From the sequence record NC_052653.1: a stretch of DNA of 64,000 nt. One strand, 5' to 3'. Position 1 is the first letter of the stretch; every line of letters begins with the position of its first letter. Positions 1 to 64,000 of this stretch are shown here, in pieces. Both the position numbers and the translations under genes were made by a program. The notes under the pieces are model-generated. The model had not been told where the DNA came from and did no database searches. It worked only from the letters and a program-made list of their open reading frames with translations. Source of the stretch: Escherichia phage vB_vPM_PD06.

Positions 1-99
1 CAACAAATAGGATAACTATGGGGGCAATAGTATGAAAAACCATCTATTCAGATGTAAATAATTTTGCGCAATAATGGTAATATTTTTCTTGACAAGAAA

Positions 100-140
100 G
101 ATTTCTTTGTGTTCACATAGCGCCCCCTGGAAGGTGGCGC
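100..140 (+). repeat. Inverted-orientation copy of the conserved box+hairpin element
   Basis: TTCACATAG box at 112-120 followed by GCGCC...GGCGC hairpin 120-140; same motif as the elements between leftward genes but reading on the + strand. Confidence 0.3.
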
Positions 141-1011
141 ATTATGATCATCAGGGTAATTATTCACTATGTTTATTATTGGATAGCTTATATTATAGCC
201 AATGTTCCAAACATTAGCTAATAATAACGCACCGCAACAATGTAAGGGAATACAATATACCATGTATATTGTTGCGCTTGCAATTGTTGCAAGCTACATA
301 AGCACAGATAATAACTATCGGTGATGGTTATTATGTGGGGTGTGTAGTTGCGTTATTATTAGCCGCCTATGTGTCCGGCATAGGCTGCTAATGATACGCT
401 TGCGAATTATATTTCTTGTTATAATTATTGTATGAAATGATTATTTAGGTAATAGATAGTAAGGTAAAGATTAGATCATAAATAGATAGGATATTAATTA
501 TTTAGTAATGTTACTAACAATTTAATAGTTACTTTGTGCAACAATTCGATAGATTATAGTTATAGTTTTAAAGGTTAGATAGATTATATTTAGCTTGGTA
601 ATGATTTATATTAGTTATTGTTGTTTAATATAAGGTTATCAATGAGATAATAACAGTAAGTTATAAATAAAAGTGAGATAATTAGCTTTAATTTAGTTAG
701 ATAGCTTATTATTTTATATGTTAGATGGCCTTAAGTTAAGAATGATTATCATTATTACATTATTCAGTTTATTGCATAAATAATCAGCTATAAATCAGAA
801 TGATTATTATTTAAGAGGAAAGAGAAGAAAAAGGCTGTTTTTGCCAGATAGTTGCATGAAGAAATTAAAAATAAGCGGTCTAAAACACGCTGTAAGCGCC
901 TTATGATCTTCATGGTATGGTTATTCATCTGCTCCTTGATTAGCTCGATACCGCGATCTATTCACTTTTTCGGTGAACGTTTTTGATAGGTAAAAGATAT
1001 CATCTTTATTG

Positions 1012-1042
1012 AGGTAAAAAGAAAGGGCGCTTATTGCGCCCT
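1012..1042 (-). terminator. Intrinsic terminator ending the leftward early-like array
   Basis: Hairpin AGGGCGC-TTATT-GCGCCCT at 1024-1042 with A-run on + (U-run on - strand) just downstream of the stop at 1058; identical hairpin recurs at 7470-7488. Confidence 0.5.
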
Positions 1043-1057
1043 TGTGTGAAATGTTAT

Positions 1058-1441
1058 TTACTTATAAGCCGGATCGTTTGTTATATCAAGCCAATGAGCT
1101 AAATTAATTTTATTTTTTGCTTTCATTTTCTCGATCAAACGTTCGGCTAATGTTTCTGAACGAATATAAACATAATCGCTAAAATCTTGCCCGGTTTCCT
1201 CGTCGATCATCTCGCGATATTCAATTTTCCCGATAAACGCATGATTCAGCGCATAAGTTTTACCCGTGTACCAGTTGTGCAAATGAATCTCACATTTATA
1301 ATCGTCGCTATAACCTTCGGTTGTTCTAACTTCAACCAAGTCACCTTTGAACACGGATAAGCACCACATAGGATCACGATCTACAGCGCCATTAAAATCT
1401 TTACCGTTTACAGTAGCCGCCAGGTTGATGATATTGCTCAT
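1058..1441 (-). CDS. Hypothetical protein (127 aa)
   Basis: Six-frame ORF; last gene of compact leftward array. Confidence 0.6.
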   Translation of the reverse strand: MSNIINLAATVNGKDFNGAVDRDPMWCLSVFKGDLVEVRTTEGYSDDYKCEIHLHNWYTGKTYALNHAFIGKIEYREMIDEETGQDFSDYVYIRSETLAERLIEKMKAKNKINLAHWLDITNDPAYK

Positions 1442-1474
1442 GGAGATTCCTCGTTTACCGTTTAAAATTGCTTG

Positions 1475-1501
1475 CCCTACACGATAACTATAAATTAACA
1501 G
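1475..1501 (-). repeat. Box-only copy of conserved intergenic element (no hairpin)
   Basis: CCCTACACGATAACTATAAATTAACAG resembles the box CCCTATGTGATAAACTATACCAG of the element at 8907-8947. Confidence 0.3.
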
Positions 1502-1516
1502 AGGCTATAAAGCAAG

Positions 1517-1825
1517 TTATTTTTCATAGAATTTTTCTACTGTGATATTCTTCCCGGTGGGATTAGCTACTTTCAAAATTTTATCATGTACTGGACGCCC
1601 AAAAGAATAAGATCCGTATACAGTAAACCAATAATCACCGTCAGGCTGTACTATCACCGCTGCATAAGGTACGCCTTTTTCGTTATTGCTGACAGAATAG
1701 ATCACATTGCCGTTAATAGCCTCAGCGCGTTTAATTTGTTCGATCATGATATGATTCCTATATTGAGCGGGAAACCACTTCCCGCCTACGTGATAAATAA
1801 TAGTGTAAGCGTGATCCGGTGTCAA
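1517..1825 (-). CDS. Hypothetical protein (102 aa)
   Basis: Six-frame ORF in leftward array. Confidence 0.6.
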   Translation of the reverse strand: MTPDHAYTIIYHVGGKWFPAQYRNHIMIEQIKRAEAINGNVIYSVSNNEKGVPYAAVIVQPDGDYWFTVYGSYSFGRPVHDKILKVANPTGKNITVEKFYEK

Positions 1826-1961
1826 TAGGTAGAATTGTAAAGATTTGATAGTTTATACCTTTGATGTTTTGTCGTTTGATAGGTATTAGCTATCAATATA
1901 TAGCGGGGTCTTCCGGTGATTACCTCCCCCCGTCACCAGGTGCCGCCCGTTCAATAAGCAT

Positions 1962-1990
1962 AACAAAAAACAGGACAAAAACAAGCCCTG
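1962..1990 (-). terminator. Putative intrinsic terminator (weak stem)
   Basis: CAGGAC...GCCCTG stem at 1971-1990 followed on - strand by T-run (plus-strand AACAAAAAA). Confidence 0.3.
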
Positions 1991-2001
1991 TTTTGTAAAG
2001 A

Positions 2002-2205
2002 TTAGATGATCTGCATATCCTCCATGATAATTTCTAATTTCCAAACAAGATGATCTAAGCTCCCTGATAAAAATGATTCCGATACATAACCGCCATCGGA
2101 CACCGTAGCAAGGATCTCGCCATTTGCTTGCTCTTTGATTTGAACATCCAGGCGGTTAGCCTTTGCTTTATTCAGGACGGCGATCAGGCGGTTAGCTGTA
2201 GTCAT
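2002..2205 (-). CDS. Hypothetical protein (67 aa)
   Basis: Six-frame ORF; box+hairpin element immediately upstream. Confidence 0.5.
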   Translation of the reverse strand: MTTANRLIAVLNKAKANRLDVQIKEQANGEILATVSDGGYVSESFLSGSLDHLVWKLEIIMEDMQII

Positions 2206-2227
2206 GGTGTTTTCCTTCCAGTTGTGA

Positions 2228-2264
2228 GCGGCACCATTGCCGCCCTACGTGATACATCTTACAC
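2228..2264 (-). repeat. Conserved box+hairpin intergenic element
   Basis: Hairpin GCGGCA-CCAT-TGCCGC then box CCTACGTGATACATCTTACACT; on - strand reads TAAGATGTATCACGTAGGGCGGCA. Confidence 0.6.
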
Positions 2265-2289
2265 TATCCGATACATTGTGCAAGCTATT

Positions 2290-2481
2290 TTAGATCTCGT
2301 CACCTATATAATCAGATCTATTCTTTTCTGTCATACGCTTAAGCAATTTTTGCATATGGCTTATGGCTTGCAATGTATCTTCTTCCAGGCTTGAATCGAG
2401 ATAATCAGGATCATTCTTTACCTTGCTATGATTGTGATACCGCAACGCTGCTAATACCTTTCTAACTTGTTCTGCATTCAT
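2290..2481 (-). CDS. Hypothetical protein (63 aa)
   Basis: Six-frame ORF in leftward array. Confidence 0.5.
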   Translation of the reverse strand: MNAEQVRKVLAALRYHNHSKVKNDPDYLDSSLEEDTLQAISHMQKLLKRMTEKNRSDYIGDEI

Positions 2482-2630
2482 TTTTATTACTCCTTAAAAC
2501 CAGGTGCCAACCGTTTCCAATAGGTCACTGACTACCAGGACAACATTAATCAGCACATATTCAACCAGGAAGGGAATAAGCGCCAGCGTTGCTACTACGA
2601 TCCCCATTGTGATGATTACCTTTCTCATGG

Positions 2631-2915
2631 TTAGCGGTTTACCTGGGCTTTACCGTTTACGGTCATCGGTATGGCCTCAAGGTCTGGATCTTCCTTAAGG
2701 TCGCGTGCAAGCTCACCGCACCGGACACCCTCGAATCCGTAGTACTCTGTTGTGCCGTCCTGGAAAGTTTTAGCGGCAAGGCATAGGCGATAATTAACGC
2801 CGATCCGGTTTATTGCGTTGATATCGGTTAGCGTGATGGATTCTGGCAACTCATTAGCCAGTACAGGCGCGTTAATACCAACAACCAGGGCAACTACTGC
2901 GATCATCTTTTTCAT
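2631..2915 (-). CDS. Hypothetical secreted protein (94 aa)
   Basis: N-terminus MKKMIAVVALVVGINAPVLA looks like a signal peptide. Confidence 0.6.
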   Translation of the reverse strand: MKKMIAVVALVVGINAPVLANELPESITLTDINAINRIGVNYRLCLAAKTFQDGTTEYYGFEGVRCGELARDLKEDPDLEAIPMTVNGKAQVNR

Positions 2916-2944
2916 GCGTCTATCCTCTTCCTATTGCGTTTAAT

Positions 2945-2960
2945 GGGGCGTTACCGCCCC
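2945..2960 (-). repeat. GC-rich intergenic hairpin (element family, hairpin only)
   Basis: GGGGCG-TTAC-CGCCCC. Confidence 0.45.
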
Positions 2961-2969
2961 GCTTATGGT

Positions 2970-3206
2970 TTATTGATTGATGTTATGATGAAAGTTATTT
3001 TCTTCAATAGCTTTTAAAATAAAAGCCGTGATCGCTTTCGTATCTACTTGTTCGAACGTATCAGAATAAGCCCAATAATAATCATCCCCTACTTTCGGCG
3101 GGTAAACCTGGACAAGGAGATCGCCACCTGGTTGATCTATAAGCTCAACATGCAAGCCGGATGATTCAGCGGTTTTAACGGCGTTTAATACTGTTGCAAT
3201 ACTCAT
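2970..3206 (-). CDS. Hypothetical protein (78 aa)
   Basis: Six-frame ORF. Confidence 0.55.
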   Translation of the reverse strand: MSIATVLNAVKTAESSGLHVELIDQPGGDLLVQVYPPKVGDDYYWAYSDTFEQVDTKAITAFILKAIEENNFHHNINQ

Positions 3207-3226
3207 AATCTTTTCCTTTCTGATGT

Positions 3227-3242
3227 GGGGCGTTGCCGCCCC
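3227..3242 (-). repeat. GC-rich intergenic hairpin (element family, hairpin only)
   Basis: GGGGCG-TTGC-CGCCCC. Confidence 0.45.
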
Positions 3243-3250
3243 TTTGTTGA

Positions 3251-3550
3251 TTAGATCGCTGTTTCCAGTAGTTCGGCTAACGTCTTACCGCCTGATAGTT
3301 GGTCTAACGTTTGCTCTTCTGGCAAGAAATTAGCTGATATTAAACCGACTTGATTCCCTTTGTGCCAGTTAGCCTGGCGGATGATTCCATCCTTTAAAGA
3401 TTTTACCGCCATTGTGCAACCGTCGCCAAATGATTCATTTTTATGATCCATTACTTCATAAGCGCCCAGCTTGCTGCTGTTAGGCACCATTAACGCGAAT
3501 ACATCACCAACAACCAGTTTTTCTACGGTAACAATAGCGATAGTTTCCAT
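3251..3550 (-). CDS. Hypothetical protein (99 aa)
   Basis: Six-frame ORF. Confidence 0.6.
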   Translation of the reverse strand: METIAIVTVEKLVVGDVFALMVPNSSKLGAYEVMDHKNESFGDGCTMAVKSLKDGIIRQANWHKGNQVGLISANFLPEEQTLDQLSGGKTLAELLETAI

Positions 3551-3568
3551 TTTACTTTCCTCATTATC

Positions 3569-3607
3569 GGCGGCACCATTGCCGCCCTACGTGGTAAATA
3601 TTAGCAC
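3569..3607 (-). repeat. Conserved box+hairpin intergenic element
   Basis: GGCGGCA-CCA-TTGCCGCC then CTACGTGGTAAATATTAGCAC. Confidence 0.6.
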
Positions 3608-3631
3608 ACTGGCGATCTGTGTCAATACTTT

Positions 3632-4018
3632 TTATTCAATATAAATCAAATTATCTTCACCAATGTAAGCCGACACGTTCGGCATAAACTTAGCTGCATT
3701 GGTTAGGCGGTTCGCCGTGTTAGTGGTGTATATTTCAGGGCGATCCCAAAAGCCTACGCCGTGACCGTTACGGGTAAAATGTAAATCATTCCCGATCTGG
3801 TTGGCTGTTGCGCCGTCGCTCATTGCCTCAGAGATAGCGGCAAGATTAGCATTAATAAAGGCTGTTACATCCTGGGCGATCCGTTCGTCCGCGCTAGGAG
3901 AAAAATCATAATCGTCTAAGTTTTCAATAAAATTACCTTCATGATCCCTTGCTGATTCAGCAAAAATAAAGGCTTCTTTATAACCGTTGATGATTTCAAT
4001 AATCATTTCTGTTTTCAT
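3632..4018 (-). CDS. Hypothetical protein (about 128 aa; start uncertain, track ORF extends to 4105)
   Basis: Internal ATG at 4018 (MKTEMIIEI) preferred because the longer N-terminal extension overlaps a separate small ORF. Confidence 0.5.
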   Translation of the reverse strand: MKTEMIIEIINGYKEAFIFAESARDHEGNFIENLDDYDFSPSADERIAQDVTAFINANLAAISEAMSDGATANQIGNDLHFTRNGHGVGFWDRPEIYTTNTANRLTNAAKFMPNVSAYIGEDNLIYIE

Positions 4019-4067
4019 GCTGTACGCTCGACAATAATAATAGTTTGCGGGATCTCGTTTTCTACTA

Positions 4068-4229
4068 CTAACAAGGCTTTTTCTGTGTGATAGATATTTT
4101 AACACGTTGTAAAGTAGCGGTAAAATCTTTCATTTCATTATGCGCGGATTTAGTACAATGCCAGATCTCAGGTTTACCAATTTGCAAGCCGCGTAAAAAT
4201 TCCGTTTTACCTGTCTTATTCGTGATCAT
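4068..4229 (-). CDS. Small hypothetical protein (53 aa; not in ORF track)
   Basis: ATG at 4229 preceded by AAGGTG RBS; hand translation MITNKTGKTEFLRGLQ... has no internal stop. Confidence 0.3.
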   Translation of the reverse strand: MITNKTGKTEFLRGLQIGKPEIWHCTKSAHNEMKDFTATLQRVKISITQKKPC

Positions 4230-4239
4230 TTGTTTCACC

Positions 4240-4344
4240 TTAGCCGATACCGTGGGAAGATAGGATCATATTAGCCATAGTTGCAACCATTCCAACCGAT
4301 AATGCCATGCCAACTACTACAACCGTGAAAATTTTTTCTAACAT
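4240..4344 (-). CDS. Small hydrophobic peptide (34 aa)
   Basis: Track ORF 4240-4440 overlaps the element; internal ATG at 4344 has GAGGATGG RBS; MLEKIFTVVVVGMALSVGMVATMANMILSSHGIG is one predicted TM helix. Confidence 0.35.
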   Translation of the reverse strand: MLEKIFTVVVVGMALSVGMVATMANMILSSHGIG

Positions 4345-4362
4345 GATTCCATCCTCATTAAT

Positions 4363-4406
4363 GGGCGTTGCCTTATTGCCCCGCCCTATGTCGTACACTT
4401 TACCAG
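4363..4406 (-). repeat. Conserved box+hairpin intergenic element
   Basis: GGGCG...CGCCC hairpin then CTATGTCGTACACTTTACCAG. Confidence 0.55.
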
Positions 4407-4507
4407 ATCCGCGCCTGGTGTCAACAATTATTTTGTACATTCTGAGATTGTCAAGGTTTTTGATAAAACAACAGAATTGAGAGTTTTTCCCATCTTCTGA
4501 TCCTCTG

Positions 4508-4771
4508 TTAGCATACGATAGCGATCACGCCGCCACAAATAAAAGGTAAATCAAAACGGTCTAACTTGCAAGCTATTTTTAAACGAAAGGCAACATAAAA
4601 GAAAAGTTGCAAACAATCGATCATTGTGTTAGCTGTTGAAACGCTGCCAGCATTAAACACCACCACGCCCACGGCGTTAAACGTTGCGTTACTCACGAAA
4701 GCGAAAAGGCAAGCGATCACGGTGGCGATCATAATGTTGCGTTTTGTCAATCTGTAAATGATGTTTTTCAT
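4508..4771 (-). CDS. Hypothetical membrane protein (87 aa)
   Basis: Six-frame ORF; hydrophobic segments. Confidence 0.55.
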   Translation of the reverse strand: MKNIIYRLTKRNIMIATVIACLFAFVSNATFNAVGVVVFNAGSVSTANTMIDCLQLFFYVAFRLKIACKLDRFDLPFICGGVIAIVC

Positions 4772-4782
4772 TCTGTCATGTT

Positions 4783-4820
4783 GGCGGCATCATTGCCGCC
4801 CTACGAAATACATTCTACCC
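4783..4820 (-). repeat. Conserved box+hairpin intergenic element
   Basis: GGCGGCA-TCA-TTGCCGCC then CTACGAAATACATTCTACCC. Confidence 0.6.
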
Positions 4821-4840
4821 GATTTATAATTGTTGTCAAA

Positions 4841-5110
4841 CTATTTTTTCAAGCTCGACCAGTCAAAACACGGGGCGATCTCGTTAAAACTTGTGCCCTG
4901 TAAAGCACATAATTTTTTAGCAATAGCCGCCGTAACCTGGCGCTGTACGCGCGGATCTGCTACTGATTGGAGAAAGTAGGCGGTTTTATATGTGATCATG
5001 CTTTCGCCTGTTTCCTTGTTAACGTGATGCACTATTTTAGCCTTATCATCTTTTACCAGGGTGTAACCGGATTCGATGGCCTTGATTGCAACGTCCAATG
5101 ATATTTTCAT
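4841..5110 (-). CDS. Hypothetical protein (89 aa)
   Basis: Six-frame ORF. Confidence 0.6.
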   Translation of the reverse strand: MKISLDVAIKAIESGYTLVKDDKAKIVHHVNKETGESMITYKTAYFLQSVADPRVQRQVTAAIAKKLCALQGTSFNEIAPCFDWSSLKK

Positions 5111-5129
5111 GATTTACCTCTTTATTGAC

Positions 5130-5150
5130 GGCGGGGAATACTCCCCCGCC
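5130..5150 (-). repeat. GC-rich intergenic hairpin (element family)
   Basis: GGCGGGG-AATACT-CCCCCGCC. Confidence 0.45.
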
Positions 5151-5157
5151 TCATTAA

Positions 5158-5328
5158 TTATTCTTCATCGTCGCCGTTATAGTATTCAATGCCATTTTCA
5201 TCGGTTACGGTGATGTTAACACCACCGATAGTAACACGATCACGGGCAAATGTCATGGCTTCATTTAAATCTTCAGACCAAAAAATATTGTGACCTTTGC
5301 GCGATACGTAAAACATAGTCGGGATCAT
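5158..5328 (-). CDS. Small hypothetical protein (56 aa; not in ORF track)
   Basis: Hand translation MIPTMFYVSRKGHNIFW...NGDDEE with no internal stop; ATG at 5328 after AAAAGAGAAACAAATC; fills an otherwise empty gap. Confidence 0.4.
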   Translation of the reverse strand: MIPTMFYVSRKGHNIFWSEDLNEAMTFARDRVTIGGVNITVTDENGIEYYNGDDEE

Positions 5329-5351
5329 GATTTGTTTCTCTTTTGTTGTGA

Positions 5352-5393
5352 GCGGGAAACCATTTCCCGCCCTATGTGGTAAACTTTACTACG
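5352..5393 (-). repeat. Conserved box+hairpin intergenic element
   Basis: GCGGGAAA-CCA-TTTCCCGC then CCTATGTGGTAAACTTTACTAC. Confidence 0.65.
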
Positions 5394-5412
5394 TTGTTTG
5401 CGTGCTGTCAAA

Positions 5413-5697
5413 TTATTTTTTAATGTTTTGCCCTACAAAATTGATCACTTCCTTAAGCTGTCTCTCTGTCATGATCGTACCTGGTAACTCTTCTTTAATT
5501 TCTTCCGGTAAATAGATATTACCGCGCCAGGTTAACAAACAACCGTTTTGATCTTCGCAGATAGAATAAGAAAACATCCACTCGCAATCATTTTCAAGCT
5601 CCCAAAAACACAAAAAGTCTTCTTTCCCTAAGTTTTCAACGGTTAAACATAATCCGCGACGTGCTGCATAATTAGTTAGGCTTTTTGTGATTTTCAT
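5413..5697 (-). CDS. Hypothetical protein (94 aa)
   Basis: Six-frame ORF. Confidence 0.6.
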   Translation of the reverse strand: MKITKSLTNYAARRGLCLTVENLGKEDFLCFWELENDCEWMFSYSICEDQNGCLLTWRGNIYLPEEIKEELPGTIMTERQLKEVINFVGQNIKK

Positions 5698-5718
5698 GAT
5701 TTTTCTCTCTTCTGTTAG

Positions 5719-5761
5719 GCGGGGAAACCATTTCCCCGCTCTATGAGATACAATATATTAC
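5719..5761 (-). repeat. Conserved box+hairpin intergenic element
   Basis: GCGGGGAAA-CCA-TTTCCCCGC then TCTATGAGATACAATATATTAC. Confidence 0.65.
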
Positions 5762-5780
5762 TTATCAGGTGTGCTGTCAA

Positions 5781-6104
5781 TCAATAATCTTTAAGATTTT
5801 CTACATTTACAAAAGGGCGTTTATTTTCTAAGTTTTCGCCGTACCATTGCCCCATGTTGATTTCTGCGGTGCGCAACCAGGACATGCCGCGTTCTATCTT
5901 TTTGCTCGCAATGTCGATCCGGCTTTTGCATAGTGCTTTCGCTTGCAATGTAAAAACACTATTGCCCTGTAATGCTTCCAGGTCATCATGTGCAAGGCGG
6001 TATTCTTTAAAGCCTGATTCTATCATTTCAATCGCATCAAGGAAACGCGCACGATGATAGAAAAAATCAGAGTTATCCAAATAAACACCGATCACAGATT
6101 TCAT
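5781..6104 (-). CDS. Hypothetical protein (107 aa; start moved to internal ATG)
   Basis: ATG at 6104 (MKSVIGVYL) preceded by AAAAGGG RBS. Confidence 0.55.
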   Translation of the reverse strand: MKSVIGVYLDNSDFFYHRARFLDAIEMIESGFKEYRLAHDDLEALQGNSVFTLQAKALCKSRIDIASKKIERGMSWLRTAEINMGQWYGENLENKRPFVNVENLKDY

Positions 6105-6204
6105 AATTTTACCCTTTTGTTTGCGGCCTTTGCCGTTTTCAAGATATAGTTTAAAGCATAACAAAAAATTATCAAGCCTTTAAAGCGTACAACTATAAAA
6201 CCTA

Positions 6205-6324
6205 TTAAAACACAATGTATAATAACATGGCTATAGTAGCAATACAACATAAAACCATGCTTGTTTTCCTTCCTTCCTCATATGCTGGATTTATTACGCT
6301 ATACTGTACGGGAATAATTTTCAT
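6205..6324 (-). CDS. Small membrane peptide (39 aa; not in ORF track)
   Basis: ATG at 6324 after TTAAGGAAACAGC RBS; hydrophobic C-terminus CCIATIAMLLYIVF. Confidence 0.35.
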   Translation of the reverse strand: MKIIPVQYSVINPAYEEGRKTSMVLCCIATIAMLLYIVF

Positions 6325-6333
6325 GCTGTTTCC

Positions 6334-6429
6334 TTAATGTCTTAAAACGTGGTTTACAATAGAAACAAGCATACAGAAGAAAAAAGATCCTGTCAATAAG
6401 ATACCGAAAAATAAATGTAAATAGGGCAT
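6334..6429 (-). CDS. Small membrane peptide (31 aa; not in ORF track)
   Basis: ATG at 6429 after TTTAAGGAGTAAAACC RBS; MPYLHLFFGILLTGSFFFCMLVSIVNHVLRH. Confidence 0.35.
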   Translation of the reverse strand: MPYLHLFFGILLTGSFFFCMLVSIVNHVLRH

Positions 6430-6433
6430 GGTT

Positions 6434-6736
6434 TTACTCCTTAAAAAAATCATTGACAATTAAACTGATAACGCCCAGCACCAGATCACCAGGTAGCGCC
6501 GCGCTTTCGTTGTTGCTTGTTTGCACTTCCTCACTAGTACCCGCATGATAGATCGCATGGTAAGCAATAGTATAATAACCTTTCGTTATTTCTTTAAGAT
6601 TAATGATTAGCACGTTATTTGTTTCATCTTGAAACAATTTAGCGGTGATAGTATTGTTTTCTTTTACACTATCGACTTTTATTGATGGATCATTTACACC
6701 AGAAAAAAGAAAAAACGTTTTAGCTATGCCGTTCAT
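6434..6736 (-). CDS. Hypothetical protein (100 aa)
   Basis: Six-frame ORF. Confidence 0.6.
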   Translation of the reverse strand: MNGIAKTFFLFSGVNDPSIKVDSVKENNTITAKLFQDETNNVLIINLKEITKGYYTIAYHAIYHAGTSEEVQTSNNESAALPGDLVLGVISLIVNDFFKE

Positions 6737-6783
6737 GTAGTTCTCCTTTGTTGGGTGTATCTTATAACGTGCTTTCTATATTG

Positions 6784-7185
6784 TCAACCTTTTATCTCGG
6801 TACATTTTGCTAGGGTATACGTTGCAAGTGCTGACACTAGTTTTTCATTGCTACGATCTGCGGCGGTGCTGTGTACCTTTTGAATACTTTTTAGCCACGG
6901 CGTAAAATTTTGAGTCGTTAGCACACTGGTAATAATTTCACATGGTACATCTTCATTTAAGCCATTAACAATAGATTTATCTATTTTTGCCGTTAATTGT
7001 GTAACAGCACCATAAGCGATCATGTGTGAATCCTCCATGATTTCATCGGGGATCGCGTTATTAATGATCATGACGTTTTCCATTGCATCAACGGCGCTTA
7101 ATTCTGCTACTGTGGAGGATATCGCCGCGCTAGATGTTCCAACCATGCCAAAAGAGATTAAACCAGCGATCAATAATTTTTTCAT
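6784..7185 (-). CDS. Hypothetical secreted protein (133 aa)
   Basis: Start MKKLLIAGLISFGMVGTSSAA (signal-peptide-like) with GAGG RBS. Confidence 0.6.
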   Translation of the reverse strand: MKKLLIAGLISFGMVGTSSAAISSTVAELSAVDAMENVMIINNAIPDEIMEDSHMIAYGAVTQLTAKIDKSIVNGLNEDVPCEIITSVLTTQNFTPWLKSIQKVHSTAADRSNEKLVSALATYTLAKCTEIKG

Positions 7186-7193
7186 TTCTTGCC

Positions 7194-7376
7194 TCATATA
7201 TGTTTTATTGAGATTATATTGTCACTATATACAACGTTTTTCAACGTGTCAATAAAAATTTTATTGCCTTCAATCCCCAGGATCACGCCGCTAGTTATGA
7301 AACCATATTGATCACGATATCGGGCGCATAACCTTTGTCCCTGGGCTAGTGCCTTGCTTATTTCGTCTAATTTCAT
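7194..7376 (-). CDS. Hypothetical protein (60 aa)
   Basis: ATG after ACAGGAGC RBS. Confidence 0.55.
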   Translation of the reverse strand: MKLDEISKALAQGQRLCARYRDQYGFITSGVILGIEGNKIFIDTLKNVVYSDNIISIKHI

Positions 7377-7465
7377 TTTTAAAGCTCCTGTAAAGCTGTC
7401 TAACGTGGTTTATAGGCTTATCCTGGCGTTACCCTTGCCTATAAGCAACAAGCCTCTATATAAGC

Positions 7466-7494
7466 TAAAAGGGCGCTTATTGCGCCCTTTTTGT
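7466..7494 (-). terminator. Intrinsic terminator (bidirectional in form)
   Basis: AGGGCGC-TTATT-GCGCCCT hairpin 7470-7488 flanked by A-run and T-run; same hairpin sequence as at 1024-1042. Confidence 0.5.
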
Positions 7495-7631
7495 TATTCG
7501 TTCCAGTATCTTTTGCTGCTGCGATCTCTTTTTGTTTTGTTCCGCTTATCGCCTTTCTTGGTGATCTCTTCGTTCCAATCTTTACGCGCTTTATTGCGGT
7601 TGAATTTTTCGATCTGCTGTGATGCGTTCAT
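7494..7631 (-). CDS. Small basic protein (45 aa; not in ORF track)
   Basis: ATG at 7631 after GAGAGGAAAAAC RBS; MNASQQIEKFNRNKARKDWNEEITKKGDKRNKTKRDRSSKRYWNE. Confidence 0.4.
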   Translation of the reverse strand: MNASQQIEKFNRNKARKDWNEEITKKGDKRNKTKRDRSSKRYWNE

Positions 7632-7645
7632 GTTTTTCCTCTCGA

Positions 7646-8005
7646 TTACGCTACGTTATGATATTTTGCCAAAGTTACGATCATGCTTGCAATATATAAC
7701 CAATAATTTTCCCGCTCACGGGTAACGGTTGTTTCTTTGCTTGTTTCTTTTATGTACTTCCATTCAATTAATAATTGATCGATCTCGTTATAATTAAAAG
7801 CGATATTGATATCTGACGGTAAACCTTGTAACCAGCTTTTAACAGCTTGTACCATATTGTTATTATAACGATCACGATTAGATTGATACCAGTATTCAGA
7901 GTTAAAACGGCGCATCAGTTCGGTGATTTTTTCTTTTTCGGTTGTAGTACCATCAAAAGAAATAGCCGACAAAATGTAAGTTTTAATTGCTTTTACTGAT
8001 TTCAT
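7646..8005 (-). CDS. Hypothetical protein (119 aa)
   Basis: Six-frame ORF. Confidence 0.6.
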   Translation of the reverse strand: MKSVKAIKTYILSAISFDGTTTEKEKITELMRRFNSEYWYQSNRDRYNNNMVQAVKSWLQGLPSDINIAFNYNEIDQLLIEWKYIKETSKETTVTRERENYWLYIASMIVTLAKYHNVA

Positions 8006-8025
8006 AATCTTATCTCTTTATTGAT

Positions 8026-8046
8026 GGCGGGAAACCATTTCCCGCC
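8026..8046 (-). repeat. GC-rich intergenic hairpin (element family)
   Basis: GGCGGGAAA-CCA-TTTCCCGCC, same hairpin as at 5352 and 8907. Confidence 0.55.
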
Positions 8047-8091
8047 GTTGTTGTTACTTTACTTATAAATGATGCTACTGTCAAGCGGATA

Positions 8092-8262
8092 TTATTTATT
8101 TTTTAACGTTAATGTTCCCAGCTTATCAGCGTGACGCAGACCAGGAAAGATCCATTTTCCTGATTCATCTTTCACCGGGGCTTTAAGCGTAGCGCCCAGG
8201 TTGGCGGCGTTAACTTTACGTGCAACGTTGCGAGCGGCTTCACGGGTGGCGAAAGTGATCAT
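8092..8262 (-). CDS. Small hypothetical protein (56 aa; not in ORF track)
   Basis: Hand translation MITFATREAARNVARKVNAANLGATLKAPVKDESGKWIFPGLRHADKLGTLTLKNK; RBS AAGAGAAGAGGAAA. Confidence 0.4.
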   Translation of the reverse strand: MITFATREAARNVARKVNAANLGATLKAPVKDESGKWIFPGLRHADKLGTLTLKNK

Positions 8263-8285
8263 GATGTTTCCTCTTCTCTTTGTTA

Positions 8286-8307
8286 GGCGGTGGGCTATTC
8301 CACCGCC
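8286..8307 (-). repeat. GC-rich intergenic hairpin (element family)
   Basis: GGCGGTGG-GCTATT-CCACCGCC; compensatory changes keep the stem. Confidence 0.5.
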
Positions 8308-8352
8308 TTAATGAATATAGTTTACTTTATTTTACCAGGTTTGCAAGTAGTT

Positions 8353-8568
8353 TTATGAAATAATTGTCAAAGTAAAATCATAATCTTTTGACAATTTATA
8401 TTGCACCTTGTTACCGTATATGTCACCTTTACGTAAAGATCCACGGATACCGATAACATCCTTCACGTCTTTTAAATTTTTCACGCCTGTAATGTCTTTG
8501 TTGAAATACTCGTCATCTGAAAATAAAACTTGACTTGCATTTTTTAACAGTGTGCGGATATTAGCCAT
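8353..8568 (-). CDS. Hypothetical protein (71 aa; start moved to internal ATG)
   Basis: Track ORF start overlaps the element; ATG at 8568 (MANIRTLLKN) has GAGAGAG RBS. Confidence 0.5.
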   Translation of the reverse strand: MANIRTLLKNASQVLFSDDEYFNKDITGVKNLKDVKDVIGIRGSLRKGDIYGNKVQYKLSKDYDFTLTIIS

Positions 8569-8588
8569 TTTGATAATCTCTCTCACTA

Positions 8589-8629
8589 GGGGCGGCACTA
8601 TTGCCGCCCTATGCATTACATTTTACTGA
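8589..8629 (-). repeat. Conserved box+hairpin intergenic element
   Basis: GGCGGCA-CTAT-TGCCGCC then CTATGCATTACATTTTACTGA. Confidence 0.6.
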
Positions 8630-8655
8630 TTTTAGTTATCTTGTCAATATTATTT

Positions 8656-8883
8656 TTAGTTTAATTGATCCAGGCACAACAAGCGATCAACATTTAGATC
8701 GGTTAGGCTAATCGTTGGCACCTGGTAGGATTCGATGTACTCAACGCTCGACCATTGCCCGAAATTAGCGACCGCCCAGCTATTCAAGGAAGAGTGAAGA
8801 TCATCGCCTTTCTTCTCGGTGATAACTGCTACTACCTGGGAGATTCCAACCGTACCGGATACGCGAACAATAACGATAGCCAT
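8656..8883 (-). CDS. Hypothetical protein (75 aa)
   Basis: Six-frame ORF. Confidence 0.6.
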   Translation of the reverse strand: MAIVIVRVSGTVGISQVVAVITEKKGDDLHSSLNSWAVANFGQWSSVEYIESYQVPTISLTDLNVDRLLCLDQLN

Positions 8884-8906
8884 AATGATAACCTTTCTTT
8901 GATTTG

Positions 8907-8947
8907 GCGGGAAACCATTTCCCGCCCTATGTGATAAACTATACCAG
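8907..8947 (-). repeat. Conserved box+hairpin intergenic element
   Basis: GGCGGGAAA-CCA-TTTCCCGCC then CTATGTGATAAACTATACCAG. Confidence 0.65.
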
Positions 8948-8974
8948 ATTAAAAAACGTTGTCAACTGTTTTTA

Positions 8975-9214
8975 TTACATTCCTACCATAGCGGCACGGA
9001 TTGCAGTTTTACTATACTTGAAACCATCAGGTGTATGAGTGATTCCGTCCTGTTTTAATCTGTAGCACATTAGATCCGCCGCTTTATCTTTATTGCCACA
9101 CTCATTTATTAAACCTACAGCGTATAAGTATAACGATTCATCGTTATTAATCCAAAGGCTTACATTCCAATGAGTTTTGTTTTTGTGACCGTTGTACATT
9201 TTAGATTTAGCCAT
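8975..9214 (-). CDS. Hypothetical protein (79 aa; start moved to internal ATG)
   Basis: ATG at 9214 (MAKSKMYNGHK); longer track ORF overlaps the element. Confidence 0.5.
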   Translation of the reverse strand: MAKSKMYNGHKNKTHWNVSLWINNDESLYLYAVGLINECGNKDKAADLMCYRLKQDGITHTPDGFKYSKTAIRAAMVGM

Positions 9215-9237
9215 GATGTTAATCTCTTTTTCAGTGA

Positions 9238-9278
9238 GGCGGGAACTATTCCCGCTCTCTATGTAATACATTTTACGC
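9238..9278 (-). repeat. Conserved box+hairpin intergenic element
   Basis: GCGGGA-ACTA-TTCCCGC then TCTCTATGTAATACATTTTACGC. Confidence 0.6.
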
Positions 9279-9303
9279 TTTTTATTCGTGCTGTCAATGC
9301 TTT

Positions 9304-9669
9304 TTATAAATCTTTTTTACGTTTAACATCGCTTGCATGACTGTATACAGCGATCCCATTATCACGGCAAAAACGGGAAAGATACGCGCCGCGTGAAAAC
9401 TCTTTACCTTCCATATTAACAACCTTGCTAAACTCTTCCAGGGCAACGGTATCAAAATGATCACCATAACCATATTGAAACGGAACGTTAACGACTTCAA
9501 TCAGTTTACCGCCGATCTCAACGTCAACCATCAAAGAGAAATAAGTATTACCATACGACTTTTGAAACCAGCGACGGGCGCTAATATGTACCGCTTCAAT
9601 GCTGGATAGCTCAATTTTAGCAGTGTTAGCCAGGGTAGCATAAGCAGAAACATTGATATTTTTAGCCAT
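9304..9669 (-). CDS. Hypothetical protein (121 aa)
   Basis: Six-frame ORF with consensus sigma70 promoter upstream. Confidence 0.65.
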   Translation of the reverse strand: MAKNINVSAYATLANTAKIELSSIEAVHISARRWFQKSYGNTYFSLMVDVEIGGKLIEVVNVPFQYGYGDHFDTVALEEFSKVVNMEGKEFSRGAYLSRFCRDNGIAVYSHASDVKRKKDL

Positions 9670-9706
9670 GATTTTATTCCTTAGTAACGCTTTAATTTAT
9701 ATAAGC

Positions 9707-9734
9707 ATTATAGCTTACTGATTTCAGGTGTCAA
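9707..9734 (-). promoter_or_regulatory. Consensus sigma70-type promoter (leftward)
   Basis: On - strand: TTGACA (9734-9729), 16-bp spacer, TATAAT (9712-9707). Confidence 0.6.
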
Positions 9735-9756
9735 GTGATTTTTTATTTCACTTTAT

Positions 9757-9792
9757 GGGGCGTTGCCCCGTTCTATGTGGTATATATTACGG
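9757..9792 (-). repeat. Conserved box+hairpin intergenic element
   Basis: GGGGC-GTT-GCCCC then GTTCTATGTGGTATATATTACGG; lies upstream of the sigma70 promoter, i.e. at the 3' side of the preceding gene. Confidence 0.55.
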
Positions 9793-9815
9793 TGCTTGTT
9801 TGCATATGTCAAGCC

Positions 9816-10370
9816 TTACACAATGCAATTTTCATAATTTTTTAAGGCTTGTCTTTTTTCCTCTTCCGTCGGCATGTATGGCTGGATCTCTTCCTCTTCC
9901 AGGGTAGGCATGATTTCTTCCTCTTCCTCCTGGTCGCCCTGGTCTTCCTCTTGCGCTATGGTAACAAGTTTATTGATCTTCTCCTGGGCTTTAATTAGTT
10001 TTGCATCTAGCACCATTTTAGCGGTGTTGTATACAGTCCATGCCATGCGCTTTTCTGCGTATGCCTTATCTAGTGCGGCTAATTTAGCGGGATACTCTTC
10101 CAACACCTTAAAAGCCGGATCAATGCTGTACAAGGGATTATTTTTAGCGTCATCGCTTGGATCTGCGGCGCTTGCAATGTCAGCGTTACCATTCGCCAGC
10201 CATCCAGGGCGAACGGATCTCGTCCTGGTGTTGCCGTTGCTCTTTGCCGCTCGATTTCCTATCTGCTCCCCGCTATACCCTACCATGTGATCGATCATGT
10301 CATCTGGTATTATGCGCGGATCATTTGCGTCATGCTTTACCCAGGACTGGATCACATATTCACGCCCCAT
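9816..10370 (-). CDS. Hypothetical acidic protein (184 aa)
   Basis: Six-frame ORF; Glu-rich C-terminal region. Confidence 0.65.
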   Translation of the reverse strand: MGREYVIQSWVKHDANDPRIIPDDMIDHMVGYSGEQIGNRAAKSNGNTRTRSVRPGWLANGNADIASAADPSDDAKNNPLYSIDPAFKVLEEYPAKLAALDKAYAEKRMAWTVYNTAKMVLDAKLIKAQEKINKLVTIAQEEDQGDQEEEEEIMPTLEEEEIQPYMPTEEEKRQALKNYENCIV

Positions 10371-10371
10371 G

Positions 10372-10632
10372 TTAGTTCGCCTCTTCTGTTAGTAGTTTAC
10401 ATACCTTAAACATGCTTGCCGCGTCTTTTGACGGTAGCCAGCCTATCCGATACACTCCAGGATCTGGATTAGTTACATCAGTCAGTTGCGCGTTACGATG
10501 ATTAAAAATAGTGTAACCGCCGCCAGCACGGGGATAAACATTATCTTTAAACCTGATAGCGTATCTCGCCAGGTCGAACGTTGTAGCATGTTCAAAAGCG
10601 ATCACATTATCAAAAACTTTTAGAAAAAACAA
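10372..10632 (-). CDS. Hypothetical protein (86 aa; TTG start)
   Basis: TTG start at 10632 preceded by GGGGAGGATAATC RBS. Confidence 0.55.
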   Translation of the reverse strand: MFFLKVFDNVIAFEHATTFDLARYAIRFKDNVYPRAGGGYTIFNHRNAQLTDVTNPDPGVYRIGWLPSKDAASMFKVCKLLTEEAN

Positions 10633-10668
10633 GATTATCCTCCCCAGCGTTTAAAGCCCGTTGCACGG

Positions 10669-10782
10669 TTATTTTTTAACTCTCGTTTTAGTCTCTTGCA
10701 ACGGTTTACAAGTGCAAACCGTGCCGGAGTCGTAACAGTAGCGCCGTTTTTGGTGTGGATACTCATTACATATTGTTTCATA
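10669..10782 (-). CDS. Small basic peptide (37 aa; not in ORF track; weak)
   Basis: ATG at 10782; MKQYVMSIHTKNGATVTTPARFALVNRCKRLKREVKK; weak RBS. Confidence 0.2.
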   Translation of the reverse strand, partial: YETICNEYPHQKRRYCYDSGTVCTCKPLQETKTRVKK

Positions 10783-10790
10783 AAGTTTTA

Positions 10791-10835
10791 CCCTATGTAA
10801 GCGGGAACAATTCCCGCTTTAAGATAGCTTATCAG
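10791..10835 (-). repeat. Variant box+hairpin element (hairpin splits the box)
   Basis: CCCTATGTAA + GCGGGAACAATTCCCGC + TTTAAGATAGCTTATCAG. Confidence 0.45.
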
Positions 10836-10859
10836 GTTTTAGTGCAATGTCAACCGTTT

Positions 10860-11222
10860 TTATTCGTAAATTTTACCGCTTTCTACCCATACCATAACAC
10901 GGCGCATGTTATCCCATGCATCTTGTCGCAGATTTAAGGCATGCAATTCTTCCGTGGTGCTCATACCTGGAACGGGCTTGCTATATGTTACAAAGAGATC
11001 GCCAGCATATTCATAAGCCAGGGTAAGATCACATTGAATCATCTTTTTAATCATAGCATCAAGCATCATATTAGCGGCATGTTGATCACGTTTCAGCGGT
11101 AACGTTGCGATCTGTGTGCGATAGCTTTCGATCCGTGCATCCACTGCATCACGCGAAAGGTTTTTCACGTCATCGCGGAAAGATACCAGATTAAACATGA
11201 TAGTATTGATTTGCTTGCTCAT
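10860..11222 (-). CDS. Hypothetical protein (120 aa; start moved to internal ATG)
   Basis: ATG at 11222 (MSKQINTIMFN) with AAGGG RBS; longer track ORF overlaps the element. Confidence 0.55.
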   Translation of the reverse strand: MSKQINTIMFNLVSFRDDVKNLSRDAVDARIESYRTQIATLPLKRDQHAANMMLDAMIKKMIQCDLTLAYEYAGDLFVTYSKPVPGMSTTEELHALNLRQDAWDNMRRVMVWVESGKIYE

Positions 11223-11244
11223 TGCATTACCCTTTTTTTGTTTT

Positions 11245-11287
11245 GGCGGGGAAGTATTCCGCCGCCCTATGTGATACATCTTATCAG
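11245..11287 (-). repeat. Conserved box+hairpin intergenic element
   Basis: GGCGGGG...CCGCC hairpin then CTATGTGATACATCTTATCAG. Confidence 0.6.
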
Positions 11288-11325
11288 TTTAAAAAACGTT
11301 GTCAAGAATATTTTTAAAAATAATT

Positions 11326-11607
11326 TTAGCTGTATGATCCGCACCGCTCGCAATAGTGATCATCGTCGTCATCTGCCACCTGGCTGATAAAATGATCTAC
11401 CTTTGTTTTTAGGTTATTGTAATTGTTTTCTACTTCCTTTAGTCGTTCCTGGTAGTATTCCAGGGCTTCAATATACGCCGCCTCTTCTGTTTTTTCACGC
11501 ATAGCTAAATTCATGCCGCGCGTATCATCATACAGCCAAAAGCCATCGGTGCACTCACTCATTGAAAGAGTAGGGCTTAACTCTTTATGACTAATTACCT
11601 TGCTCAT
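11326..11607 (-). CDS. Hypothetical protein (93 aa)
   Basis: Six-frame ORF; C-terminal CERCGSYS. Confidence 0.6.
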   Translation of the reverse strand: MSKVISHKELSPTLSMSECTDGFWLYDDTRGMNLAMREKTEEAAYIEALEYYQERLKEVENNYNNLKTKVDHFISQVADDDDDHYCERCGSYS

Positions 11608-11617
11608 AGTGTGCGCC

Positions 11618-11722
11618 TTATAGAATGATTGAAATAATAACTGACACTACAATCCAAAAGGGAACGGCAAGAATGATAGCGTTAATCGTTCCAACCGTCA
11701 AGCTATTCTCTTTCTTGATCAT
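11618..11722 (-). CDS. Small hydrophobic leader peptide (34 aa; not in ORF track)
   Basis: MIKKENSLTVGTINAIILAVPFWIVVSVIISIIL; first ORF downstream of the leftward sigma70 promoter. Confidence 0.3.
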   Translation of the reverse strand: MIKKENSLTVGTINAIILAVPFWIVVSVIISIIL

Positions 11723-11850
11723 CGTTATCAACCTTTTATAAGTAATGTTATTGTGACGGTGGATTGTGGAGATCCTCACCTTTGCCCGTCTTGCATTGCA
11801 CCCGCCTATTGTTTATTGTCGTTGTGCCTTGCCCCCCCTCGACAAGATGA

Positions 11851-11879
11851 ATACTACGCTACCAGGTGAGGAACGTCAA
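11851..11879 (-). promoter_or_regulatory. Sigma70-type promoter driving the leftward array
   Basis: On - strand: TTGACG (11879-11874), 17-bp spacer, TAGTAT (11856-11851). Confidence 0.5.
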
Positions 11880-11989
11880 CCATTTTTTTAATCTTTTTTC
11901 ATTTCTTTTTTGCTTGCTATATATGAAGGAAACGGCTATCATCTTTCTACCGCGCCAACCAGGGCGCACAACAAAGAAAGGGCGATACC

Positions 11990-12256
11990 ATGACAAATAC
12001 TCCTTTACATCTCATGTACTCACTGGGCTGGCAAGGCGGCACGGTGCACCAGGTAGCAAGCGCAACGGGCTTAAAGGTTGAAACCGTTCTCAACCTGGGC
12101 GATCATAAGGTGGAAGAGATAGATCATTTTGATACGTTCGCAAATGGTTATCTATGGGCTTGCAGTGGCGGCGGGGAAAGCAAGATCCCACCAGGGGCGC
12201 GGGGCGACATGTATTTTTGGTTAGGTGTCCTATCCTGGCAAGAAAACAAAAAATAA
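11990..12256 (+). CDS. Possible small protein (88 aa), uncertain
   Basis: Six-frame ORF in the divergent control region; weak RBS; overlapping alternative frames. Confidence 0.2.
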   Translation: MTNTPLHLMYSLGWQGGTVHQVASATGLKVETVLNLGDHKVEEIDHFDTFANGYLWACSGGGESKIPPGARGDMYFWLGVLSWQENKK

Positions 12257-12258
12257 TC

Positions 12259-12287
12259 TTGACAAGCCCAGGGATCGGGCTTATACT
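12259..12287 (+). promoter_or_regulatory. Consensus sigma70-type promoter (rightward) with no obvious ORF downstream
   Basis: TTGACA (12259-12264), 17-bp spacer AGCCCAGGGATCGGGCT, TATACT (12282-12287). Confidence 0.55.
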
Positions 12288-12520
12288 GTTTTACATACAG
12301 AAGAGGAAACGCCACCCCCACGGCGTAAAGGCGGGGCTAACATACCAGGGGGGGCACTGGTTGGAAGGTTGATCGCCGGTAGCTCGTCTAAAATAAATTT
12401 GTAAAGAAATGTAAAGATAAAAATAATCGCTTGCTTTTGTTGTTGGTTATGCTATTCTTATTGTATGGCGAGGGGACACGGGAGCGCGAGACAAACACCG
12501 CCCCTGCGCGTTATTCTGTA

Positions 12521-12631
12521 AATGAGAAAAATTCTCATTTGCTAATGATTCTCATTCTCTTAGTGAGAATGCTTATCATTTACATAATTAAATGATAATG
12601 ATTCTCATTTACAAATGAGAATGATTATCAT
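12521..12631. repeat. Cluster of three palindromes sharing a GAGAAT/ATTCTC core
   Basis: AATGAGAA-aaa-TTCTCATT (12521-12539); CATTCTC-ttagt-GAGAATG (12553-12571); ATGATAATGATTCTCAT...ATGAGAATGATTATCAT (12592-12631). Confidence 0.6.
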
Positions 12632-12655
12632 ACGCATACCCATAAAAACACGAAA

Positions 12656-12857
12656 TTGAACTTTTCATTTTTGATTTTTCTACGGAAAAAGGCAAAAAAA
12701 CTTTAAATAAACTGGGGAATTTTTAAAAAATTGAAGTTTTCATTTTCAAAATCTGGATAGAAATACGTACAAAAACTTTAAATAATTTTGACCAAACTTG
12801 AACTTTTCATTTTCAAAATTTGTACCCAAAAATCTGTAAAAACTTTAAATAATTTTG
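12656..12857. repeat. Three tandem ~67-75 bp direct repeats
   Basis: Units start at 12656, 12731, 12798; each TTGAAC/G-TTTTCATTTTCAAAAT...AAAAACTTTAAATAATTTTG. Confidence 0.6.
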
Positions 12858-13071
12858 TACTTTTTATAAAAATGATTTTACTGTTCTGTTATAAGTAGTA
12901 GTTAAGAGATAGTATGTCTTTTAAAGATCAGATACCATAGTCCAACAAACAAATTAAATACTTTATTAACAGGGTGTAGAATACTACTTACTCTGGATAT
13001 ACTGTGCAGAGGGTGAATTTCCGTACATGAAACCCACACCCCTTTTTATAAAAATAAAAATTTTCAAAATA

Positions 13072-13623
13072 TCAGGAAATATCAGATTGTGCTTTTAGAT
13101 AAACAGCAAGGTCTGTATGCCATTTTCCTAAAAGATTTTGTCCTTTCCAACAATCCTTATTTTCCACGTCCCGATCCCACATCCCCATTTTGATACCATA
13201 AATAGAATCATAAGGGCTTGCCTCTACGAACTCCTTATCTGCGTAAGCGATAAGTTTATTTTTGAGATCTTCATTTTGTGTGTATTTAAGATACAAACCA
13301 CGCTTGACAATCTTCTCCCGTAAAGAAGTCCAAGTAGCTTCATCGTAATCTTTAACTAATCTGCCTAGTCGTTTATAATATGCTTGTTCTTTTTCTCCTG
13401 TATATCTTAGATCTCCGGTTAAAATAGAAGATGCAATACTGTAATCATAAAACAAACATGCTTTTCTCCACATCATATATTGTTCCACACAAGTAAATTC
13501 AACAGAACTTGTAATAGAATTATTATACTTGGGAGCTAAAGGTTCAATAAAAGATGATAGATACCAGTTGCTAAATTCATCTTTTGCCGAGAAGAAGAAC
13601 ACATACTTATCAGTAATCCGCAT
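13072..13623 (-). CDS. NADAR (YbiA/DUF1768-like) domain protein
   Basis: FFFSAKDEFSNWYLSSF...EQYMMWRKA and GLYLKYTQNEDLKNKLIAYADKEFVEASPYDSIYGIKMG align with E. coli YbiA as recalled. Confidence 0.7.
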   Translation of the reverse strand: MRITDKYVFFFSAKDEFSNWYLSSFIEPLAPKYNNSITSSVEFTCVEQYMMWRKACLFYDYSIASSILTGDLRYTGEKEQAYYKRLGRLVKDYDEATWTSLREKIVKRGLYLKYTQNEDLKNKLIAYADKEFVEASPYDSIYGIKMGMWDRDVENKDCWKGQNLLGKWHTDLAVYLKAQSDIS

Positions 13624-14817
13624 TTACATCTCCTTATTATATACTAATTTGCCACCATGTTGTGTAATAATTTCTTGAAGATTTTCCAAATCAGAAACAC
13701 TTACTGTTTCTGTATAACCGTCTTTCAACTCTCTTTCCGTTAAAATACCAGTTTTTAATTTTTTCTTTATAGCTCTTTCAGCAGCCTTACATTGTTTCAC
13801 TGTGCTAAAATCATATAAACAAATACGCTCCATAAAAAACATATTACAACTATTTTGACTATTTAATCGCCTATCACTATCTTTAGCTATACCAAACTTA
13901 AGAGCCACTATAATATCATTATCTTTAACAATATTAATATATAATTGCTGTTGATTATGACCAGCACACTGTGGACAACCTTGACCGAGGCTTAATAAGT
14001 TATTAGCCCTCCCTGTCTGTTCCCCATGCACAAGACAAAGATATTTAAACTTACCGTGACTTCTAGACGGTTTACCGATCCAACCTACCCAGACATACCC
14101 TTGCCCTTCTACTTCCTTTTTTACCCTATAGGTGATCTGGTCTTCTGTATACCGATAGTTCCCACAACGACACGGAATGCACCCTCGTTTAAGGTTATTT
14201 CCTTCAGAGTAAAATTTACCATCACAAACACCTGCTTGAACATATTCATCATGAGAGCAAACAGGACATTCAACCATCCAGATACTATGCCTGCATCCTT
14301 TACTCCGTGTTCCTGTGTTAGTGAAGATAGTGCCTTCCTTAAATTTCCCTGTAGAAAAGAAATCTGCAATATGTTGATCGTCGGACATTGTTAGTGCCTT
14401 CCTTGTATTCTCCCCCCTACATTGTGGACAACCTCGACCGCCTTTAAATTGATGAATTGCTGTACTTTGCCATCTATTCCCACAATGGCACAACAAATCA
14501 AGTTTTGTTTTATTCCCTTTCCATTCTCCAACGTACCCTAACACCTGATACCCCTTCTTCTGTGCTATCTCTTCCAAGATCGGCAATTCTGTTTCCCATG
14601 TTAACGGCTTCTTACCAGAACAGATAGGACAACTGTTACCGTGCTTGAAATTACTAATACTACAAGTCTTCCATTCATGTTCCTGCCTACAGCGTAGAAT
14701 CATTTTCGTATCACAACCTATAAACGGTTCAACATATCCTAGGATCTCAATCCCTTTATTATTCGCAATAGGTTGACACTCTTCTTTATATTGTTCCCAT
14801 GATTTTGGTGCTGCCAT
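13624..14817 (-). CDS. Multi-zinc-ribbon protein with C-terminal T5orf172-like domain
   Basis: Five CPxC knuckles (SCPICSG, GCPQCRG, ECPVCSH, GCIPCRCG, GCPQCAGH); C-terminal ALKFGIAKDSDRRL resembles T5orf172/GIY-YIG-like. Confidence 0.5.
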   Translation of the reverse strand: MAAPKSWEQYKEECQPIANNKGIEILGYVEPFIGCDTKMILRCRQEHEWKTCSISNFKHGNSCPICSGKKPLTWETELPILEEIAQKKGYQVLGYVGEWKGNKTKLDLLCHCGNRWQSTAIHQFKGGRGCPQCRGENTRKALTMSDDQHIADFFSTGKFKEGTIFTNTGTRSKGCRHSIWMVECPVCSHDEYVQAGVCDGKFYSEGNNLKRGCIPCRCGNYRYTEDQITYRVKKEVEGQGYVWVGWIGKPSRSHGKFKYLCLVHGEQTGRANNLLSLGQGCPQCAGHNQQQLYINIVKDNDIIVALKFGIAKDSDRRLNSQNSCNMFFMERICLYDFSTVKQCKAAERAIKKKLKTGILTERELKDGYTETVSVSDLENLQEIITQHGGKLVYNKEM

Positions 14818-14891
14818 CTACTACTCCTCTTATTAAATCTGGCATTAATGCAAGAAAACCCGCCGAAGCGGGTTTTTATTTGCTGGCTTAC

Positions 14892-16019
14892 TTAAAACAC
14901 ACTTGCCAAAGTTGCACCATTGGTGATAGTTGGTTCCAGAACAATACGGAAAGAATCTTCTGGATTATCACTAAACACAACGATTTTACCGCCTGTAATA
15001 AGATCTGCTTTCATTTTTGTCGCATTCAATGGAATTCGAGCATCTCCTTCATCATCAAAAACCACGTAAGAGCTATTAGCAAGGGCTTCTTTAGAGTCTG
15101 CATCACTTGGAGATGACAAGTACACGTCTAGTGTGCACGAACCACCTAAAAAGATTGCAGGTGTGAAGTTATGCCAACTAGATACCCAGCTAACTTTCTG
15201 AAGTTTCCCATTAATAACAACGCTGCTGATATCCCATTTGTTACCACCACCCAAAGAAACGCCCATCATAGAGATGCATTCTTTAAAGGACAAATCAGGG
15301 TAGAAATTAAGTTCTTCTACTATACCTTGGATCACATCAAAGGACAACTCTAAACTTACATCCCAAAGCCTTTGGAAATTATCAAAGTGTGCTTTGTTAT
15401 CCAGGTTTTTATCTAAATAGTCAATCATAGTTTCTAGTGAGATTTTATCATAATTAAAATTATAAAACACACGACTAGGACGATTTAAAAAGAATTCAGA
15501 GATAAAACCACTGTTTTTAGTCAGAATAAACAGTTTATTACCACTGCCAGTACCATCTAACAAAGTGAGAAGTGCTTCTTGATCTTGTTTCTTCTCATAT
15601 ACTTTATCAAACTCGTCAAAAATAATCACTGCTTTGTCGGTGATCTTGCTAATAAGTTCAATGAAATTAGCATCACTGTAGGCTTGAGTAACCATAATAG
15701 TTGGAATACCTTCTTCTACAAGGTCACGACTAATGAGCTTGGCTAACATAGTTTTACCACTGCCCTTAGTTCCTGTCAGAAGCAAACCTGTATTTTTACC
15801 TTGTGCACTCCGGCGATGGAATGTACGGATAACGTGATTTGCTCGTTTTTCTGTTTCACCATACAGAACATCCGGTACACCTGTTAGATTACCACGGCTT
15901 AAAAAATAATTGCCAAGGGGATCACGACTAACAGTATAGAATCCAGGTGGAAGATAATTAGATTCCACACCCATATCTTTATTTACACTTACAATATCAC
16001 CATAAATCGTGTATTTCAT
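14892..16019 (-). CDS. AAA-type ATPase, paralog A
   Basis: Walker A GTKGSGKT, Walker B IIFDEFDK, LLTLLDG; paralog of 31305-32465. Confidence 0.7.
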   Translation of the reverse strand: MKYTIYGDIVSVNKDMGVESNYLPPGFYTVSRDPLGNYFLSRGNLTGVPDVLYGETEKRANHVIRTFHRRSAQGKNTGLLLTGTKGSGKTMLAKLISRDLVEEGIPTIMVTQAYSDANFIELISKITDKAVIIFDEFDKVYEKKQDQEALLTLLDGTGSGNKLFILTKNSGFISEFFLNRPSRVFYNFNYDKISLETMIDYLDKNLDNKAHFDNFQRLWDVSLELSFDVIQGIVEELNFYPDLSFKECISMMGVSLGGGNKWDISSVVINGKLQKVSWVSSWHNFTPAIFLGGSCTLDVYLSSPSDADSKEALANSSYVVFDDEGDARIPLNATKMKADLITGGKIVVFSDNPEDSFRIVLEPTITNGATLASVF

Positions 16020-16030
16020 TTTAACCCCTT

Positions 16031-16468
16031 TTATTTTTGTTGAGATGAACGAATTAAATCAGCAGCAAATTCAATCAGATACACTTTTGGTGCAATAATG
16101 ATTTTTAGCCAATCAAAATTCGAAAAGAAAATAACAAATCCTAAAAAGAAAAAGAAAGCACAGACAACAAGACCAACAATAGGTAAAGCAGATACTTCAC
16201 CATAGCGATCTCGTGACCACAGGCATTCTTTATCTTTAATTGCTTTTACGAGGTTCCGCACAGCAATAAAAGTAATAAACATAAAGCAAATACTAAAAAG
16301 TTGCCATAAACCTGCGGATACTGCTTTCCACACTAGTAATTGATGGATTACTTCTGGAATTTGTTGTTTTCCAAACTCTACAACATCACTCATTGTTTGA
16401 ATAGTGACGTTAACCATATTCAGAAGTACATCCGTTGCTTTATCTGCAATTGCGTTTGTTTTACTCAT
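16031..16468 (-). CDS. Hypothetical membrane protein (145 aa)
   Basis: Two or three hydrophobic helices. Confidence 0.6.
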   Translation of the reverse strand: MSKTNAIADKATDVLLNMVNVTIQTMSDVVEFGKQQIPEVIHQLLVWKAVSAGLWQLFSICFMFITFIAVRNLVKAIKDKECLWSRDRYGEVSALPIVGLVVCAFFFFLGFVIFFSNFDWLKIIIAPKVYLIEFAADLIRSSQQK

Positions 16469-16482
16469 TCTTTATTCCTCAC

Positions 16483-16656
16483 TTACCTTTTAAGGAAACC
16501 AATCATAATGAAGAACCACATCCAGGCAGGAGAGATAATAAAGCCAAAGAAACCGCAAATAACCGCTTTCTTAATCTCTTCCAGACAACCCACCAGGAAA
16601 AGAACGAGTGAGACTACAATCCAGATAGCCATAAATACTGTAACAAAGAAACTCAT
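16483..16656 (-). CDS. Small membrane protein (57 aa; not in ORF track)
   Basis: ATG at 16656 after GGGAGAAAGG RBS; MSFFVTVFMAIWIVVSLVLFLVGCLEEIKKAVICGFFGFIISPAWMWFFIMIGFLKR. Confidence 0.45.
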   Translation of the reverse strand: MSFFVTVFMAIWIVVSLVLFLVGCLEEIKKAVICGFFGFIISPAWMWFFIMIGFLKR

Positions 16657-16676
16657 ACCTTTCTCCCGTCTGTATT

Positions 16677-16928
16677 TTAAAATTCAACCACTACTTTATC
16701 GAGGTGCTCTGCTTCAACTTGATCTAATGTTAACACCTCAACTAAACCCTTGTCAATACCTAATTTAATAACATCAACATATTGTCCAAACAGATCCTGG
16801 ATAGATATCTTGTGTTCGACAACAACAACCACTTCATTTCCTTTTGTGAATTCTCTCCATACACGTCCACATTTGAAAATAAAGTCTGCTTCATCTTCCG
16901 TTATCATTTTAGGTTTGATACTTAACAT
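16677..16928 (-). CDS. Hypothetical protein (83 aa)
   Basis: Six-frame ORF in leftward cassette. Confidence 0.55.
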   Translation of the reverse strand: MLSIKPKMITEDEADFIFKCGRVWREFTKGNEVVVVVEHKISIQDLFGQYVDVIKLGIDKGLVEVLTLDQVEAEHLDKVVVEF

Positions 16929-17266
16929 TACATACTCCCGTACTCTGGTTCAATATTATGCTTACGACAAATGGCATCCCAACGCTCATTACCAAAACTT
17001 CTTCCATGTAGTGCATCGTATGCGAAATGTTCTGCCAACCACATTACTACACCATCTGGTTCAGTGTCAAGCGGAATTCGAAACTCTCGATCATAACGCA
17101 TACGGAGAACAAACTCATTACCGTCTTCCAGCAGGTACATATGACTTTTAGCTCGTGATGCCAAATCGAAGAAAGGAGGTTCATCGTTCCAAACGTGACG
17201 CTCAACTTCAACACCATGATCAACTACCAAAGTGGCAATTACTTCTCTCATTTCTTTACTAAACAT
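16928..17266 (-). CDS. Hypothetical protein (112 aa)
   Basis: Six-frame ORF. Confidence 0.6.
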   Translation of the reverse strand: MFSKEMREVIATLVVDHGVEVERHVWNDEPPFFDLASRAKSHMYLLEDGNEFVLRMRYDREFRIPLDTEPDGVVMWLAEHFAYDALHGRSFGNERWDAICRKHNIEPEYGSM

Positions 17267-17267
17267 A

Positions 17268-17519
17268 TTAAAGTCCTCCTAATTTAATAGTCCACTCAAC
17301 ACCTGTTGGGTAACTTCCACGGCAAATCTTACCATCAGAATGCCAATTGATACTATCAGGAAAGGTGTGGTTGGCTATTTTTTCATGTGGAAGCCAAGCC
17401 GTAGGCTTCTCTCCGCCGTTGATCCACACAAAACCTGCATCTTCGAGAAGTTCAAGTGCAAATTCCATATCTTTTGCGTCGTATACCGTCATCTTTTGAC
17501 CTTTTTGAAACTGAATCAT
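17268..17519 (-). CDS. Hypothetical protein (83 aa)
   Basis: Six-frame ORF. Confidence 0.55.
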   Translation of the reverse strand: MIQFQKGQKMTVYDAKDMEFALELLEDAGFVWINGGEKPTAWLPHEKIANHTFPDSINWHSDGKICRGSYPTGVEWTIKLGGL

Positions 17520-17595
17520 ATCTTCCCCTTAATTAGACCGATAACTTCTTTACACAAGTATACTAAGAACATATAAGTGATTTTACCAGATATGT

Positions 17596-17949
17596 TTAGC
17601 TCCACAAATTATGGAAATACTTAGCAAACAAAATACGACCTTCTAAACGCTCTTGCCGTTGTTTTTCATTAACTTCTTCCGGTGGAGTTGAATCTTTAAA
17701 AGAGGACTCCATTTTTTCAAGAATTTCTAACCAGTGTTCTGCTGCTCGTTCTTCCATATAAGGTAGATAGTCACCTTTAGCGTGTGGGTACATCCGACGA
17801 AGTAACCCACTAGGAATTTTAACATTGTTTGTGGCTATCACTTTTGCACGATATGCAGAAAGTGCGTTGTAGATCAGTTTACTTAGTGTCACATCCAGAT
17901 CAAGAAGATCACTGTCTTCAAATTGAATTTCATCGTGTACAATTTTCAT
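17596..17949 (-). CDS. Hypothetical protein (117 aa)
   Basis: Six-frame ORF. Confidence 0.6.
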   Translation of the reverse strand: MKIVHDEIQFEDSDLLDLDVTLSKLIYNALSAYRAKVIATNNVKIPSGLLRRMYPHAKGDYLPYMEERAAEHWLEILEKMESSFKDSTPPEEVNEKQRQERLEGRILFAKYFHNLWS

Positions 17950-17960
17950 ATCACTCTCCT

Positions 17961-18251
17961 TTATAGTAAAACACGTTTTGCACTGCTTGGTGCATTGTCG
18001 AACATGTTTATCACTTTGTCAAGTTTGTGTATTAACTCGTTCGTAATGTTCCACTCTTTGTATGATCTCCATTGTTTCTTATTCTCACCTACCTGGTGTA
18101 AAACTTTGATTGGTGCATTCAAACGTACATTGCGTTCTTTGTCCTCTTCAAAAGAGGCTAACCATTTTTCGTTATGCCCATGAACAGCAATAATAATGCC
18201 AAAACCATCAAAAGTTTCTGTAATATTCTTAGTTGCTAGTGTGATGTTCAT
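17961..18251 (-). CDS. Hypothetical protein (96 aa)
   Basis: Six-frame ORF; first gene of leftward cassette. Confidence 0.6.
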   Translation of the reverse strand: MNITLATKNITETFDGFGIIIAVHGHNEKWLASFEEDKERNVRLNAPIKVLHQVGENKKQWRSYKEWNITNELIHKLDKVINMFDNAPSSAKRVLL

Positions 18252-18310
18252 ATCTAACCTCTTTTGTTACGATACACACAGAGTACCAGAAACTAATTTC
18301 AAATCAAGTA

Positions 18311-18339
18311 TTGACATACATTTTTATTTTGTTAAGATT
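18311..18339 (+). promoter_or_regulatory. Sigma70-type promoter for the rightward block
   Basis: TTGACA (18311-18316), 16-17 bp spacer, TAAGAT. Confidence 0.45.
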
Positions 18340-18369
18340 AGCGCATACCAAATGAAAGGAGAAAAACAA

Positions 18370-18549
18370 ATGCAAAACATCGAACTAACTTCTATCGAAG
18401 CTAAAGAAGCAATGAAGGAAGATAGACGTGTTGAACATAGCCGTTTTTGCGGTGGTGAGTGGTTTGAGATGGAATTCAGATCGGAAGTTTGGCAAGGGAG
18501 TGATGGGGCTGTAATCAAAAAGGAAAGAAGAAATGATCTACAAAAATAA
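18370..18549 (+). CDS. Hypothetical protein (59 aa)
   Basis: ATG after AAAGGAGAAAAACAA; C-terminal part of track ORF 18196-18549. Confidence 0.5.
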   Translation: MQNIELTSIEAKEAMKEDRRVEHSRFCGGEWFEMEFRSEVWQGSDGAVIKKERRNDLQK

Positions 18550-18685
18550 GTTCACTGGCTGTCTGCGTAAATTTATTGACAAAAAAGGGTATGTTTCTGT
18601 TGACAATGGTGTTACGTGGGTGCAAAATGGCACTTCAGAACAACTGATCAAGGCTTTACCTTACTACGAGGAGTTTACAAAATGA
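18533..18685 (+). CDS. Small hypothetical protein (50 aa; not in ORF track)
   Basis: ATG after AAAGGAAAGAAGAA; stop overlaps next start. Confidence 0.4.
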   Translation: MIYKNKFTGCLRKFIDKKGYVSVDNGVTWVQNGTSEQLIKALPYYEEFTK

Positions 18686-18882
18686 CAGGATGGGTAAAAG
18701 TAGAAGATCCATACGATATCCCACTAGGTGAGTATGTGGTGGTAATGGAAGATGGTGGAAAAGGGTATTGTGAAGTGCATAAAAGTATGTCTGGTAAGAT
18801 TATTGTGGTGAACCATCATTTTCACTTTGATTACCCTCCTATTGTGGCATATATGCCTTTACCTAAATATGAAGGGGATTAA
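18682..18882 (+). CDS. Hypothetical protein (66 aa)
   Basis: ATG (MTGWVKV) after GAGGAG RBS. Confidence 0.55.
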   Translation: MTGWVKVEDPYDIPLGEYVVVMEDGGKGYCEVHKSMSGKIIVVNHHFHFDYPPIVAYMPLPKYEGD

Positions 18883-19029
18883 ATGTTATTCTTTAGACTT
18901 AATATTGCTTTTTGTTTGTTTGCAAACATTGCATTCTGGGTATTGGGTAGTGTAAAATTAGGCTACTTCTTTATTGTACTACAAGCTATTTGTTTAGCTG
19001 GTCAAATAATCACTAAGGGGCGAGTATGA
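18883..19029 (+). CDS. Small membrane peptide (48 aa; not in ORF track)
   Basis: ATG after GAAGGGGATTAA; hydrophobic; stop overlaps next ATG. Confidence 0.4.
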   Translation: MLFFRLNIAFCLFANIAFWVLGSVKLGYFFIVLQAICLAGQIITKGRV

Positions 19030-19454
19030 CGCAACAAATCCAAGACAAATTTAATGAACTCTATCCAGCAAGCGAAAGCGGCACTCATAACGTGCGTAAA
19101 TCGCTCTATAACGTCTTTAAAGCAGGATGGGAGGCTTGCCTTCAGGCTCAAGAAGAACCAGCGTCAGGGACGCGTAACGGCTTTTATATCCCGATTGTTG
19201 AAAGTGAGGAAGGATGGGGTAGCAAACATGATGGTTATATGGTAGGATTCACCATAGAAGATCTTGAAGAACGCCGTAAAGTCTTTGAGGCAGCTAATAC
19301 AGAAAAGTATGGCTACTATTATGAACGACCTGTTCGTTACATTCCTGTTGTGCTTAGTCCTAAAGCTGTTGAAACAATGTCTGCAACAGAAAAAGAAAGG
19401 ACTCGCCATTGTGTATGGTTTGATGATATTGACGATTTTCGATTTGGAGAATAA
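19026..19454 (+). CDS. Hypothetical protein (142 aa)
   Basis: Six-frame ORF. Confidence 0.65.
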   Translation: MTQQIQDKFNELYPASESGTHNVRKSLYNVFKAGWEACLQAQEEPASGTRNGFYIPIVESEEGWGSKHDGYMVGFTIEDLEERRKVFEAANTEKYGYYYERPVRYIPVVLSPKAVETMSATEKERTRHCVWFDDIDDFRFGE

Positions 19455-19457
19455 ATT

Positions 19458-19730
19458 ATGAAAAATAAACACCCTTACTATGAATTATTGTATGTACTGC
19501 GCCGTTTGCGTAACAGACAGATTGAAGATTTCCGTCACTTCAAGCGTGATCGGGTGAATCGTCAATGGATGGATCATCGTTTCTTCTCTCTAACTGTACG
19601 TAAGTTCCGTGAAGAGATTAAGAAGACAGACCAGGTAATTGCAGGTGTTAAACGTGCAATCTCTATGTCAAAAATCACAGGTGTAAATCATATGTACGAC
19701 TTCAAAACAGATTCTGTTGTACCTATGTAA
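19458..19730 (+). CDS. Hypothetical protein (90 aa)
   Basis: Six-frame ORF. Confidence 0.6.
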   Translation: MKNKHPYYELLYVLRRLRNRQIEDFRHFKRDRVNRQWMDHRFFSLTVRKFREEIKKTDQVIAGVKRAISMSKITGVNHMYDFKTDSVVPM

Positions 19731-19894
19731 AAGTATTTTGTAAAGTTTTGTGGAGAGTATTGACTTTTTCAGAAAAACATGCTACCCTAAACCTGAAAGG
19801 TGACGAGCGAAGCGAGTTAGTATTCTCTATAGATATTGTTCCTGTCACTCATGGAGGGGCAGGAACAGAGTATATTACTGTATAGGAGAATACT

Positions 19895-20161
19895 ATGGAT
19901 GTTACTACACTAAGGTTTATACTTCTCTTCTTACTTATAGTTATAGGATTAATTGTTATACCCTATCTATATGTCTACATGTTATCTCGTAAGTATGGTT
20001 ATGATCGTATACCATTTTACTATTTAATACCTGTCTTAATTATCTATCTATTTCTCTTTTGTAGATATTGCCCTGAATTAGTCCCTGAACACTGGAAGTT
20101 AGAACCTGTTGAAGTTTACCATTGTGAATGGAAGACAGAATACAGATCTAACAGTAATTAG
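19895..20161 (+). CDS. Hypothetical membrane protein (88 aa)
   Basis: Two hydrophobic helices. Confidence 0.6.
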   Translation: MDVTTLRFILLFLLIVIGLIVIPYLYVYMLSRKYGYDRIPFYYLIPVLIIYLFLFCRYCPELVPEHWKLEPVEVYHCEWKTEYRSNSN

Positions 20162-20164
20162 TTA

Positions 20165-20193
20165 TTGACTCTATCTACTAAATAATCTAGACT
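20165..20193 (+). promoter_or_regulatory. Sigma70-type promoter
   Basis: TTGACT, 17-bp spacer, TAGACT. Confidence 0.45.
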
Positions 20194-20221
20194 CTATGTA
20201 AAATTTACTAAGGAGACTACT

Positions 20222-20386
20222 ATGCAAAACATTTCTATCACTAAAACAAAAAGATCTGTACCTAAACTTACTCACTCTACATATCCTGTTATCATCCGTA
20301 AAGGAAAAGAATGGATTAAAGATGATCATGGTGGTTATGTAGAAGTGTCAAAGCTGAAAGAAGCAGAAGTTAACTTTGTACGCTAA
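20222..20386 (+). CDS. Small hypothetical protein (54 aa; not in ORF track)
   Basis: ATG after AAGGAGAC RBS; hand-translated without internal stop. Confidence 0.45.
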   Translation: MQNISITKTKRSVPKLTHSTYPVIIRKGKEWIKDDHGGYVEVSKLKEAEVNFVR

Positions 20387-20396
20387 GGAGTAGATT

Positions 20397-20669
20397 ATGA
20401 CCGAAGAATTTAAGCAATGGTTTGATAAAACCTTCCCACCACATATGTGGCCTAACGAAGAAGAACGTCAAGAGATGATGATCTACACTTGGCTTGCCTG
20501 GCGGGATGGTATCCGTAGCAAAGAAGCCCAGGAAGAGGAACCTATTGCCTACATCTTTAAACATCCAGCAGGTAAGTTGTTTTGGGCTTTAACAGATGAA
20601 AGTAATAAAGATCACGATGATGTTAATTCCTGTGTATACCAAGAGCAATGTAAAGGATCAATCAGATGA
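20397..20669 (+). CDS. Hypothetical protein (90 aa)
   Basis: AAGGAG RBS. Confidence 0.65.
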   Translation: MTEEFKQWFDKTFPPHMWPNEEERQEMMIYTWLAWRDGIRSKEAQEEEPIAYIFKHPAGKLFWALTDESNKDHDDVNSCVYQEQCKGSIR

Positions 20670-21148
20670 CAATGTACAGCATATGGGGTAGAATGGGCGA
20701 AGACCATGATTACTATTGCTTGAAAAGTAATGTTGAACAGGCAGATGTTGATAAAATTATAAAGCACTACCTAAAAACATGGCGTGAAGTGGAGTTTAGA
20801 GAGTTCGCTATCCTCCATAGTCAAGAAGGAGAAAAGGAGATAGACATGAGTACACTAACTAAAGCAGTACAAACGCATAAGGAGTATGAGGAAGCAGTTA
20901 AAGATGAAGTGAACCCTACTTCACTGACGTTCGAAAACCTCACCCCTTTGTTTTGGTCATATGATGGTAATGAAATTTTTACACATGATACACCAGAGGC
21001 TGTTAAAAATTGGGAAGGCTGTTGTAATTCCTATGAGGTGTTATATGTTGTAGAAGAAGATGATACGTACATTATGTTCCGCATAGATAACGGTTGTGGT
21101 GATCAGTGGGATATTGTTCTTTCTAAACATTTGCAATTGGGTGGTTAA
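20666..21148 (+). CDS. Hypothetical protein (160 aa)
   Basis: ATGA start-stop overlap with upstream gene. Confidence 0.65.
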   Translation: MTMYSIWGRMGEDHDYYCLKSNVEQADVDKIIKHYLKTWREVEFREFAILHSQEGEKEIDMSTLTKAVQTHKEYEEAVKDEVNPTSLTFENLTPLFWSYDGNEIFTHDTPEAVKNWEGCCNSYEVLYVVEEDDTYIMFRIDNGCGDQWDIVLSKHLQLGG

Positions 21149-21149
21149 A

Positions 21150-21512
21150 ATGCTAAAGTACCTGATGATCACTTGGTTATGTTTACTTTCATTTGCGGGG
21201 CATGCAACAGAAGGTTTTAAACTTGGTGCTGACGGTACTAAATTCTTTACATATTGGGGTGGGAAAGCCTTATACCAAGAAGAAAAGAATAGCATAGAAT
21301 GTACGGTTAGTAAGAAGATTAAATCAGTAGATCAATATGGGGATGCCTATACTGGTGTAGGTTTTAACTGTGGAAAAGATTTATTTCTATTTGTTAAGAA
21401 GTATTTAGATGTTAACCTTGTATTGCTTATTGTTGTAGATCCTGCTAAGTTTGAAGAGCGTAAAGCATATCGTGCAGATATGTTCCTAGAATATGATGAT
21501 AAGGAGAAATAA
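21150..21512 (+). CDS. Hypothetical secreted protein (120 aa)
   Basis: Start MLKYLMITWLCLLSFAGHA is signal-peptide-like. Confidence 0.6.
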   Translation: MLKYLMITWLCLLSFAGHATEGFKLGADGTKFFTYWGGKALYQEEKNSIECTVSKKIKSVDQYGDAYTGVGFNCGKDLFLFVKKYLDVNLVLLIVVDPAKFEERKAYRADMFLEYDDKEK

Positions 21513-21863
21513 ATGCTTGATGTAACTATTAATGGTGTTAAATATATTCCTTATGTAGAGAAAAGCAATCCTGATGCCCTGGATGTTATGTTTGAGGATT
21601 CAGATCTTGGTACTGTCACTGTACGGGAATATTTCCGACAACTACTCTCTACGTTATGGAGAGAAGAAGAGTGTTTTAATGGTAAACGTCCATTTGGTAA
21701 TTCATGCTGGCAATTTGACATGATCCGTGCCTTAATTGAGGCAGGGTATATTGAAGGTACAGTTGTGTACGATGAAGATGGATATCCAGAAGAAACTGAT
21801 TACGACAGTAAAGAAGCTAATAAATTTATACAGGGCTTGATTGCACAGATGTGTTTGGGTTAA
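21513..21863 (+). CDS. Hypothetical protein (116 aa)
   Basis: AAGGAG RBS. Confidence 0.65.
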   Translation: MLDVTINGVKYIPYVEKSNPDALDVMFEDSDLGTVTVREYFRQLLSTLWREEECFNGKRPFGNSCWQFDMIRALIEAGYIEGTVVYDEDGYPEETDYDSKEANKFIQGLIAQMCLG

Positions 21864-21864
21864 T

Positions 21865-22251
21865 ATGAAAGTATTAAATTTCTACCATTTAGGTAAAGTA
21901 ATACCTGAAGGTGCAGTGTACATTGGCAGAGCTATGCCTCATATGGGGTTAAAAGCCTCAAAGTTTGCAAATCCTTTTAAGTTAAAGGATGATGAACCAC
22001 GAGGATCAACTATACAAAGATATAAAGAGTGGTTGTGGGAACAAATTCGTTGTGGTAAAATCACTCTTGAGGATTTGTTAGAATTAGAAGGGAAAGACTT
22101 AGTTTGCTTCTGCTCACCTCAACCTTGTCATGGTGATGTATTGGTAGCAGCGGTTGCTTGGGCTAGAACAGAGTGGGATAAAAGGCATCCTACTTACACA
22201 GATGATTATTGGATTTGGGAGGATATTTATGAAGACTACACAAGAAATTAA
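21865..22251 (+). CDS. Hypothetical protein, DUF4326-like (128 aa)
   Basis: GAVYIGR...KFANPF pattern. Confidence 0.5.
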   Translation: MKVLNFYHLGKVIPEGAVYIGRAMPHMGLKASKFANPFKLKDDEPRGSTIQRYKEWLWEQIRCGKITLEDLLELEGKDLVCFCSPQPCHGDVLVAAVAWARTEWDKRHPTYTDDYWIWEDIYEDYTRN

Positions 22252-22594
22252 CGTATTTGATCTGTCAGGTTTAGATATGGAAAAAGCAACCCTGTATCAT
22301 CACGATAAAGATAACATTACGTACATCTACATCGGAGCAGATAAATATAACATTCCTGAAAACTCCCTGGCAGTAATGAAGGAAGGGGATATGCCTTTGC
22401 AAGAGAAGATGCTTGGTTTTTCCTTTCGTCAAGATGTTAAGATGGACGGTGTTATTGCTGTCTTCCAGGTAGACGAGTTTTATATGGTTACTTTTGTCAC
22501 ACCAAATTTCACCAATATCAATGGGGAAGAGGCAGCAAACGATGTTATTGTTCTAACGTTGGGTAATGCCTTAAAAGATTTAGAAAACGTTTAA
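22229..22594 (+). CDS. Hypothetical protein (121 aa)
   Basis: ATG at 22229 overlapping upstream gene end. Confidence 0.55.
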   Translation: MKTTQEINVFDLSGLDMEKATLYHHDKDNITYIYIGADKYNIPENSLAVMKEGDMPLQEKMLGFSFRQDVKMDGVIAVFQVDEFYMVTFVTPNFTNINGEEAANDVIVLTLGNALKDLENV

Positions 22595-22615
22595 CAAACC
22601 AATAAGGAAAATATA

Positions 22616-23131
22616 ATGTTTTTTGATGCTCAATCTCCACTTGTTGACTCTGTAAGCAGGGCGGTAATATATCCAGACTTTGATGAAAGAGAAATATGGC
22701 TTAAGGAACACCACTATGATCCAGAAAATGTCAACTGGTGTAATCTGGATGTTGGTAAGTATCCGCGAGATAAGGGCATCTTGAAATATTATGCTTGCTA
22801 TACGGTGGATAACATCTATGAATACTACGTGTTTCGTAGTTTGATTATCCATCTAAATAAATTGGGTGCTCTAACAGGGGATTCTCAATTCACTCTAGGC
22901 CACTATAAACCATTTAAGAAAGGTGGAGAGCACTTTCCAAGCAATTGGATTATACAAACATTAAAAGATAATTCTCGTGCTAGTGATGTTATCCCGGACA
23001 AAAAAGAAAAGTGGACATGGCATGAGCAAATGGAGTATATTATACAACATATGCCACAACGTGTATTGTACGATGAAAAGTTGGTCAACCGTTGTGCCGA
23101 GTTAATACAAATTGTTAAGGGGTTTTACTAG
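22616..23131 (+). CDS. Hypothetical protein (171 aa)
   Basis: AAGGAA RBS. Confidence 0.65.
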   Translation: MFFDAQSPLVDSVSRAVIYPDFDEREIWLKEHHYDPENVNWCNLDVGKYPRDKGILKYYACYTVDNIYEYYVFRSLIIHLNKLGALTGDSQFTLGHYKPFKKGGEHFPSNWIIQTLKDNSRASDVIPDKKEKWTWHEQMEYIIQHMPQRVLYDEKLVNRCAELIQIVKGFY

Positions 23132-23139
23132 GGGGAAAT

Positions 23140-23616
23140 ATGTCTAAACGTTTTGGTCGTAATCAAAAAAGAAAGTTAAGTGCTCAACTAGCAGCTTTGC
23201 AAAAAGAGGTTAACACTTTACAAAAAAGTGTTTGTGAACTTAAGGAACAAAACCAACTTGAAAAAGAGTGTATTCAGCTTACACAGGAAGTTATTGGGGA
23301 GTATTTCCCTTCACTAATTCCTAAGAAGGTGGCTCTTAGGGAAAATCTACCTTTTACCTTATCCTTGATGCAAACAAGGGATAGATTCCAAACTGAAACT
23401 GATGATTTGATGTTTGCAATGCATCAATTACGTGGTTTAGAATATACAGCACAAGTGGATAAACTTCGCAACATGTTATATGTGCGGGTAGAAACACCTA
23501 AAGGTGAAACAGTAGCGTTTAATTATAATTTCCAACAGCTACCTGATCATATTATTGAACAAATTTTAAAACGAGATTTTGTTCCTATGCTTGTTAAACA
23601 AATTAAGAGAGGTTGA
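23140..23616 (+). CDS. Hypothetical coiled-coil protein (158 aa)
   Basis: Six-frame ORF. Confidence 0.65.
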   Translation: MSKRFGRNQKRKLSAQLAALQKEVNTLQKSVCELKEQNQLEKECIQLTQEVIGEYFPSLIPKKVALRENLPFTLSLMQTRDRFQTETDDLMFAMHQLRGLEYTAQVDKLRNMLYVRVETPKGETVAFNYNFQQLPDHIIEQILKRDFVPMLVKQIKRG

Positions 23617-23617
23617 A

Positions 23618-26392
23618 ATGGCTAAGAAAGAGTTGAGTTTTACTCCAACAGAAGAGCAAACAGCTATTAAGGAGGCTTTTCCAGATCATCGGTTTTTAAC
23701 TATCCAAGCTAAATCTGGATCAGGAAAAACGTCAACACTTTATTTGCTGGCTAACAGTACAGAAGATCGCATTCTTTACTTAGCTTTCAATAAAAGCATG
23801 GCAGAAGAAGCACGGCGTAAGATGCCACCAAATGTAGAATGCCGTACATTGCATTCCATTTGCTATCAATTCCTGGATCATCGTTTACGTGCAAAACTGT
23901 CCCGACCAGAAGGACAGTATGTTAACGTTGCAGGTACAGGTAGTGAGATAGCAAAGAAATTTAAGATTAATAATCTTATTGATAAACGAGGGAAAACACT
24001 TTTAACTCGTGCTATGATTGGTTTAATGATCAAGCAAACCGTAGGTAAGTTTGAATTTTCGGATGATCCTTTTATCAGCCGTAAACATTTTCCTAGTGTA
24101 CATCTTGCAGATATTAAAAGAAAAGGTATTAACGAACACAAACTAATTACAGAAGTAGTTAAGTATGCAAAACAATTGTGGCGAGAGCGCATTGATCCTA
24201 ACACAGATACTTTGATGACGCATGACACCTATGTAAAATTGTTTGAATTGTCTGGTGCTGATCTTGGTTATGACATTATTTTTGGGGATGAATTCCAGGA
24301 TGTTAACCCTGCATTCTTGTCTATTCTGCGGAATGCTAAATCTGCCAAACAAATTGTGGTAGTTGGTGATGAATTCCAATGTGTATCAGAAAACACGGTA
24401 CTTAATACCGAAAATGGTCAGGTTACAATGAAAGACCTGCAAATCGGTGATAAGGTAGAGTCTTATTCTAACGGTAAAGTTACATTTAGAAAAGTAACAA
24501 ATAAGACTTTATCTACACGTACAAAAGGTAGGAATATTATTACTGCTAAAGGTAAGACTTTAGATATGACACATAACCATCGTATTTGGGCTTCACCTTA
24601 TGTTCTGAAAGATGATCAGATGGTGGTATACCTAATGTGGAGAAAAGATTTAGGTTTCCGAGTAGGGATCACTAACAAATTCGATGATAAAGAAGGTTTT
24701 TCTAAACTGGGGCAACGTACACGTTCTGAAAAAGCACAGAAGTTGTGGGTGTTGGATATTGTTGAAAACCGTGAAGCTGCTATGGAAAAAGAAATGGCAT
24801 ACAGTTTACAATATGGCATTCCTACTTGTGTATTTGAAGCAAGTTCACGCGGTATTAATCAAGAAAGGATCAACAATATCTTTGAACAATTCGGACAAAA
24901 TGGTTTTAAACTTTTAGAGGATAAAGACTATCATTTTGCTTATCCACATTGGCACAGCATCAATTGTGCAGTAGATGCAAGAAAAATGTTAACAGTGACT
25001 TTGCGAGCACAAGGTTGTAAAGGAACACAAGTTAGCTTTGAGTGGACAGAAAGTGAAATGCCAATCTATGCCTCACTCATTGAAGCAGGTGTAAGCGTAA
25101 GTGTTGCTAAATTGGAAGGTCGTTACCGTGTACGTAAATATTTCAATTCTTATCGTGAAGCATTGAGTTTTGCACAAAAGATCCTTGAAATAGTTCCGTT
25201 TGCATCTTTAAAAGAATGCATGTCCTCTGTGAACACTGCCAAATATAATTTAATTCCGGCAGCGGGTTTGTTTAAAGGCATGTCTGTGTTAGTAAAAGAT
25301 GGTGATACTGTAACGGCAGAAGAGATTGTGGACATTGTAGATAGTGAGGGTATCTATTATGATATTGAAGTAGAAGATACTGCTAACTTTTTTGGCAATG
25401 AAATTCTTAGCCACAACTGCATTTATCAATTTAGAGGTAGCTCTAATATGATGATTGAAACAGCTAAGTATGGGGCAGAGCTTCCATTAACTGCTTGCTT
25501 CCGTTTTGGCCCCAAAGTGGCAAACATTGCAAATATGATTTTAAGTGATAAAGAACCTTTGCGTCATCCTTTGGTTGGTAAAGGCTTTGATACTGTAGTA
25601 GGTAGCTACAAATCAGATGTTGTAGACTATACAAAACCTTACACTATCATCTTTCGCAAGAATTTAACCTTGCTTATGGAGGCAATGGATCGTATTGCAG
25701 ATGGGGAAGAAATTATTATTAACGTAGATACCAGGGATTTTATCTCTATGGTGGATAGTGTTAATGCCCTTCGGAGAGGAGATATTGAGAAAGTAAAACA
25801 TGAAACTGTATTACCTTACGCAGACTGGAATGAATTTGTTGAATGTGCAGAGGCTGATCCAGATGCTAAACGCTTGTTAAACATTGTAGTTTCTGGTAAG
25901 GCAAATACTATAGCACATACACTTAGAACGCATAGAAATTCTCCTACAGCAAAAGTCACACTGACTACAGCACATAAGTCTAAAGGTTTGGAGTGGGATC
26001 AGGTTATTGTTGCTAATGATTTTCCTTCCAACTATGATAAAAAGACTGGTGAATGGGTAGGACTAGAAGAGGCAGAGCGAAACCTACTGTATGTAGCGCA
26101 CACCCGTTGTGTTAAATGCTTACAATGGAATACAACCGTACAGGAGATTATAGATATCAACCGTGTTGCAACAGAGAAAGTACCCACAAGCCCTACTTTA
26201 CCGATCAATGGTATTAAACTTGGTGTATTTGGCGCTGGCACATCTCGAAAAACTGTAGAAAAATTTGTTGCAGATTCTTTTGATGGTAACTATAATCATG
26301 CACAAGCATATGAGAGTTGGCTAGAGGAAGGTGAAGGTGATTTCTTAGGTGAAATAAATCTTTTACCAGACATAAATAAACTGGTAAACTAA
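23618..26392 (+). CDS. SF1 UvrD/Rep-like DNA helicase, intein-containing precursor
   Basis: Walker A AKSGSGKT; DEFQD; motif III split (VVGDEFQ / CIYQFRGSS); motif V TTAHKSKGLEWD; motif VI LLYVAHTRC. Confidence 0.8.
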   Translation: MAKKELSFTPTEEQTAIKEAFPDHRFLTIQAKSGSGKTSTLYLLANSTEDRILYLAFNKSMAEEARRKMPPNVECRTLHSICYQFLDHRLRAKLSRPEGQYVNVAGTGSEIAKKFKINNLIDKRGKTLLTRAMIGLMIKQTVGKFEFSDDPFISRKHFPSVHLADIKRKGINEHKLITEVVKYAKQLWRERIDPNTDTLMTHDTYVKLFELSGADLGYDIIFGDEFQDVNPAFLSILRNAKSAKQIVVVGDEFQCVSENTVLNTENGQVTMKDLQIGDKVESYSNGKVTFRKVTNKTLSTRTKGRNIITAKGKTLDMTHNHRIWASPYVLKDDQMVVYLMWRKDLGFRVGITNKFDDKEGFSKLGQRTRSEKAQKLWVLDIVENREAAMEKEMAYSLQYGIPTCVFEASSRGINQERINNIFEQFGQNGFKLLEDKDYHFAYPHWHSINCAVDARKMLTVTLRAQGCKGTQVSFEWTESEMPIYASLIEAGVSVSVAKLEGRYRVRKYFNSYREALSFAQKILEIVPFASLKECMSSVNTAKYNLIPAAGLFKGMSVLVKDGDTVTAEEIVDIVDSEGIYYDIEVEDTANFFGNEILSHNCIYQFRGSSNMMIETAKYGAELPLTACFRFGPKVANIANMILSDKEPLRHPLVGKGFDTVVGSYKSDVVDYTKPYTIIFRKNLTLLMEAMDRIADGEEIIINVDTRDFISMVDSVNALRRGDIEKVKHETVLPYADWNEFVECAEADPDAKRLLNIVVSGKANTIAHTLRTHRNSPTAKVTLTTAHKSKGLEWDQVIVANDFPSNYDKKTGEWVGLEEAERNLLYVAHTRCVKCLQWNTTVQEIIDINRVATEKVPTSPTLPINGIKLGVFGAGTSRKTVEKFVADSFDGNYNHAQAYESWLEEGEGDFLGEINLLPDINKLVN
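24380..25417 (+). mobile_element. Intein (346 aa) in helicase motif III
   Basis: Starts Cys after DEFQ with N-terminal splicing blocks (CVSENTVLNTENG..., TxxH in DMTHNH); ends SHN followed by Cys of CIYQFRGSS. Confidence 0.7.
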
Positions 26393-26402
26393 GGGGGTTA
26401 AA

Positions 26403-26654
26403 GTGGCAGGGTATCATTTGAAGGAGATTAGCAAAGAGGAATATGGTTCTGTTGCTAAGATTCAAGAAGAGCTTTATGAACTTCAAGATGCTATTGATCA
26501 AGATTGCAAGCTGATGCAACTTATTGAGTTATCAGATATTGTAGGCGCTGTTGAAGGTGTTCTTGAACAGCATTTTCCTGAGATGACGCTTCAAGATTTG
26601 ATCACTATGTCAAACATTACTAAACGTGCATTCCGCAGCGGAGGTCGATCATGA
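26403..26654 (+). CDS. MazG-like NTP pyrophosphohydrolase (small)
   Basis: GTG start after AAGGGGG; helical EExxE/D pattern. Confidence 0.45.
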   Translation: MAGYHLKEISKEEYGSVAKIQEELYELQDAIDQDCKLMQLIELSDIVGAVEGVLEQHFPEMTLQDLITMSNITKRAFRSGGRS

Positions 26655-27223
26655 ATGTTGCAGTAATAGCTCAAGCTATTGATTACTATGGTCGGTTTGC
26701 ACAAATGTTGGAAGTTCCATATCTCGTGGATGCTGATATACTGGCGTACACACTACCAGAAAATAAAGAGGATCGCCCGTTAGGGCATCCTAACGGTAAA
26801 TACTATGTAGCTAGTGCAGAACAATCTTTCCTGCAAATGGAGAAGGATGGTTTTGAATTTGCAGCAGGTAATCCATATATGGCACTAACGCCATGTTACC
26901 GTACAGAAGAAAATTTAGATGATACCCATTTTAATATTTTCTTGAAATTGGAGTTGATTGAGTTCTACCCTGATGCTACAATTGAAGAGTATGCTAACGC
27001 TATGCGTTGTTTCTTCTCTACTTATTATGGAGTTAAAACATATTTAGTACCCACTAATATTGGGGTTGACGTAGAGGATGAATATGGTTTAGAATTAGGT
27101 TCATTCGGTATGAGGGAGTCTCCAAAAGGTCATCCTTATATCTATGCAACAGGTATTGCAGAGCCTAGGGCTTCACTGGCAATAAACCGTGTTGTAAATA
27201 ACATTCAAAGCATTAGCAAATAA
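26651..27223 (+). CDS. Hypothetical protein (190 aa)
   Basis: Six-frame ORF. Confidence 0.6.
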   Translation: MNVAVIAQAIDYYGRFAQMLEVPYLVDADILAYTLPENKEDRPLGHPNGKYYVASAEQSFLQMEKDGFEFAAGNPYMALTPCYRTEENLDDTHFNIFLKLELIEFYPDATIEEYANAMRCFFSTYYGVKTYLVPTNIGVDVEDEYGLELGSFGMRESPKGHPYIYATGIAEPRASLAINRVVNNIQSISK

Positions 27224-27235
27224 GAGGAGAATAGA

Positions 27236-27670
27236 ATGTCTATTGTGACACAAATGAAAGCAGATCGTATCTTAGCACGCACAACCGATAAAGGTGCTTT
27301 TGCTTTGTTAACTAATATTATTGGTGAGTTTGACCTTGCTCGTACTCAAAAGGCAAATCTAAACAAATCAGAAGACGATATTATGATTAACATTGTTAAG
27401 ATTGGTATTGCACACGCTAAAGAGGAACTAGACTCGCTTAAGAAAGTTAATGCCTCCATTAGCAAATGTGAGCGAGCTATGCGTGATATCACCACTCTGG
27501 AAAAATATTTACCAGAAATGCTATCTGAAGATGATCTTCGCGCTATTGCTGAAGAATTTGCCTTGACAGGCAAGAAAATGCCAGATATGATGAAACACCT
27601 TAAAGCAGAGTATCCGAATCAATATGATGGAAAACTTGCTTCTACCATTGCAAAAGAAATTTTAAACTAA
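27236..27670 (+). CDS. GatB/YqeY-domain protein
   Basis: LEKYLPEMLSEDDLRAIAEE...DGKLASTIAKEIL resembles YqeY. Confidence 0.5.
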   Translation: MSIVTQMKADRILARTTDKGAFALLTNIIGEFDLARTQKANLNKSEDDIMINIVKIGIAHAKEELDSLKKVNASISKCERAMRDITTLEKYLPEMLSEDDLRAIAEEFALTGKKMPDMMKHLKAEYPNQYDGKLASTIAKEILN

Positions 27671-27687
27671 TTTAGAAGGAGAACATA

Positions 27688-28638
27688 ATGATTGCATTTT
27701 ACGCTAATAAACTGGAAGTTAAAAAAGCAGCAGAAGAGATGGGTATCCTGCATATTCTTAACGAAGCAATTCACAAGAGTTTTGGCTACACAACTGAAGC
27801 AGAAATCAATGATCTGATTCACAGTGTTAATGATTTGTTCTTCTACCCTAACTTTCTACAGCAGTTAGATGGTTGTGGATTTGAATATATGGAACTTCAT
27901 CCTGAATATACATTTATGGAAGTAACACCTGAAAATTTTCTGGAGATTATTCGTACTGAATATCTTGCTAAAGAGGATAAAGAAAAAGATATGGCTGAAA
28001 AAGTACAACTGACTGTGCATAATACGTGTTTCGTGGATACTGATGCCACGGAAGAAGATATTAGTTATCTGCTTTCCGTTTGTAATCCTCGTTGTCCACA
28101 ACCACATTGGAAAAATGCAGATCATTATCTAATGTATTCAAATGAAGAAAACATTACTTTCTTCGATGAAAACAGTGGTATTAATGGTGCACATAAGAAT
28201 TCTCCATATCGGAAAGATCGGTTTGTAGTTGATGTAAAAACATTTACTAAACTGTTTGAGGAGTATTATTCAAAAGATGAAAGTAAAACTGAATCTTCAC
28301 CAAAACCACGTTTTCGCCGACCGCGTAAACCTGTACCTACTCGTTCTGTAAGTTATGTTCGTATCATTTACACTACACAGCAGGTATATACTCTTAAGAA
28401 CGTAAGTGTTCTTACTGTACAAGAAGATGCAATTAATATTGTGCGCAATAATGTTATTACAGAGGGTATTGAGGAAAAGATTATGTCTGTTATCGATCCT
28501 AAACTTGTTATGGCAATCATTATTAATGAACCAAAAGGTGTAACAACATTGTTCCGAAATATTCATGGTACTTGGGAAACTCAAGTTGACGGTTTGACTT
28601 CTGATGGTTGTACACGTATTACCAAAAACCTTGACTAA
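27688..28638 (+). CDS. Hypothetical protein (316 aa)
   Basis: GAAGGAG RBS. Confidence 0.65.
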   Translation: MIAFYANKLEVKKAAEEMGILHILNEAIHKSFGYTTEAEINDLIHSVNDLFFYPNFLQQLDGCGFEYMELHPEYTFMEVTPENFLEIIRTEYLAKEDKEKDMAEKVQLTVHNTCFVDTDATEEDISYLLSVCNPRCPQPHWKNADHYLMYSNEENITFFDENSGINGAHKNSPYRKDRFVVDVKTFTKLFEEYYSKDESKTESSPKPRFRRPRKPVPTRSVSYVRIIYTTQQVYTLKNVSVLTVQEDAINIVRNNVITEGIEEKIMSVIDPKLVMAIIINEPKGVTTLFRNIHGTWETQVDGLTSDGCTRITKNLD

Positions 28639-28686
28639 GATCAAGGACAATCTTACGAAAAAGATTTAAAATAAAGATCCACCCTA

Positions 28687-28716
28687 AAGCCAGCTTAATG
28701 CTGGCTTTTATTTTCC
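28687..28716 (+). terminator. Intrinsic terminator
   Basis: AAGCCAGC-TTAAT-GCTGGCTT then TTATTTTCC. Confidence 0.55.
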
Positions 28717-28727
28717 ACGGAGGATTA

Positions 28728-29585
28728 ATGACCCAAAAACTATATGAGGATGTAATCGGATTCCTCGAACAAACATCCGAAGAATTTACTCGTGAAAATG
28801 CAAACAAACCTGCAATGATTGTTAATACTCACCGAGACTTACTAGCAGGTATCCTAAGCAAGCACATGGCAATGACCCATATTTTACCGGAAGATCTGGC
28901 AGAATGGCATAAAAGCGGGTATGGTCACATTCACGATTTAGATTATTTACTCTCACCTCTAACTAACTGTTGCCTGGTAAATTACCAAGATATGCTTGAG
29001 AACGGTTTCCGTATTGGTAATGCACATATTGAAAAACCAAAATCTATCGGTGTAGCAACTACTGTCCTAACTCAAATTATTCAAGCAGTGGCTTCTAGCC
29101 AATATGGTGGACAAACTTGTGCACATATTGATACTGGGCTTAGTCAATACGTTAAAGCAAGTTTTAATAAAATCTATGCTGATGTTGGTGATTATGATAT
29201 TGCTATGCGTATGGTAGATAAACAGGTGTACGATGCAATGCAAACTTTAATCTACCAGGTGAACACCCTAATGAGTGTAAATGGTCAGTCACCTTTTATA
29301 ACAATTAGTTTAGGTTTGGATACCTCTGCTTTTGGTAGAATGATCACTAAAAACTACCTAATGGTGCACAAACAAGGTTTAGGGAAAGATAGGGTAACTC
29401 CTGTATTTCCTAAAGTTATCTTCTTCTTGGAAGATGGTGTTAACATGAAAGCTGGCGATCCAAACTATGATTTGAAGCAACTGGCAATGGAGTGTTGTGC
29501 TGAACGCATTTATCCTGATTTTATCTCTGTACCTTTAAACAAAGAAGTTACAGGATCTTCAGATGGTCGCGTCACAAGCATGGGT
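28728..29585 (+). CDS. nrdD: Anaerobic ribonucleoside-triphosphate reductase, exon 1
   Basis: ATG at 28728 after GGAGGA RBS; class III RNR N-terminal half; exon ends ...VTSMG at U29585. Confidence 0.8.
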
Positions 29586-29875
29586 AAACTATAACTGCTC
29601 ATGTAAAATCTGCCTAAACGGGGGAACTCTCAACGAGACAATCCCGTGCTAAACGTAACAGAACTCCCAACACAGAAGAAGGGTTATGATTATGAGTTCT
29701 GTTACGAAATGCCTAACGACTAGCTGTGATGAATGTAGCAGCGTAGGGTGTAAGCCTATGACACCCCAAATGGTAGACATGCTTTAAGCATGAAGATATA
29801 GTCTGATCTGCATGGTGACATGCAGCAGCACGTAATGGTGCGAGAGTGGCCTTGCGAACCACTTTGAACATAATG
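29586..29875 (+). mobile_element. Group I self-splicing intron (290 nt, no ORF) in nrdD
   Basis: P1 exon CAUGGGU pairs with internal guide GCUCAUG (29597-29603) with U-G at splice site; P7 GACUA (29718-29722) / UAGUC (29799-29803); S-like AAGATATAGTC; P9 hairpin CTGCATG-GTGA-CATGCAG (29808-29825); terminal G at 29875. Confidence 0.75.
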
Positions 29876-30817
29876 TGTAGAAGTTTCTTGTCATACTATG
29901 CAACAGAGCAAGGTGAAAAATATGATGGTCGTTTCAACTTAGGCGTAGTTTCTTTAAACTTACCTATCATTGCAGCGGAGTCCCGTGAAAAGGGCATCTT
30001 ATTTACTGAACTGTTGGAACAACATATGGAGATGGCGTATAAGGCACATATGCTACGTGTTAACCGTATTAGACATACCAAAGCATCTCAAAACCCTACA
30101 TTGTTTATGGAAGGGGCTTTAGCTCGACTAGAAGCTAATGAAGAGATTGGTAAACTATTTGAAGGTGGTTATGCCTCTATTAGTATCGGTTATGTAGGTT
30201 TAGCAGAAGCTATGGAGATTTTATACCCAAATAACACCAATCCAAAAGCAATGGGTAAAAACATCCTTCAATATATGAAGGATATCTGTTGCACATTTAA
30301 AGAACGTTCTGGTTTAGCTTTTAGTTTGTATGGAACACCAGCAGAATCCTTGTGCTATAAATTTGCCAAAGCGTTAAATGATCGCTACCCTGGTTCTATT
30401 GATCGTGACTACTTGACAAACTCTTTCCATCAACCTGTATGGATGCACACTACCCCGTTCCAAAAATGGGATTATGAGGAAGGTTTTGCACAAATTAGTA
30501 ATGGTGGGAACATAGGTTATGTAGAAACACCGAACCTTAAAAATAACTTGCAAGCACTGGAAACTCTTGTAGATTATGCCTACAATAAAATTCCTTATTT
30601 TGGCGTGAACCAACCTGTAGATCAGTGTTTCAAATGTGGTTTTCATGGTGAATTTAAAGCAACGGCTAAAGGCTTCGAGTGTCCAAGTTGCGGTAATCAT
30701 GAAGAAGAATCCATATCTGTGATCAGAAGAGTGTCAGGATACCTTTCTGCCCCTAACTCTCGCCCTTATAACAAAGGTAAAATGCAAGAGGTACTAGAAA
30801 GGGAGAAACATTTTTGA
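29876..30817 (+). CDS. nrdD: Anaerobic ribonucleoside-triphosphate reductase, exon 2
   Basis: Frame resumes at CRSFLS...DGRFNLGVVSLNLP; C-terminal CxxC zinc site (CFKCGF...CPSCG). Confidence 0.8.
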   Translation, partial: CRSFLSYYATEQGEKYDGRFNLGVVSLNLPIIAAESREKGILFTELLEQHMEMAYKAHMLRVNRIRHTKASQNPTLFMEGALARLEANEEIGKLFEGGYASISIGYVGLAEAMEILYPNNTNPKAMGKNILQYMKDICCTFKERSGLAFSLYGTPAESLCYKFAKALNDRYPGSIDRDYLTNSFHQPVWMHTTPFQKWDYEEGFAQISNGGNIGYVETPNLKNNLQALETLVDYAYNKIPYFGVNQPVDQCFKCGFHGEFKATAKGFECPSCGNHEEESISVIRRVSGYLSAPNSRPYNKGKMQEVLEREKHF

Positions 30818-31284
30818 ATTACGCCGGATATGAACCTGTTGACATGCTCAACGGTGACGGTGTAAGATGCTCTTTGTGGGTGAGCGGTTGTAGCCACGGT
30901 TGCCGTGGCTGCTTTAACCAGAAAGCCTGGTCGTATAATTACGGACAAGAGTTCACTGCTGAAACATTAGATCTTATCTTGGAAGATTTATCTCGACCTT
31001 TCATTAAAGGATTAACAGTTTTAGGTGGTGAACCTCTTGACAAAGAGAACATTGACACTGTAGAGTATGTTCTTGAGAAGGTAAGAGATTGTTTTGGAAA
31101 CAAAAAAGATATTGTCTTATATACAGGATATCTTTTTGAAGAAATTCCAGAGAAAATTAAAAAACTGGTTGACATAGTGATAGATGGTAAGTATGATATG
31201 AATCAACCAACAACGAAACGTTATAGAGGTTCAGATAATCAACGAATGTGGGTTAAGAAAGACAACATTTGGGAATCTGACTAA
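30814..31284 (+). CDS. nrdG: Anaerobic RNR activating protein (radical SAM)
   Basis: NYAGYEPVDMLNGDGVRCSLWVSGCSHGCRGCFNQKAW; TTG start overlapping nrdD stop. Confidence 0.8.
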   Translation: MNYAGYEPVDMLNGDGVRCSLWVSGCSHGCRGCFNQKAWSYNYGQEFTAETLDLILEDLSRPFIKGLTVLGGEPLDKENIDTVEYVLEKVRDCFGNKKDIVLYTGYLFEEIPEKIKKLVDIVIDGKYDMNQPTTKRYRGSDNQRMWVKKDNIWESD

Positions 31285-31304
31285 ATTAAATAGAGGAGAA
31301 AACT

Positions 31305-32465
31305 ATGTTTACAGTATTCGGCAATCAAATCTTCCTGCGTCAGAAGTCTGGTACAGATATTGAAGAAATTCCAGCAGGAACTTTTGGTGTAGGTGTTACT
31401 CAAAGTGGCGAGTTCTTCTTGTATCCTAAAAACGATATGGAAGTCCCTTCAGTAACATACGGTGATACTGATGATAAATCAGAACGTATTATCAAGACGT
31501 TCCTTAGCCGCAAAGGTAAAAACACAGGTGTTCTCCTTGAGGGTACGAAAGGTAGTGGTAAAACTTTGCAAGCTAAAATGTTGTCTTCTGCTCTTCGTGA
31601 AATGGGTATTCCTACTATTTCTATCGGTAGTGCTTTTAATGGTGAAGGCTTTATCAACTTTATGTCTAAAATCACACAACCTGTGATGATTATGATCGAT
31701 GAATTTGATAAACTGTATGCTGAAAAAGATGCACAAGATGGTTTGCTTACCCTGCTGGATGGTGTTGGTGGTTATGACAAGCTGTTTGTATTGACTAAAA
31801 ATGATGGTTATGTATCAGAATTTTTGCGTAATCGTCCTAGCCGTATTTTCTACAGTTTTAGCTATAAGAAACTACCTAAAGCTACTATGGATGATTATCT
31901 GGCTAAAAATCTGGAGAACAAAGCCTTCTTGCCAGATTTTGAAACGCTTTATAATCTTTCTGTGGACTTGAACTTTGATATTGTTCAGTCATTAGTAGAA
32001 GAACTTAACCGTTATCCTAATGACAAATTCTCTGATGCACTTGCATTAATGGGTATCAGTATTACTGAACACGGCTATGCTGCAAAAGAAGTTAAACTTC
32101 TGAAAGTTAACGGTGTAGATCGTACAGCAGATGTTTCGTCAGATACCGATATTGACGGTATGACAGCACAAGGTTTGTTTAGCGGTAATCGTTATGTTGT
32201 AGCTGTAGATCATAAGTCAGGAGAAGAGCATCTTCCTGAAATGGAAGGGATTGTTACCGTAGAAGATAAAGATGAAGAAGGTGACTACTACTGGGGTGTA
32301 GACCGTATCTTGCTAACGTATGATGAAAAACACATTCGTACAATGGGTGGTGACGGTTATCACTTTATGTTCACCGATGATAAAGGTAACAACATTGAAG
32401 TTGTTATTAAAAACAAAGAACGTAAAAACTACACAGAGTATGTGTTTGGTGGTCGTTCTTACTAA
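31305..32465 (+). CDS. AAA-type ATPase, paralog B
   Basis: Walker A GTKGSGKT, Walker B IMIDEFDK, LLTLLDG; paralog of 14892-16019. Confidence 0.7.
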   Translation: MFTVFGNQIFLRQKSGTDIEEIPAGTFGVGVTQSGEFFLYPKNDMEVPSVTYGDTDDKSERIIKTFLSRKGKNTGVLLEGTKGSGKTLQAKMLSSALREMGIPTISIGSAFNGEGFINFMSKITQPVMIMIDEFDKLYAEKDAQDGLLTLLDGVGGYDKLFVLTKNDGYVSEFLRNRPSRIFYSFSYKKLPKATMDDYLAKNLENKAFLPDFETLYNLSVDLNFDIVQSLVEELNRYPNDKFSDALALMGISITEHGYAAKEVKLLKVNGVDRTADVSSDTDIDGMTAQGLFSGNRYVVAVDHKSGEEHLPEMEGIVTVEDKDEEGDYYWGVDRILLTYDEKHIRTMGGDGYHFMFTDDKGNNIEVVIKNKERKNYTEYVFGGRSY

Positions 32466-32471
32466 GTGATA

Positions 32472-32497
32472 AAAGGAGGCGAAAGCCTCCTTTATTT
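32472..32497 (+). terminator. Intrinsic terminator (GNRA loop)
   Basis: GGAGGC-GAAA-GCCTCC then TTTATTT. Confidence 0.6.
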
Positions 32498-32511
32498 ATA
32501 TGGAGGGTATT

Positions 32512-32703
32512 ATGGATCATTATTTTGTTTTTAAAGATAAAGTTGATACAGCAGGTGGTCACGTTGCTAAAAATGATCGTGACATTAAAGAAGTATTAGG
32601 AGATCTGATTAACATTTTAGAACAAAAAGAGTTGCTTTTAGATAAGGATATTGCTAGACTTCTTGGTGTGGGGACAAGTGATATACAAAGATTACCATTC
32701 TAA
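32512..32703 (+). CDS. Hypothetical protein (63 aa)
   Basis: Second in-frame ATG with GGAGGG RBS. Confidence 0.5.
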   Translation: MDHYFVFKDKVDTAGGHVAKNDRDIKEVLGDLINILEQKELLLDKDIARLLGVGTSDIQRLPF

Positions 32704-32714
32704 AGGGGAAGAAA

Positions 32715-32870
32715 ATGCTTACAGATGATGAATATAAAGCTATCCAGGAAAAACTAACGGAGCTTGAAACTCTTGCTGCAAATCTTAAAGATCAATCACA
32801 TGCTGGAAAGTTACTACGTCAAGAGATTAATAAAATTAAGCAGATGATATTCTTTTGGACGGAGGATTAA
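32715..32870 (+). CDS. Small hypothetical protein (51 aa; not in ORF track)
   Basis: ATG after AAAGGGGAAGAAA; MLTDDEYKAIQEKLTELETLAANLKDQ... Confidence 0.4.
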   Translation: MLTDDEYKAIQEKLTELETLAANLKDQSHAGKLLRQEINKIKQMIFFWTED

Positions 32871-32872
32871 AA

Positions 32873-33529
32873 ATGACTGTTAAGCATATTTCTTTTGATG
32901 TATGGAATACTCTTATTACTGCTAATCCTTTGTATGCAGAAGAACGCAACAAGGTTATTGCCGAGTATACCTCTTGTTCTGAGGCAGAAGCAGCTACCGT
33001 ATATAAAGAGGTAAAAACTCTCCTGGATTTAAAAGCAGAAAAAGGCGTTTGTGGAACGTCTAGGAATGCTTGGGAAACACTTTCTACTCGTTTGAACATT
33101 GATCTTGATAAGGTGGATGGATTAAAAAGAGACTGTTTAGCAATGTTTATAAAACATCCTCCAATATTGAACCCTGAGCTTTGCAAGAAGTTGGAAGAGC
33201 TAAGTTCAACCTATTCTTTGAGTATTAAGAGCAATACTAATTTTGTACCAGGTAGTTTCTTAGCTGTATATTCTGGCTTAACAAAATTACCATTTGACTT
33301 TATGCATTTTTCTGATGAGTTTTGCTTGTGTAAACCAGATCCTAGGTTTTTTAAACTCTCTTTTGATGAAATGGTAACGTTTGATCTCGCACCAGAGGAG
33401 ATTTTACACGTTGGAGATAGTTTGATCTATGATGGAAAAGCTGTTGACATAGGGATGAAGTTCTGTCATATTATTAATCCAGAAGATTTGTTGGCTAAAC
33501 TTAAAAAAGAGGAACTTATTAATGCGTAA
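32873..33529 (+). CDS. HAD-superfamily hydrolase (haloacid-dehalogenase-like)
   Basis: Motif I FDVWNTL (DxYxT-type variant); motif IV VGDSLIYDG. Confidence 0.55.
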   Translation: MTVKHISFDVWNTLITANPLYAEERNKVIAEYTSCSEAEAATVYKEVKTLLDLKAEKGVCGTSRNAWETLSTRLNIDLDKVDGLKRDCLAMFIKHPPILNPELCKKLEELSSTYSLSIKSNTNFVPGSFLAVYSGLTKLPFDFMHFSDEFCLCKPDPRFFKLSFDEMVTFDLAPEEILHVGDSLIYDGKAVDIGMKFCHIINPEDLLAKLKKEELINA

Positions 33530-34379
33530 TCAAATTCAACATTTTGCTAATACTTTTACTAACCTGAAGGAAGCAAAATTTAACATTGCAGATTATTCCA
33601 AACTAAAGTTTGGTAGTAACCAGGCAGCAAAAAGAATGGGACGCATTCTGGCTGAAAGTTTCTTTTCTAAATATGAAGAACGACTAGTAAATGAAAGTTT
33701 TGTTGTTATTCCATCTCCATACAACTATGTGAAAAATGCAGCTACAGTGTTATCTGAACATTTTGTAGATCACCTCAACTACCTAATCTCTATCAAAGGA
33801 GGTAAAGCAGTAGAGTGGGATATCGTTCATCGTAAAGTGAGTTATATCAATGATTATGGATTTCTTAGCAAAGAAGATCGTAAGGCTTTGATCGATGGTG
33901 ACACTTTCTCTATCAATCGTGATTTCTGGGGTAATAAAACTCTGATTTTCATTGATGATGTTAATATTACAGGAACACACGAAGAAAAACTTATTGAAAT
34001 TTTAGACAAAGAAGGTGTTGAAAACGATACGTTTTTCCTGTACTTTGCAAAGTATGAAGGTACAGAAGCCAACACCGAAGCTGCGCTTAACTTCAACTAT
34101 ATCAATAACTTGGCAGCTTTTATTAAAATGATTAAGCAAGAAACTGATGCTAAATGTTTGGTTCGTCCTATTAAGTATCTAATGAGTCAAAGCGAAGTTG
34201 ATTTTAAAATTGCACTTTCACAACTTCCTTTGTATTATGTAGAACAACTGTTCTTTGGTTGCCTTGCAGAAGGTTACAATAATATTGAAAAATACAAAGA
34301 GAACTTTGATTTCCTGCGTCAATTTTTTGAAAGCAACATTATCAACAAATCTAATGTTAAAGGGGATTATTATGTCTAA
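33522..34379 (+). CDS. Phosphoribosyltransferase-like protein
   Basis: PRTase signature TLIFIDDVNITGTHEE. Confidence 0.55.
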   Translation: MRNQIQHFANTFTNLKEAKFNIADYSKLKFGSNQAAKRMGRILAESFFSKYEERLVNESFVVIPSPYNYVKNAATVLSEHFVDHLNYLISIKGGKAVEWDIVHRKVSYINDYGFLSKEDRKALIDGDTFSINRDFWGNKTLIFIDDVNITGTHEEKLIEILDKEGVENDTFFLYFAKYEGTEANTEAALNFNYINNLAAFIKMIKQETDAKCLVRPIKYLMSQSEVDFKIALSQLPLYYVEQLFFGCLAEGYNNIEKYKENFDFLRQFFESNIINKSNVKGDYYV

Positions 34380-35088
34380 TAAAGTGACGACTTTCGGAGA
34401 TCCTATCACCAATATTACAGAAAAAGATTTTGGGCGTGTAGCAACAGATAAAGATGGTGTCTTAAGAATTCGTGTACAAGGCATTACAGCACAGGATGAA
34501 TATGCTGTGTATGTTTCAGGTCTTAATTATATTGATGATCGCATTACACAAAACTTTGCACTGATCGGTGGTGTAGAGAAAATGTACTGGGAAGATGAAA
34601 TTGTAACAAGTTATCCAGCAGGTATCATTGAGGTACACGGTGATCTTTTAGCAGCAGCCGAGAGAGGCGATATAGACGCTATAGCACACTGCTGTAACTG
34701 TTTTTGCACTATGGGTAGTGGTATTGCACCAAAAATTAAAAGCAAGTGGCCTGGTGCGTTTAAAGCAGATTGTGCCACTAAGCGTGGTGATTATAAAAAA
34801 TTAGGTACGTTTACTAAGTATACAGAAAACAATTTGACAATTTATAATTTATATGGACAATATGGTTATAGTCGTCGTGAGGAAGGTAAGCGTGACCTGA
34901 ATTATGAAGCTATCTACAATGCGTTAGATAGTATGGGAGACGATGTTGTATCTTCAGGCGGTAAAATTGTAGGTTTACCAATGCTTGGTTGTGGTTTGGC
35001 TGGAGGTTCTTGGAATATTGTAAAACTTATGATCGAAGAAACTCTAGTGAACAAAGGTTTAAATGTAATTGTTTACAAACTGAAATAA
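34372..35088 (+). CDS. Macro-domain (ADP-ribose binding/processing) protein
   Basis: GDIDAIAHCCNCFCTMGSGIA aligns with macro consensus DAIVNAANxxLxxGGGV. Confidence 0.55.
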   Translation: MSNKVTTFGDPITNITEKDFGRVATDKDGVLRIRVQGITAQDEYAVYVSGLNYIDDRITQNFALIGGVEKMYWEDEIVTSYPAGIIEVHGDLLAAAERGDIDAIAHCCNCFCTMGSGIAPKIKSKWPGAFKADCATKRGDYKKLGTFTKYTENNLTIYNLYGQYGYSRREEGKRDLNYEAIYNALDSMGDDVVSSGGKIVGLPMLGCGLAGGSWNIVKLMIEETLVNKGLNVIVYKLK

Positions 35089-35097
35089 GGAGAAAGT

Positions 35098-35304
35098 ATG
35101 GCAGGTGTTTTAGCAGTATTAGGTTGTTTTATTGTTGTATTCTTGATTGTGTTAATCCCTAGTTGGCTACTGCTTTTAGCATACAACTATATGATTGACA
35201 TTATCGGTTTAGACTGGCATCATGTTCCTGTAACGTTTTGGAGTGTAGTCTGTGTGACGTTCATTCTTGCGGTACTTCGTGGTATCTTTCAATCTAACAA
35301 ATAA
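35098..35304 (+). CDS. Small membrane protein (68 aa)
   Basis: AAGGAG RBS; two hydrophobic helices. Confidence 0.6.
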   Translation: MAGVLAVLGCFIVVFLIVLIPSWLLLLAYNYMIDIIGLDWHHVPVTFWSVVCVTFILAVLRGIFQSNK

Positions 35305-35318
35305 GAGAGGATCTTTAT

Positions 35319-35567
35319 ATGCGTAAAGTAAATGTTGAAGTGCTTGAAAAATTTAAAAACACTCGTGATTGTACTATTGGTAAGGTTTATGAGGCTATTC
35401 TCCTTGAAGATGGAGATATTGTTCCTGCCCCGTATCACGCCTTTAATGGTCAGGTTAGCAAAGTGGAAGGTGGTCTTGCTGTTTGCTTTATTGATGATGT
35501 AGGTGATGCTGTAGCTTTCCCTATCATTAACAAAGAAGATAAACTTAAAATTACAGAACTGAACTAG
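35319..35567 (+). CDS. Hypothetical protein (82 aa)
   Basis: Six-frame ORF. Confidence 0.6.
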   Translation: MRKVNVEVLEKFKNTRDCTIGKVYEAILLEDGDIVPAPYHAFNGQVSKVEGGLAVCFIDDVGDAVAFPIINKEDKLKITELN

Positions 35568-35644
35568 TTGACTTTCTTTAAAAACAGTTTATAGTATACG
35601 ACATATAGCGGAGGATTGTCCTCCGCATTAAAGAGGAGAAAAGA

Positions 35645-36622
35645 ATGCAACTGGGTTTCCCAATTATTGATGTGGTTGTTTTAGTGGGTATTTTAGTCTT
35701 GTCGATTTGTATTGATTTCTTCGGACACAGAGAAAACAAAGAAATCTCATTTAAATCTGCAATTGGCTGGTCAATTTTCTGGATTGGGGTATCATTAGCC
35801 TACTATGGTTTTGTATACTTCCAACACGGTGCTGATTTCGCGAGCTTGTTCTTGAGTGGGTATGTGTTGGAGAAATCTCTTTCTGTAGATAACTTAGTAG
35901 TATTTGTGGCAGTATTCGCAAGTTTTGGTATTAAAAGCACACACTTGCAACACAAGATTCTACTTTGGGGTATTGCAGGTGCGATTGTCTTCCGAGGTGT
36001 GTTTGTAGCAGTAGGCACTTACTTGTTGAGTTTGGGCTGGTATGTTAATATCTTCTTCGGTGCTGTCATCCTTTTCTGTGCAGCTAAAATGGTATTCGCT
36101 GGAGATAATGACGCAGAAGTTGATTACTCTAAACACTGGGCTACTCGCATTGTTCGTAAGCTGTTCCCTGTATCTGATCAGATGGATGGTGAGAAGTTCT
36201 TCACAATCAAAAATGGTGTTCGTGTAGCAACTCCTGCATTGGTTTGTGTGTTTGTAATGGAAATGGTTGACGTAATCTTTGCAGTAGACTCTGTTCCAGC
36301 AGTAATTGCAGTGACACAAGAACCTCTGCTTGTATTTTCTTCAATGCTGTGTGCAATTTTAGGTCTACGTGCTCTGTTCTTTGTCCTTAGTGTTGCACTG
36401 AAATATTTGGTTCATCTGGAGAAAGCAGTTATCGTAGTCCTGGTATTTGTGGGTGTAAAACTGATGTATCACCCGTTTGCAGAAACTCTGCACGCAAAAG
36501 TGAGTTTCCTGCCAGCACACATTGATCCGACGATCAGTATGTATATTGTGTTAGGTACTCTGGGGCTGGGTGTTATTGCAAGTTTAATCTTCCCTGAAAA
36601 AGAAGACCAGGCTGTTGCTTAA
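35645..36622 (+). CDS. TerC-family integral membrane protein
   Basis: Duplicated TerC motifs EKSLSVDNLVVF and VDVIFAVDSVPAVIAV; multiple TM helices. Confidence 0.75.
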   Translation: MQLGFPIIDVVVLVGILVLSICIDFFGHRENKEISFKSAIGWSIFWIGVSLAYYGFVYFQHGADFASLFLSGYVLEKSLSVDNLVVFVAVFASFGIKSTHLQHKILLWGIAGAIVFRGVFVAVGTYLLSLGWYVNIFFGAVILFCAAKMVFAGDNDAEVDYSKHWATRIVRKLFPVSDQMDGEKFFTIKNGVRVATPALVCVFVMEMVDVIFAVDSVPAVIAVTQEPLLVFSSMLCAILGLRALFFVLSVALKYLVHLEKAVIVVLVFVGVKLMYHPFAETLHAKVSFLPAHIDPTISMYIVLGTLGLGVIASLIFPEKEDQAVA

Positions 36623-36628
36623 TTCATT

Positions 36629-36650
36629 AAGCCCCTTCGGGGGCTTTGTT
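36629..36650 (+). terminator. Intrinsic terminator (UUCG loop)
   Basis: AAGCCCC-TTCG-GGGGCTT then TGTT. Confidence 0.55.
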
Positions 36651-36661
36651 GAGGTGATCTG

Positions 36662-36868
36662 ATGGTGGTTTTACGTGTTCTTTGGATTCTGTTTGAAAAT
36701 ATTTGTTTTGCTTTAGGGTTATTTTGTTTGATTTTTATCTTGACAACATACATTGATAACCATACAATTACTATCAACAGGAACGGAGAACAGATGTATT
36801 GTTTCTCTAGGGATTTTAAAAATTGTGTCGAGACTTTAAATGAGAGGGTTACAAATGAAAAACATTAA
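36662..36868 (+). CDS. Small membrane protein (68 aa)
   Basis: GAGGTG RBS; hydrophobic N-terminus. Confidence 0.5.
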   Translation: MVVLRVLWILFENICFALGLFCLIFILTTYIDNHTITINRNGEQMYCFSRDFKNCVETLNERVTNEKH

Positions 36869-37445
36869 ATCTTTTATTGTTGCAGTTGTTTTAGGTAGTG
36901 CATTGCTGGTAGGTTGTGATGATTCTGAAAATGTACAAAACCAACGTTACCAACAAACACCAAATCAGATGGTAGATGAACAATATGTAAATCAACCTGC
37001 ACCTCAAGTTGTTCAAGCAGCACCTGCACAACCTTCAACAGTTGTTGTGCAAGGAGGCGGTAGTGGTTCTTCTGGTGTAGGTGAATTTGCTACAGGTATG
37101 CTTCTTGGTCATATGTTGAGTGGTAATAGTGGCGGTGGTGGTTATAGAGATGGCGGTAGCAATACAACAATTATTAATAACAACGCTGCTCCTACAACTA
37201 ACAGTAAATCATATACAACACAAAAGCATAGTTTTTATGATAAACAAGGGAATACATATACAACAACTAAACAAAACACAATTAAGCAGCAAAGTGTACA
37301 AACGTATTCACGCCCATCAACAACAAAAGTGAATAGTGATTACTCTGCTCGTAAGTCTTACTCAAGCCCTATTAGCTCTTATAGTAAGTCTTCGAAAAGT
37401 TATTCTTCGTCGAAACGTAGTTTTAGTAGCTCACGTCGTCGTTAA
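36855..37445 (+). CDS. Lipoprotein, Gly/Ser-rich (196 aa)
   Basis: MKNIKSFIVAVVLGSALLVGC with lipobox LVGC. Confidence 0.6.
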   Translation: MKNIKSFIVAVVLGSALLVGCDDSENVQNQRYQQTPNQMVDEQYVNQPAPQVVQAAPAQPSTVVVQGGGSGSSGVGEFATGMLLGHMLSGNSGGGGYRDGGSNTTIINNNAAPTTNSKSYTTQKHSFYDKQGNTYTTTKQNTIKQQSVQTYSRPSTTKVNSDYSARKSYSSPISSYSKSSKSYSSSKRSFSSSRRR

Positions 37446-37480
37446 TAATTTAATACAGATTAAATAAGAAGGAGAAACAG

Positions 37481-38332
37481 ATGAAACTAGAAGTTGGTAA
37501 AGTGTATCGCCTGGAAGGTTGGATCTTTAATCAAGAAATTCTTGAGAAGAATAAAGATGGTTTTGAGTTTGTTGGTACTACCAAAGAAAGTATGCACGAT
37601 GACGAATACTGTAAATTCGTTGGTAAAAATACAGGTCAAGAACAATTTTGCTTTAAAAGCGCAATCGGTGATTATGCTTCTGTAATGCCAACGCCAGAAA
37701 AAACTTCGAAACAATATACTGTCTTTGGTGTAAAACTTGAAGAGCTTGTAGAACACCCACGTTTTGAAGAGTTTAAGGTTGCTGCAATGTGCAAGCATTC
37801 TGAAATTAAGATACATAATTTGTTTGATTTAGAAGATCGGTTTGATATCTTTATGTATGATCGCAGGGGAAAGCATTTTGATGCAACGACTTCAAAATTT
37901 GCTGCAACAGAGGATATTAAAATCCTTGATGTTGATACCTTTCTTGAGAGTGTATCGTTTGTATTCATTCCTAAATACAAAAAACGTAGTGATCATAAAC
38001 GTGTGAAAGGAACTCCTCGTAAAAAACGTACTGTAAACAAAGCAACTTTGCACTTCACTTCTGGTGATAAATATACTCTCAAAGGGTTTGAAAGTGTTTT
38101 GTATGATGCGGGAACGGGTAATATCAAGTTTATCATTAAGGCAACCTACAAAGGTACGGTATTGCACGAAGAGGCTGTTACACTACCTGTATTCGATATC
38201 TCTCGTGTTGAGGTACGGGGTGTTAAAGAGTCCTTCGATCTGGATTTCTTAACCACTAATGCTACTGGTTATGTTAACCTGGAAGCAGATGGAGCATTTA
38301 TTACTACAAATTATTTAGATATGTTTGTTTAA
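37481..38332 (+). CDS. Hypothetical protein (283 aa)
   Basis: AAGGAG RBS. Confidence 0.65.
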   Translation: MKLEVGKVYRLEGWIFNQEILEKNKDGFEFVGTTKESMHDDEYCKFVGKNTGQEQFCFKSAIGDYASVMPTPEKTSKQYTVFGVKLEELVEHPRFEEFKVAAMCKHSEIKIHNLFDLEDRFDIFMYDRRGKHFDATTSKFAATEDIKILDVDTFLESVSFVFIPKYKKRSDHKRVKGTPRKKRTVNKATLHFTSGDKYTLKGFESVLYDAGTGNIKFIIKATYKGTVLHEEAVTLPVFDISRVEVRGVKESFDLDFLTTNATGYVNLEADGAFITTNYLDMFV

Positions 38333-38400
38333 TACTTAATTTGTGTTATGATGGTGGTACAGAGGTATCACCATCTACTAAAGAATATGGAGGAAATTGA

Positions 38401-39504
38401 ATGTCCAGTCCTTTTATCAGTGCCGTAAAAAGCAAACCGTCTGAAACGAGTGTATTCACGGCAACAACAGAAAAAAGTAAGTCTTTGTTTGCTCCAAGTG
38501 CTATGGATGCAAGCCCTGTATATGCCCCTGCTGTTGCACGACCTGTACAAATGCTGCCTCCAATGTCTCGTGAAGAGATTGAACAGGTTGGTGCTGATGC
38601 AGGACTTACTCTTCGTAACCTTAATGCGGAAGTGCTTAAACACCAGCGTTCATCTCAGGGAGATGAAATGAGTGAGCGTTTAACCGCACTTATTAAGCAA
38701 GCAAAGCAACTTGATCCTAATTCTATTAAACAATCTAAAGGTTTAGGTAAGCTAGTTAAGAAAGTATTAGGTATGAAAGAAGATTTGTTTGGAGAATTTG
38801 ACACCATCAATAATCGTATTGAAGGTTTGGTAAAGACACTCCAAACAGACTTGAAAAAAGAAGAAGATTCTTTACGATATCTGCAACGTTTAGAAGAGGC
38901 TATTGCAAAATATGCTCTTAGCTTAAACAGGGATATAGAGCTTCTAACAGCTACTTATGAAAAAGAAGAAGTTCACCTTAATACACTACCTGAAAATGAA
39001 GTAGAAGAGCGTCAACGTACTCGTGATACTATGGATCTGCTTGAAATTCGTATTGCAGACCTGAAAGCCTTGCGTTTACTGTGTGTTCAGATGGGGCCAC
39101 GTGTACAAAGTATGCAGAAAGTATCTGCAAGTTTGATGCGATCAGCCCGTAATATTGTGAATAATGTTATTCCTGCTTACTCTGCAAACTTTTCTATGTA
39201 TATTGAAAGTCTACGCCAGAAGAAAGCAGCCGATACACAGAACAATGTACTGAATGAATTTAATGCTGCTATTGCAATGGGTAGTGATCTGGCTGCACAA
39301 AACCAAATTGAAGCTACACAACTTGCTAATCGTCAAGTATTGGATATTGAGACATTACGTCGCGATCAAGAAAACTTAGTTAAAATGTTGGAAGAAACTA
39401 ATCGGATCAACACTGAAGCCCGTGCTGCTCGTATTGATTACATTCAAGAAGTGCAATCTCTTGAAGATGGTATGATTCAAACTGTTAAACGTGGTCTACT
39501 TTAA
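38401..39504 (+). CDS. TelA-like (toxic anion resistance family) coiled-coil protein
   Basis: About 367 aa, extended coiled-coil, size and pattern resemble TelA/KlaA; GGAGG RBS. Confidence 0.45.
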   Translation: MSSPFISAVKSKPSETSVFTATTEKSKSLFAPSAMDASPVYAPAVARPVQMLPPMSREEIEQVGADAGLTLRNLNAEVLKHQRSSQGDEMSERLTALIKQAKQLDPNSIKQSKGLGKLVKKVLGMKEDLFGEFDTINNRIEGLVKTLQTDLKKEEDSLRYLQRLEEAIAKYALSLNRDIELLTATYEKEEVHLNTLPENEVEERQRTRDTMDLLEIRIADLKALRLLCVQMGPRVQSMQKVSASLMRSARNIVNNVIPAYSANFSMYIESLRQKKAADTQNNVLNEFNAAIAMGSDLAAQNQIEATQLANRQVLDIETLRRDQENLVKMLEETNRINTEARAARIDYIQEVQSLEDGMIQTVKRGLL

Positions 39505-39517
39505 GGAGAAATATATT

Positions 39518-39724
39518 ATGAATATTAAAATTTACAAACTGTCTGGTTCTATGATCGCTGTCCAGTACGACAATGAAGATCGTTATGTTCTCCTCCAGGA
39601 TGCTTGGTTAGATGATCCTAATGTATTTACTGTCCTGCGAGAACTACGTTCTGTCTATACCTATTCTTCTAAAGATGGTTTTGATAGTTCAACGATGGAT
39701 TTGGTAAAAGAGGAGAATGTGTAA
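39518..39724 (+). CDS. Hypothetical protein (68 aa)
   Basis: AAGGAG RBS. Confidence 0.55.
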   Translation: MNIKIYKLSGSMIAVQYDNEDRYVLLQDAWLDDPNVFTVLRELRSVYTYSSKDGFDSSTMDLVKEENV

Positions 39725-39927
39725 TGAATAAAGATATTCACTTAACTCGTGAAGAATTACAAACCATTATGGAAGATGCTTTCATTGATGGTTGGAAACA
39801 ATGTCAAGAGTCAAATTGGTATGATGCCGAAAACTTTTTGTATTATCATATGACTGCACCTGTAGACGAGCCAACACATTCTGAAACAACTTTGGCCTTA
39901 ATTGATCTTAAGGCTGGTGTATTTTAG
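39724..39927 (+). CDS. Hypothetical protein (67 aa)
   Basis: Start overlaps upstream stop. Confidence 0.55.
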   Translation: MNKDIHLTREELQTIMEDAFIDGWKQCQESNWYDAENFLYYHMTAPVDEPTHSETTLALIDLKAGVF

Positions 39928-40011
39928 TTGTAACTATCTCTTTAAACGAGTTACAAAAGATCACCAGAGAGGCTTTCTATTTAGGCTGGAGGGCAGGTAA
40001 AGGAGAAGACA

Positions 40012-40281
40012 GTGCTTAAATTTAATATCAAAGACGATAAATCAGATGAACCTAAATGTTTTGGAGAACTTGACGCAGGTGATACATTCGTATATTATGT
40101 TGCGTATCAAGATTCTGGTTTAGATACGTTCAGAAACTTAGTGTTTATTAAAGTTAATACAAACCAAGCAATGTGTCTGAACGGTTCACAAAGAGGTCAA
40201 CTTAGCTGTATTTCATATGATACAGAAATGGTAGAAGTGGATTTAGAAGTTACTAACATTACACTCAGAAAGGAGAAATAA
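40012..40281 (+). CDS. Hypothetical protein (89 aa; GTG start)
   Basis: GTG after AAAGGAGAAGACA. Confidence 0.55.
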   Translation: MLKFNIKDDKSDEPKCFGELDAGDTFVYYVAYQDSGLDTFRNLVFIKVNTNQAMCLNGSQRGQLSCISYDTEMVEVDLEVTNITLRKEK

Positions 40282-40282
40282 T

Positions 40283-41077
40283 ATGTCCAATAAAATCAGT
40301 CTTAAAAAACGTCAAGAAACTCTTACTGTATCTCTGCGTAAGAAAAAGATTAACGATGTTGTTCTTCGTGTCGGTAGCGCCTTAGATATTTCGGGTAGTA
40401 TGTGTGAGCTGTATCGTGATGGCACTGTTAGTGATTTTGTAGGTAAACTGCTGCCGTTTGGTATGAAGTTTGATGACAATGCACAGATTGACATGTGGGC
40501 TTTCAATAGTTCTTCTTTTGAACTGCCTCCTGCAACGGCTGATGTGTATGATGATTATGTCGGCTCTTGCATGTCTAATGTTTGCATCAACGGTGGTACT
40601 GCTTATGCTCCAGTAATGCAAGAGATCTATGATACATACTTCGGTAGTGTACCTATGAAAAATATTACACGCGAAGTCGTTGAGTATGAAGAAGTCCCGG
40701 CTAAGGGTTTCCTTGCTAAACTAACTGGTAAAAAAGAACTTGTAGAAGTAACACGTACTATTGTAGAACAGGTTGTAGATACTGATGCACAAGTTGATCG
40801 TACTCCTGCAATGATTTTCTTCCAAACTGACGGGGAAAACATGGATACTTCAGCAGTACGTAGCTTACTGAACAAACACCGCAATACGCCTGTTTACTGG
40901 TTTATGGTTGGTGTAGGTAATGCAAACTTTAAATTCCTGAAAGACTTGGCAAAAGAGTACGATAATGTTGATTTTATCGGTATTGCAGATTTGTCCTTGT
41001 CTGATGAAGAACTTTACGATAAACTGTTATCCGAAGAGTTTGGTGAGTGGGTTAAAAAATTCGGAGCAAAAGCGTAA
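40283..41077 (+). CDS. vWA-domain protein (TerY-like) with TerD-like N-terminal strand
   Basis: MIDAS DISGSM, GGTAY, FFQTDGEN; N-terminus ISLKKRQETLTVSLRK. Confidence 0.6.
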   Translation: MSNKISLKKRQETLTVSLRKKKINDVVLRVGSALDISGSMCELYRDGTVSDFVGKLLPFGMKFDDNAQIDMWAFNSSSFELPPATADVYDDYVGSCMSNVCINGGTAYAPVMQEIYDTYFGSVPMKNITREVVEYEEVPAKGFLAKLTGKKELVEVTRTIVEQVVDTDAQVDRTPAMIFFQTDGENMDTSAVRSLLNKHRNTPVYWFMVGVGNANFKFLKDLAKEYDNVDFIGIADLSLSDEELYDKLLSEEFGEWVKKFGAKA

Positions 41078-41084
41078 AAAACGC

Positions 41085-41112
41085 TTGACTTTGTAGAAAA
41101 GATTAGTAAAAT
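41085..41112 (+). promoter_or_regulatory. Sigma70-type promoter
   Basis: TTGACT, 16-bp spacer, TAAAAT. Confidence 0.5.
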
Positions 41113-41149
41113 AGACAACGTAAATTAACAACAAAGGAGATAATAAATT

Positions 41150-41746
41150 ATGACTCAGAAAATTTCCCTGAAAAAAGGTTCTAGCGAAAAAGTTTCTCTG
41201 AAAAAGATCGCACCAGCACTGAAACGCATTCGTCTGGAATTCTCTTGGAAATCTAACGAAAAACTGGATCTGGATGTTAGTGCTCTGATTTGCCGACACA
41301 ATGCATCTGGTCTGCCGGAACTGTTGTCTCCTCGTCACCTGGTGTGCTACGCGCAGAAATTTGATCCTGAACGTTCTACTTTTGCAGGTGAAGATGTTCG
41401 TGATGGTGTAGGACAGATGGAGCAGATTGATGTTACACTGGATAATATCTCTGCTGAAGCACAGGAAATTGCATTCGTAATTACTATTGATGACGAAACG
41501 GGTAAGAAACGCCTTGGTCACGCTACCGAAGGTTTCCTTAAAATCTTCGATGATGAACGTAATGTTGAACTGCTGGACTTTGACTTCTTGGCTCCAGAAC
41601 TTGCAGGTAACACCATTTGCCACGTTGCCTCCCTGGTGCGAGAAGATAGCGAATGGAAACTGAAAGCGTATGGTGTAGGTAAAGCTGGGCTTGACATTTA
41701 CGATGTAGTTAAAGCGTTTGGCGCTGGCGACGATTGGTTCGAGTAA
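41150..41746 (+). CDS. TerD-domain protein
   Basis: MTQKISLKKGSSEKVSLKK...DLDVSAL...FVITIDD...WKLKAYGVG matches TerD layout; own promoter and terminator. Confidence 0.75.
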   Translation: MTQKISLKKGSSEKVSLKKIAPALKRIRLEFSWKSNEKLDLDVSALICRHNASGLPELLSPRHLVCYAQKFDPERSTFAGEDVRDGVGQMEQIDVTLDNISAEAQEIAFVITIDDETGKKRLGHATEGFLKIFDDERNVELLDFDFLAPELAGNTICHVASLVREDSEWKLKAYGVGKAGLDIYDVVKAFGAGDDWFE

Positions 41747-41767
41747 TACGTCAAGTAATAAATCATA

Positions 41768-41790
41768 GCGCCCTTCGGGGCGCATATTTT
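41768..41790 (+). terminator. Intrinsic terminator (UUCG loop)
   Basis: GCGCCC-TTCG-GGGCGC then ATATTTT. Confidence 0.6.
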
Positions 41791-41810
41791 AAATAAAAGA
41801 GGAGAAAACA

Positions 41811-42413
41811 ATGGGTATTACTTTAGAAGGTCAAAAACTTATTCGTAGCGGCAATTTTCTTGTAGATATTGACAACAATGAAGATTATGCTTTAGAAGTT
41901 AGTGATGTGCTGTTTGATGCTTTGCAGTCTGGTTTCAATTTTGAAGTTTATGAAGTAATCCGTGGAACTAAACTCAGAGAAACCCTTGGATCATCTAGTG
42001 ATGTTTATCCGGCAATCTGGCAATATTTCGGGTTGATGGAGGGTAAGACATATCTTACTGATAGTTATTCTGAAGATGTTGTTTATCTTGATATGGAAGA
42101 GTTTCGTCGTCTGTTCAAAAGTGAAGAAAATGAAGAAGAGGGTGAACTTTTTGAAGGAATTACTCTCGAAGGTAATGTTGAAATTGTGTACAAAGCAGGA
42201 AAAACATTCCACCTACGCGAAAACGGTAAAGCAAAAGTTGATTTTGTAAACAAGACAGTGACAACTGAACATAATTATCTTAAAGATGGTCAACCAGCTT
42301 TTGAGCGTGTAAAAATTAAATTTAAAGTGTTGTCTGCACTAGTTACGGATCAAGAACGTATTGATTTTGTAGAAGATGGTGTAGTAACTCATACAAAGGT
42401 TTACAATATCTAA
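41811..42413 (+). CDS. Hypothetical protein (200 aa), possibly Ter-module associated
   Basis: GAGGAG RBS; adjacent to TerD gene. Confidence 0.6.
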   Translation: MGITLEGQKLIRSGNFLVDIDNNEDYALEVSDVLFDALQSGFNFEVYEVIRGTKLRETLGSSSDVYPAIWQYFGLMEGKTYLTDSYSEDVVYLDMEEFRRLFKSEENEEEGELFEGITLEGNVEIVYKAGKTFHLRENGKAKVDFVNKTVTTEHNYLKDGQPAFERVKIKFKVLSALVTDQERIDFVEDGVVTHTKVYNI

Positions 42414-42423
42414 CAGAGTGTAA

Positions 42424-42442
42424 GAGGGGGATAATCCCCCTC
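42424..42442 (+). other. GC hairpin without U-tract
   Basis: GAGGGGG-ATAAT-CCCCCTC. Confidence 0.3.
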
Positions 42443-42505
42443 CACTTGCAAAATAGCCTCTTCTGTGTTACAATAAAAGTTCGTTTAACAAAATAGGAGG
42501 CAAGT

Positions 42506-43015
42506 TTGTCAATAAAAACCTTTGTCGCAATTGCGTTACTATCCTTAACTGCTTTTACATTTACACCTGTTGTGGCGCAAGCCGAAGCTGCAAACGTAAA
42601 AACTGCTAAAGTAGTTCACAAGTGTACAAAGCGTGATAGTAAAGAAAATCTATTAGCTTGTGCAATCTATGCAGAAAGTCGTAATCAAGGAAAGCGCGGT
42701 ATGTCTGCTGTTGGTAATGTAGTATTGAATAGGGCTAGAGATTCATATTTCCCTGATACTATAAAAGAAGTTTTGTTTCAGAAAGGACAATTCTCTTACA
42801 CGAAGACATTCAACGTTATGGAACACGATAAGTGGAAGGAAGCTAAGGCTATAGCAGAACGTCTACTTTATCTCGATAACCATTTTCCAGAACTACGAAT
42901 TGCATTAGATATTACAAAAGGAGCATTATACTTTAAAAAATCTACAATAAGAGCACACTGGGAAAAAGATATGGTTCTAGTGTACCGCTACAAAGAACAT
43001 CAATTCTATCGCTAA
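42506..43015 (+). CDS. Secreted cell-wall hydrolase (SleB-like); candidate endolysin
   Basis: TTG start after AGGAGG; signal peptide; LACAIYAESRNQGKRGMSAVGNVVLNRA...QKGQFS. Confidence 0.55.
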   Translation: MSIKTFVAIALLSLTAFTFTPVVAQAEAANVKTAKVVHKCTKRDSKENLLACAIYAESRNQGKRGMSAVGNVVLNRARDSYFPDTIKEVLFQKGQFSYTKTFNVMEHDKWKEAKAIAERLLYLDNHFPELRIALDITKGALYFKKSTIRAHWEKDMVLVYRYKEHQFYR

Positions 43016-43025
43016 GGAGATATAG

Positions 43026-43304
43026 ATGAAAGATGGCGTTATCGTTGCAAGTTATCTTGTTATTGGTCTTACAGAAGAGGATGTACATTACATTAGGAAA
43101 CATTTAGAACAGTTTGCAATGATGTTCATCGAAGACGAAGACAATGTGGATGTTTATTCAATTGAAATGATCAATGATAACGTCTATCCTTGTATAGCTT
43201 TACGAGTCGATGAAGATGTTTGGGAACGTTTTTCACGTAGTCACGATAATGTTGAATGTTCTATGGTTATGTCACAAAACAACATACTGGGAGTGTTACA
43301 CTGA
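43026..43304 (+). CDS. Hypothetical protein (92 aa)
   Basis: AAGGAG RBS. Confidence 0.6.
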   Translation: MKDGVIVASYLVIGLTEEDVHYIRKHLEQFAMMFIEDEDNVDVYSIEMINDNVYPCIALRVDEDVWERFSRSHDNVECSMVMSQNNILGVLH

Positions 43305-43534
43305 TGGCTGATGTTATTGAAGTTAACTTTAAAACAAAAAAGAAAGTTGATAAGTATACAATCTTAAAAAATATTTGCGTTGTGTGCTTCAATTCTGTAA
43401 TATATGACTCACGTAAGGGCGAAGATGAAAATGAACCTTACATCCAGATTTCTAAAGGTAAAGGGCAGTGTATCTGCAAAAACTGTGCTGTAGCAATTAA
43501 GGAGGTTGTAGATGAAAACCATTGGGATCAATGA
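43304..43534 (+). CDS. Small zinc-binding protein (76 aa)
   Basis: ATG overlapping upstream stop; CVVCFNS...CICKNC. Confidence 0.5.
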   Translation: MADVIEVNFKTKKKVDKYTILKNICVVCFNSVIYDSRKGEDENEPYIQISKGKGQCICKNCAVAIKEVVDENHWDQ

Positions 43535-43706
43535 TACTGGTGAAGTTGTAAAATCTTGGGATGATCTTAGTGGTATCCCTACAGATAAACTGATTAAACT
43601 GCGTGATGTTTGTCGTGATCATCTTAATGAAACATATAAAGAGTATATGGAAGCACGAGATCACAGTTTAGCTATCCAAATGGAACTCGCAAAACGTAAT
43701 CAATAG
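43512..43706 (+). CDS. Hypothetical protein (64 aa)
   Basis: GGAGG RBS. Confidence 0.55.
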   Translation: MKTIGINDTGEVVKSWDDLSGIPTDKLIKLRDVCRDHLNETYKEYMEARDHSLAIQMELAKRNQ

Positions 43707-43763
43707 GTAAAACCATTTGGACTTTTTAGTCTAAAAATGCTAAAGTAATAATACGGAGGGAGT

Positions 43764-44327
43764 ATGATATTTCACATAACTCCCTATCTTTCTGGAGATA
43801 TTGGAAAAGGTATCAATGACACAATAAGTGTCTTACCAGAAGATAGTTGGATTTGCCTAAGAGACATTGATACAATGTTTCTTCTTCCAGAACAACCTGC
43901 TTGGTTGGAATCAATAGTCCGTTCAAATCCTGATTTTGATGTTCTTGGTGCATCTTGTAATAGATTGGGATCAACATATCAATTATTTAATAATGAAAGA
44001 AGTGAAGATCCAAATATATTACACCACATTGAGATTGCAAAAAGAGCACATCTAGAATGGGGAAACTCAATAGAGGAAGTACCTACAGATGCTATCTTAG
44101 CAGGATTCTTTCTTCTCTTTCGTAAGAGTCTGTGGAATGAAATCCCTTTTGAGGAAAGATCAATACAGTTTGATATAATTTTCTCTAAAGCATTACACGC
44201 TAACAATAAAAGGCTAGGTTTACTACGTGGGTTATATTTATTTCACACATACCGTTTAGGTAATGATGATCCTAGAAAAGCTGTTTCACACCTTTTACAT
44301 TGTCAAGACATGAATAAAATTATTTAA
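43764..44327 (+). CDS. Hypothetical protein, possibly glycosyltransferase-like (187 aa)
   Basis: GGAGGGAG RBS; first gene of GT cluster. Confidence 0.4.
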   Translation: MIFHITPYLSGDIGKGINDTISVLPEDSWICLRDIDTMFLLPEQPAWLESIVRSNPDFDVLGASCNRLGSTYQLFNNERSEDPNILHHIEIAKRAHLEWGNSIEEVPTDAILAGFFLLFRKSLWNEIPFEERSIQFDIIFSKALHANNKRLGLLRGLYLFHTYRLGNDDPRKAVSHLLHCQDMNKII

Positions 44328-44336
44328 GGAGTTATT

Positions 44337-45023
44337 TTGGAAAATACAAAAATTGGTGTTGGTGTTATTACTGTAGGTAAGCGTCCTCTTAAAGATTATC
44401 TTGTGACTGATCCTAATGCTACTTTTGTTGTGCAGTATGATCGGGAACGAAAAGGTGTTGCATATGCCCGTAATGAACTGATGAAAAAGTTTTATGATGA
44501 AGGGTATGATTACTGGTTTATTTTTGATGATGATTGCTATCCGGTTGTGCCAGGTTGGGAAACATATTTTGTAAAACAGGCTAAGGAAAATGGTTGGGAT
44601 TTCTTTGGTATGCCTGAATATTTTAAAGATAAAGTAAAAGGTATTGAGGGTGAAGTGGTTATTTGGGAACTAGGTATGTGTCAGTTTGGTATGTATTCCC
44701 GTGCAGTTATTGAGAAAGCTGGCTATTTCCGCTCATACACCCACGGTTATGGATATGAAGATGCAGAGTGGATTCAGCGCGTTCCACTGGCAGGTTTGAA
44801 CCGAGGTATTCAGGGCGTACCATGTCCTATTCGAATTATGGCGTTTATCCATCCTGACGATGTGTTTGGAGATAATCCTTTACCTTTTGCGAATCTGTCA
44901 AAAGAAGAGAAAGAACAGGGGATTGGTGTAAACTGGGAACAATATAAACAATCACTGGAGGATCTTCGCAATGGTAAAACTTTTATCTCTTATGAGGAGG
45001 CTCAAAAATATGGTAAGTGCTAA
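44337..45023 (+). CDS. Glycosyltransferase, GT-A fold (GT2-like)
   Basis: TTG start after AAGGAG; GVAYARNELMK and FIFDDDCYP. Confidence 0.55.
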   Translation: MENTKIGVGVITVGKRPLKDYLVTDPNATFVVQYDRERKGVAYARNELMKKFYDEGYDYWFIFDDDCYPVVPGWETYFVKQAKENGWDFFGMPEYFKDKVKGIEGEVVIWELGMCQFGMYSRAVIEKAGYFRSYTHGYGYEDAEWIQRVPLAGLNRGIQGVPCPIRIMAFIHPDDVFGDNPLPFANLSKEEKEQGIGVNWEQYKQSLEDLRNGKTFISYEEAQKYGKC

Positions 45024-45984
45024 TACTCCTGTACTTAAGTGTGATAATAAGTTAGGCAGTGGTTGTGATTACCATCGTATTGTAATGCCGTTTGCGGGAA
45101 ATACGTTCAAACCTAAGAAAGACGTTTTAGTTTTTAATAGAGTGTACTCTCGTGGATCAGACGAGGTTAAACGCCTGAAGGCACAAGGTGTTAAGATTAT
45201 TGTTGACTTAGATGACTTTTATTCACTTAATCCTGAACATTATATGGCTGGCGTATTTACTAATCACTCAAAGACTATTGTAGAGATGGTTAAGTTAGCA
45301 GATGTTGTTACAGTAACAACAGAATACCTGGCTTACAAAATTCGTCATTTAAACCGTAATGTTGTCGTTATTAGAAACGCACTACCTTACGACGAAGGTC
45401 AATTTACTTTGACAAAAGACCGTTATTCTGACACGCCTATTATTTGGGCTGGAGGAGCAAGCCATGAACCTGATTTATCTCTTGTAGCTAATACATTTGA
45501 TGATACACTATTGACAATTGCAGGGTATGAAGTGTATCCTTCTGCACCTGTTGGAAATAATAGTCAGTATCTAACTACTGCGGAGTGGGTTAAAATAAAA
45601 CGTAAAATTCCAAATGCACAGTATAAACCAGCTATTAAAAATTTAGGTGAGTATATGTCTGTGTATGACGGTCACAGTATTGCAATTGCTCCTCTGGTAG
45701 ATAATGACTTCAACAACTGTAAAAGCAATTTGAAGATTTTGGAAGCAGGTGCAAAGGGTCTTCCTATTATCTGTTCTCCTGTGCTGCCGTACTTCAATCC
45801 GGTAGATGCAAAGGCTGTTATTTATGCAGACTCTAAAGCATCTTGGCATTATGAAGTTGTCAAGCTAATGAGGAACCCTAGATACACAGAAGATCGTGGT
45901 ATGATGCTTGCAGAACACGTTCGTCTTAATTATAATCTTGCAGATGCCAATGAACTGCGTCGTCAAGTTATTGAAAGTCTTTAA
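45010..45984 (+). CDS. Glycosyltransferase, GT-B fold, paralog 1
   Basis: C-terminal NLKILEAGAKGLPIICSP; GAGGAGG RBS. Confidence 0.5.
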   Translation: MVSANTPVLKCDNKLGSGCDYHRIVMPFAGNTFKPKKDVLVFNRVYSRGSDEVKRLKAQGVKIIVDLDDFYSLNPEHYMAGVFTNHSKTIVEMVKLADVVTVTTEYLAYKIRHLNRNVVVIRNALPYDEGQFTLTKDRYSDTPIIWAGGASHEPDLSLVANTFDDTLLTIAGYEVYPSAPVGNNSQYLTTAEWVKIKRKIPNAQYKPAIKNLGEYMSVYDGHSIAIAPLVDNDFNNCKSNLKILEAGAKGLPIICSPVLPYFNPVDAKAVIYADSKASWHYEVVKLMRNPRYTEDRGMMLAEHVRLNYNLADANELRRQVIESL

Positions 45985-45995
45985 CAAGGAGCCAT

Positions 45996-46940
45996 ATGCC
46001 TAATATTATTCTTGACACACGTGGACATGAGAGGTATAGTGTATGTGATTTTCATAGAATCATTTTGCCATATAAACGCAAACTGACCATTAATCCTAAG
46101 CATAATATTTTTGTGTTCAATGGAGTACCAACTCGTGGAAAGCCAGGTTTCCTGGCTCTTAAACAACTTGGGTTTAAATTGGTAATGGATCTGGATGATT
46201 CTTTAATTATTCCTGAAGGGCATATGCTTGAAGGATTATTTGAAAATCAAATCCGAGATGACCTAAAATGGTTCCTTGAAAGAAGCGATCTTGTAACTAC
46301 AACAACTCCAGCATTAAAGGTTGAATTAAGCCAATACAATGATAATGTACATATTGTGCCTAACGGACTACCTTTTGATGAAGGACAGTTTGTTCTTACG
46401 AAAGATCGTTATTCTAAAAGTCCACTGGTTTGGGCGGGAAGTGAAACACATAAACATGATTTAGCAATTCTCCCTGCTTTTGGTAAAGAGTTAACTTTAT
46501 GTGGATTTCGTAGAGATCACGAAGAGTTAAGTAGTGCTCAATGGTTGCAAATTAAAGAAGAGATTCAACCAGATTGTGTTTATGAAGGTATTCGTCCTTA
46601 TGAGTGTTATATGGAAGCATACGATGGTCATCAAATCTCCATAGCTCCATTAGTAAATAATCATTTTAATAATGCCAAAAGTAATTTAAAAATTCTTGAA
46701 GCTGGTGCTAAAGGTTTGCCACTCGTTTGTTCACCAAGAGAGAACTATTATACTGAAGAGTTTAAAGATCTAATCTTCTTTGCTGATTCAGTTAAAGAGT
46801 GGAAAGATATTGTAGAATACTTAATCGAATCTCCTGATGTTTGTATTGAGAAAGGATTGGCTCTTGCTAAGTATGTAAGAGATAACTACAATATTGATGA
46901 TTTAAATGAAACCCGCAGACTGCTTATCGAGGATTTATAA
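45996..46940 (+). CDS. Glycosyltransferase, GT-B fold, paralog 2
   Basis: Tandem paralog; NLKILEAGAKGLPLVCSP. Confidence 0.5.
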   Translation: MPNIILDTRGHERYSVCDFHRIILPYKRKLTINPKHNIFVFNGVPTRGKPGFLALKQLGFKLVMDLDDSLIIPEGHMLEGLFENQIRDDLKWFLERSDLVTTTTPALKVELSQYNDNVHIVPNGLPFDEGQFVLTKDRYSKSPLVWAGSETHKHDLAILPAFGKELTLCGFRRDHEELSSAQWLQIKEEIQPDCVYEGIRPYECYMEAYDGHQISIAPLVNNHFNNAKSNLKILEAGAKGLPLVCSPRENYYTEEFKDLIFFADSVKEWKDIVEYLIESPDVCIEKGLALAKYVRDNYNIDDLNETRRLLIEDL

Positions 46941-47209
46941 TGAACACTTTTGATTTTGAGTATAAACAAGATAATAAAGAACCTATTATTGTTGAAGTAG
47001 ATTACTATTATGAAGAACCTAATCCTTTCTCACGAGAAAGTGATTGGGATTATTATGGTGGCCTTATTGTTGATGGTATTAGGTTCTATTCTGGTACAAA
47101 AGAACTTTTTGATATAGATATTTCCCCATCGGAAATTGTTTACCAATTTAAGAAACATATGGAAGATTTGGAAATGCAATATATTATGGAGACAAACGAA
47201 TCATTTTAG
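46940..47209 (+). CDS. Hypothetical protein (89 aa)
   Basis: ATG overlapping upstream stop. Confidence 0.55.
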   Translation: MNTFDFEYKQDNKEPIIVEVDYYYEEPNPFSRESDWDYYGGLIVDGIRFYSGTKELFDIDISPSEIVYQFKKHMEDLEMQYIMETNESF

Positions 47210-47221
47210 TAGGAGAATCAT

Positions 47222-48994
47222 GTGTCTTATGTTGTAAATAAATATGGGTATAACATTGACCTAAGTCAAGAAGGACATACTGGGTGTCCTCGTTGTATGA
47301 AAGGAGGGCGTGATCGATCACAAAACAATTTGATGGTATACGGCTTAGATGCCGATGAAGACCATCGAGGCGCACATTGTTTTTCTTGTGGCTTTACTAT
47401 CCCTGATCAAAAATGGTTAAATGCACACGGCGAAGAAATTGAAGAGGAGGATATCTTGGGTAGTGAGTTTAATCCAGAAGTACATGATAAACTAAAAGCC
47501 AGCACTGGAACTAATCCAAAAGGTTATCGCGGTATTCGTGAAGATATCTCTAAACCTTTCGGTGTACGCTATATGTACGATGAAGCTACTGGCGAAGTAA
47601 TTTCAACACTATACCCTACAACTAAAGATTACAATATTGCTGGGTATAAACAACGTATTGATCCAAAAGATTTTTCGCATCCTATCGGTGAAACAGGAAA
47701 GGATTGTGATCTCTTTGGGGAGTTTAAATATCGTAACCACAGCGGTACTATTCTAATCGTTGGTGGTGAACACGATATGCTGGCTGCAACACAGATGCTA
47801 AAAGATTATAACAAGGGCGGTAAATATCCTGTTCCTGCTGTAGTATCTGGTACTTGTGGCGAAACATCTCTGCATAAGCAGCTTCAACATCGTTATAAAT
47901 TCTTAGATCAATTTAAAAAGATTGTTCTGTGTATGGATAATGATGAAGCTGGACGTGCAGCAGTTGAGAAATGTGTTAAAATCTTACCACGTAATAAAGT
48001 TTACGTGATGGAACTAACAGATGTTAAAGATCCTAACCAGGCACTAGTAGAAGGAAAAATTGATCACTTTCTTGATCGCTTTTTCAAAGCTAAACTGTAC
48101 ACACCTGCTGGTGTTTATGCTTCTAACGTACTGTATGAAGCAGCCTTGGAATGTCTGGAAGCTAAAATGATTACTCTTCCTCCATTCATGCGTGTTGCTT
48201 CTAATATGTTAGGTGGAGGCTTGGTAGAAGAAGAAATTACTGTTATACTTGCAAAAACAAGTATTGGTAAGACACTGTTGGTTAACGAGATTACGAAACA
48301 CATTATTCTTGCACACCCAGAACATACTCTTGGTATTTTATCTTTGGAGGCAACGTATAAGAAGTATTCTCGTAACTTACTGTCTTCATTCTTGCACATC
48401 CCTCTTCACCGTAAAACAAAAGAAGAGAAGGAAAAGATTTTAAAAGATAATGAAGAAAAGATTCGTGATTTTTACGAACGAGAAGATGGAACACCACGTT
48501 TCTATGTTTGTGATGATCGTGGAGCTAACGTAGATGTGATTAAAGAGAAGGTTCTGGAAATGATTATTTATTTCGGAGTAACCATTCTTGTTATCGACCC
48601 TTATTCTGATTTGCTTTCTGGTATGGACGTGTCACAACAAGAGGAACTTGCGACGTGGCTCAAACGCATTATGAAAGAGTACGCAATTACCATTGTTGTA
48701 ATTTCACACGTTAAAAAGTCTTCTAACAATAGTAATGAACATATTGTAGAAGATGATGCAATGGGTAGTAGCTTCCTTGCTAAAGGTGCTGGTATCACAA
48801 TTGCGCTGGAGCGTGATAAACAAGCTGAAGATCCTATGGAACGTAACCGCACATATTGCTACATTCTAAAGAACCGTGAGTTCTCAGAGACTGGTGCAGC
48901 AGGTAGTTTCTTCTATGAGATTAAAACAGCTACACTTCACGATTACGATCAATACACAAGTAACCCAGAGAATATTCCTGATGGTTCTTATTAA
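47222..48994 (+). CDS. Bifunctional primase-helicase (T7 gp4-like)
   Basis: Zinc ribbon CPRCMKGG...CFSCGF; helicase Walker A ILAKTSIGKT; GTG start after TAGGAGAA. Confidence 0.75.
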   Translation: MSYVVNKYGYNIDLSQEGHTGCPRCMKGGRDRSQNNLMVYGLDADEDHRGAHCFSCGFTIPDQKWLNAHGEEIEEEDILGSEFNPEVHDKLKASTGTNPKGYRGIREDISKPFGVRYMYDEATGEVISTLYPTTKDYNIAGYKQRIDPKDFSHPIGETGKDCDLFGEFKYRNHSGTILIVGGEHDMLAATQMLKDYNKGGKYPVPAVVSGTCGETSLHKQLQHRYKFLDQFKKIVLCMDNDEAGRAAVEKCVKILPRNKVYVMELTDVKDPNQALVEGKIDHFLDRFFKAKLYTPAGVYASNVLYEAALECLEAKMITLPPFMRVASNMLGGGLVEEEITVILAKTSIGKTLLVNEITKHIILAHPEHTLGILSLEATYKKYSRNLLSSFLHIPLHRKTKEEKEKILKDNEEKIRDFYEREDGTPRFYVCDDRGANVDVIKEKVLEMIIYFGVTILVIDPYSDLLSGMDVSQQEELATWLKRIMKEYAITIVVISHVKKSSNNSNEHIVEDDAMGSSFLAKGAGITIALERDKQAEDPMERNRTYCYILKNREFSETGAAGSFFYEIKTATLHDYDQYTSNPENIPDGSY

Positions 48995-49004
48995 GGAGAG
49001 AAAT

Positions 49005-49400
49005 ATGAAAGACAACGAAAATATCCTCTATGGGGTATCCCCTTCTGCGTTAGGGTATGATTATACGAAAACTGTTGCTAAGTTTAAATTTCAAGATGGA
49101 TCGGAGTTAGAACCATATGGTTATGCTTATGGTGAACATTTGTGGTTTGAGGATGGTTGCCTATACCTTCTCATTCAAACTACCAGTGGTTTTGTGGGAG
49201 AGCTTGTAGATCGTATGCTGAAAAATGTTAGTGATAAAGTTGTTCTTGATATCGCTAGTAAGGATGAAAACATTAATAACATTGTTTCCACTTTTAGTGG
49301 CTTAACAGGGACAGTTAAAATTGACCGTGTAGGCTTGAGAAATACCAATGGTGTCCCTAATTGCCTTATTAAAGTACAATTAAGTGCTGACAATAAATAA
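49005..49400 (+). CDS. Hypothetical protein (131 aa)
   Basis: ATG after AAGGAGAG; track ORF begins upstream inside primase gene. Confidence 0.6.
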   Translation: MKDNENILYGVSPSALGYDYTKTVAKFKFQDGSELEPYGYAYGEHLWFEDGCLYLLIQTTSGFVGELVDRMLKNVSDKVVLDIASKDENINNIVSTFSGLTGTVKIDRVGLRNTNGVPNCLIKVQLSADNK

Positions 49401-49404
49401 CAAG

Positions 49405-49425
49405 AAGGGGCGAAAGCCCCTTTAC
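49405..49425 (+). terminator. Intrinsic terminator (GNRA loop)
   Basis: GGGGC-GAAA-GCCCC then TTTAC. Confidence 0.55.
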
Positions 49426-49490
49426 AAAACAATTAATTTATGGTACAGTATTAACAAATTAAGACTTTAGAAATATTTTAAGGAGGGAGA

Positions 49491-52400
49491 ATGGGAGCTT
49501 TTACTTTCGACATTGAAAGTAACAACTTGCTTAATGACGAAAGTGTAGATTACTTGGCAAGTCCATATCGTTTAAAAGATAGTTTTGCAATGCACTGTAT
49601 TGTGTGCGAAAGTCATGATACTGGAGAGATTATTGCTTTCCATGATGGTGATAAATATCTTTTCGATGGTCGTCCGTATATTGAGACTGACGGAAAGTAT
49701 GAATACCGACTGGAGGAATATGAGCATTTAGAATATACCCATTTCCCTCTTAAAGATTTTCCTGATTTTGTAAATGGAACAGGTAAATTTAAAGGTAATT
49801 CAAACTATAAAATTACCAAAGTAGTTGGACACAACATCATTAACTTCGACTTACTGGCAATTAAATTATTTTTTAAACTCAACTACAGTATTAAGTACAA
49901 TACTTGGGGTAATAGTAACATTGAAATTTGTGATACTATGATCTTAAGTAAGACACTAAACCCTGATCGCTTCGGTGGTCATAGTCTGGCAGAGTTATCT
50001 AAGAAAGCTGGAGGGGATGTTAAAATTGATTTTAGAAAAAACATTCCTGAAACTGAAAGATTTAGAACATTTGCAGCAGATATGCTGTATTACTGTATTT
50101 ACGATAACAAAGCTAACACCGCAGTGTTCCGTTATTTGATGGAAGAGTGGGGTGATTATAACAAGTGGTCTGAACCATTTAACTTAGAACAACGTGTAGC
50201 TGATATTATTACACGTCAAGAGCACCGTGGCTTTGCTTTCAATATGAAACAAGCAGAAGATAATATTCGTGATCTGGATGCTCGAATGGAAGCATGTCGT
50301 TTAGAGGCAGAACCTGTGCTACCTCCTAAACCTGCTACTAAAGGTTATTTGAAATCATTCATTCCACCTAAACTACAGTTTAAAAAGAATGGTGAGCCTT
50401 CAAGTAACATGATAAAGTTTGCAGAGAAACATTCTGGTGAACTTGTACAAAAAGAAGATGGTTGGTGGTTATTTGCATTAGGTAAAGAGTTTAAACTACC
50501 TATTCCAGCAGAAGAACCTATTTGTGATCCTACAGTACCTGCTACTTTAGACGACACTACACATATTAAAAATTGGTTAGTTGGTTTAGGTTGGAGTCCA
50601 TCTGAATATAAAGATAAAGATATCACTCTTAAATCTGGCACTAAGATTAAGAAAGATGAAGCACAAATGGAGAAAGCTATTCGTGACTATGTTGATCAAA
50701 CATTAGCATCTAACTTCTGCCAGGATAGATGTGATCATCTGGAGTGCACACCAGAAACTTTGGAATGGAAACTAAGAGATCGTATTGCTAAAGCTAAAGG
50801 TCGTGGTGTTAAAGTGCTTACTAACCCTTCCTTTACAAAAGGGCAAGAGAAGGATATTTGTCCTAACTTGGAAGCACTGGGTGAAAAGTTCCCTTATGCT
50901 ACGCAGATTGTGCAGTATCTTACGTATAAACATCGTAGAAACTCTATTCTAGGTGGTGGTGCTGATTGGGAAGAGGATGAAGAGGATTACGATAAAGGTT
51001 ATCTGGCGGCAGTAAGAGCTGATGGTCGTATACCAACTCCTGCTGCAACGTGTGATGCAGCTACGTCTCGTATGAAACATAGGTTAGTAGCAAATATCCC
51101 ACGTGTAACATCTCTGTACGGATATGAAATGCGTAACTTATTTGGTGTAGAAGTTCCAAAATACTTCCAAATTGGTTATGACTTTGATTCTCTTGAGGCA
51201 AAAATAGAATCACACTACTGTGTACCTATGGATGCACAAGCACTAACCCGTAAAGGTTGGGTTGGTTATCACGATCTACAAGAAGGGGATGAAATCTTAG
51301 GATATAACCCAGAAACAGGACTTAAAGAATGGACTAAAGTAAAAGGTAAGGTCTTCTATAAAAATAGTAAGACGTTTGAGATTAAAGGAAAATCCCATAC
51401 TTATCGTGCAACAGCAGATCACCGTTGGTATGTTAATACTCGTAGTACAGGGAATACTTATGTGCCTAAAGTCAGAACAACTGCCGAGCTTTGCACAGGA
51501 GATAACATTATTTGTAATGCTCCATTTAACATGGAACAAGATCAAGTAAATAGTTTAACTTCTGTTCAACAAGGTAAATGGGATGTTCCGTGGGTAGAAC
51601 GTGTAGTTAATATGTCTCATGCCGAGCGTGTGGCTTTCTTGGAAGGTTTTTTGATTGCGGATGGTTACTGGCACAAACATAAACAAAAACCTGTTTGGCG
51701 CTGGGCGCAGAACCCAGGAGAACTTTTTGAAGCAGCCTTAACTGCCTCATACCTGGTTCATGGGGGTAATATTTCTGTAGCCTTCAATACGAAAGACCAG
51801 AAAGTAAAAGTGGCAACGTTGGCTAACCGCTCTCACATCCCTGTTCAAAGTCTGACTATTGAAGAATGGGGTGTAGAAGATGTTTGGTGTCCACAAACAG
51901 AACTCGGTACATGGGTTATGCGTCAGAAAGACTGCATCACGATTACAGGGAATTGTTGGCGGTACGAGCAGGAACCACACGAATATTGTAATGCTCTATT
52001 GTTGGAAAAACCTAATGATGTTCATACAATGATGGCTCGACGTATTTCTGACACTATTGGTCGTAAGTTTGAACGAAGCCCTGCTAAATCTGTTAAGTAT
52101 GGTATTACTTATGGTGCTCAAGCTGCAAAAGTAGCAAAAACTATAGGTAGTGATATGTATACAGGACAGCTTGTATACGATGCTTTCTGGGAAGCTGCAA
52201 AACCTCTTGCGCTTCTTAAAGAACGTCTGCATGACTTTTGGGTTAAAACAGGTAAGAAATACATTCTTGGTATTGATGGTAGGAAAGTACCTACACGATC
52301 TGCACACGCAATACTTAACTCTCTGTTCCAGAGTGGTGGTGTTATTTGTGCAAAAAGAGCAATGGTTATCTACGATGATCTTATCGAAGAAGAAGGATTA

Positions 52401-52805
52401 GCTGTTGACTTTTTTGTTGATGACTGGAAAAATAAGTCATTCGTTCAACAAATGATTGCATATCACGATGAAGCACAGCTTGAAGTAACTCGTGATCTGG
52501 TGCATTTTAAATGGTTCTCTAAAGAATCTTTAGGTTGGACTCAAGTTGATGATCCAGAAGAACAAAAGAAAATTGATAAAGAATGTTTGGATAAAGTTAA
52601 TGCCTGGAAAGAAGAGGAAGAGAAACGTACTGGCAAGATTTGGGCTAACGTACATGAATCTCCGAAAGGTGGTTGGTTTACAGCCTACAGTCGTGCTGGA
52701 GAATTAGCATCTATCGCTGTTAATAAAGCTGGTGAGTATTACAATCTTAATGTACCTCTAACTGCTGGTTACGATGTTGGTAGTTCATGGTCAACTTGTC
52801 ACTGA
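49491..52805 (+). CDS. Family A DNA polymerase, intein-containing precursor
   Basis: Exo I TFDIES; motif A GYDFDSLEAKIESHY; motif B RSPAKSVKYGITYGAQ; motif C IAYHDEAQ. Confidence 0.85.
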   Translation: MGAFTFDIESNNLLNDESVDYLASPYRLKDSFAMHCIVCESHDTGEIIAFHDGDKYLFDGRPYIETDGKYEYRLEEYEHLEYTHFPLKDFPDFVNGTGKFKGNSNYKITKVVGHNIINFDLLAIKLFFKLNYSIKYNTWGNSNIEICDTMILSKTLNPDRFGGHSLAELSKKAGGDVKIDFRKNIPETERFRTFAADMLYYCIYDNKANTAVFRYLMEEWGDYNKWSEPFNLEQRVADIITRQEHRGFAFNMKQAEDNIRDLDARMEACRLEAEPVLPPKPATKGYLKSFIPPKLQFKKNGEPSSNMIKFAEKHSGELVQKEDGWWLFALGKEFKLPIPAEEPICDPTVPATLDDTTHIKNWLVGLGWSPSEYKDKDITLKSGTKIKKDEAQMEKAIRDYVDQTLASNFCQDRCDHLECTPETLEWKLRDRIAKAKGRGVKVLTNPSFTKGQEKDICPNLEALGEKFPYATQIVQYLTYKHRRNSILGGGADWEEDEEDYDKGYLAAVRADGRIPTPAATCDAATSRMKHRLVANIPRVTSLYGYEMRNLFGVEVPKYFQIGYDFDSLEAKIESHYCVPMDAQALTRKGWVGYHDLQEGDEILGYNPETGLKEWTKVKGKVFYKNSKTFEIKGKSHTYRATADHRWYVNTRSTGNTYVPKVRTTAELCTGDNIICNAPFNMEQDQVNSLTSVQQGKWDVPWVERVVNMSHAERVAFLEGFLIADGYWHKHKQKPVWRWAQNPGELFEAALTASYLVHGGNISVAFNTKDQKVKVATLANRSHIPVQSLTIEEWGVEDVWCPQTELGTWVMRQKDCITITGNCWRYEQEPHEYCNALLLEKPNDVHTMMARRISDTIGRKFERSPAKSVKYGITYGAQAAKVAKTIGSDMYTGQLVYDAFWEAAKPLALLKERLHDFWVKTGKKYILGIDGRKVPTRSAHAILNSLFQSGGVICAKRAMVIYDDLIEEEGLAVDFFVDDWKNKSFVQQMIAYHDEAQLEVTRDLVHFKWFSKESLGWTQVDDPEEQKKIDKECLDKVNAWKEEEEKRTGKIWANVHESPKGGWFTAYSRAGELASIAVNKAGEYYNLNVPLTAGYDVGSSWSTCH
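51219..51953 (+). mobile_element. Intein (about 245 aa) with LAGLIDADG-like motif, after Pol motif A
   Basis: Begins CVPMDAQALTRKGW; TxxH block TADH; LEGFLIADGYW; ends ITITGN + Cys (non-canonical GN; C-terminal boundary approximate). Confidence 0.65.
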
Positions 52806-52832
52806 CATCTCTTTGATTTTAAAGGAGTTTTT

Positions 52833-53429
52833 ATGCTTACCGTGTATGGTGAAGGTATTAATGATTTGGAAGGCGAGAGTACACTACCTGGTAGTAAGAA
52901 ACTAACGCCGCATTATATGAAATGGATGGCTATGTTGGGGAGGTGTTACTCCCCTTGTCAACAAGAACGTGATCCTTGTTATAAGGGGGTGACGGTTTGT
53001 GAAGAATGGAAGTTGTTCTCCAATTTCTATTCCTGGTTGCAAACTTGGGATAACTGGGAAAACTTAGAACTTGATAAAGATATTATAGGAGGGAGAGTTT
53101 ACTCTCCCGATACCTGTCTTTTAGTAACAGGAGATCTTAATAAGTTCTTAGCTTATAGAGTAAGTAAAAGATCTCATGGGACTATGGTAGGCTGTAGTTA
53201 CGAGAAAGATCGTAAAAAGTATAAAGCCAACATAAAAGTAGGCAGTCGCATGAAAACGCTGGGACGTTTTAATACTGAAATTGAAGCGCATCTTTGCTGG
53301 TTGAAAGCTAAGGCAGAGCAGCTTACAAAATTCTTTGAAACTGAAGATGAAAGAGTTGTTCCACATCTTAAAGCACTATGTAATGAAATGCTTGAGCATG
53401 TAGAACAACATAAAGAGTGGACACGATAG
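52833..53429 (+). CDS. AP2-like DNA-binding protein, possible homing-endonuclease relative
   Basis: KYKANIKVGSRMKTLGRFNTEIEAHLCWLKA resembles AP2 domain; no catalytic motif identified. Confidence 0.4.
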   Translation: MLTVYGEGINDLEGESTLPGSKKLTPHYMKWMAMLGRCYSPCQQERDPCYKGVTVCEEWKLFSNFYSWLQTWDNWENLELDKDIIGGRVYSPDTCLLVTGDLNKFLAYRVSKRSHGTMVGCSYEKDRKKYKANIKVGSRMKTLGRFNTEIEAHLCWLKAKAEQLTKFFETEDERVVPHLKALCNEMLEHVEQHKEWTR

Positions 53430-53437
53430 GAGAAAAT

Positions 53438-54031
53438 ATGAATATTGAAGATCAAAAAGTACGAGCTTTAGAAGTATTACGTATGTGCCAACTGGTAGAT
53501 CCGTTTGCAATTGTAGCTGGCGGCGCTGTACGCGACTGGCGATTAGAAACACCTGCGCAAGATATTGACATTTACTTGCGTATGCCTAACCACAATACAA
53601 CCGTACTGGTAGAGAAATTTTTGATGTTGGGTGTTGGTGCACGTAATGTTAAACAACTTACTAAGCAAACAGAACACACTTATGCCGAACTACCACATTT
53701 GAAATGGGTATTTGAAGCATACTATAAAGATCTTAAGTTTAACTTTATGATCATGGAAGAAGGTGTACGCAGTGAAATCGTATGGAACTTTGACGTAGCT
53801 ATTTGCCTGTGTTACTGGGATGGTCTAAATTATGTATATCATCCAGATTTTGAATTTGCATTGAAAACTAATATTTGCACTATTAATCACCGATACACAG
53901 GTAAAGAAGCACACGTCCGTAAAATGGCAGAACGTTTCCCTATGTTCCGCTTTGTAAAAGACGTTTTCATTCCCAAAGAACCAGAAGTACGTACACTGGA
54001 TTCGTTTAACAACGAAGAATTTAAGATTTAA
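53438..54031 (+). CDS. Small nucleotidyltransferase (poly(A) polymerase/CCA-adding head-domain-like)
   Basis: GGAVRD...DIDIY motif. Confidence 0.5.
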   Translation: MNIEDQKVRALEVLRMCQLVDPFAIVAGGAVRDWRLETPAQDIDIYLRMPNHNTTVLVEKFLMLGVGARNVKQLTKQTEHTYAELPHLKWVFEAYYKDLKFNFMIMEEGVRSEIVWNFDVAICLCYWDGLNYVYHPDFEFALKTNICTINHRYTGKEAHVRKMAERFPMFRFVKDVFIPKEPEVRTLDSFNNEEFKI

Positions 54032-54034
54032 GTG

Positions 54035-54064
54035 TTGACAAACCTTACAATTATGTGTTATTAT
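54035..54064 (+). promoter_or_regulatory. Sigma70-type promoter with extended -10
   Basis: TTGACA, 18-bp spacer, TGtTATTAT. Confidence 0.55.
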
Positions 54065-54074
54065 GAGGACTTGA

Positions 54075-54473
54075 ATGACAGACAATCGTTCTAAAATCTT
54101 AGTCGAGACGTTCTACAGTAGAGAAACTAATCGTCTTGAACTAACTAAAAAAGATGTTGAACCTCAAGATAATACCTTTTTTATTCAAATACTATGTCTC
54201 TTTGGTGGATACAACCGTTTAACAGTGCGGGTAGAAGACAAAGAGATATCTGAAACCACTATCACAAAACGTGAACTAATGCTACTACAGGACACAATAC
54301 GAGATGTTTTGGACAATCCTGGAAAAGCAAAAGTAATTAACCTTGGTGGAGAAAAGATACAAATTCTCCATTTTGAAAGTGGTGAAATAGGATTTGGTAT
54401 TGGTCTTGGTAAATACCTGTTGGAAGAAACTGACGCTACTCTTTTACGAGAGTTTTGTGTTAAAGTAATGTAA
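54075..54473 (+). CDS. Hypothetical protein (132 aa)
   Basis: Six-frame ORF downstream of promoter. Confidence 0.6.
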   Translation: MTDNRSKILVETFYSRETNRLELTKKDVEPQDNTFFIQILCLFGGYNRLTVRVEDKEISETTITKRELMLLQDTIRDVLDNPGKAKVINLGGEKIQILHFESGEIGFGIGLGKYLLEETDATLLREFCVKVM

Positions 54474-54489
54474 TTATAGAGGAGAATTT

Positions 54490-55437
54490 ATGCCAGTAAT
54501 TAATTCTGAAATCGACCGTCGTACTAAAAAAGAAGCATTCTGGGCTGAAGGTATTGTCGAATATGTCAAACTAGATAAGTTTGATGAAATGAAAGTCTCT
54601 TATATTAAGGTTGCAGGTCAACCAGATAAGAAAATTGAATCAACTCACAAAGCATCTCTGCTTATTAAAGAGAAAGGTGCTGGTGCTGATGATAAAGGTG
54701 TTTGGGTTAGCCTAGGTGAAGTTAAACTGCACCCAGAACATGAAAACCTGCAAGTTAAAGATGGTGATAAGTGGGTTACTATCGAAAAAGGTGTAGAATT
54801 AACTATGGATGTTAAACCTTCCGAATGGAATGGCAAAACATACTACAATTCCTCTAAAGGTAAAATCACTATTCTTTCAACAGAAGGTGTTCAGCAAGCA
54901 CAATCCTCTTCAAAAGGTGGAAATAAGCCATCTAATAATGACGGTAGCAAGCCTAACTACAAAAAACGTGATACCGTAGGGATTGAAACAGGACACGCTG
55001 TAAACGGCGCTCTGGAGCTTCTACGTGCTGGTGTGAAAGGTGATGCTTTCGACTTGGCTGGTGTGGTACAATCTGCAACTGTTACTCTGAAAGCTGAAAT
55101 TGCTAAAGATCGTGGCGTTGATGTGACTGATTATGATCTTGGTGCTTCAGTTGGACACGCAATTCTTAACGCTTGTCGTGATCATACAGGTAAAACTGTA
55201 ACGGCAGAAGAGATTATTGAAGCTGCTCGTGAAGTTCTTGCTTTGTCTGATAAAGTAGCTGCTGCTATCCGTGGAATGTCTACTCCAGTACAAGAAGTTA
55301 AGAAAGAAACTAAAAAAGTAGAGAAGAAAGAGCCAGCACCGAAAGAACCAGAACCTGTTGTTCAAGATTTCGATGATGATATCCCATTTGCTCCTATTGG
55401 TTTGCAATATGGTCGAAACTTCCTGCACTGTTTCTAA
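54490..55437 (+). CDS. SSB-like protein with acidic DFDDDIPF motif
   Basis: DFDDDIPF near C-terminus, followed by 15 more residues ending in Phe; N-terminal region not clearly a canonical OB fold. Confidence 0.4.
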   Translation: MPVINSEIDRRTKKEAFWAEGIVEYVKLDKFDEMKVSYIKVAGQPDKKIESTHKASLLIKEKGAGADDKGVWVSLGEVKLHPEHENLQVKDGDKWVTIEKGVELTMDVKPSEWNGKTYYNSSKGKITILSTEGVQQAQSSSKGGNKPSNNDGSKPNYKKRDTVGIETGHAVNGALELLRAGVKGDAFDLAGVVQSATVTLKAEIAKDRGVDVTDYDLGASVGHAILNACRDHTGKTVTAEEIIEAAREVLALSDKVAAAIRGMSTPVQEVKKETKKVEKKEPAPKEPEPVVQDFDDDIPFAPIGLQYGRNFLHCF

Positions 55438-55460
55438 TAGTTAAATATTGTGTGAATATA

Positions 55461-55485
55461 AGGAGCCTAACGGCTCCTTTTCTTT
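55461..55485 (+). terminator. Intrinsic terminator
   Basis: AGGAGCC-TAAC-GGCTCCT then TTTCTTTG. Confidence 0.6.
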
Positions 55486-55497
55486 GAAGGAGATATA

Positions 55498-56229
55498 ATG
55501 AGCGAATTTGTAAACAACACTGCATTAAACTACCTGCAAACCCTCGAAAGCAATAGTGTAGATTTGATTCTTACTGACCCACCATATGCTATTTCTCGTG
55601 ACACAAATTTTCAATCTGGAGAGCCTACTGGAAAAGATACGGATAGATTCCGTGTATCTTACAACTTTGGTGACTGGGACGTTGTAGATATTCCTTACTT
55701 TAAAGAAGTATTCAAAGAAGCCTATAGGGTGCTTAGAAAAGGTGGTACTTGCATAGTTTGGTATGATATCTGGAAGATCCAGGAGCTACGTGAAATCCTT
55801 GAACCGCTTGGTTTTCGTATGTTCCGTACTATTGAATGGATTAAAACAAACCCTGTACCCATCAACAGTGGTGTTAACTACCTTAGTAACGCTAAAGAGA
55901 TGGCTATTGTTTGTGTTAAAGGTTCGAAGCCAACCTTCAATGCTTCCTACCATAAGGGTGTGTTTGAGTATCCTATCTATCAAGGAGCAGATCGTTTTCA
56001 TCCGACACAAAAACACTTGACTTTGTTTTGTGACCTTATTAATATACATACCAACGAAGGAGATGTAGTCTTAGACTTCTTCTCTGGAAGTGCAACAACA
56101 CAAGTTGCGGCACTTTTAACAGGTAGAGAATACTTAGGCTGTGAAGCCGATGTAAATATTTTTAAGCAAGCGGAGGAACGACTAAATGAGTACACTGAAC
56201 AGCAAAATCACCCTGAAAGCACTGATTAA
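55498..56229 (+). CDS. DNA N6-adenine (or N4-cytosine) methyltransferase
   Basis: LILTDPPYAIS (DPPY) and FFSGSATT. Confidence 0.7.
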   Translation: MSEFVNNTALNYLQTLESNSVDLILTDPPYAISRDTNFQSGEPTGKDTDRFRVSYNFGDWDVVDIPYFKEVFKEAYRVLRKGGTCIVWYDIWKIQELREILEPLGFRMFRTIEWIKTNPVPINSGVNYLSNAKEMAIVCVKGSKPTFNASYHKGVFEYPIYQGADRFHPTQKHLTLFCDLINIHTNEGDVVLDFFSGSATTQVAALLTGREYLGCEADVNIFKQAEERLNEYTEQQNHPESTD

Positions 56230-56617
56230 CAACGGTATGAATTTGGACTCTGGTCTGTCTCCAAAGATTTCTATGGCACGACTGGAACAAGTTACTGGTC
56301 TTCGTCAAGTAAGTAATGGCGGTAAGATTATTCGTGATGACGCTGTACCTTTTAATAAATTTCAGATTGAACGTCACTACGATCCTGTAACTGCAAGTCT
56401 TACTGGTGTAACTTTCTCAGGTTATCGTACTGCTGGATACCAACGTAAGGTTGTAGCTGAACGTATTAAGAGTCGCAAACAGAAAATTGCAACATTGAAG
56501 AAACTGGTAGAGAAAGATGTTTCAGAACTTCTTAACTTGTATGAAACTCTTGAAACAAAAGGTGAAAATCATAAACTCTTCTCTAAAGAAGATGTGAGCG
56601 TAATTTTCACTGATTAA
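56186..56617 (+). CDS. Hypothetical protein (143 aa)
   Basis: ATG after GGAGGAACG; 44-nt out-of-frame overlap with MTase 3' end. Confidence 0.55.
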   Translation: MSTLNSKITLKALINNGMNLDSGLSPKISMARLEQVTGLRQVSNGGKIIRDDAVPFNKFQIERHYDPVTASLTGVTFSGYRTAGYQRKVVAERIKSRKQKIATLKKLVEKDVSELLNLYETLETKGENHKLFSKEDVSVIFTD

Positions 56618-56620
56618 GAT

Positions 56621-56655
56621 AAAAGAAAAGGAGCCAATAGGCTCCTTTTTGTTTA
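56621..56655. terminator. Bidirectional terminator between convergent units
   Basis: A-run, GGAGCC-AATA-GGCTCC, T-run. Confidence 0.6.
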
Positions 56656-58539
56656 TGTAACATTGACTGTAAATCTGACAAGAGGTGATAACACGTCATT
56701 ATCAGCATCATAATGTGCAACATCAAACACTGCTGTACCTGCTGCAAACCCGTATTGTTCAACCTGATCTGCATAAGTAAATGTGTAAGTGTTAGTATCA
56801 AGAGTTTGTTCTGTAAGAATTGCTGCTGTGAGGACGTTTACATTTCGGAAGTAATGTTTGGTATATCCTGCTGGTTCCCAAGAAATAATTGCATCTTGGT
56901 TAGCTTGTCTTACAGCGGCTCCTCCTGTTGGAACAGCCATATCAACCCAAACAGGTGACGTTGATGTTAGGTCTGTACCGTCTGCTGCTGATTTAGCAAG
57001 TTTTGTAGCTGCTGTCTGGTATATAGAAGAAATATAATGGATACGACCATCAATACCTTCTTCATAAACATAACCACTGTAGCGTTCAGCACCATCCACC
57101 CAAGAACCAATGATAACATCGTCACGTGCTGTAGAGATGGTTCTTTGTACATTTCTGTATTTCTGCCAATCCACACCATTAACTTCTACACCATATAGAT
57201 AAGAACGTCCTAGGATCTGCCAAACAATTTTTGCTTGAGAAGCAGGAACTATTGTACGCATCTTATCAAAGATAGCTATCGTAGCATCATGGTAACGTGT
57301 AGTGTTACTGTATCTACCTGCAACAGTCGAAGATGCTGATACAGCATCATTTTCACCTTGTCCCCAAATAATTGCTTTAACCTTACTTGCATAAGGTGTG
57401 ACTTTAGTGATAAAGTTAGTTAAGCATGGCCCGTCTGCTGTGTTATCCAGATCATACCAGTAGTTGTCTGGTGTACCTGTTCCGGCTTTATCATCTGCAT
57501 ATTTATCTGCTGCTGACGATCCAGAAGCTGCATTTAACGGAAGAACTTCAGCATTTGCTAAACCACGTTGCGTAGCATATGCATTACGGGTTGTTGTGCT
57601 ACTCATTGCTGCTTTATTTGCACCAGATAATTCTGTAAAGTGTGCATTTACGTTATCTTGTCCAGCAAAGACAATAACTTCTTTAATGAATGAATCATCT
57701 GTAGCTATTGAGTTATTAAAGATAACGGCTGCTGCTTTGGTGCTCTTAACGCTAATTTTAAGGTATGTTGGAGCAAACCCATAAAGAGGAATAGAGTCAG
57801 AGATATCAAAGTAGGCGTAAGTATTCGTGGTTGTTGTAGTCCACTGGACACTGTTATTACTTAAATCTAATACTTCTACAGTATAAGTATCACCATCTAG
57901 CGGATCAGCTACATCCCAAGCAACACGAATGTCTCCATAGCTGTTTGCCACGGCTGTTACATTAGAAATAACAGGAACAGCATTAACACCTAAATAAGAA
58001 CTATCAGAGGCCACCACTGTTCCTTGATAAGTTGCAGTGCAACCTATACGGCAACTGCCATCTTTAAGAGCAGTTATTAATCCTGTAGGACTTACAGTAG
58101 CTACTTCTGGATCTGTTGTGGTGTACGTAATTACCATATCTGGAAGGTCTTTAGCACCTTCTGGACTGATTGTAGCAACCAATTGTTGAGTAGTTCCTGC
58201 ATCCATAGCAGACAGACTTTCAGTGTACACACTTAATTCTGAAGCATAGCCACCAGATTGATCAGTTAAGACAGCACCTAAATTATTTTTAGCTGTCATT
58301 ATTGCATCAAAACCGCCTTCAGCAACAAACTCCATCATACCGTTATTATCTATAACCATTTTGGTATTATCTGAAGATGAAAAAGCTATATCAAATAACG
58401 CACCATCTTCTGGTGAAACTGTGTATGTCAGTTGCTTTTTACTACCAACTATTGCAATACCAATAGAGGAAGTGGTTATAGATGTAGCTGTTACTACTGA
58501 AGCTGATGTTGTTGACATAAATAAAGGAATAGGATACAT
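56653..58539 (-). CDS. Tail fiber/tailspike protein with Ig-like and SGNH/SASA esterase-like domains
   Basis: Big_2-like repeats; GQDN and WGQGEND resemble sialate O-acetylesterase motifs. Confidence 0.55.
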   Translation of the reverse strand: MYPIPLFMSTTSASVVTATSITTSSIGIAIVGSKKQLTYTVSPEDGALFDIAFSSSDNTKMVIDNNGMMEFVAEGGFDAIMTAKNNLGAVLTDQSGGYASELSVYTESLSAMDAGTTQQLVATISPEGAKDLPDMVITYTTTDPEVATVSPTGLITALKDGSCRIGCTATYQGTVVASDSSYLGVNAVPVISNVTAVANSYGDIRVAWDVADPLDGDTYTVEVLDLSNNSVQWTTTTTNTYAYFDISDSIPLYGFAPTYLKISVKSTKAAAVIFNNSIATDDSFIKEVIVFAGQDNVNAHFTELSGANKAAMSSTTTRNAYATQRGLANAEVLPLNAASGSSAADKYADDKAGTGTPDNYWYDLDNTADGPCLTNFITKVTPYASKVKAIIWGQGENDAVSASSTVAGRYSNTTRYHDATIAIFDKMRTIVPASQAKIVWQILGRSYLYGVEVNGVDWQKYRNVQRTISTARDDVIIGSWVDGAERYSGYVYEEGIDGRIHYISSIYQTAATKLAKSAADGTDLTSTSPVWVDMAVPTGGAAVRQANQDAIISWEPAGYTKHYFRNVNVLTAAILTEQTLDTNTYTFTYADQVEQYGFAAGTAVFDVAHYDADNDVLSPLVRFTVNVT

Positions 58540-58555
58540 TTAATCTCCTTAAATA

Positions 58556-58578
58556 ATAAGCCCCCGAAGGGGCTTTGA
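58556..58578 (-). terminator. Intrinsic terminator (leftward)
   Basis: GCCCC-CGAA-GGGGC followed on - strand by TTATTATTT. Confidence 0.45.
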
Positions 58579-60549
58579 TTATGTGCGTTTAGCAACAATA
58601 GCATCCACGTAATCGCCAACACCACAATATGTTAGTTGTAGTATTGTTACTCCGTTAGGATCTGTATTAATATCACTGGAACCAATTACTTTGTAAGATG
58701 GATCTAAAGTAACAGTACGACCTCCAGTGGCATCTTGGATAAGATAAACTATTGCAGAGAATGGTTTAGGTTTTGTACTATCTTCGACACCAGGCCATGC
58801 TTTTATAGTAGCGTTACCAGTAAGATTCAACACATTCATGTTATGTGTTCCTGGAGGTGTCCAGTCCCCTGTAACAGAATTGTTGGTATATGCTGTAACC
58901 TCTATAAAATTAGTTGTTACTTTTGTTGGAACTATATCTTGACCATCTACAGAATTAGTGAGTTCTTCCCATGCCCCATCTTTACGAGCATAAGTCTTAC
59001 CATCACTAGGTGCATCTGTGATACTAGGTAGTGTACCTTGAGAAGTCCAGACAGTTGCAGATGTTTTTAAGAACACCTCGCCAGTGGAGATATTAAAGGC
59101 ATAATCACCTTGTTTACCATCACTAGAGATTGGATCTGTTGTTTTAACAATCCAAGTTGCACCGTCTGTACCGTTAGTACCAGCGTCACCTTTCTCACCT
59201 TTTTCACCCTTATCACCTTTCAAACTACCCATATCTACATATTCAGCAGTTTGAGTTTGTTCATTATAGGTGTAAATGTAAAGATGACCTGTATCTTCCG
59301 TCAGATAAGCATCACCGTAATTGGCTGTAGGAGGAAGCGCACTTGCAGACGCAACGTGTCCTTTTGCAGTGATTGGAGTACCAGCTAAACGACCAACATT
59401 TGTCCACTCTGTGGCTCCTTGCAACCAGACCCAAAGTTCATTATTGATCAGATAACCATCACCCTCTTCTCCAGTTTGTGGTAGTTCAGAAGTGTTAGTC
59501 AGAATGTCAATAATGGTCAACCCTGCACCAGTTGGCCCCGTCAAGCCTTGTATACCCTGTGCACCTTGATCACCCTTGTCTCCCTTATCACCTTTTTCTC
59601 CTTTCAGAGAGGCAATATATTCGTCAATAGTACCAACGTTACCAGCATTTAACCAGACTTGATAAGCTGAATCACCAGTGTTACCCTTATCACCTTTGTC
59701 GCCTTTATCTCCTTTTGGCCCCACTATAGCACCCATATTGATCCATTCTACACCGTTTGACACGTATAGATATGTACCAACACTCCATGCTTGAGATGTG
59801 TTTCCATGAGATGCAGAAGGAAGATCTGAAACGGAATTAGCTGCGCCTTGGTAATCAAAACCATTAGCATTATTACCTGGCACACCTTGTGGCCCCTCTG
59901 GGCCAGGCTCCCCTTTATCACCTTTAATTGAAGCAAGATAATCTAGTTCTGTACCTTCATTTCCTGCTGCAAGCCATACTTCATAAGCAGATTTACCTTC
60001 TGGCCCCTGTGAGTTTACTTTTCTCCAAGCAGTACCATCCCAAGCATACATATTCTCGCCTACAATCCATGCATCCCCTGCATTGTTTCCACTTGTAGGT
60101 AATTGGTTGGTATTAGATAGTGTCCCTAATAGCTTTAATGGAGCACCTGGATCACCTTTTAAAGAAGCCAACCACTGTGTCTCAGTACCTTGGAAACCAT
60201 TGTCTACGGCAATCTGGTAAGCTGATTTACCAGCTTCTGGGATGGATTCTCTAAGATCTTCAATTTCAGCTTCAATAGCATCTAATTCTGATTCTATTTG
60301 AGCAATGTCATCTGCATTACCCACATTTTTCCAAGCTGTATCTGAAATCCCTCCAGTAGATGTAGGAGTAGAGTTAGCAGGTACAACTTTAGGTAGAGAA
60401 CCTTTCCACTGATAGTAGTTACCGTCAGCTTCAAAGAGCAATGCTTCACGAGCATCTCTTAAGGTAAAACCACTTGCAAAACTTCTACGCTTTCTATAGC
60501 GAGACTCTACCATGTCTGCAATGGCACTATTTGGACGTGTTAAAATCAC
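58579..60549 (-). CDS. Tail fiber protein with collagen-like Gly-X-Y repeats
   Basis: GDKGEPGPEGPQGVPG, GPKGDKGDKGDKGNTG, KGEKGDKGDKGDQGAQGIQGLTGPTG, GDKGEKGEKGDAGTNGTDG. Confidence 0.7.
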   Translation of the reverse strand: MILTRPNSAIADMVESRYRKRRSFASGFTLRDAREALLFEADGNYYQWKGSLPKVVPANSTPTSTGGISDTAWKNVGNADDIAQIESELDAIEAEIEDLRESIPEAGKSAYQIAVDNGFQGTETQWLASLKGDPGAPLKLLGTLSNTNQLPTSGNNAGDAWIVGENMYAWDGTAWRKVNSQGPEGKSAYEVWLAAGNEGTELDYLASIKGDKGEPGPEGPQGVPGNNANGFDYQGAANSVSDLPSASHGNTSQAWSVGTYLYVSNGVEWINMGAIVGPKGDKGDKGDKGNTGDSAYQVWLNAGNVGTIDEYIASLKGEKGDKGDKGDQGAQGIQGLTGPTGAGLTIIDILTNTSELPQTGEEGDGYLINNELWVWLQGATEWTNVGRLAGTPITAKGHVASASALPPTANYGDAYLTEDTGHLYIYTYNEQTQTAEYVDMGSLKGDKGEKGEKGDAGTNGTDGATWIVKTTDPISSDGKQGDYAFNISTGEVFLKTSATVWTSQGTLPSITDAPSDGKTYARKDGAWEELTNSVDGQDIVPTKVTTNFIEVTAYTNNSVTGDWTPPGTHNMNVLNLTGNATIKAWPGVEDSTKPKPFSAIVYLIQDATGGRTVTLDPSYKVIGSSDINTDPNGVTILQLTYCGVGDYVDAIVAKRT

Positions 60550-60560
60550 TTTACTACTCC

Positions 60561-60592
60561 TTTTATAAAGGGGCGAAAGCCCCTTTTAATTA
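60561..60592. terminator. Terminator hairpin (GNRA loop)
   Basis: GGGGC-GAAA-GCCCC flanked by A/T runs. Confidence 0.5.
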
Positions 60593-63004
60593 AGCATTAT
60601 TGACAGTAACAAAAGTAACAGGGTTCAGAGCTTTAATTTGTGTATTCTCTGCTGTAGGTGTTACAATTGGATCTGCAATATCTATTGTGTACAAACTATT
60701 TGTCACATATGTAGCACGTGCTATAGTTGTCACAAGATCGCCGCCATTTGCACCTGCACCTGGAATAACAATCTTAGTACCTGCTGCTTTAGCGTAGCCA
60801 TTACTAGCCCAGTTTAAAGCATTAGACTGTAGATAGGTTTGACCTGTAACAGTTGCTTTTATTTTCTCATTATCACTAAAGAAAGCACCACCTGCTGTAA
60901 CAACGTGTTTTTTACCGCTTGCACAATGAATAACTGTTCCAGTAGGGAAGTCACGCCCACCTGGGAATTCATCATAATCTGTAAAATATTGTTCAGAAAT
61001 AGTGGTTAAGACTGGCCCACGATGACCTGTACCATCAACAGCAGTTGGAACACCAAAGTTATTTCCAACCTGATCGCAACGATCCGTGTAGATTTTAGCA
61101 AAAGAAACTGTTGTTTCATCTCCGCTAAGTGCTGTACATCCTACCCACTTCATATAAGTGAATTGGCTGCGAGTATAGAAACCGCCACCACTTCCTTCTC
61201 CGCTCCCGTGTTGACCAATAAAGTCAATACTACGGCAACGAATATTATTAAAAGTAGAGCTAGATGGTAGCCCACGCCATTTAAAATCATTACAATTGAT
61301 GTTACTAACAATTGTAGAGTTTTCCCAGGCGTCTGATCCAGCCGTTGCAATCTCAATCGAAGATTCTGGAATATCCAAATTCTTAATTGTAAAGTTAATT
61401 GGTGGCCCCGCATATCTTCCACCGTTAACACCCCAGTCAATAAAGACCATGCGTGTTGAAACAGACGGATCATTAAGCAGATAACCAGTTAAACCATCAA
61501 CTTCAAAGTCTTGGCATCCGTATAATGCAACACCACAAGTAGTTAAACCTGTACCTGTTGAAACTGCTGTGTTAGGATAAACTTCGTTATCACGTATTGT
61601 GAAGTTTTTACCCATTTCAACGTGTAGACATTGACGGCAATTGTAAACTCTATTTCCAACGATACTGAAGTTACGTACATATTGTGAATCAGGAGCATCA
61701 ACACCATATGGGCCACTACCTGCTACACCAATACCAATACCCCAGTTTGCACCTTGTCCAGAAGCATCTACGTTAGCAATGTGGTTATTCTCGATGATCA
61801 AACCTTCAGTGTAGTGTCTTTGAACTACGTTAAGTTCAATAGCATCACCTTTAATATCGTGAATATAGTTGTTAGAGTAACGCCCATAGGTCATTACTTC
61901 TCCAGTACCTTGTTGCAGGATCGCATATTTACAACCATACATTTCGTTGTAACTGAAGTCCAACGTACCTTCACTTGTCATTGCTTGCATTAAAAATGCT
62001 GCTGTAGATGTTGCGTTGGAGAAGATATTACGATAGAATCGGCAATCACCACCTAACATCTTAACATAACATTTTTCAAAGCGAACGTTTTCAATCCAAC
62101 AGGACACAGTAGAAATCATTGTTCCACCGTTACCAGTGAATGTACCACCATACCAACGAATACCAGACATAGCAATTGAGCTTGTGAATCTATAATTCTT
62201 ATCTGCACGTACTTGAATGTTATTCGTGTTAGCGAAAGTAATGGTTTTTAGAATTGCTTGAGTATCATCGGTAACTCCATCACCAATTGCACCAAACTGC
62301 TCAGGCGTTACAAAGTATTGAGCTTGTAACAGGTTGCCTCCAGATGGAAGACCAACCATTGCTGCACCAGTGGTAGATGACAAAAGGTTTTTCTCTACGT
62401 AAGAAGTAGAGGCTGTTGTTTTACCAATAAAAGCAAACAATTTGTTAGGTAGACCAGTAGACGGATCTAAACCTAATGGTTCTGCCAGAATAATTTTACT
62501 ATCTTTGATAGTAAATGCTTCACCTTGAATCTGAATTACACCGTTAATGGTGACAATAGCATTATCAAAGATATAAGGAGGACTGATTTCTGTTTCATAT
62601 CCTGTAGCACCTTTAAAATACCAAGGATACACATCTGAAGCTAACTGTTCAGTTTTAAGAGCGTACAGAGTCCAGTTACTGTCCCCTACAGGTGTGCCCC
62701 GCATAGGTACAGGGTTCGCAGTAGTGGCAGATGGGGCATAATAGTACCCACTCAAGATACCGTTTTCAAAATAACGTAACTGGTTAAATACAGTTTCAGT
62801 TGATCCTGCTGACCAAGCAACAGGACTCTTAAAGAAGAAGTTATCAACAAGTGCTTTACGCAGTGTAGGTATTAAACCTGTTTCGGTTTCTACAGTTGCT
62901 GTAGCATCCCCATTAATAACATCATGCATCTGGTTAGACGAGAATATAACCAGATCAACACCTTGTTCTAGTGTCGTAGCAGGATATGTTGGAAAATTCG
63001 CCAT
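60590..63004 (-). CDS. Large tail fiber/tailspike protein (804 aa), beta-helix-like
   Basis: Gly/Asn/Thr-rich repetitive beta-strand composition typical of receptor-binding proteins. Confidence 0.5.
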   Translation of the reverse strand: MANFPTYPATTLEQGVDLVIFSSNQMHDVINGDATATVETETGLIPTLRKALVDNFFFKSPVAWSAGSTETVFNQLRYFENGILSGYYYAPSATTANPVPMRGTPVGDSNWTLYALKTEQLASDVYPWYFKGATGYETEISPPYIFDNAIVTINGVIQIQGEAFTIKDSKIILAEPLGLDPSTGLPNKLFAFIGKTTASTSYVEKNLLSSTTGAAMVGLPSGGNLLQAQYFVTPEQFGAIGDGVTDDTQAILKTITFANTNNIQVRADKNYRFTSSIAMSGIRWYGGTFTGNGGTMISTVSCWIENVRFEKCYVKMLGGDCRFYRNIFSNATSTAAFLMQAMTSEGTLDFSYNEMYGCKYAILQQGTGEVMTYGRYSNNYIHDIKGDAIELNVVQRHYTEGLIIENNHIANVDASGQGANWGIGIGVAGSGPYGVDAPDSQYVRNFSIVGNRVYNCRQCLHVEMGKNFTIRDNEVYPNTAVSTGTGLTTCGVALYGCQDFEVDGLTGYLLNDPSVSTRMVFIDWGVNGGRYAGPPINFTIKNLDIPESSIEIATAGSDAWENSTIVSNINCNDFKWRGLPSSSTFNNIRCRSIDFIGQHGSGEGSGGGFYTRSQFTYMKWVGCTALSGDETTVSFAKIYTDRCDQVGNNFGVPTAVDGTGHRGPVLTTISEQYFTDYDEFPGGRDFPTGTVIHCASGKKHVVTAGGAFFSDNEKIKATVTGQTYLQSNALNWASNGYAKAAGTKIVIPGAGANGGDLVTTIARATYVTNSLYTIDIADPIVTPTAENTQIKALNPVTFVTVNNA

Positions 63005-63345
63005 TAATTTTTGTCCTTACTTTGTGTGCGCTTTGTAATCTCCTCTAGCATTAATTGAACAGGAGCATTTTTTAAATCCATTATTTTTTCAATCTTCTGT
63101 TCTAAGGCAGTATTATTTGCCATTAATGTAGAGTTGATCTGGTTAAGCATTTGAGCAAGTTCTGCTTTGGTAGCATAAGTGGATTCAACAAACACCAACT
63201 TCTTTTCTAGTTCACGGTATTTCTCTTCCATTTTGTCCAAATCACTTGCCATATCATCTATCTTCTGTTTGAAGACCACCCAGATTACACCAATAAGAGG
63301 GATAATCGCCTCTTTAGCGATATCCCATACTTCTGTTAGCTCCAT
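63004..63345 (-). CDS. Hypothetical coiled-coil protein (113 aa)
   Basis: N-terminal hydrophobic segment then coiled coil. Confidence 0.5.
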   Translation of the reverse strand: MELTEVWDIAKEAIIPLIGVIWVVFKQKIDDMASDLDKMEEKYRELEKKLVFVESTYATKAELAQMLNQINSTLMANNTALEQKIEKIMDLKNAPVQLMLEEITKRTQSKDKN

Positions 63346-63354
63346 ACATTACCC

Positions 63355-63906
63355 CTATTTCTTAGGTCTTGTAGGCCAAGTTATATTAGGTGCATCTTCA
63401 ACGTTAATTTGAATCAGTGTTGCACGATATAGTTTAACTTTTCCTAACCAATCTTTTTGTTCTTGAGATAAACCTTGTAATTCCTCTAAATCTTGAATCG
63501 CAGACACTTGATTCGTAGCCCAAGTTAACTCCTTTTCTAACTTAAGAGTAGCATCTTCAATAGCAAGACTATTGTGAGGAACAAATTTACCTTCAACATA
63601 TTGCCAAGAGCCAATATTACTTTCATCTTCTATTTTATCTGGTGCATTATATGTAACTAAAATAGATTGTCCGGCAGGGAAATAGGTAGTAACATCTTTA
63701 GTAGCACCACGTACAATATTATTATCATCTAAGGTAATGAAATAAGCGTCGGGATATTCAGCCATCAAAGTTTTTTGAAGTTGATACCAATCATTACCAT
63801 CCTTGTCTTGCAAAAAACCACCGCCAACAGAAAGATAAAGAATGTTCTCCTCTGTTAATTCCGGTTCGTACAATTCAAAACCTGTAAAAATAACATCTTT
63901 TTTCAT
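63355..63906 (-). CDS. Putative tail fiber assembly/chaperone protein
   Basis: AAGGAGAG RBS; C-terminal region resembles Tfa-like chaperones. Confidence 0.45.
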   Translation of the reverse strand: MKKDVIFTGFELYEPELTEENILYLSVGGGFLQDKDGNDWYQLQKTLMAEYPDAYFITLDDNNIVRGATKDVTTYFPAGQSILVTYNAPDKIEDESNIGSWQYVEGKFVPHNSLAIEDATLKLEKELTWATNQVSAIQDLEELQGLSQEQKDWLGKVKLYRATLIQINVEDAPNITWPTRPKK

Positions 63907-63915
63907 AGACTCTCC

Positions 63916-64000
63916 TTATGAAACGTTGGTTACTGTTATCCAGCTACCATTAATATAATATTGTAGCGGGGCTGACCAATACCAAGCACCACGAAGTTCT
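63916..64000 (-). CDS. C-terminal fragment of a leftward gene truncated by the window edge
   Basis: Open frame from window end to TAA at 63918-63916 (...YYINGSWITVTNVS*). Confidence 0.4.
   Translation of the reverse strand, partial: ELRGAWYWSAPLQYYINGSWITVTNVS

Follow-up and report, generated by a model that had tools for sequence, protein, structure and literature searches.

A conserved folded element beside the terminal repeat of a phi92-like Escherichia phage: a candidate terminus-proximal control region

The T7/T3 concatemer junction combines a short terminal repeat (DTR) with flanking arrays of short repeats and has, close to the right end, the phiOR promoter and a hairpin intermediate derived from a palindrome. 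The packaging motor of phi29 contains an RNA, the pRNA, and the phi29 ends are protein-primed, with no terminase or DTR. Lambda cos is built from cosN and cosB with an IHF site and yields 12-nt cohesive ends, and the T5 injection-stop region is repeat- and palindrome-rich non-coding DNA with DnaA boxes inside a 10-kb terminal repeat. Closer to the phage analyzed here, the genomes of the Stephanstirmvirinae have been reported to end in DTRs, the DTR of BME3 was determined as 342 bp by PhageTerm (PMC12210895), and in the rV5-like phage LL12 a terminal repeat of 459 bp occupies non-coding sequence where transcripts converge. The phi92 right DTR (DTR-R) and the PhageTerm DTRs of the Stephanstirmvirinae and Vequintavirinae mark the same locus as the one described below, and it is known from them that the repeat lies in a non-coding region; these published records and papers annotate the repeat only. 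No account of a shared boundary motif, a folded element or a conserved layout was found in the literature.

The window is a stretch of 64,000 nucleotides from Escherichia phage vB_vPM_PD06 (NC_052653.1), a Justusliebigvirus (phi92-like) phage. Its positions 1-1057 form the non-coding interval that runs from the DTR edge to the last early gene. The features of this interval and the adjoining gene are listed below by position, with the strand wherever one is assigned; a slash within a motif marks the edge of the repeat.

1-10, plus strand: inner half of the DTR boundary motif (...GTAGGCT/CAAC...), CAACAAATAG, beginning with the first unique base past the repeat
11-88: boundary-proximal leader with small hairpins and a G-run (ATAG-GATAA-CTAT, CATCT-ATTC-AGATG, TTGCGCAA)
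89-140, plus strand: copy of the phage early-promoter leader, with TTGACA at 90-95, the box TTCACATAG at 112-120 and a GC hairpin at 120-140
217-392, plus strand: conserved structured element of 176 nt, a three-way junction and a hairpin, defined by covariation
217-230/350-363, plus strand: helix 1 of the element
234-248/275-290, plus strand: helix 2 of the element
292-299/342-349, plus strand: helix 3 of the element
311-319/323-331, plus strand: helix 4 of the element, with a 3-nt loop
365-372/378-385, plus strand: helix 5 of the element, with the loop TGTCC
276-294: inverted repeat GCTTGCAA-TTG-TTGCAAGC, with 8-bp arms and a non-palindromic TTG centre
401-830, plus strand: AT-rich spacer, C-depleted on this strand (5.3% C, GC skew +0.47)
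738-756: Fur-box-like palindrome AAGAATGATTATCATTATT, with 16/19 matches to the E. coli 19-bp consensus GATAATGATAATCATTATC
796-814: weaker Fur-box-like palindrome CAGAATGATTATTATTTAA (phi92 version AAGAATGATTATCATTTAA)
868-1022: block conserved in primary sequence in all lineages, including Av-05 of the Vequintavirinae (e.g. CGATACCGCGATCTATTCA and GATAGGTAAAAG-TATCA)
1023-1043, minus strand: intrinsic terminator that closes the rightmost early operon, AAGGGCGCAATAAGCGCCCTT with the tail TCTTTTT
1058-1441, minus strand: gene for a Gp30.8-like protein, the last before the terminus (PF06019, E 1.9e-29; homologue of phi92 gp248)

This arrangement resembles the T7/T3 junction in its short DTR, in the reiterated words at the repeat edge, in a single junction repeat that would need duplication and in the presence, some hundreds of bp inward from one end, of a promoter-like element and inverted repeats. 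It differs in belonging to a myovirus, in having neither a phage RNA polymerase promoter nor sequence similarity to T7/T3, and in the nature of its inverted repeats, which in place of a single palindrome make up a covarying multi-helix element with strand polarity. As with the phi29 pRNA, a folded element of ~170 nt lies within a few hundred bp of the genome end; its fold is different, and the complementarity between its loops is at most 3-4 nt by eye. Lambda cos likewise places reiterated small sites and a host-factor-type site beside the cut, the counterpart of the latter here being the putative Fur-box-like palindromes, whereas the ends in the present case are 343-bp repeats and there is no IHF core. 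What it shares with T5 is the presence, near the terminal repeat of a virulent coliphage, of extensive non-coding DNA that carries repeats in direct and inverted orientation; unlike in T5, the repeat is 343 bp long, the region lies outside it and DnaA boxes are absent.

The repeat itself is absent from the window, and the occurrence of the same sequence at both genome ends is seen in the relatives BME3 and phi92. In the phi92 annotation (NC_023693), DTR-R is 343 bp long and window base 1 falls immediately past its end: positions 1-10 (CAACAAATAG) correspond to positions 344-353 of the reverse-complemented right end, preceded there by ...GTAGGCT ending at 343. The BME3 record starts with AACGCGA and ends with ...GTAGGCT, its first 342 nt are identical to its last 342 nt, and window base 1 is also the first base beyond this 342-bp DTR. 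All three independent records of BME3, Mt1B1_P17 and WPEC4 begin at the homologous AACGCGA. The BME3 record holds a second copy of the folded element within a 788-bp duplication of its own start, which is probably an artefact and is not counted as evidence. An earlier note on this DNA had proposed a genome terminus or packaging region, and the terminus part of that proposal is supported by the coincidence of window base 1 with the phi92 and BME3 DTR edge; a packaging role for the elements of the region is suggested by their position and conservation.

The outer edge of the DTR reads RGGTGCT/TAAC and the window-side edge GGCT/CAAC, so that the two share GCT/YAAC in the same orientation. This is a candidate cut motif at both repeat edges, and the sequence GAGAGGTGCT/TAACGCGA can be compared with AGAGAAGGTGCT/CAACATAT in phAPEC8 and AAGTAGGCT/CAACAAAT in phi92. 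The boundary unit is reiterated past the DTR edge in several lineages, with one copy of CAACAAATAG here, two in phi92 and four in BME3, and the leader at 11-88 is a hot-spot for indels and copy-number change in relatives. Beyond the boundary, the same order of parts recurs in the Stephanstirmvirinae and Av-05: DTR, GCT/YAAC, folded element, C-poor AT-rich spacer, Fur-box-like palindromes, sequence-conserved block and terminator. Within the genus, the genomes alone cannot reveal constraint, because positions 1-1057 are no more conserved there than the flanking genes.

The 176-nt element at 217-392 is previously undescribed; in alignments, compensatory mutations across genera preserve it as a three-way junction with a hairpin. 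It was recovered as 23 distinct sequences spanning several genera, in whose alignment 98.9% of cells pair and double (compensatory) changes occur at 16 of the 53 pairs, a result reached by none of 500 shuffles; sliding the helix partners lowers pairing to 27-55%. A structure-blind MAFFT alignment of 14 sequences pairs 99.6% of cells and has 15 pairs with double changes. The column pair 102-112, for example, takes C-G, U.G and U-A states by lineage, and the stretches CTACATAA and GGTGTAGTTG are conserved and unpaired. The perfect palindrome previously described at 277-296 proves to be an 8-bp inverted repeat at 276-294 whose TTG centre is not palindromic, and it is one arm of the multi-helix element, which the earlier note overlooked. 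Two pairings are open to this repeat: a hairpin of its own, or helix 2, in which its 5' half joins 234-248. Covariation links the third base of its loop to column 22 (8 sequences with C-G, 15 with U-A).

Across helices 1, 3, 4 and 5, G.U occurs at 8 positions and A.C at none, placing G.U on the plus strand only. The RNA minimum free energy in this phage is -80.6 kcal/mol for the plus strand versus -61.0 kcal/mol for the minus strand, and the plus strand has the lower RNA folding energy in 6/6 lineages tested. With DNA energy parameters the strands come out at -46.8 versus -42.5 kcal/mol, and because both fold nearly equally under these parameters, this measure does not discriminate between RNA and DNA. 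The distance from the DTR edge to the element is constant, at 170-250 bp.

Searches with Rfam 15 gave no match at E<=1 in window positions 1-3000 or at E<=0.1 in four related loci, and no tRNA or tmRNA was found by search. Av-05 and FBKp34 have elements closed by long stems in the same place and orientation, with covariance-model matches that are not significant (14.9 bits, E 0.026, and 12.6 bits, E 0.11, respectively); because the scores are marginal, although position and strand are as expected, they are called analogous and are not taken as homologues. Scanning IMG/VR for exact matches to the helix-5 loop pattern returned one true and one chance locus, and a genome contig scan gave 5 matches in unrelated MAGs against a chance expectation of 4.3. 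Mimicry of the early-mRNA leader box (CRTAGG) by helix 5, or pairing between the two, was considered and rejected because they do not co-vary: the box is identical in phAPEC8, Tr1 and KP2025, and helix 5 differs.

Upstream of the element, the box and hairpin copy that had been placed near 100-140 is present on the plus strand at 89-140, and its GC hairpin reads GCGCCCCC-TGGAA-GGTGGCGC. The usual -10 hexamer is absent from this copy, which is conserved within the genus; FBKp34 has an analogous plus-strand copy upstream of its own element. A promoter scan performed at chance level (13 found versus 11.7 expected), the plus-strand sigma-70 candidates upstream of helix 1 or inside the DTR are by eye not conserved between lineages, and no convincing sigma-70 promoter was found ahead of the element on the plus strand.

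Fur-box sites with at most 4 mismatches are expected 0.015 times per shuffled region. Two further Fur-box-like copies lie inside the DTR of relatives, including a 17/19 match at position 252 of the reverse-complemented right end of phi92, and the same palindrome forms an array at 12520-12635 of the window. A phage-encoded protein is as possible a binder of these putative sites as Fur itself. The block at 868-1022 is more likely a protein-binding or promoter-type DNA signal than a fold, because covariation is lacking; a conserved fold across 868-1048 was considered and rejected, its covariation term being positive with just 1 pair showing a compensatory change. The terminator, read from 1043 to 1023 on the minus strand, has 8 pairs (6 GC) and a loop of 5 and stands 15 nt past the stop codon of 1058-1441. 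Its stretch AAAAGAAAGGGCGC is invariant across lineages, and in phAPEC8 a T-rich tail on the plus strand as well suggests that the terminator there may be bidirectional.

The explanation favoured here, with a probability of roughly 0.55, is that positions 1-1057 are a control region near the terminus that serves end formation and packaging and includes a plus-strand folded RNA or single-stranded DNA element. A terminase or an associated nuclease would recognize the shared GCT/YAAC motif, producing one genome end by cutting at the outer copy and the other by cutting at the inner copy. The concatemer junction would hold a single repeat, which would have to be duplicated as in T7-type phages. A point against this explanation is that the two boundary motifs are direct repeats, an arrangement that suits double-strand cuts better than the classical model of nicks on opposite strands. 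Accessory signals by which the junction is recognized and processed would come from the adjoining conserved non-coding DNA: its boundary unit, its folded element, its conserved block and the palindromes that resemble Fur boxes. Early transcription would be kept out of the junction by the strong terminator together with the spacer; minus-strand RNA of the spacer would be C-rich and G-poor, and so Rho-prone. The folded element would work as a single strand with plus polarity, either as a plus-strand transcript or as extruded or displaced single-stranded DNA, with the transcript slightly more likely. The explanation draws on the position at the repeat edge, the shared boundary motif, the covariation and strand preference of the element, the conserved layout and strand bias, and the lack of genes; weighing against it are also the failure to find a convincing plus-strand promoter ahead of the element, the similar DNA folding energies of the two strands, the non-significant Av-05 and FBKp34 matches and a within-genus conservation no higher than that of the flanking genes. 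A bolder and rather doubtful proposal is that the three-way-junction element represents a new class of terminus-proximal structured nucleic acid for DTR duplication or the start of packaging in the Stephanstirmvirinae and their relatives; it would then be a functional parallel to the phi29 pRNA or the T7 right-end hairpin in terminase-using myoviruses.

The nature of the element can also be read, with its role taken differently, as a stand-alone plus-strand non-coding RNA gene with a regulatory or anti-defence role unrelated to genome ends, a serious contender that falls somewhat short of even odds. Its transcript would start near the box and hairpin (~112-120) or in the DTR, carry 217-392, cross the C-poor, Rho-resistant spacer and either stop at the shared terminator (~1043) or undergo processing to ~180 nt. 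The plus-strand G.U pairs within the covariation, the large plus-strand advantage under RNA energy parameters, and the conservation of loops and unpaired stretches, as is usual for structured RNAs, all fit such a gene, as do the plus-strand C depletion in all lineages measured, the upstream early-mRNA leader copy in this genus and FBKp34, and the plus-strand T-rich tail of the phAPEC8 terminator. Against it, no credible -10 sequence was found, no terminator directly follows helix 5, no Rfam family matches, and the perfect closing stems of 15-19 bp would be open to RNase III and are not usual in stable RNAs; the constant distance to the DTR edge would also go unexplained. The non-coding RNA locus proposed earlier is plausible for its covarying plus-strand structure, but no convincing promoter was found. 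A replication origin, also proposed earlier and the weakest of the three options offered there, is unlikely. Such an origin would use an AT-rich unwinding region at 401-830 and short GATAG iterons bound by a phage initiator, with the folded element as a primer RNA (R-loop) or single-strand initiation signal. The first kilobase is indeed AT-rich, as had been stated (30% GC versus ~38% for the window), and 401-830 falls to 21% GC, with a plus-strand composition of 38.6% A, 40.2% T, 15.8% G and 5.3% C; this AT-rich stretch holds the iterated words, and its plus-strand excess of G over C, found in 13/13 lineages measured, favours R-loops. The GATAG words there are all on the plus strand, with two pairs spaced 30 bp apart, and the placement of the folded element immediately before an AT-rich region is reminiscent of ColE1 RNA II and of the T7 secondary origins near the ends.

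The claim that the region is full of short iterated words holds in part. TAGATAG occurs four times (453, 483, 576 and 698), always on the plus strand, against 0.32 expected and 0/1000 shuffles, and AATGATTAT three times against 0.03, but GATAGATTATAG has one exact copy, the two copies of TAGTTAT are equalled by 78/1000 shuffles, and repeated 7-mers and 8-mers overall barely exceed shuffles (84/1000 and 35/1000). Tandem Repeats Finder reports just two tiny arrays (2 copies of 8-12 nt), and the best repeat family in 1-1057 consists of four 16-nt copies that are 81-88% identical, spaced 366, 30 and 122. The would-be iterons measure just 5-7 nt and their spacing is irregular, phi92 has lost one of the four TAGATAG copies, no set of at least 3 direct repeats of ~17-22 bp with regular spacing is present, and the spacer sequence is not kept between genera, where it is unalignable. 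An iteron-type origin in 1-1057 is unlikely because the interval has no DnaA box (TTATCCACA) within 1 mismatch and no IHF core (WATCAANNNNTTR), and because a clearer array, of three 67-75 bp repeats and 5-6 palindromes, lies at 12.5-12.9 kb. That the interval is ordinary intergenic spacer, with the terminator its sole function and its hairpins and repeats mere remnants of slippage and recombination near a genome end, is highly improbable: the indels and copy-number changes at 1-30, 170-200 and 420-445 (the last including a variable-number repeat of 16 nt) and the insignificance of most iterated words agree with it, but the compensatory changes at 16 base pairs across genera contradict it, and the block conserved out to the Vequintavirinae and the conserved order and strand bias of the parts also oppose it. 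Hidden small protein genes carry a similarly slight chance. One candidate, a 46-aa minus-strand frame at 788-928, has AAGGAG three bases upstream, a very short Shine-Dalgarno spacing, and is unbroken in the window and in arall, muut, phi92, PATM and BME3, six genomes from one genus; it has no protein family match, and the homologous phAPEC8 sequence is without a start codon. None of the six open reading frames of at least 30 aa in 1-1057 matches Pfam or PHROG. Those at 48-263 (minus), 74-217 (plus), 202-324 (plus) and 852-986 (plus) are broken by stops or frameshifts in phages of 92-97% identity; those at 788-928 (minus) and 340-435 (plus) remain open, with 3 synonymous and 5 non-synonymous changes and 1 and 4, respectively, and no third-position bias among these changes, compared with 27 and 8 in the true neighbour gene 1058-1441. 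The coding reading was dropped on these frame breaks, the substitution pattern and the missing family matches, and the judgement that there is no convincing gene, including at 48-263, stands; coding sequence in a longer assembly was also looked for, and permuted records have a still longer non-coding gap of ~1.8 kb with the DTR included. Several database records annotate 5-6 spurious 'hypothetical proteins' in the region.

Phages of the phi92-, phAPEC8- and rV5-like groups are widely isolated and are used in therapeutic and biocontrol cocktails; to our knowledge, their end formation, replication and DNA packaging are essentially unstudied. The terminus-proximal control region proposed here provides a precise candidate cut motif, a bounded candidate for the cis-acting signals of end formation and packaging, and a new, strongly covarying element with defined helices that can be disrupted and restored. 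For the engineering and rebooting of these genomes it indicates what to retain in cis, and for their annotation it exposes spurious proteins. Should the element act in end formation, it would represent a mechanism new among short-DTR myoviruses; should it prove to be an early non-coding RNA, it would be a phage RNA family new to Rfam.

Window positions 1-1100 match 59 phage records by megablast, 53 of which, nearly all Justusliebigvirus (phi92-like, Stephanstirmvirinae), span the query with 90-97% identity. Raising the search sensitivity brings in ~80 further records from Phapecoctavirus and related phages, with matches confined to two sub-blocks (~272-400 and ~900-1045) at ~71% identity. The phi92 reference is the reverse complement of the window and carries an annotated 343-bp 'right end direct terminal repeat' (DTR), whose 3' end in window orientation is ...AAGAAAGTAGGCT, followed by CAACAAATAGG, the window bases 1-11. 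The BME3 record (PP239276) starts with AACGCGATTTTC, ends with ...GTAGGCT and has identical first and last 342 nt; a 342-bp DTR is reported for this phage from PhageTerm (PMC12210895). The Phapecoctavirus records Mt1B1_P17 and WPEC4 begin at the homologous AACGCGAATTTTC, and DTRs are described at the ends of Stephanstirmvirinae genomes in a 2025 paper. In permuted records, a gene-free gap of ~1.8 kb comprises the ~370 bp left-end promoter region, the DTR and the region 1-1057; the DTR itself is absent from the 64-kb window. The earlier note's proposal of a genome terminus is right as to position, since window base 1 adjoins the annotated phi92 DTR.

In all lineages fetched, the sequence at the outer DTR edge is GAGAGGTGCT|TAACGCGA, and the inner edge reads AGAGAAGGTGCT|CAACATAT in phAPEC8 and AAGTAGGCT|CAACAAAT in phi92. 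The same ~13-nt motif, containing GCT|YAAC, is therefore present in the same orientation at both edges, and cutting after GCT thus yields both virion ends. This motif is a putative terminase or nuclease recognition site. Past the inner edge the boundary unit is reiterated, with one copy of CAACAAATAG in the window, two in phi92 and four in BME3, and the Klebsiella-phage lineage carries GTGCT|CAACA, a hairpin and CGCCC two to three times at ~75-nt spacing. The order of parts recurs in every lineage examined: DTR, boundary unit, folded element, spacer, palindromes, conserved block, terminator and Gp30.8-like gene. The individual features are as follows.

Inside the DTR, first in the layout (57-75 and 252-270 of L003, the reverse-complemented phi92 right end): two Fur-box-like palindromes
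After the boundary unit (window 89-140), + strand: a copy of the early leader box and hairpin, in this genus and FBKp34
Window 217-392, + strand: the folded element, at a distance of 170-250 nt in the lineages with a defined edge (this genus, phAPEC8 and KP2025)
After the folded element: an AT-rich spacer whose + strand has more G than C (skew from +0.11 to +0.51 in 13 lineages)
After the spacer (window 738-756 and 796-814): two further Fur-box-like palindromes
After the second palindrome pair: a block conserved in sequence, without covariation
Between the conserved block and the Gp30.8-like gene, minus strand: a near-invariant terminator

Where the boundary unit is reiterated, the folded element lies farther from the edge. 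Elements in FBKp34 and the Vequintavirinae phage Av-05 are not alignable to it and score marginally with the covariance model; they nevertheless share its architecture, location and strand, their internal hairpins being closed by perfect stems of 18-19 bp. The Fur-box-like palindromes match the E. coli consensus at up to 17 of 19 positions and, in all lineages, flank the DTR edge on either side at conserved locations; they could be bound by a phage protein or by host Fur.

Six ORFs in 1-1057 reach 30 aa or more, and none matches Pfam or PHROG. In genomes with 92-97% identity, four carry stops or frameshifts, and the two that remain open show 3 synonymous and 5 non-synonymous changes and 1 and 4, respectively, with no third-position bias; the neighboring Gp30.8-like gene (1058-1441, minus strand; PF06019, E 1.9e-29) shows 27 and 8, and 28 of its 37 changes fall at third positions. 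The earlier view that no convincing gene is present is borne out, and the 5-6 'hypothetical proteins' annotated over the homologous region in several GenBank records are very likely spurious.

The folded element consists of a perfect 15-nt inverted repeat (217-231/349-363) enclosing hairpins, with one further hairpin after it. RNAalifold identifies five helices in a MAFFT alignment of 14 sequences from six lineages (Justusliebigvirus, Phapecoctavirus, phiWec179, Citrobacter phage Tr1 and Klebsiella phages FKP3 and KP2025). In this structure-blind alignment 99.6% of cells are paired and both-sided changes occur at 15 pairs (0 of 500 shuffles). When the set is enlarged to 23 distinct sequences using a covariance model and pattern scans of viral and metagenome collections, pairing is found in 100% of cells for helices 1, 3, 4 and 5 and 96% for helix 2, with double changes at 16 pairs, and sliding the partners by 1-3 columns lowers pairing to 27-55%. 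The end of helix 1 is ACGCA/TGCGT, CCGCA/TGCGG, ACACA/TGTGT or AGCCA/TGGCT depending on lineage, and helix 4 has six different sequences, one pair running C-G, U.G and U-A. The helix 4 tip is flipped (CTATC-GGT-GATGG at window 311-331 versus CCATC-ACC-GATGG in arall and phAPEC8; L001 5324-5344), a putative inversion of the hairpin centre. The palindrome reported earlier is present at 276-294, but the larger structure containing it had been missed. Its stand-alone hairpin competes with helix 2, so this part may switch between two forms. A search of the 64-kb window with the covariance model reveals no further copy, matches to the core pattern in bacterial genomes are at chance (5 versus 4.3 expected), and no Rfam family matches the element.

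The well-supported helices contain G.U pairs at 8 positions and A.C pairs at none, and all of these G.U positions become mismatches on the minus strand. Under RNA parameters the + strand is more stable by 7-22 kcal/mol in all six lineages tested (window element, -80.6 kcal/mol, z -7.9, versus -61.0, z -5.9), and under DNA parameters the gap is small (-46.8 versus -42.5 kcal/mol). The G.U pairs and greater stability of the + strand therefore indicate an element that works as a single strand of + polarity, either as a transcript or as single-stranded DNA. A non-coding RNA locus, as suggested earlier, is plausible given the covarying structure on the + strand. Scarcity of C on this strand would help an untranslated transcript to escape Rho, but a generic promoter scan is at chance level. 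The box and hairpin noted before are present with a -35 at 89-140 on the + strand, although promoter activity is doubtful because the box occupies the expected -10 place. On the minus strand, between 1780 and 11310, at least 11 early promoters consist of TTGACA, 16-17 nt, a -10 hexamer, the box AYCACRTAGGGCGG and then a GC-rich hairpin that precedes the ribosome-binding site. This box also occurs in phAPEC8, Tr1 and KP2025, and could be a 5' stabiliser or nut-like site.

An origin, also raised previously, is unlikely because 1-1057 lacks DnaA and IHF sites as well as iterons of the usual length, and a far more origin-like region lies at 12.26-13.07 kb. In this second gene-free region (12257-13071, ~800 bp), 5-6 Fur-box-like palindromes form an array (12520-12635, unit ~TGAGAATGATTCTCATTTAC), and three direct repeats, each 67-75 bp long, come after it (12653-12873; score of 178 in Tandem Repeats Finder). 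This region resembles an iteron-type origin or a major regulatory switch more closely than does 1-1057. The minus-strand ORF at 13624-14817 (397 aa) is rich in CxxC pairs (CPICSG, CPQCRG, CPVCSH, CIPCRC, CPQCAG) and encodes a predicted multi-zinc-ribbon protein.

The AT-rich core (401-830) has 21% GC and just 5.3% C on the + strand. TAGATAG occurs four times (0.32 expected; 0 of 1000 shuffles have as many), and AATGATTAT three times (0.03 expected). GATAG is found eight times in 1-1057, always on the + strand, and four of its copies form two pairs with a spacing of 30 bp. The region has a single GATAGATTATAG and shows no enrichment of TAGTTAT. Repeated 7-mers and 8-mers are near shuffle level (84 and 35 of 1000), and Tandem Repeats Finder returns only two very small arrays in 1-1057. 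The description of the region as full of iterations thus holds for a few words and overstates overall repeat abundance. Copy number varies among close relatives at window 1-30 (the CAACAAATAG unit, 1-4 times), 170-200 (a 12-14-nt insertion near 180) and 420-445, where arall and phi92 have about two copies of a 16-nt unit and muut about four (+16 and +48 alignment columns), a stretch annotated there as repeat_region. In the BME3 record the first 788 nt are present again close to the end (798-1585 of piece L017 versus 1-788 of L016); this duplication interrupts the folded element within the helix-5 loop, fuses it to left-end sequence and is probably an assembly or curation artefact. The Klebsiella phage FKP3 record (L012 1-830) begins within a DTR-like segment with a second copy at ~488-830, and may contain two tandem DTR-like units or another artefact.

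The earlier observation is thus confirmed in part. The terminus position is already implicit in public annotation; the new content of this analysis is the structured element, the boundary motif common to both DTR edges and the conserved architecture. The region lies at the DTR edge, lacks genes and has a covarying + strand structure within a conserved layout, and it is most readily interpreted as a cis-acting control region of the genome end. Its likenesses to T7 junction processing, lambda cos, phi29 pRNA and the T5 injection-stop region are analogies only. In the proposed control region, the GCT|YAAC motif common to the DTR edges would specify the two cuts, conserved DNA nearby would aid recognition and processing of the concatemer junction, and the terminator and the spacer, whose minus-strand RNA is C-rich and G-poor, would shield the junction from early transcription.

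Follow-up and report, generated by a model that had tools for sequence, protein, structure and literature searches.

Promoter-early stem-loop (PeSL) cassettes have been described in the T4-like phages RB49/phi1, PST/T4, and nt-1/KVP40 (Arbiol et al., 2010, PMC2839356; Comeau et al., 2014, PMC4122927). For phage rV5, which belongs to another subfamily than the phage studied here, the genome paper gives the sites homologous to those described below as sigma-70 promoters (Kropinski et al., 2013, PMC3606486, Table S4). We analyzed a stretch of 64,000 nucleotides (the window) from Escherichia phage vB_vPM_PD06 (NC_052653.1), a phi92-like myovirus of the Justusliebigvirus type, which contains an array of small genes without assigned function. 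The sequence features suggest that the elements repeated between these genes are strong host-type (sigma-70) early promoters, each with a GC hairpin at the start of its transcript.

An exact hairpin scan, a promoter-plus-hairpin scan, and a geometry table located a composite of promoter and hairpin in 15 intergenic gaps on the minus strand between 1.4 and 11.9 kb. The order of the parts is an A-rich tract, TTGACA, a spacer of 16–17 nt, TAnnnT, often with an extended TG, the box (g/t)TAyCACATAG, a GC hairpin with a stem of 5–11 bp and a variable loop, a Shine-Dalgarno sequence, and ATG. The -35 hexamer is an exact TTGACA in 13 of the 15 composites. The box spans the 9–12 nt between the -10 hexamer and the hairpin, a spacing kept in 13 of 15, and the start codon lies 17–22 nt beyond the hairpin, with the Shine-Dalgarno sequence in between. 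The preliminary description had recognized a box running into a hairpin, and both are real, but it overlooked the -35 hexamer 16–17 nt upstream of the box. Its reading of the box as a promoter holds in part: the box as drawn there covers no more than the downstream half of a promoter for host sigma-70, and its left part is the -10 hexamer.

The same description had compared the box with promoters of T7-like single-subunit phage RNA polymerases, placing the hairpin at the 5' end of the transcript. The regular position of the copies before genes and a superficial likeness of ...CACATAGGG to the T7 ...CACTATAGGG gave some reason for this comparison. However, a consensus -35 hexamer precedes each box and a -10 hexamer lies within it, and in the complete genome of a relative with 94–98% identity, no RNA polymerase domain occurs in the 10 ORFs that reach 550 residues or more. 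The rV5 paper likewise reports sigma-70-type promoters only and no phage polymerase (PMC3606486). Because the complete relative lacks a phage RNA polymerase, and given the hexamers, we reject a T7-like promoter as extremely improbable. The other part of the earlier proposal, a hairpin at the 5' end of the transcript, is supported as a prediction from the position of the -10 hexamer.

The higher coordinate of each composite below marks the start of its -35 hexamer. The composite at 11245–11305 consists of TTGACA (11305-11300), a 16-nt spacer, TAAGAT (11283-11278), gtatcacatag, and the hairpin GGCGGCGGA/atac/TTCCCCGCC (11266-11245), with ATG 22 nt downstream. The two exceptions in spacing follow. 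At 10799–10853 (e10855), TTGACA-16-TAAGCT is separated by 6 nt from the hairpin AAGCGGGAA/ttg/TTCCCGCTT, whose loop is inverted (tag/cta) among relatives, and a ACATAGGG box comes after the hairpin. At 9757–9812 (e9812), TTGACA-17-TAATAT-ataccacatagaac leads to the weakest hairpin (GGGGC/aac/GCCCC, z -2.07), 14 nt past the -10 hexamer. Directly downstream of it lies a tandem consensus sigma-70 promoter without a hairpin (9707–9734, minus strand, TTGACA-16-TATAAT), an arrangement conserved in relatives. The position of 9757-9792 upstream of this promoter had been taken to favor a 3'-end role for the preceding gene, a weak argument given that the copy has its own -35 and -10 hexamers (9812-9784).

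Five further composites are found at 9237–9297 (TTGACA-16-TAAAAT-gtattacataga, hairpin GAGCGGGAA/tag/TTCCCGCCT), 8906–8965 (TTGACA-16-TATAGT-ttatcacatag, with the commonest hairpin allele, GGCGGGAAA/tgg/TTTCCCGCC), 8590–8647 (TTGACA-16-TAAAAT-gtaatgcata, hairpin GGGCGGCA/atag/TGCCGCCC), 8285–8346 (TTGCAA-16-TAAACT-atattcatta, hairpin AGGCGGTGG/aatagc/CCACCGCCT), and 8026–8084 (e8084; TTGACA-17-TAAAGT-aacaacaac, hairpin GGCGGGAAA/tgg/TTTCCCGCC), which has kept the hairpin position while its box has diverged. The remaining seven are at 5719–5780 (TTGACA-17-TATATT-gtatctcataga, hairpin GCGGGGAAA/tgg/TTTCCCCGC), 5350–5411 (TTGACA-17-TAAAGT-ttaccacata, hairpin GGGCGGGAAA/tgg/TTTCCCGCTC with one G·U pair), 4783–4839 (TTGACA-16-TAGAAT-gtatttcgtag, hairpin GGCGGCA/atga/TGCCGCC), 4363–4424 (TTGACA-16-TAAAGT-gtacgacata, interrupted hairpin GGGCG..GC/aauaag/GC..CGCCC), 3569–3625 (e3625; TTGACA-16-TAATAT-ttaccacgtag, hairpin GGCGGCA/atgg/TGCCGCC), 2227–2283 (TTGCAC-16-TAAGAT-gtatcacgtag, hairpin GGCGGCA/atgg/TGCCGCT), and 1766–1825 (TTGACA-17-TATTAT-ttatcacgta, hairpin GGCGGGAAG/tgg/TTTCCCGCT with two G·U pairs).

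Three minus-strand copies consist of the hairpin only, with spacing to the ATG close to that of the composites: 5130–5150 (GGCGGGGGA/gta/TTCCCCGCC; stop codon 7 nt before, ATG 19 nt after), 3227–3242 (GGGGCG/gcaa/CGCCCC; ATG 20 nt after), and 2945–2960 (GGGGCG/gtaa/CGCCCC; ATG 29 nt after). Two array copies on the same strand are imperfect, a decayed one at 1478–1515 (TTGCTT...TATAGT-tatcgtgtag-GGCAAGC, hairpin lost) and a broken one at the head of the array at 11828–11879 (TTGACG-17-TAGTAT and the left arm only, GGGGGGGCA). Outside the array, two copies lie on the plus strand. One, at 89–140, is conserved in relatives and comprises TTGACA (89-94), 17 nt, TTCACATA (112-119), and the hairpin GCGCCCCCT/gga/AGGTGGCGC (120-140); the oppositely oriented copy noted earlier near position 100 thus exists, but without a good -10 hexamer. 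The other, at 35568–35626 (TTGACT-16-TATAGT-atacgacatata, hairpin GCGGAGGA/ttg/TCCTCCGC), has the same architecture, precedes a gene for a TerC-family membrane protein (35645-36622), and was missing from the earlier inventory.

Of the 22 gaps of 44 nt or longer between the genes that we called from the ORF list, 19 contain a copy. TTGACA-N16/17-TANNNT matches the window 24 times, compared with 2.49 ± 1.77 in shuffled sequences, and 17 of the 24 matches are on the minus strand from 1797 to 11305. We also built a covariance model from the copies and scanned the whole window with filters off. On the sense strand, matches at E<0.1 were confined to 1763-11280 (minus) and 35593-35630 (plus); the remaining matches read these hairpins in antisense or were weak (E>0.1), and the copy near position 100 gave no match at E<10. 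The copies are one family, as had been proposed, and their total of about 18 agrees with the earlier count of at least 18. In the complete relative, the model matched only in this array and at the copy before the TerC gene, and the looser promoter-plus-hairpin scan added one unrelated candidate elsewhere.

The hairpins are stable, at -8 to -19 kcal/mol each, with z values from -2.1 to -6.3 against dinucleotide shuffles. Of the 213 cells in 26 distinct stems, 200 are Watson-Crick, 10 are G·U, and 3 are of another kind, so that 98.6% pair; shuffling the partners lowers this to 68%. In the alignment fitted to the model, both sides changed in 3 of 9 pairs and the covariation score was 0.225 vs. 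0.131, a value reached by 0 of 500 shuffles, which confirms the compensatory stem changes noticed previously. As G·U occurs (10 of the 213 cells; 29 cells on alignment A6) and A·C does not, the fold belongs to the sense strand; this asymmetry is also compatible with folding of that DNA strand instead of RNA. The loops are free in sequence and length (TGG, ATAG, ATGA, TAG, TTG, GTA, GCAA, AAC, AATAGC) and stem length varies as well, which fits a generic structural role. RNase III substrates require a helix of about 20 bp, roughly two helical turns. The intercistronic position and conserved structure of the hairpins would suit RNase III-type cleavage that divides a polycistronic early RNA into single-gene units, as happens with the early mRNA of T7, but the 5–11 bp stems fall far below that length, and such processing is unnecessary for monocistronic RNAs when most copies have their own promoter. 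We therefore regard this alternative as very unlikely.

Termination or attenuation of transcription from upstream cassettes, isolating each cassette transcriptionally, could be the chief task of hairpins that are GC-rich, stable, and intergenic, and the three promoter-less copies directly follow stop codons. Termination by the PeSL stem-loop was demonstrated in RB49/phi1, where it lowered the expression of lacZ as much as rrnB T1 did (Arbiol et al., 2010, PMC2839356). However, the absence of a U-tract, reported earlier, holds at every copy, the next 8 nt being A-rich, and the hairpins are a poor fit for canonical terminators. Three canonical intrinsic terminators with T-runs occur on the minus strand of the same array, at 7467–7491 (AAAAGGGCGCAATAAGCGCCCTTTT), 1967–1994 (AAAACAGGGC...GTCCTGTTTT, then TTG), and the array end at 1023–1043 (the stem of 7467–7491, then TCTTTTT), which indicates that the phage uses such terminators where termination is needed. 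A hairpin downstream of the promoter would also attenuate the transcript of its own cassette, and a terminator has no need for the constrained distance from the -10 hexamer. Termination as the main function is thus unlikely, although attenuation of the kind seen in RB49/phi1 may play some part.

We favor, with a probability of roughly 0.7, that each element is a PeSL-like early expression cassette with its hairpin 2–5 nt from the 5' end of the transcript. The A-rich, UP-like tract and the consensus promoter would recruit unmodified host RNA polymerase, and by E. coli start-site rules an A within CACATAG, about 7–8 nt past the -10 hexamer, would be the first transcribed base. This would leave only 2–5 unpaired bases ahead of the stable GC hairpin; a brief A-rich leader containing the Shine-Dalgarno sequence would separate the hairpin from the start codon, 17–22 nt on. 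Stem-loops at the 5' terminus with about four or fewer unpaired bases stabilize E. coli mRNAs, as in the ompA 5' UTR and the T7 phi10 leader. Acting in the RNA, the hairpin would by its terminal position block 5'-end-dependent decay (RppH, RNase E entry or scanning), and we infer protection of the mRNA. A purely 5'-terminal role cannot account for all copies because three lack a promoter. In read-through transcripts or at promoter-less copies, the hairpin would hold up exonucleases or scanning RNase E between cistrons and insulate the individual small genes, and may also have a 3'-stabilizing role.

In rV5, a GGCGGGAA-type hairpin is still found 10–11 nt past the -10 hexamer (P194, P185, P174, P168) even though the box has diverged, and this retained placement suggests that the distance from the transcription start is constrained. 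It also bears on the proposal that box and hairpin are the target of a regulator encoded by phage or host, either an early shut-off operator or a nut/boxB-like RNA site. A linear box next to a hairpin resembles boxA/boxB, and (g/t)TAyCACATAG and the outer GGCGG/CCGCC pairs are far more conserved than the -35/-10 spacer, the box being conserved beyond what start-site selection alone would need. Yet loop sequence, loop length, and stem length vary freely, rV5 keeps the hairpin position but not the box, some copies such as e8084 lack the box altogether, and no candidate binding protein was identified. A regulator site is accordingly quite improbable.

The repeated sequence marks junctions at which single-gene cassettes were gained, lost, or replaced among relatives. 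In a comparison with six relatives, 57 homology end-points were counted, 39 of them no more than 25 nt from an element; because elements occupy most intergenic gaps, this coincidence is tied to any general tendency of junctions to fall between genes. KKP_3264, inny, and Nernie carry extra one-gene cassettes at elements; in Serratia phage KKP_3264, the box and hairpin of e3625 are duplicated and flank an extra 63-residue gene on both sides. Homology to relatives stops within the hairpin of the broken copy at 11828–11879 (one junction), and the same hairpin alleles appear again at positions that are not orthologous (24 and 20 occurrences). Near-identical repeats of 35–90 bp before almost every gene provide patches of homology, and these patches are sites of insertion, deletion, and replacement of single-gene cassettes among related phages, as has been described for the PeSL elements of T4-like phages.

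Morons (Hendrix et al., 2000) and the gene cassettes of integrons are likewise single genes that come with signals of their own for expression or recombination, in arrays whose content differs from one relative to another. However, morons lack conserved flanking repeats, and integrons need an integrase and attC sites with defined R/L boxes and extrahelical bases, none of which we saw here. The ompA 5' UTR and the T7 phi10 leader of pET vectors also have a stable hairpin that precedes the ribosome-binding site and lies within a few nucleotides of the predicted 5' end; those are single and experimentally proven, whereas the elements here form a repeated family with an inferred role and three transcript-internal copies. 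The homologous region of rV5 has sigma-70-type promoters with the same -35/-10 consensus, but text and tables of the rV5 paper give the promoter hexamers alone, without hairpin, box, or a link to cassette shuffling (PMC3606486). PeSL cassettes combine the same AT-rich tract, consensus sigma-70 promoter, GC-rich stem-loop, Shine-Dalgarno sequence, and start codon; they too recur ahead of small genes without assigned function in a hyperplastic early region, and insertions, deletions, and replacements between close relatives have their junctions at the elements in both systems. They belong to T4-like Straboviridae, unlike the Stephanstirmvirinae (in a looser form, Vequintavirinae) lineage here, and the two share no sequence homology; model R1 found no match in a phi1 hyperplastic region. 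In phi1, the stem-loops are placed between the two promoter hexamers or across the -10 hexamer, whereas here they lie 9–12 nt past it and would therefore be transcribed into the mRNA of their own cassette; the conserved start-site box is an additional feature of the present elements. In their overall design, the elements resemble the PeSL cassettes of T4-like phages, with small genes swapped in and out at the elements.

Phi92-like myoviruses, which belong to Stephanstirmvirinae and mostly to Justusliebigvirus, match the region 1400-11400 of the window at 93-96% identity, with each close relative covering 68-85% of it in 4-9 pieces. About 34 small ORFs lie on the minus strand between 1.0 and 11.7 kb, and all array ORFs tested belong to PHROGs of unknown function. 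Their phi92 counterparts, gp225-gp248, are directed toward the right terminal repeat. For the homologous region, the phi92 GenBank record annotates CDSs and ribosome-binding sites, but no promoters or hairpins. The literature on phi92-like and rV5-like phages and on the promoter-early stem-loop (PeSL) cassettes of T4-like phages yielded neither an account of the elements nor a transcriptome; the phi92 genome paper (Schwarzer et al., 2012) was outside this coverage, and the elements may possibly have been described there.

The preliminary description reported a box followed by a hairpin in nearly every intergenic gap of this array, which was confirmed by reading the minus strand, by an exact hairpin scan, and by a combined promoter and hairpin scan. 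With gene calls from the ORF list, 19 of the 22 intergenic gaps of at least 44 nt contain a copy. Fifteen copies have both promoter and hairpin, three consist of the hairpin only (5150-5130, 3242-3227, and 2960-2945, minus strand), and one is decayed (1515-1478, minus strand). At the head of the array, a promoter is accompanied only by the left hairpin arm (11879-11828, minus strand). We searched the whole window, with filters off, using a covariance model (R1) seeded with 14 copies, all bearing a 9-bp stem and a 3-nt loop; the seed was limited to this class because the MAFFT alignment misregistered the 3′ arms. In this search, which had been proposed beforehand, sense-strand matches at E<0.1 were confined to 1763-11280 (minus strand) and 35593-35630 (plus strand), all other matches being either weak (E>0.1) or the same hairpins read antisense. 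The model favors the GGCGGGAAA class, and the GGGGCG hairpin-only copies as well as the copy near position 100 escape it. The original count and coordinates of the array copies hold, and the catalogue gains the plus-strand copy at 35.6 kb, which had been overlooked.

The 23-nt box originally delineated (CTGGTAAAATGTATCACATAGGG) corresponds to an extended -10 region plus the next 10-11 nt. It is indeed a conserved stretch but not a stand-alone promoter, as it includes the -10 hexamer (TAnnnT) and a -35 hexamer lies 16-17 nt upstream in 15/15 promoter-bearing copies, 13 of which have the exact TTGACA. An A-rich tract of A-rich 8-mers precedes the -35 hexamers. The pattern TTGACA-N16/17-TANNNT occurs 24 times in the window, compared with 2.49 ± 1.77 in shuffled sequences, and 17 of these matches are located on the minus strand between 1797 and 11305. 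The sequence (g/t)TAyCACATAG, which follows the -10 hexamer, is strongly conserved within Stephanstirmvirinae. Taken together, the elements are very probably host-type sigma-70 promoters, judged by their sequence. The tandem arrangement of cassette e9812 with a promoter at 9734 could have resulted from a deletion in this genome, which is ruled out by its conservation in relatives.

Cassette geometry is rather uniform, with a length of about 95 nt between the -35 hexamer and the ATG. The first paired base of the hairpin is found 9-12 nt past the -10 hexamer in 13/15 copies, with outliers at 6 and 14 nt, and the hairpin ends 17-22 nt before the ATG in most copies. The distances in the hairpin-only copies (19, 20, and 29 nt) are similar to those in the promoter-bearing copies. 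Transcription in E. coli usually starts about 7 nt after the -10 hexamer, at a purine preceded by a pyrimidine. By this rule, the predicted start is an A of CACATAG, which would leave 2-5 unpaired bases ahead of the stem.

Recognition by a T7-like single-subunit phage RNA polymerase, toward which the preliminary description leaned, is at odds with this arrangement, since the conserved stretch is a -10 hexamer with 10-11 further nucleotides, always 16-17 nt from TTGACA. We looked for such a polymerase in a complete relative, Campylobacter phage A145 (146 kb, 94-98% identical to the window). None of its 10 ORFs of at least 550 aa contains an RNA polymerase domain; they include a family A DNA polymerase, a UvrD-like helicase with an intein, a ribonucleotide reductase, a primase-helicase, an NAPRTase-family protein, and tail proteins, and two have no Pfam match. 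The homologous region of rV5 was likewise described with sigma-70-type promoters only and no phage polymerase (PMC3606486). Among these A145 ORFs, intein/Hint domains are present in the UvrD-like helicase. At 1182 aa, the ORF for the family A DNA polymerase exceeds the usual length and its polymerase match is only partial, suggesting that it has acquired an insertion. The A145 segments 4283-7831 and 31375-34149 correspond roughly to the window at 49.4-53 kb and 23.6-26.4 kb, and the homology between the two genomes breaks at 51217-52116 within the polymerase region.

The hairpins have folding energies of -8 to -19 kcal/mol, with z scores of -2.1 to -6.3 against dinucleotide shuffles. Across the 26 distinct stems from the window and seven relatives, 200 of 213 cells are Watson-Crick pairs, 10 are G·U, none is A·C, and 3 are other combinations; 98.6% are thus paired, versus 68% after re-dealing the arms among copies. 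A model-fitted alignment of 86 matches (54 distinct), which leans toward the model, gave 98.5% paired cells with both-sided changes in 3/9 pairs (25 cells). Its covariation score of 0.225, versus 0.131, was reached by 0/500 shuffles, and slid registers dropped to 42-77% paired. The compensatory stem changes proposed earlier are hence borne out both by pairing against re-dealt arms and by covariation against shuffles. The presence of G·U and the absence of A·C identify the sense strand as the folding strand, which fits an mRNA structure, folding of that DNA strand being the alternative. Selection most probably acts on the sense-strand fold. Because the loops (3-6 nt, at least nine sequences) and the stem lengths vary, a generic structural role is favored over a sequence-specific protein site.

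Several known functions of such hairpins do not agree with these features. A canonical intrinsic terminator would need a U-tract, which follows none of the copies; the next 8 nt are A-rich, in keeping with the earlier judgment that these are not intrinsic terminators. A terminator scan of the array sense strand identified only ordinary terminators with T-runs at 7491-7467, 1994-1967, and 1043-1023. Processing by RNase III, another earlier suggestion, requires about 20 bp or more of double-stranded helix, and the stems of 5-11 bp are too short. A site of the lambda nut (boxA/boxB) type should present a conserved loop recognised by an N-like protein, which is absent among the at least nine loop sequences. 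Rfam returned no match at E≤1 on either strand of 1-13000. T4 Srd stimulates RNase E, and rV5 gp11 is labelled Srd-like, a lead that would have motivated protection of the 5′ end; we dropped it because rV5 gp11 had no tblastn match in either the window or the complete relative. A gap of about 140 nt (1830-1966, minus strand) without a plausible gene separates the terminator at 1994-1967 from cassette e1825; it contains a GC-rich self-complementary stretch, GGGCGGCACCTGGTGACGGGGGGAGGTAATCACCGGAAGACCCCGC, and had no Rfam match.

Outside the array, the copy at 35568-35626 precedes the gene for a TerC-family membrane protein, and the remaining sigma-70-like promoters of the window have no hairpin. 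In A145, model matches were likewise found only in the homologous array and at one site corresponding to window 35568-35626, with one further, unrelated candidate at about 89.9 kb in a looser promoter and hairpin scan. The region 34372-36646 encodes a Macro-domain protein and then the TerC-family integral membrane protein; with its own promoter and hairpin cassette and a terminator-like GC hairpin (AAGCCCCCGAAGGGGCTT, 36629-36646) directly after the stop codon, the TerC gene looks like a self-contained accessory gene module. Within the array, the tightly packed sub-block at 5781-7400 (minus strand), just downstream of the canonical terminator at 7491-7467, has sigma-70-like promoters without the GC hairpin at 7252, 6787, 6396, and 6175 and looks like a module of different origin; the phi92 homologue (gp239) of its 137-aa ORF has a signal peptide predicted in the phi92 record. 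A pair of genes at 13624-16019 (minus strand), encoding a CapR-homology/T5orf172-domain protein (397 aa) and an AAA/STAND-like NTPase (375 aa), adjoins a divergent promoter region. At the left edge of the window, a promoter-like element in opposite orientation (89-140) is directed into an AT-rich stretch (150-1000, 27-33% GC). This stretch lacks a convincing ORF and contains dispersed copies of (T)TAGATAG(A/C)TTAT as well as several inverted repeats. It is flanked by the end of the early array and, in phi92, by the right terminal repeat, and may represent an origin, a packaging region, or a terminus region.

A 46-nt box and hairpin query matched 134 phage records, mostly Escherichia phages and Stephanstirmvirinae where taxonomy was given, together with a few 150-kb Klebsiella or Enterobacter phages. 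Among the 40 records listed, 37 have no feature annotated at the site or are unannotated altogether. In rV5 (Vequintavirinae), the same architecture is present at several annotated promoters, e.g., TTGACA-16-TAAACT-agacacaaaa-GGCGGGAA/tgt/TTCCCGCC, with the hairpin again 10-11 nt past the -10 hexamer and a diverged box. Retention in rV5 of the hairpin position and not of the box speaks for a constraint on hairpin placement with respect to the start of the transcript.

Comparison of the array with six relatives by BLAST gave 57 homology end-points, of which 23 fall inside an element and 39 no farther than 25 nt from one, versus 19% expected from the share of the region occupied by elements ±25 nt, although these statistics do not distinguish junctions at elements from junctions between genes because the elements occupy most of the intergenic space (19/22 gaps). 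Serratia phage KKP_3264 has an extra 63-aa gene with CGTAGGGCGGCAATGGTGCCGC, the e3625 box and hairpin, on both flanks, and extra one-gene cassettes are found in phage inny at e9297 and in Nernie at e8345. At 11838-11828, homology to relatives extends to the left hairpin arm, after which a window-specific cassette begins. The segment 11286-11830, missing from 7/7 relatives examined, holds a 93-aa ORF (11326-11607) and a small ORF (about 11618-11722) and is bounded by cassette e11305 and, on the other side, by the half hairpin. Two hairpin alleles recur at non-orthologous positions, with 24 and 20 occurrences in eight arrays. The palindromic hairpin AAGCGGGAA/nnn/TTCCCGCTT (window 10799-10819; 11223-11260 in comparison locus L002; 45174-45211 in the A145 locus) has the loop TTG in the window. 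Three relatives have TAG, and A145 has its reverse complement, CTA; inversion of a loop in this manner is characteristic of template switching or cruciform processing acting on DNA. The 63-aa products of rV5 ORF205 (L011, 11792-11983) and ORF260 of the T4-like phage phi1 (L013, 3501-3692) share 89% identity, and DNA homology (84.5% over 200 nt) runs from the start codon onward. As each gene is preceded by a promoter cassette of its own type, one small gene stands behind different resident cassettes, and the sequences suggest that small genes were recently exchanged between unrelated myovirus families.

The box and hairpin might themselves act as a recombination signal that, like integron attC sites, is strand-specific and recognised by its structure. 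Single-gene cassettes, possibly in the form of mini-circles, would then be excised and inserted there by a dedicated enzyme or by the recombination machinery of the phage. The wobble-pair strand asymmetry, the junction inside a hairpin, the loop inversions, and the small gene that rV5-like and RB49-like phages have in common, homologous from the ATG onward, are compatible with such a signal and do not require it. We consider it very improbable; if true, the array would be an integron-like gene-capture system in a virulent phage.

We favor, with a probability of roughly 70%, an account in which the host polymerase would use the elements as strong early promoters, each of which would place a protective hairpin at the beginning of the mRNA it produces, and in which the repeated cassette would double as a recombination linker. 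Within this account, we give even odds to 5′-end protection as the putative main role of the hairpin. From the initial interpretation, one covarying hairpin family without a U-tract is retained, and the T7-like promoter is not. The account is testable and assigns to each gene of the early block of about 10 kb one strong host promoter and a built-in 5′ hairpin. It also suggests that the cassettes explain why this block varies in gene content among isolates with 94-98% identity outside it. Phi92-like and rV5-like coliphages are commonly isolated for therapeutic use, and the sites are unannotated in dozens of public genomes. The cassette is moreover a compact natural expression part, in which the effect of the hairpin on mRNA half-life is directly measurable.

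PeSLs consist of a consensus sigma-70 promoter and a G/C stem-loop before ORFans in hyperplastic regions and mediate modular shuffling (Arbiol et al., 2010, PMC2839356; Comeau et al., 2014, PMC4122927). The elements have the same architectural and comparative characteristics: consensus sigma-70-type promoter features with a stable G/C-rich stem-loop, a position upstream of ORFans in a hyperplastic region, followed by a Shine-Dalgarno sequence and start codon, and insertion, deletion, and replacement junctions between close relatives that coincide with the elements. Cassettes excised as mini-circles are a further characteristic of PeSLs. The PeSL stem-loop, demonstrated to terminate transcription, most often lies between -35 and -10 or overlaps -10 (Arbiol et al., 2010, PMC2839356), whereas the hairpin of the elements follows both the -10 hexamer and the predicted start site and is nearest to the fifth PeSL subclass, with a stem-loop downstream of -10 and before the start site. 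The original authors stated that they had no evidence for such plasticity in other viruses (PMC2839356, PMC4122927), and our observations extend the promoter/stem-loop cassette idea beyond T4-like phages. The relation to the PeSLs of RB49 and phi1 is analogous and not homologous, because the elements reside in a Justusliebigvirus-like rather than a T4-like genome, the R1 covariance model had no match in a phi1 hyperplastic-region locus, and the phi1 elements have a different layout, with the stem-loop between -35 and -10 or over -10. Stabilising 5′ stem-loops are known from the ompA mRNA and the T7 phi10 leader, which the predicted 5′ hairpin of the elements would resemble in function.

Follow-up and report, generated by a model that had tools for sequence, protein, structure and literature searches.

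Short genes for predicted membrane peptides in the early region of a phi92-like coliphage

Short genes and promoter cassettes

The window, i.e. the whole stretch of 64,000 nucleotides of Escherichia phage vB_vPM_PD06 (NC_052653.1) analysed here, showed 94-95% identity to many Justusliebigvirus genomes, and was assigned from its sequence to the early region of a phi92-like (Justusliebigvirus) coliphage, a myovirus. The preliminary description had reported six short ORFs with ribosome-binding sites and hydrophobic products, filling otherwise empty gaps of an early region. All six, designated here A to F, were found at the coordinates and on the strands claimed, each with an ATG start codon and an SD-like site approximately 5-9 nt upstream, and the best 19-residue Kyte-Doolittle window ranged from 1.9 to 3.0 across their products. 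The gaps were indeed occupied, as C and B together took most of the 329-nt gap from 6104 to 6434, E took 174 of 208 nt, and F filled a 143-nt gap exactly. A seventh micro-gene, G, had been absent from that description.

Gene A (4240-4344, minus strand) encodes 34 aa, MLEKIFTVVVVGMALSVGMVATMANMILSSHGIG, with one TM helix, and is driven by a promoter cassette at 4345-4424 (minus strand), in which TTGACA-N16-TAAAGT is followed by CATAGGGCGGGG...CGCCC and then by the SD GAGGATGG. The location of this cassette identified two longer reading frames as over-extensions through the promoter, namely the 66-aa ORF 4240-4440 and the 52-aa GTG-start CDS of some relatives, such as Schickermooser_00283. A 71-aa gene follows A in some relatives. 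An obligate pairing of the two genes was rejected, as phi92, arall and L007 lack the 71-aa gene and retain A alone.

Gene B (6205-6324, minus strand; SD context TAAGGAA) encodes 39 aa, MKIIPVQYSVINPAYEEGRKTSMVLCCIATIAMLLYIVF, in which 20 polar N-terminal residues precede a C-terminal TM helix. ORF C (6334-6429, minus strand) encodes 31 aa, MPYLHLFFGILLTGSFFFCMLVSIVNHVLRH, with one TM helix; a perfect AAGGAG SD precedes it at a distance of 7 nt, its start codon follows the upstream stop codon at 4 nt, and 9 nt separate its end from the ATG of B. The promoter and 5' leader of the gene 5781-6104 were located at 6105-6204 (minus strand; TTGATA-N16-TAAACT, -35 at 6175). A 49-aa ORF overlapping B (B-prime, 6101-6250) is called as a CDS in several GenBank relatives, and was considered in place of B. 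It was rejected because the promoter at 6105-6204 approaches consensus in the relatives (TTGACA in 8 of 9 and TAAAAT in 6-7 of 9, with K34 in six and L007 frameshifted), both of these changes being non-synonymous in the 49-aa frame, and because a 1-nt insertion frameshifts the ORF in L007. B-prime also had no PHROG match, no SD at a usable distance and no homologues. This stretch is really a promoter, mis-annotated as a CDS.

Gene D (11618-11722, minus strand) encodes 34 aa, MIKKENSLTVGTINAIILAVPFWIVVSVIISIIL, with 23 conserved residues at the N-terminus and a TM helix at the C-terminus; its SD, weaker here (AAAGG), is AAGAGG in Phapecoctavirus. Gene E (16483-16656, minus strand; SD context GGGAGAAAGG) encodes 57 aa and equals phi92 gp219, while gene F (18883-19029, plus strand; SD context GAAGGGGA) encodes 48 aa and equals phi92 gp211. 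The start codon of F abuts the upstream stop codon TAA, and its end overlaps the downstream gene in an ATGA, so that F is, to judge from this packing, translationally coupled on both sides. Gene G (2494-2628, minus strand) encodes 44 aa, MRKVIITMGIVVATLALIPFLVEYVLINVVLVVSDLLETVGTWF, with one TM helix.

The products had been described as single-helix peptides, which fits only A, B, C and D. One hydrophobic stretch of 19-25 residues free of D, E, K, R, N, Q and H was present in each of A, B, C, D and G, and two were present in E, at residues 1-25 and 31-55 with EEIKK between them, which makes a two-helix hairpin likely. AlphaFold2 modeling of E from the single sequence without an alignment gave one continuous long helix, a result that does not decide between a helix and a hairpin. 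F comprises two hydrophobic halves of approximately 17 residues each, split at K25, and perhaps forms a two-helix hairpin as well. All of the products should be membrane-type peptides, with the inner membrane as their predicted location. A tail anchor is predicted for B and D, whose short, conserved N-terminus would face the cytoplasm, and an N-in/C-out topology was inferred for A and G.

The claimed early location agreed with the promoter content of the region, which is typical of early transcription by the host RNA polymerase. Between 1 and 18300, strict TTGACA-N16/17-TAnnnT promoters occurred 17 times on the coding (minus) strand and once on the opposite strand, compared with 0.29 in shuffled sequences. 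Nine of the 17 belonged to a full promoter-hairpin-SD cassette, one of which immediately precedes A, and the adjoining hairpin was C(A/G)TAG(G/A)GCGG...CCGCC. Since the micro-genes lie in operons behind such host sigma-70-type promoters, they are probably expressed in the first minutes after infection. An Rfam scan of 1-20000 matched no RNA family. The early region also codes for other hydrophobic proteins, e.g. at 4508-4771.

Composites that join a sigma-70-like promoter to a stem-loop were thus repeated between small genes, as in the PeSL (promoter-early stem-loop) cassettes described in T4-type phages (PMC2839356, PMC4122927). In both systems a strong sigma-70-like promoter and a GC-rich stem-loop recur among small genes that are non-essential, in a hyperplastic region, and close relatives differ in the genes that this region contains. 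The two differ in the phage lineage and in the arrangement, as the hairpin here lies downstream of the -10 hexamer, within the 5' leader. The comparison concerns the genomic context and not the peptides.

Coding evidence and conservation

The two strands of the 64 kb contain 367 ATG-initiated frames with a length of 28-59 aa, and all of these were scanned blindly for an SD motif 4-11 nt upstream together with a hydropathy of 1.9 or more in the best 19-residue window. The scan retained seven frames, which were the six ORFs and 2494-2607 (minus strand), corresponding to a 37-aa form of G, while the same filter passed 0.3 +/- 0.5 frames in 30 mononucleotide shuffles. The hydropathy threshold alone was passed by approximately 10% of the short ATG frames in the window. 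T-rich DNA yields hydrophobic residues by default on translation.

The ORFs were intact in all genomes compared: A in 16 of 16, B in 10 of 10, C in 10 of 10 (close relatives only), D in 11 of 11, and E and F in 7 of 7 each. The length of A was exactly 34 codons in all 16 genomes, including UPEC06 (71% aa identity) and the rV5-like AlexBoehm (53%). Its variable columns were distributed as 8/4/18 over codon positions 1/2/3, a bias not seen in control frames, and dN/dS was 0.22-0.29. A matched phrog_14631 over 34 of 34 positions (E 1e-21), and was present in 226 phage records spanning Stephanstirmvirinae and Vequintavirinae, rV5-like phages among them. The C-terminal motif ATM(A/S)NMILSS(H/N)GIG, which covers the end of the helix and the tail, was conserved to the point of being nearly invariant.

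D was 31-35 aa long in the 11 genomes, which belong to two genera, with the same ATG every time, although its flanks were unrelated between the genera. The variation over codon positions was 12/8/19, dN/dS was 0.05-0.29, and the N-terminal motif MI(K/N)K(E/G)NSLTVGTIN was conserved. D was present in 111 records, and is annotated as bas61_0110 and Schickermooser_00262. A promoter-like site inside D (11701-11673) was considered as a sign that the ORF is non-coding, which is contradicted by the selection and by the cross-genus conservation.

The third-position excess and low dN/dS were clear in A and D, and the few substitutions in the other ORFs gave variable columns of 2/2/4 in B, 1/1/3 in C, none in E and 2/3/4 in F. 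B matched phrog_10979 ('membrane protein') at profile positions 6-39 of 39 (E 5.6e-8), and its homologues have 39 aa in Phapecoctavirus (Schickermooser_00277) and 41 aa in Rosemountvirus (BP63 gp05), a genus of unrelated 52-kb phages. V6, Y8, V10, N12, P13, A14, E17 and G18 were invariant across the homologues (motif VxYxVxNPAxxEG). With B as query, HMMER retrieved B and two spurious long proteins, and nothing else, from 1.84 billion representatives. The coding evidence was strong for A, B and D.

The evidence for E and F was good. As they showed few variable columns (0 and 9, respectively), it came from PHROG membership, the packing, and the weak homologue of E, a 58-aa Phapecoctavirus protein with 26% identity. 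E matched phrog_22950 over 57 of 57 positions (E 6.9e-40), was identical in six relatives, and the same sequence occurred on 504 contigs; a homologue search of a large protein database with E found near-identical sequences only. F matched phrog_27111 over 48 of 48 positions (E 1.1e-35), was intact in six relatives, and fell in a cluster of 27 members, all named hypothetical protein. G matched phrog_16005 over 44 of 44 positions (E 1.3e-28), and was conserved at 68-95% in three Phapecoctavirus genomes. We regard A, B, D, E, F and G as genuine protein-coding genes with high confidence.

C is a probable gene, the weakest of the six, and we are more inclined to accept than to reject it. It was intact in 53 records, all from Justusliebigvirus and all at least 90% identical, and is annotated in a relative as bas62_0126. 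No PHROG v4 family was found for C or for D.

Proposed role and alternatives

We consider it fairly probable, as a whole explanation, that the ORFs are real early genes for membrane peptides that modulate larger membrane proteins. Taken by itself, the proposed mechanism, small modulators of a larger membrane protein, is put forward tentatively, as a suggestion from analogy. Each product, of 31-57 residues, would consist almost wholly of hydrophobic helix, with a single helix in A, B, C, D and G and two in E and possibly F. The peptides would insert into the inner membrane early in infection and then modulate a larger membrane protein, for which a host transporter, a component of the divisome or envelope, a membrane-bound defence protein or the injection route of competing phages are candidates. 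They may be dispensable accessory factors for takeover or exclusion, shuffled between phages as single-gene modules, a modular behaviour indicated by the loss of the 71-aa gene where A stays and by the differing neighbours of D in the two genera.

Superinfection exclusion or host takeover, the functions suggested in the preliminary description, would be a reasonable analogy. T4 Imm and Sp are small early membrane proteins responsible for superinfection exclusion, and SPO1 gp56 is a small early phage membrane protein that blocks cell division. A cell-division block is likewise attributed to PhiNM1 Gp11, an early small membrane protein (PMC11237401). The peptides of the window resemble these four proteins in being short, placed behind early host-type promoters, and encoded in clusters of tiny accessory genes, and they would, like them, be membrane-embedded and dispensable. 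They are even shorter, at 31-57 aa, and share no sequence similarity with them (no Pfam match); the analogy is functional only. Scans against Pfam-A, NCBIfam and PADLOC at E-values up to 1 matched no family to any peptide, and no sequence match to superinfection-exclusion (T4 Imm-type), holin or toxin families was found. The searched literature on Justusliebigvirus, Phapecoctavirus and rV5 early genes yielded no transcript, ribosome-profiling, proteomic, genetic or functional data. A scan of IMG/VR with the neighbouring 100-aa protein as query gave one locus only, and none of the neighbouring genes was informative on function.

Bacteria also possess small membrane regulators, such as AcrZ, MgrB, MgtS and KdpF, that bind and tune a larger membrane protein, as well as type I toxins, such as TisB, Hok and Ldr, that depolarise the membrane. 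Both groups share with the phage peptides a size of 20-60 residues and one TM helix; there is no homology, and no antisense RNA or antitoxin context was evident here. The conserved parts of A, B and D lie outside the helix or at its edge, which, on this analogy, favours binding to specific partners over generic damage to the membrane or pore formation. The role most likely for the peptides, by comparison with these systems, would be that of early inner-membrane peptides binding envelope proteins.

The peptides could instead be subunits or anchors of phage membrane assemblies, or holin/antiholin-like peptides that time lysis or depolarise the membrane, which we consider unlikely, if the least so of the alternatives. 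E is directly followed by a 145-aa membrane protein (16031-16468; phrog_3054, with a weak match to the membrane-protein family phrog_1486) and then by an AAA+ ATPase (14892-16019; PF00004, phrog_2376) annotated as FtsH-like in EmilieFrey, and the further hydrophobic proteins of the early region, such as that at 4508-4771, would also fit. In Phapecoctavirus, however, the putative E homologue lies approximately 1 kb from the ATPase, which is there preceded by a signal-peptide protein. The linkage is thus not conserved, and a conserved module of E, the 145-aa protein and the ATPase was rejected on this ground. Moreover, no Pfam family, holins included, matched any peptide, and no recognisable lysis gene adjoins any of them in the stretches examined.

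It is slightly less likely still that the ORFs, in part or as a whole, do not code for protein and are T-rich promoter or leader DNA between early genes, left open by chance. In favour of this, approximately 10% of the short ATG frames pass the hydropathy threshold, and the 49-aa ORF overlapping B shows that such artefacts get annotated. For A, B and D this is excluded by a length kept across genera and subfamilies and, most clearly in A and D, by purifying selection in the proposed frame, and the possibility is realistic only for C. Here, a promoter-like site, TTGACA-N17-TATGCT (6368-6396, minus strand), lies inside the ORF, and in the alignment it faces the TTGCAA-N16-TATATT promoter upstream of the Schickermooser B homologue, so that C, in T-rich DNA, occupies the place of the promoter cassette of B in Phapecoctavirus. 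C also had only five variable columns, no homologue beyond one genus and no PHROG. On the other hand, its perfect SD is ideally spaced, the ORF spans the gap exactly, and the internal site has no hairpin of the kind seen in the real cassettes. The internal -35 hexamer is degraded (TTGTCA or TTATCA) in 4 of 9 relatives (L014, L003, L008 and L004) by changes that in the frame of C are synonymous, in one case, or Thr to Ser.

That translation itself matters and not the peptide, the ORFs being leader or coupling ORFs that unfold the mRNA and feed ribosomes to a following gene (the 71-aa gene in the case of A, B in that of C, and a 142-aa gene in that of F), fits the short distances to the following start codon (10 nt for A, 9 nt for C and the ATGA overlap for F) and the 5' hairpin before A, but is very improbable, as the dN/dS of approximately 0.25 and the invariant motifs in A, B and D signify selection on amino acids, A is kept where its downstream partner is deleted (phi92, arall and L007), and coupling has no need of a consistent TM-helix composition.

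In addition, A may specifically inhibit or hijack an inner-membrane protein that is conserved in E. coli, and C may be a young gene that arose in the Justusliebigvirus lineage on DNA which, in the sister genus, is the spacer of the promoter driving B. The two proposals jointly are speculative and, in our estimation, rather doubtful. If C is such a gene, the same 96 nt serve, or once served, as promoter and coding sequence; if the proposal holds for A, this peptide would offer a new means, derived from a phage, of acting on a target in the envelope.

Annotation status and implications

The ORFs had been called unannotated, which is true solely with respect to a track with a 60-aa cutoff. CDSs exist in GenBank records of relatives for all of A to G, and five families have PHROGs (A, B, E, F and G). 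The BASEL phages JohannJBalmer and EmilieFrey carry annotated CDSs for A, C and D, A being bas62_0133 in GenBank, and the RefSeq record of phi92 leaves A, B, C and D unannotated. A to G are therefore already catalogued, as hypothetical proteins whose entries carry no functional information, and the finding leaves the current understanding unchanged.

The 60-aa cutoff conceals about seven real genes within 19 kb of this phage, and public annotation of the group is inconsistent, with the 49-aa promoter ORF called instead of B in several newer records and with A extended over its promoter in several others. Pangenome resources and those of the PHROG type would benefit from the correction of these annotations. 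Small membrane peptides have been studied too little as part of phage early programmes, and the breadth of conservation of A and B makes both sensible first candidates for functional work.

Hydrophobic micro-genes at one end of the window

The preliminary description singled out six short ORFs, designated here A (4240-4344 (-), 34 aa), B (6205-6324 (-), 39 aa), C (6334-6429 (-), 31 aa), D (11618-11722 (-), 34 aa), E (16483-16656 (-), 57 aa) and F (18883-19029 (+), 48 aa). All six were found at these positions with an ATG start, and the ribosome-binding sites and hydrophobicity ascribed to them were borne out: a Shine-Dalgarno (SD)-like site was located approximately 5-9 nt 5' of each ATG, and the mean Kyte-Doolittle hydropathy over 19 residues was 1.9-3.0 in every peptide. 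All ATG-initiated frames with 28-59 codons in the full 64 kb (both strands, n = 367) were scanned for an SD motif 4-11 nt upstream combined with a hydropathy of ≥1.9 over 19 residues. Seven frames passed, which were A-F and 2494-2607 (-), when compared to 0.3 ± 0.5 frames in the shuffled sequence, and all seven were located within the first 19.1 kb. The additional frame represented a seventh hydrophobic micro-gene, G, absent from the preliminary list. G likely extends over 2494-2628 (-), encoding 44 aa (MRKVIITMGIVVATL...), and was conserved in Phapecoctavirus with a match to phrog_16005 over 44/44 positions. We conclude that A, B, D, E and F are real genes, and that C is a probable but not certain one. 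They had been regarded as unannotated; this did not hold, as A-F are already catalogued as hypothetical proteins, E being gp219 and F gp211 of phi92.

The region 3500-19800 showed 94-97% identity to dozens of Escherichia phages belonging to Justusliebigvirus, the genus of phi92-like myoviruses within Stephanstirmvirinae, with Phapecoctavirus as a more distant relative. Genes lay on the minus strand up to approximately 18.3 kb and on the plus strand beyond. Those around the micro-genes had no assigned function except a CapR-domain/T5orf172 endonuclease (13624-14817 (-)) and an AAA+ ATPase (14892-16019 (-), phrog_2376). Both follow closely downstream of E and of a membrane protein of 145 aa. The ATPase is named 'FtsH-like protease' in one relative, and its search for a protease domain gave no match. 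At 4508-4771 (-), the same early cluster contains another membrane protein, a strongly hydrophobic ORF of up to 87 aa, for which the annotations in relatives use a later start and give 64-74 aa. Another micro-gene, at 7494-7631 (-), falls outside the set because its product lacks hydrophobic character: this extremely basic peptide of 45 aa (MNASQQIEKFNRNKARKDWNEE...) is gp237 of phi92 and is also conserved in Phapecoctavirus. The equivalent region of rV5 was described as 88 ORFs, mainly small (PMC3606486).

Conservation of A, B, D, E and F

Conservation in related phages had been proposed as a check on these ORFs. A comprised exactly 34 codons in all 16 genomes examined, with amino acid identities of 71% in UPEC06 and 53% in AlexBoehm, an rV5-like phage of a different subfamily. 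Its variable alignment columns were distributed as 8/4/18 over codon positions 1/2/3, dN/dS was 0.22-0.29, tblastn detected the full-length peptide in 226 phage records, and phrog_14631 was matched end to end. D was intact with the same ATG in 11/11 genomes of both genera (31-35 aa), its flanks on both sides being unrelated between the two; dN/dS was 0.05-0.29, and the gene was present in 111 records.

Among close relatives B had only 8 variable columns, too similar to be informative. Homologues were found in Phapecoctavirus, where the position is the same (Schickermooser_00277, 39 aa), and in the unrelated 52-kb Rosemountvirus phages (BP63 gp05, 41 aa, annotated 'membrane protein'), and the three proteins shared an invariant V-x-Y-x-V-x-N-P-A-x-x-E-G motif N-terminal to a C-terminal hydrophobic helix. 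B also matched phrog_10979. E and F matched phrog_22950 and phrog_27111, respectively, over full length, and occurred as 'hypothetical protein' on hundreds of contigs and about 90 contigs, with variation too low for selection tests. E had a weak 58-aa relative in Phapecoctavirus. The ATG of F abutted the upstream stop (TAA-ATG), and F overlapped the next start by ATGA.

The 71-aa gene located 3' of A (4068-4229 (-), phrog_5988) was conserved even in rV5-like phages. It was frameshifted in the window, where one A was missing from the CAGAAAAAAGCC homopolymer (T-run 4078-4082); the gene is thus a true pseudogene here, or else the sequence contains an error.

Early cassettes, ORF C and competing ORFs

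Strict TTGACA-N16/17-TAnnnT promoters in 1-18300 numbered 17 on the minus strand versus one on the other (0.29 in shuffles), and nine of the 17 adjoined a hairpin. The repeated early cassette (e.g. at 11305, 9297, 8965, 8647, 5780, 5411, 4839, 4424 and 3625, all (-)) consisted of this promoter, 6-8 nt, a C(A/G)TAG(G/A)GCGG...CCGCC hairpin and SD-ATG. The genes between cassettes varied among relatives, and the arrangement was similar to the PeSL cassettes that occur in the hyperplastic regions of T4-type phages (PMC2839356). These promoter sequences support, without proving, early expression of the region by host RNA polymerase.

C is the weakest case of the six. In favour of a gene, it was intact in 53 records, was preceded by a perfect AAGGAG 7 nt upstream, began 4 nt past the preceding stop and terminated 9 nt ahead of B. 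It is possible that this DNA is purely regulatory, a non-coding promoter: these 53 records all belonged to Justusliebigvirus at ≥90% identity, only five columns varied, no PHROG family was matched, and the equivalent spacer of the Phapecoctavirus phage Schickermooser was the ordinary promoter-hairpin cassette of the B homologue, its promoter aligned opposite TTGACA-N17-TATGCT within C. However, the -35 hexamer inside C was degraded in 4/9 relatives while the peptide was nearly unchanged, the changes being synonymous or Thr-to-Ser in the C frame. On balance we lean toward C being a translated gene, which may be young, an ORF recently born on regulatory DNA with overlap of promoter and ORF. The position of C corresponded to a plain promoter-hairpin spacer in Phapecoctavirus (L005 3848-3944). 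In a protein collection the 31-aa peptide shared a cluster with the 100-aa product of 6434-6736, the gene upstream, to which it is unrelated; this looks like a database clustering artefact.

Several GenBank relatives annotate, in place of B, an overlapping 49-aa ORF at 6101-6250 (-) (e.g. bas62_0127 and bas61_0129). This ORF was rejected, and its annotation is probably wrong, because it had no SD at a usable distance and no PHROG family match, was frameshifted in relative L007 by a 1-nt insertion, and outside B read as a promoter for the next gene. This promoter reads TTGATA-N16-TAAACT in the window, with a perfect TTGACA in 8/9 relatives and TAAAAT in 6-7/9, both hexamer changes being non-synonymous in the 49-aa frame.

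Directly upstream of A was a complete cassette of TTGACA-N16-TAAAGT, a GC-rich hairpin starting CATAGGGCGG and an SD, and the start of A was therefore placed at 4344. A mechanical 66-aa ORF (extension over 4345-4440 (-)) and the 52-aa version in some GenBank records (L005 2172-2330; L008 1467-1625) thus run through the promoter, the GTG start of the latter lying inside the promoter and hairpin of A itself, and both were rejected. A promoter-like match inside D was dismissed as a sign of non-coding DNA, as it had no hairpin and was outweighed by the conservation and low dN/dS of D. Besides G, the by-products of the analysis were the recurrent 49-aa and over-extended A annotations and the possible promoter/ORF overlap at C.

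Peptide shape and possible function

A, B, C, D and G each contained one uncharged stretch of 19-20 residues, located in B and D at the extreme C-terminus behind a conserved polar N-terminus. E had two 25-residue stretches with EEIKK between, and F two hydrophobic halves split at K25, so that of the six only A-D fitted the proposed single-helix architecture. AlphaFold2 prediction on E alone, from one sequence, gave one long helix (pLDDT 88), which does not decide the shape of E. The predicted topologies are tail-anchored and N-in for B and D, N-in/C-out for A and G, and a hairpin for E. Family-model searches matched no peptide to a family of known function, large protein-database searches returned nothing beyond the proteins themselves, and the literature search found no functional study of these genes.

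A carries the conserved motif ATMxNMILSSxGIG. The conserved residues of A, B and D were located outside the helix or at its edge, and the micro-genes move between phages as single modules. From these two features we infer that the micro-proteins would reside in the inner membrane and have specific larger membrane proteins as their binding partners during the early phase of infection. Such binding could plausibly serve to take over the host, to exclude other phages or to act in counter-defence.
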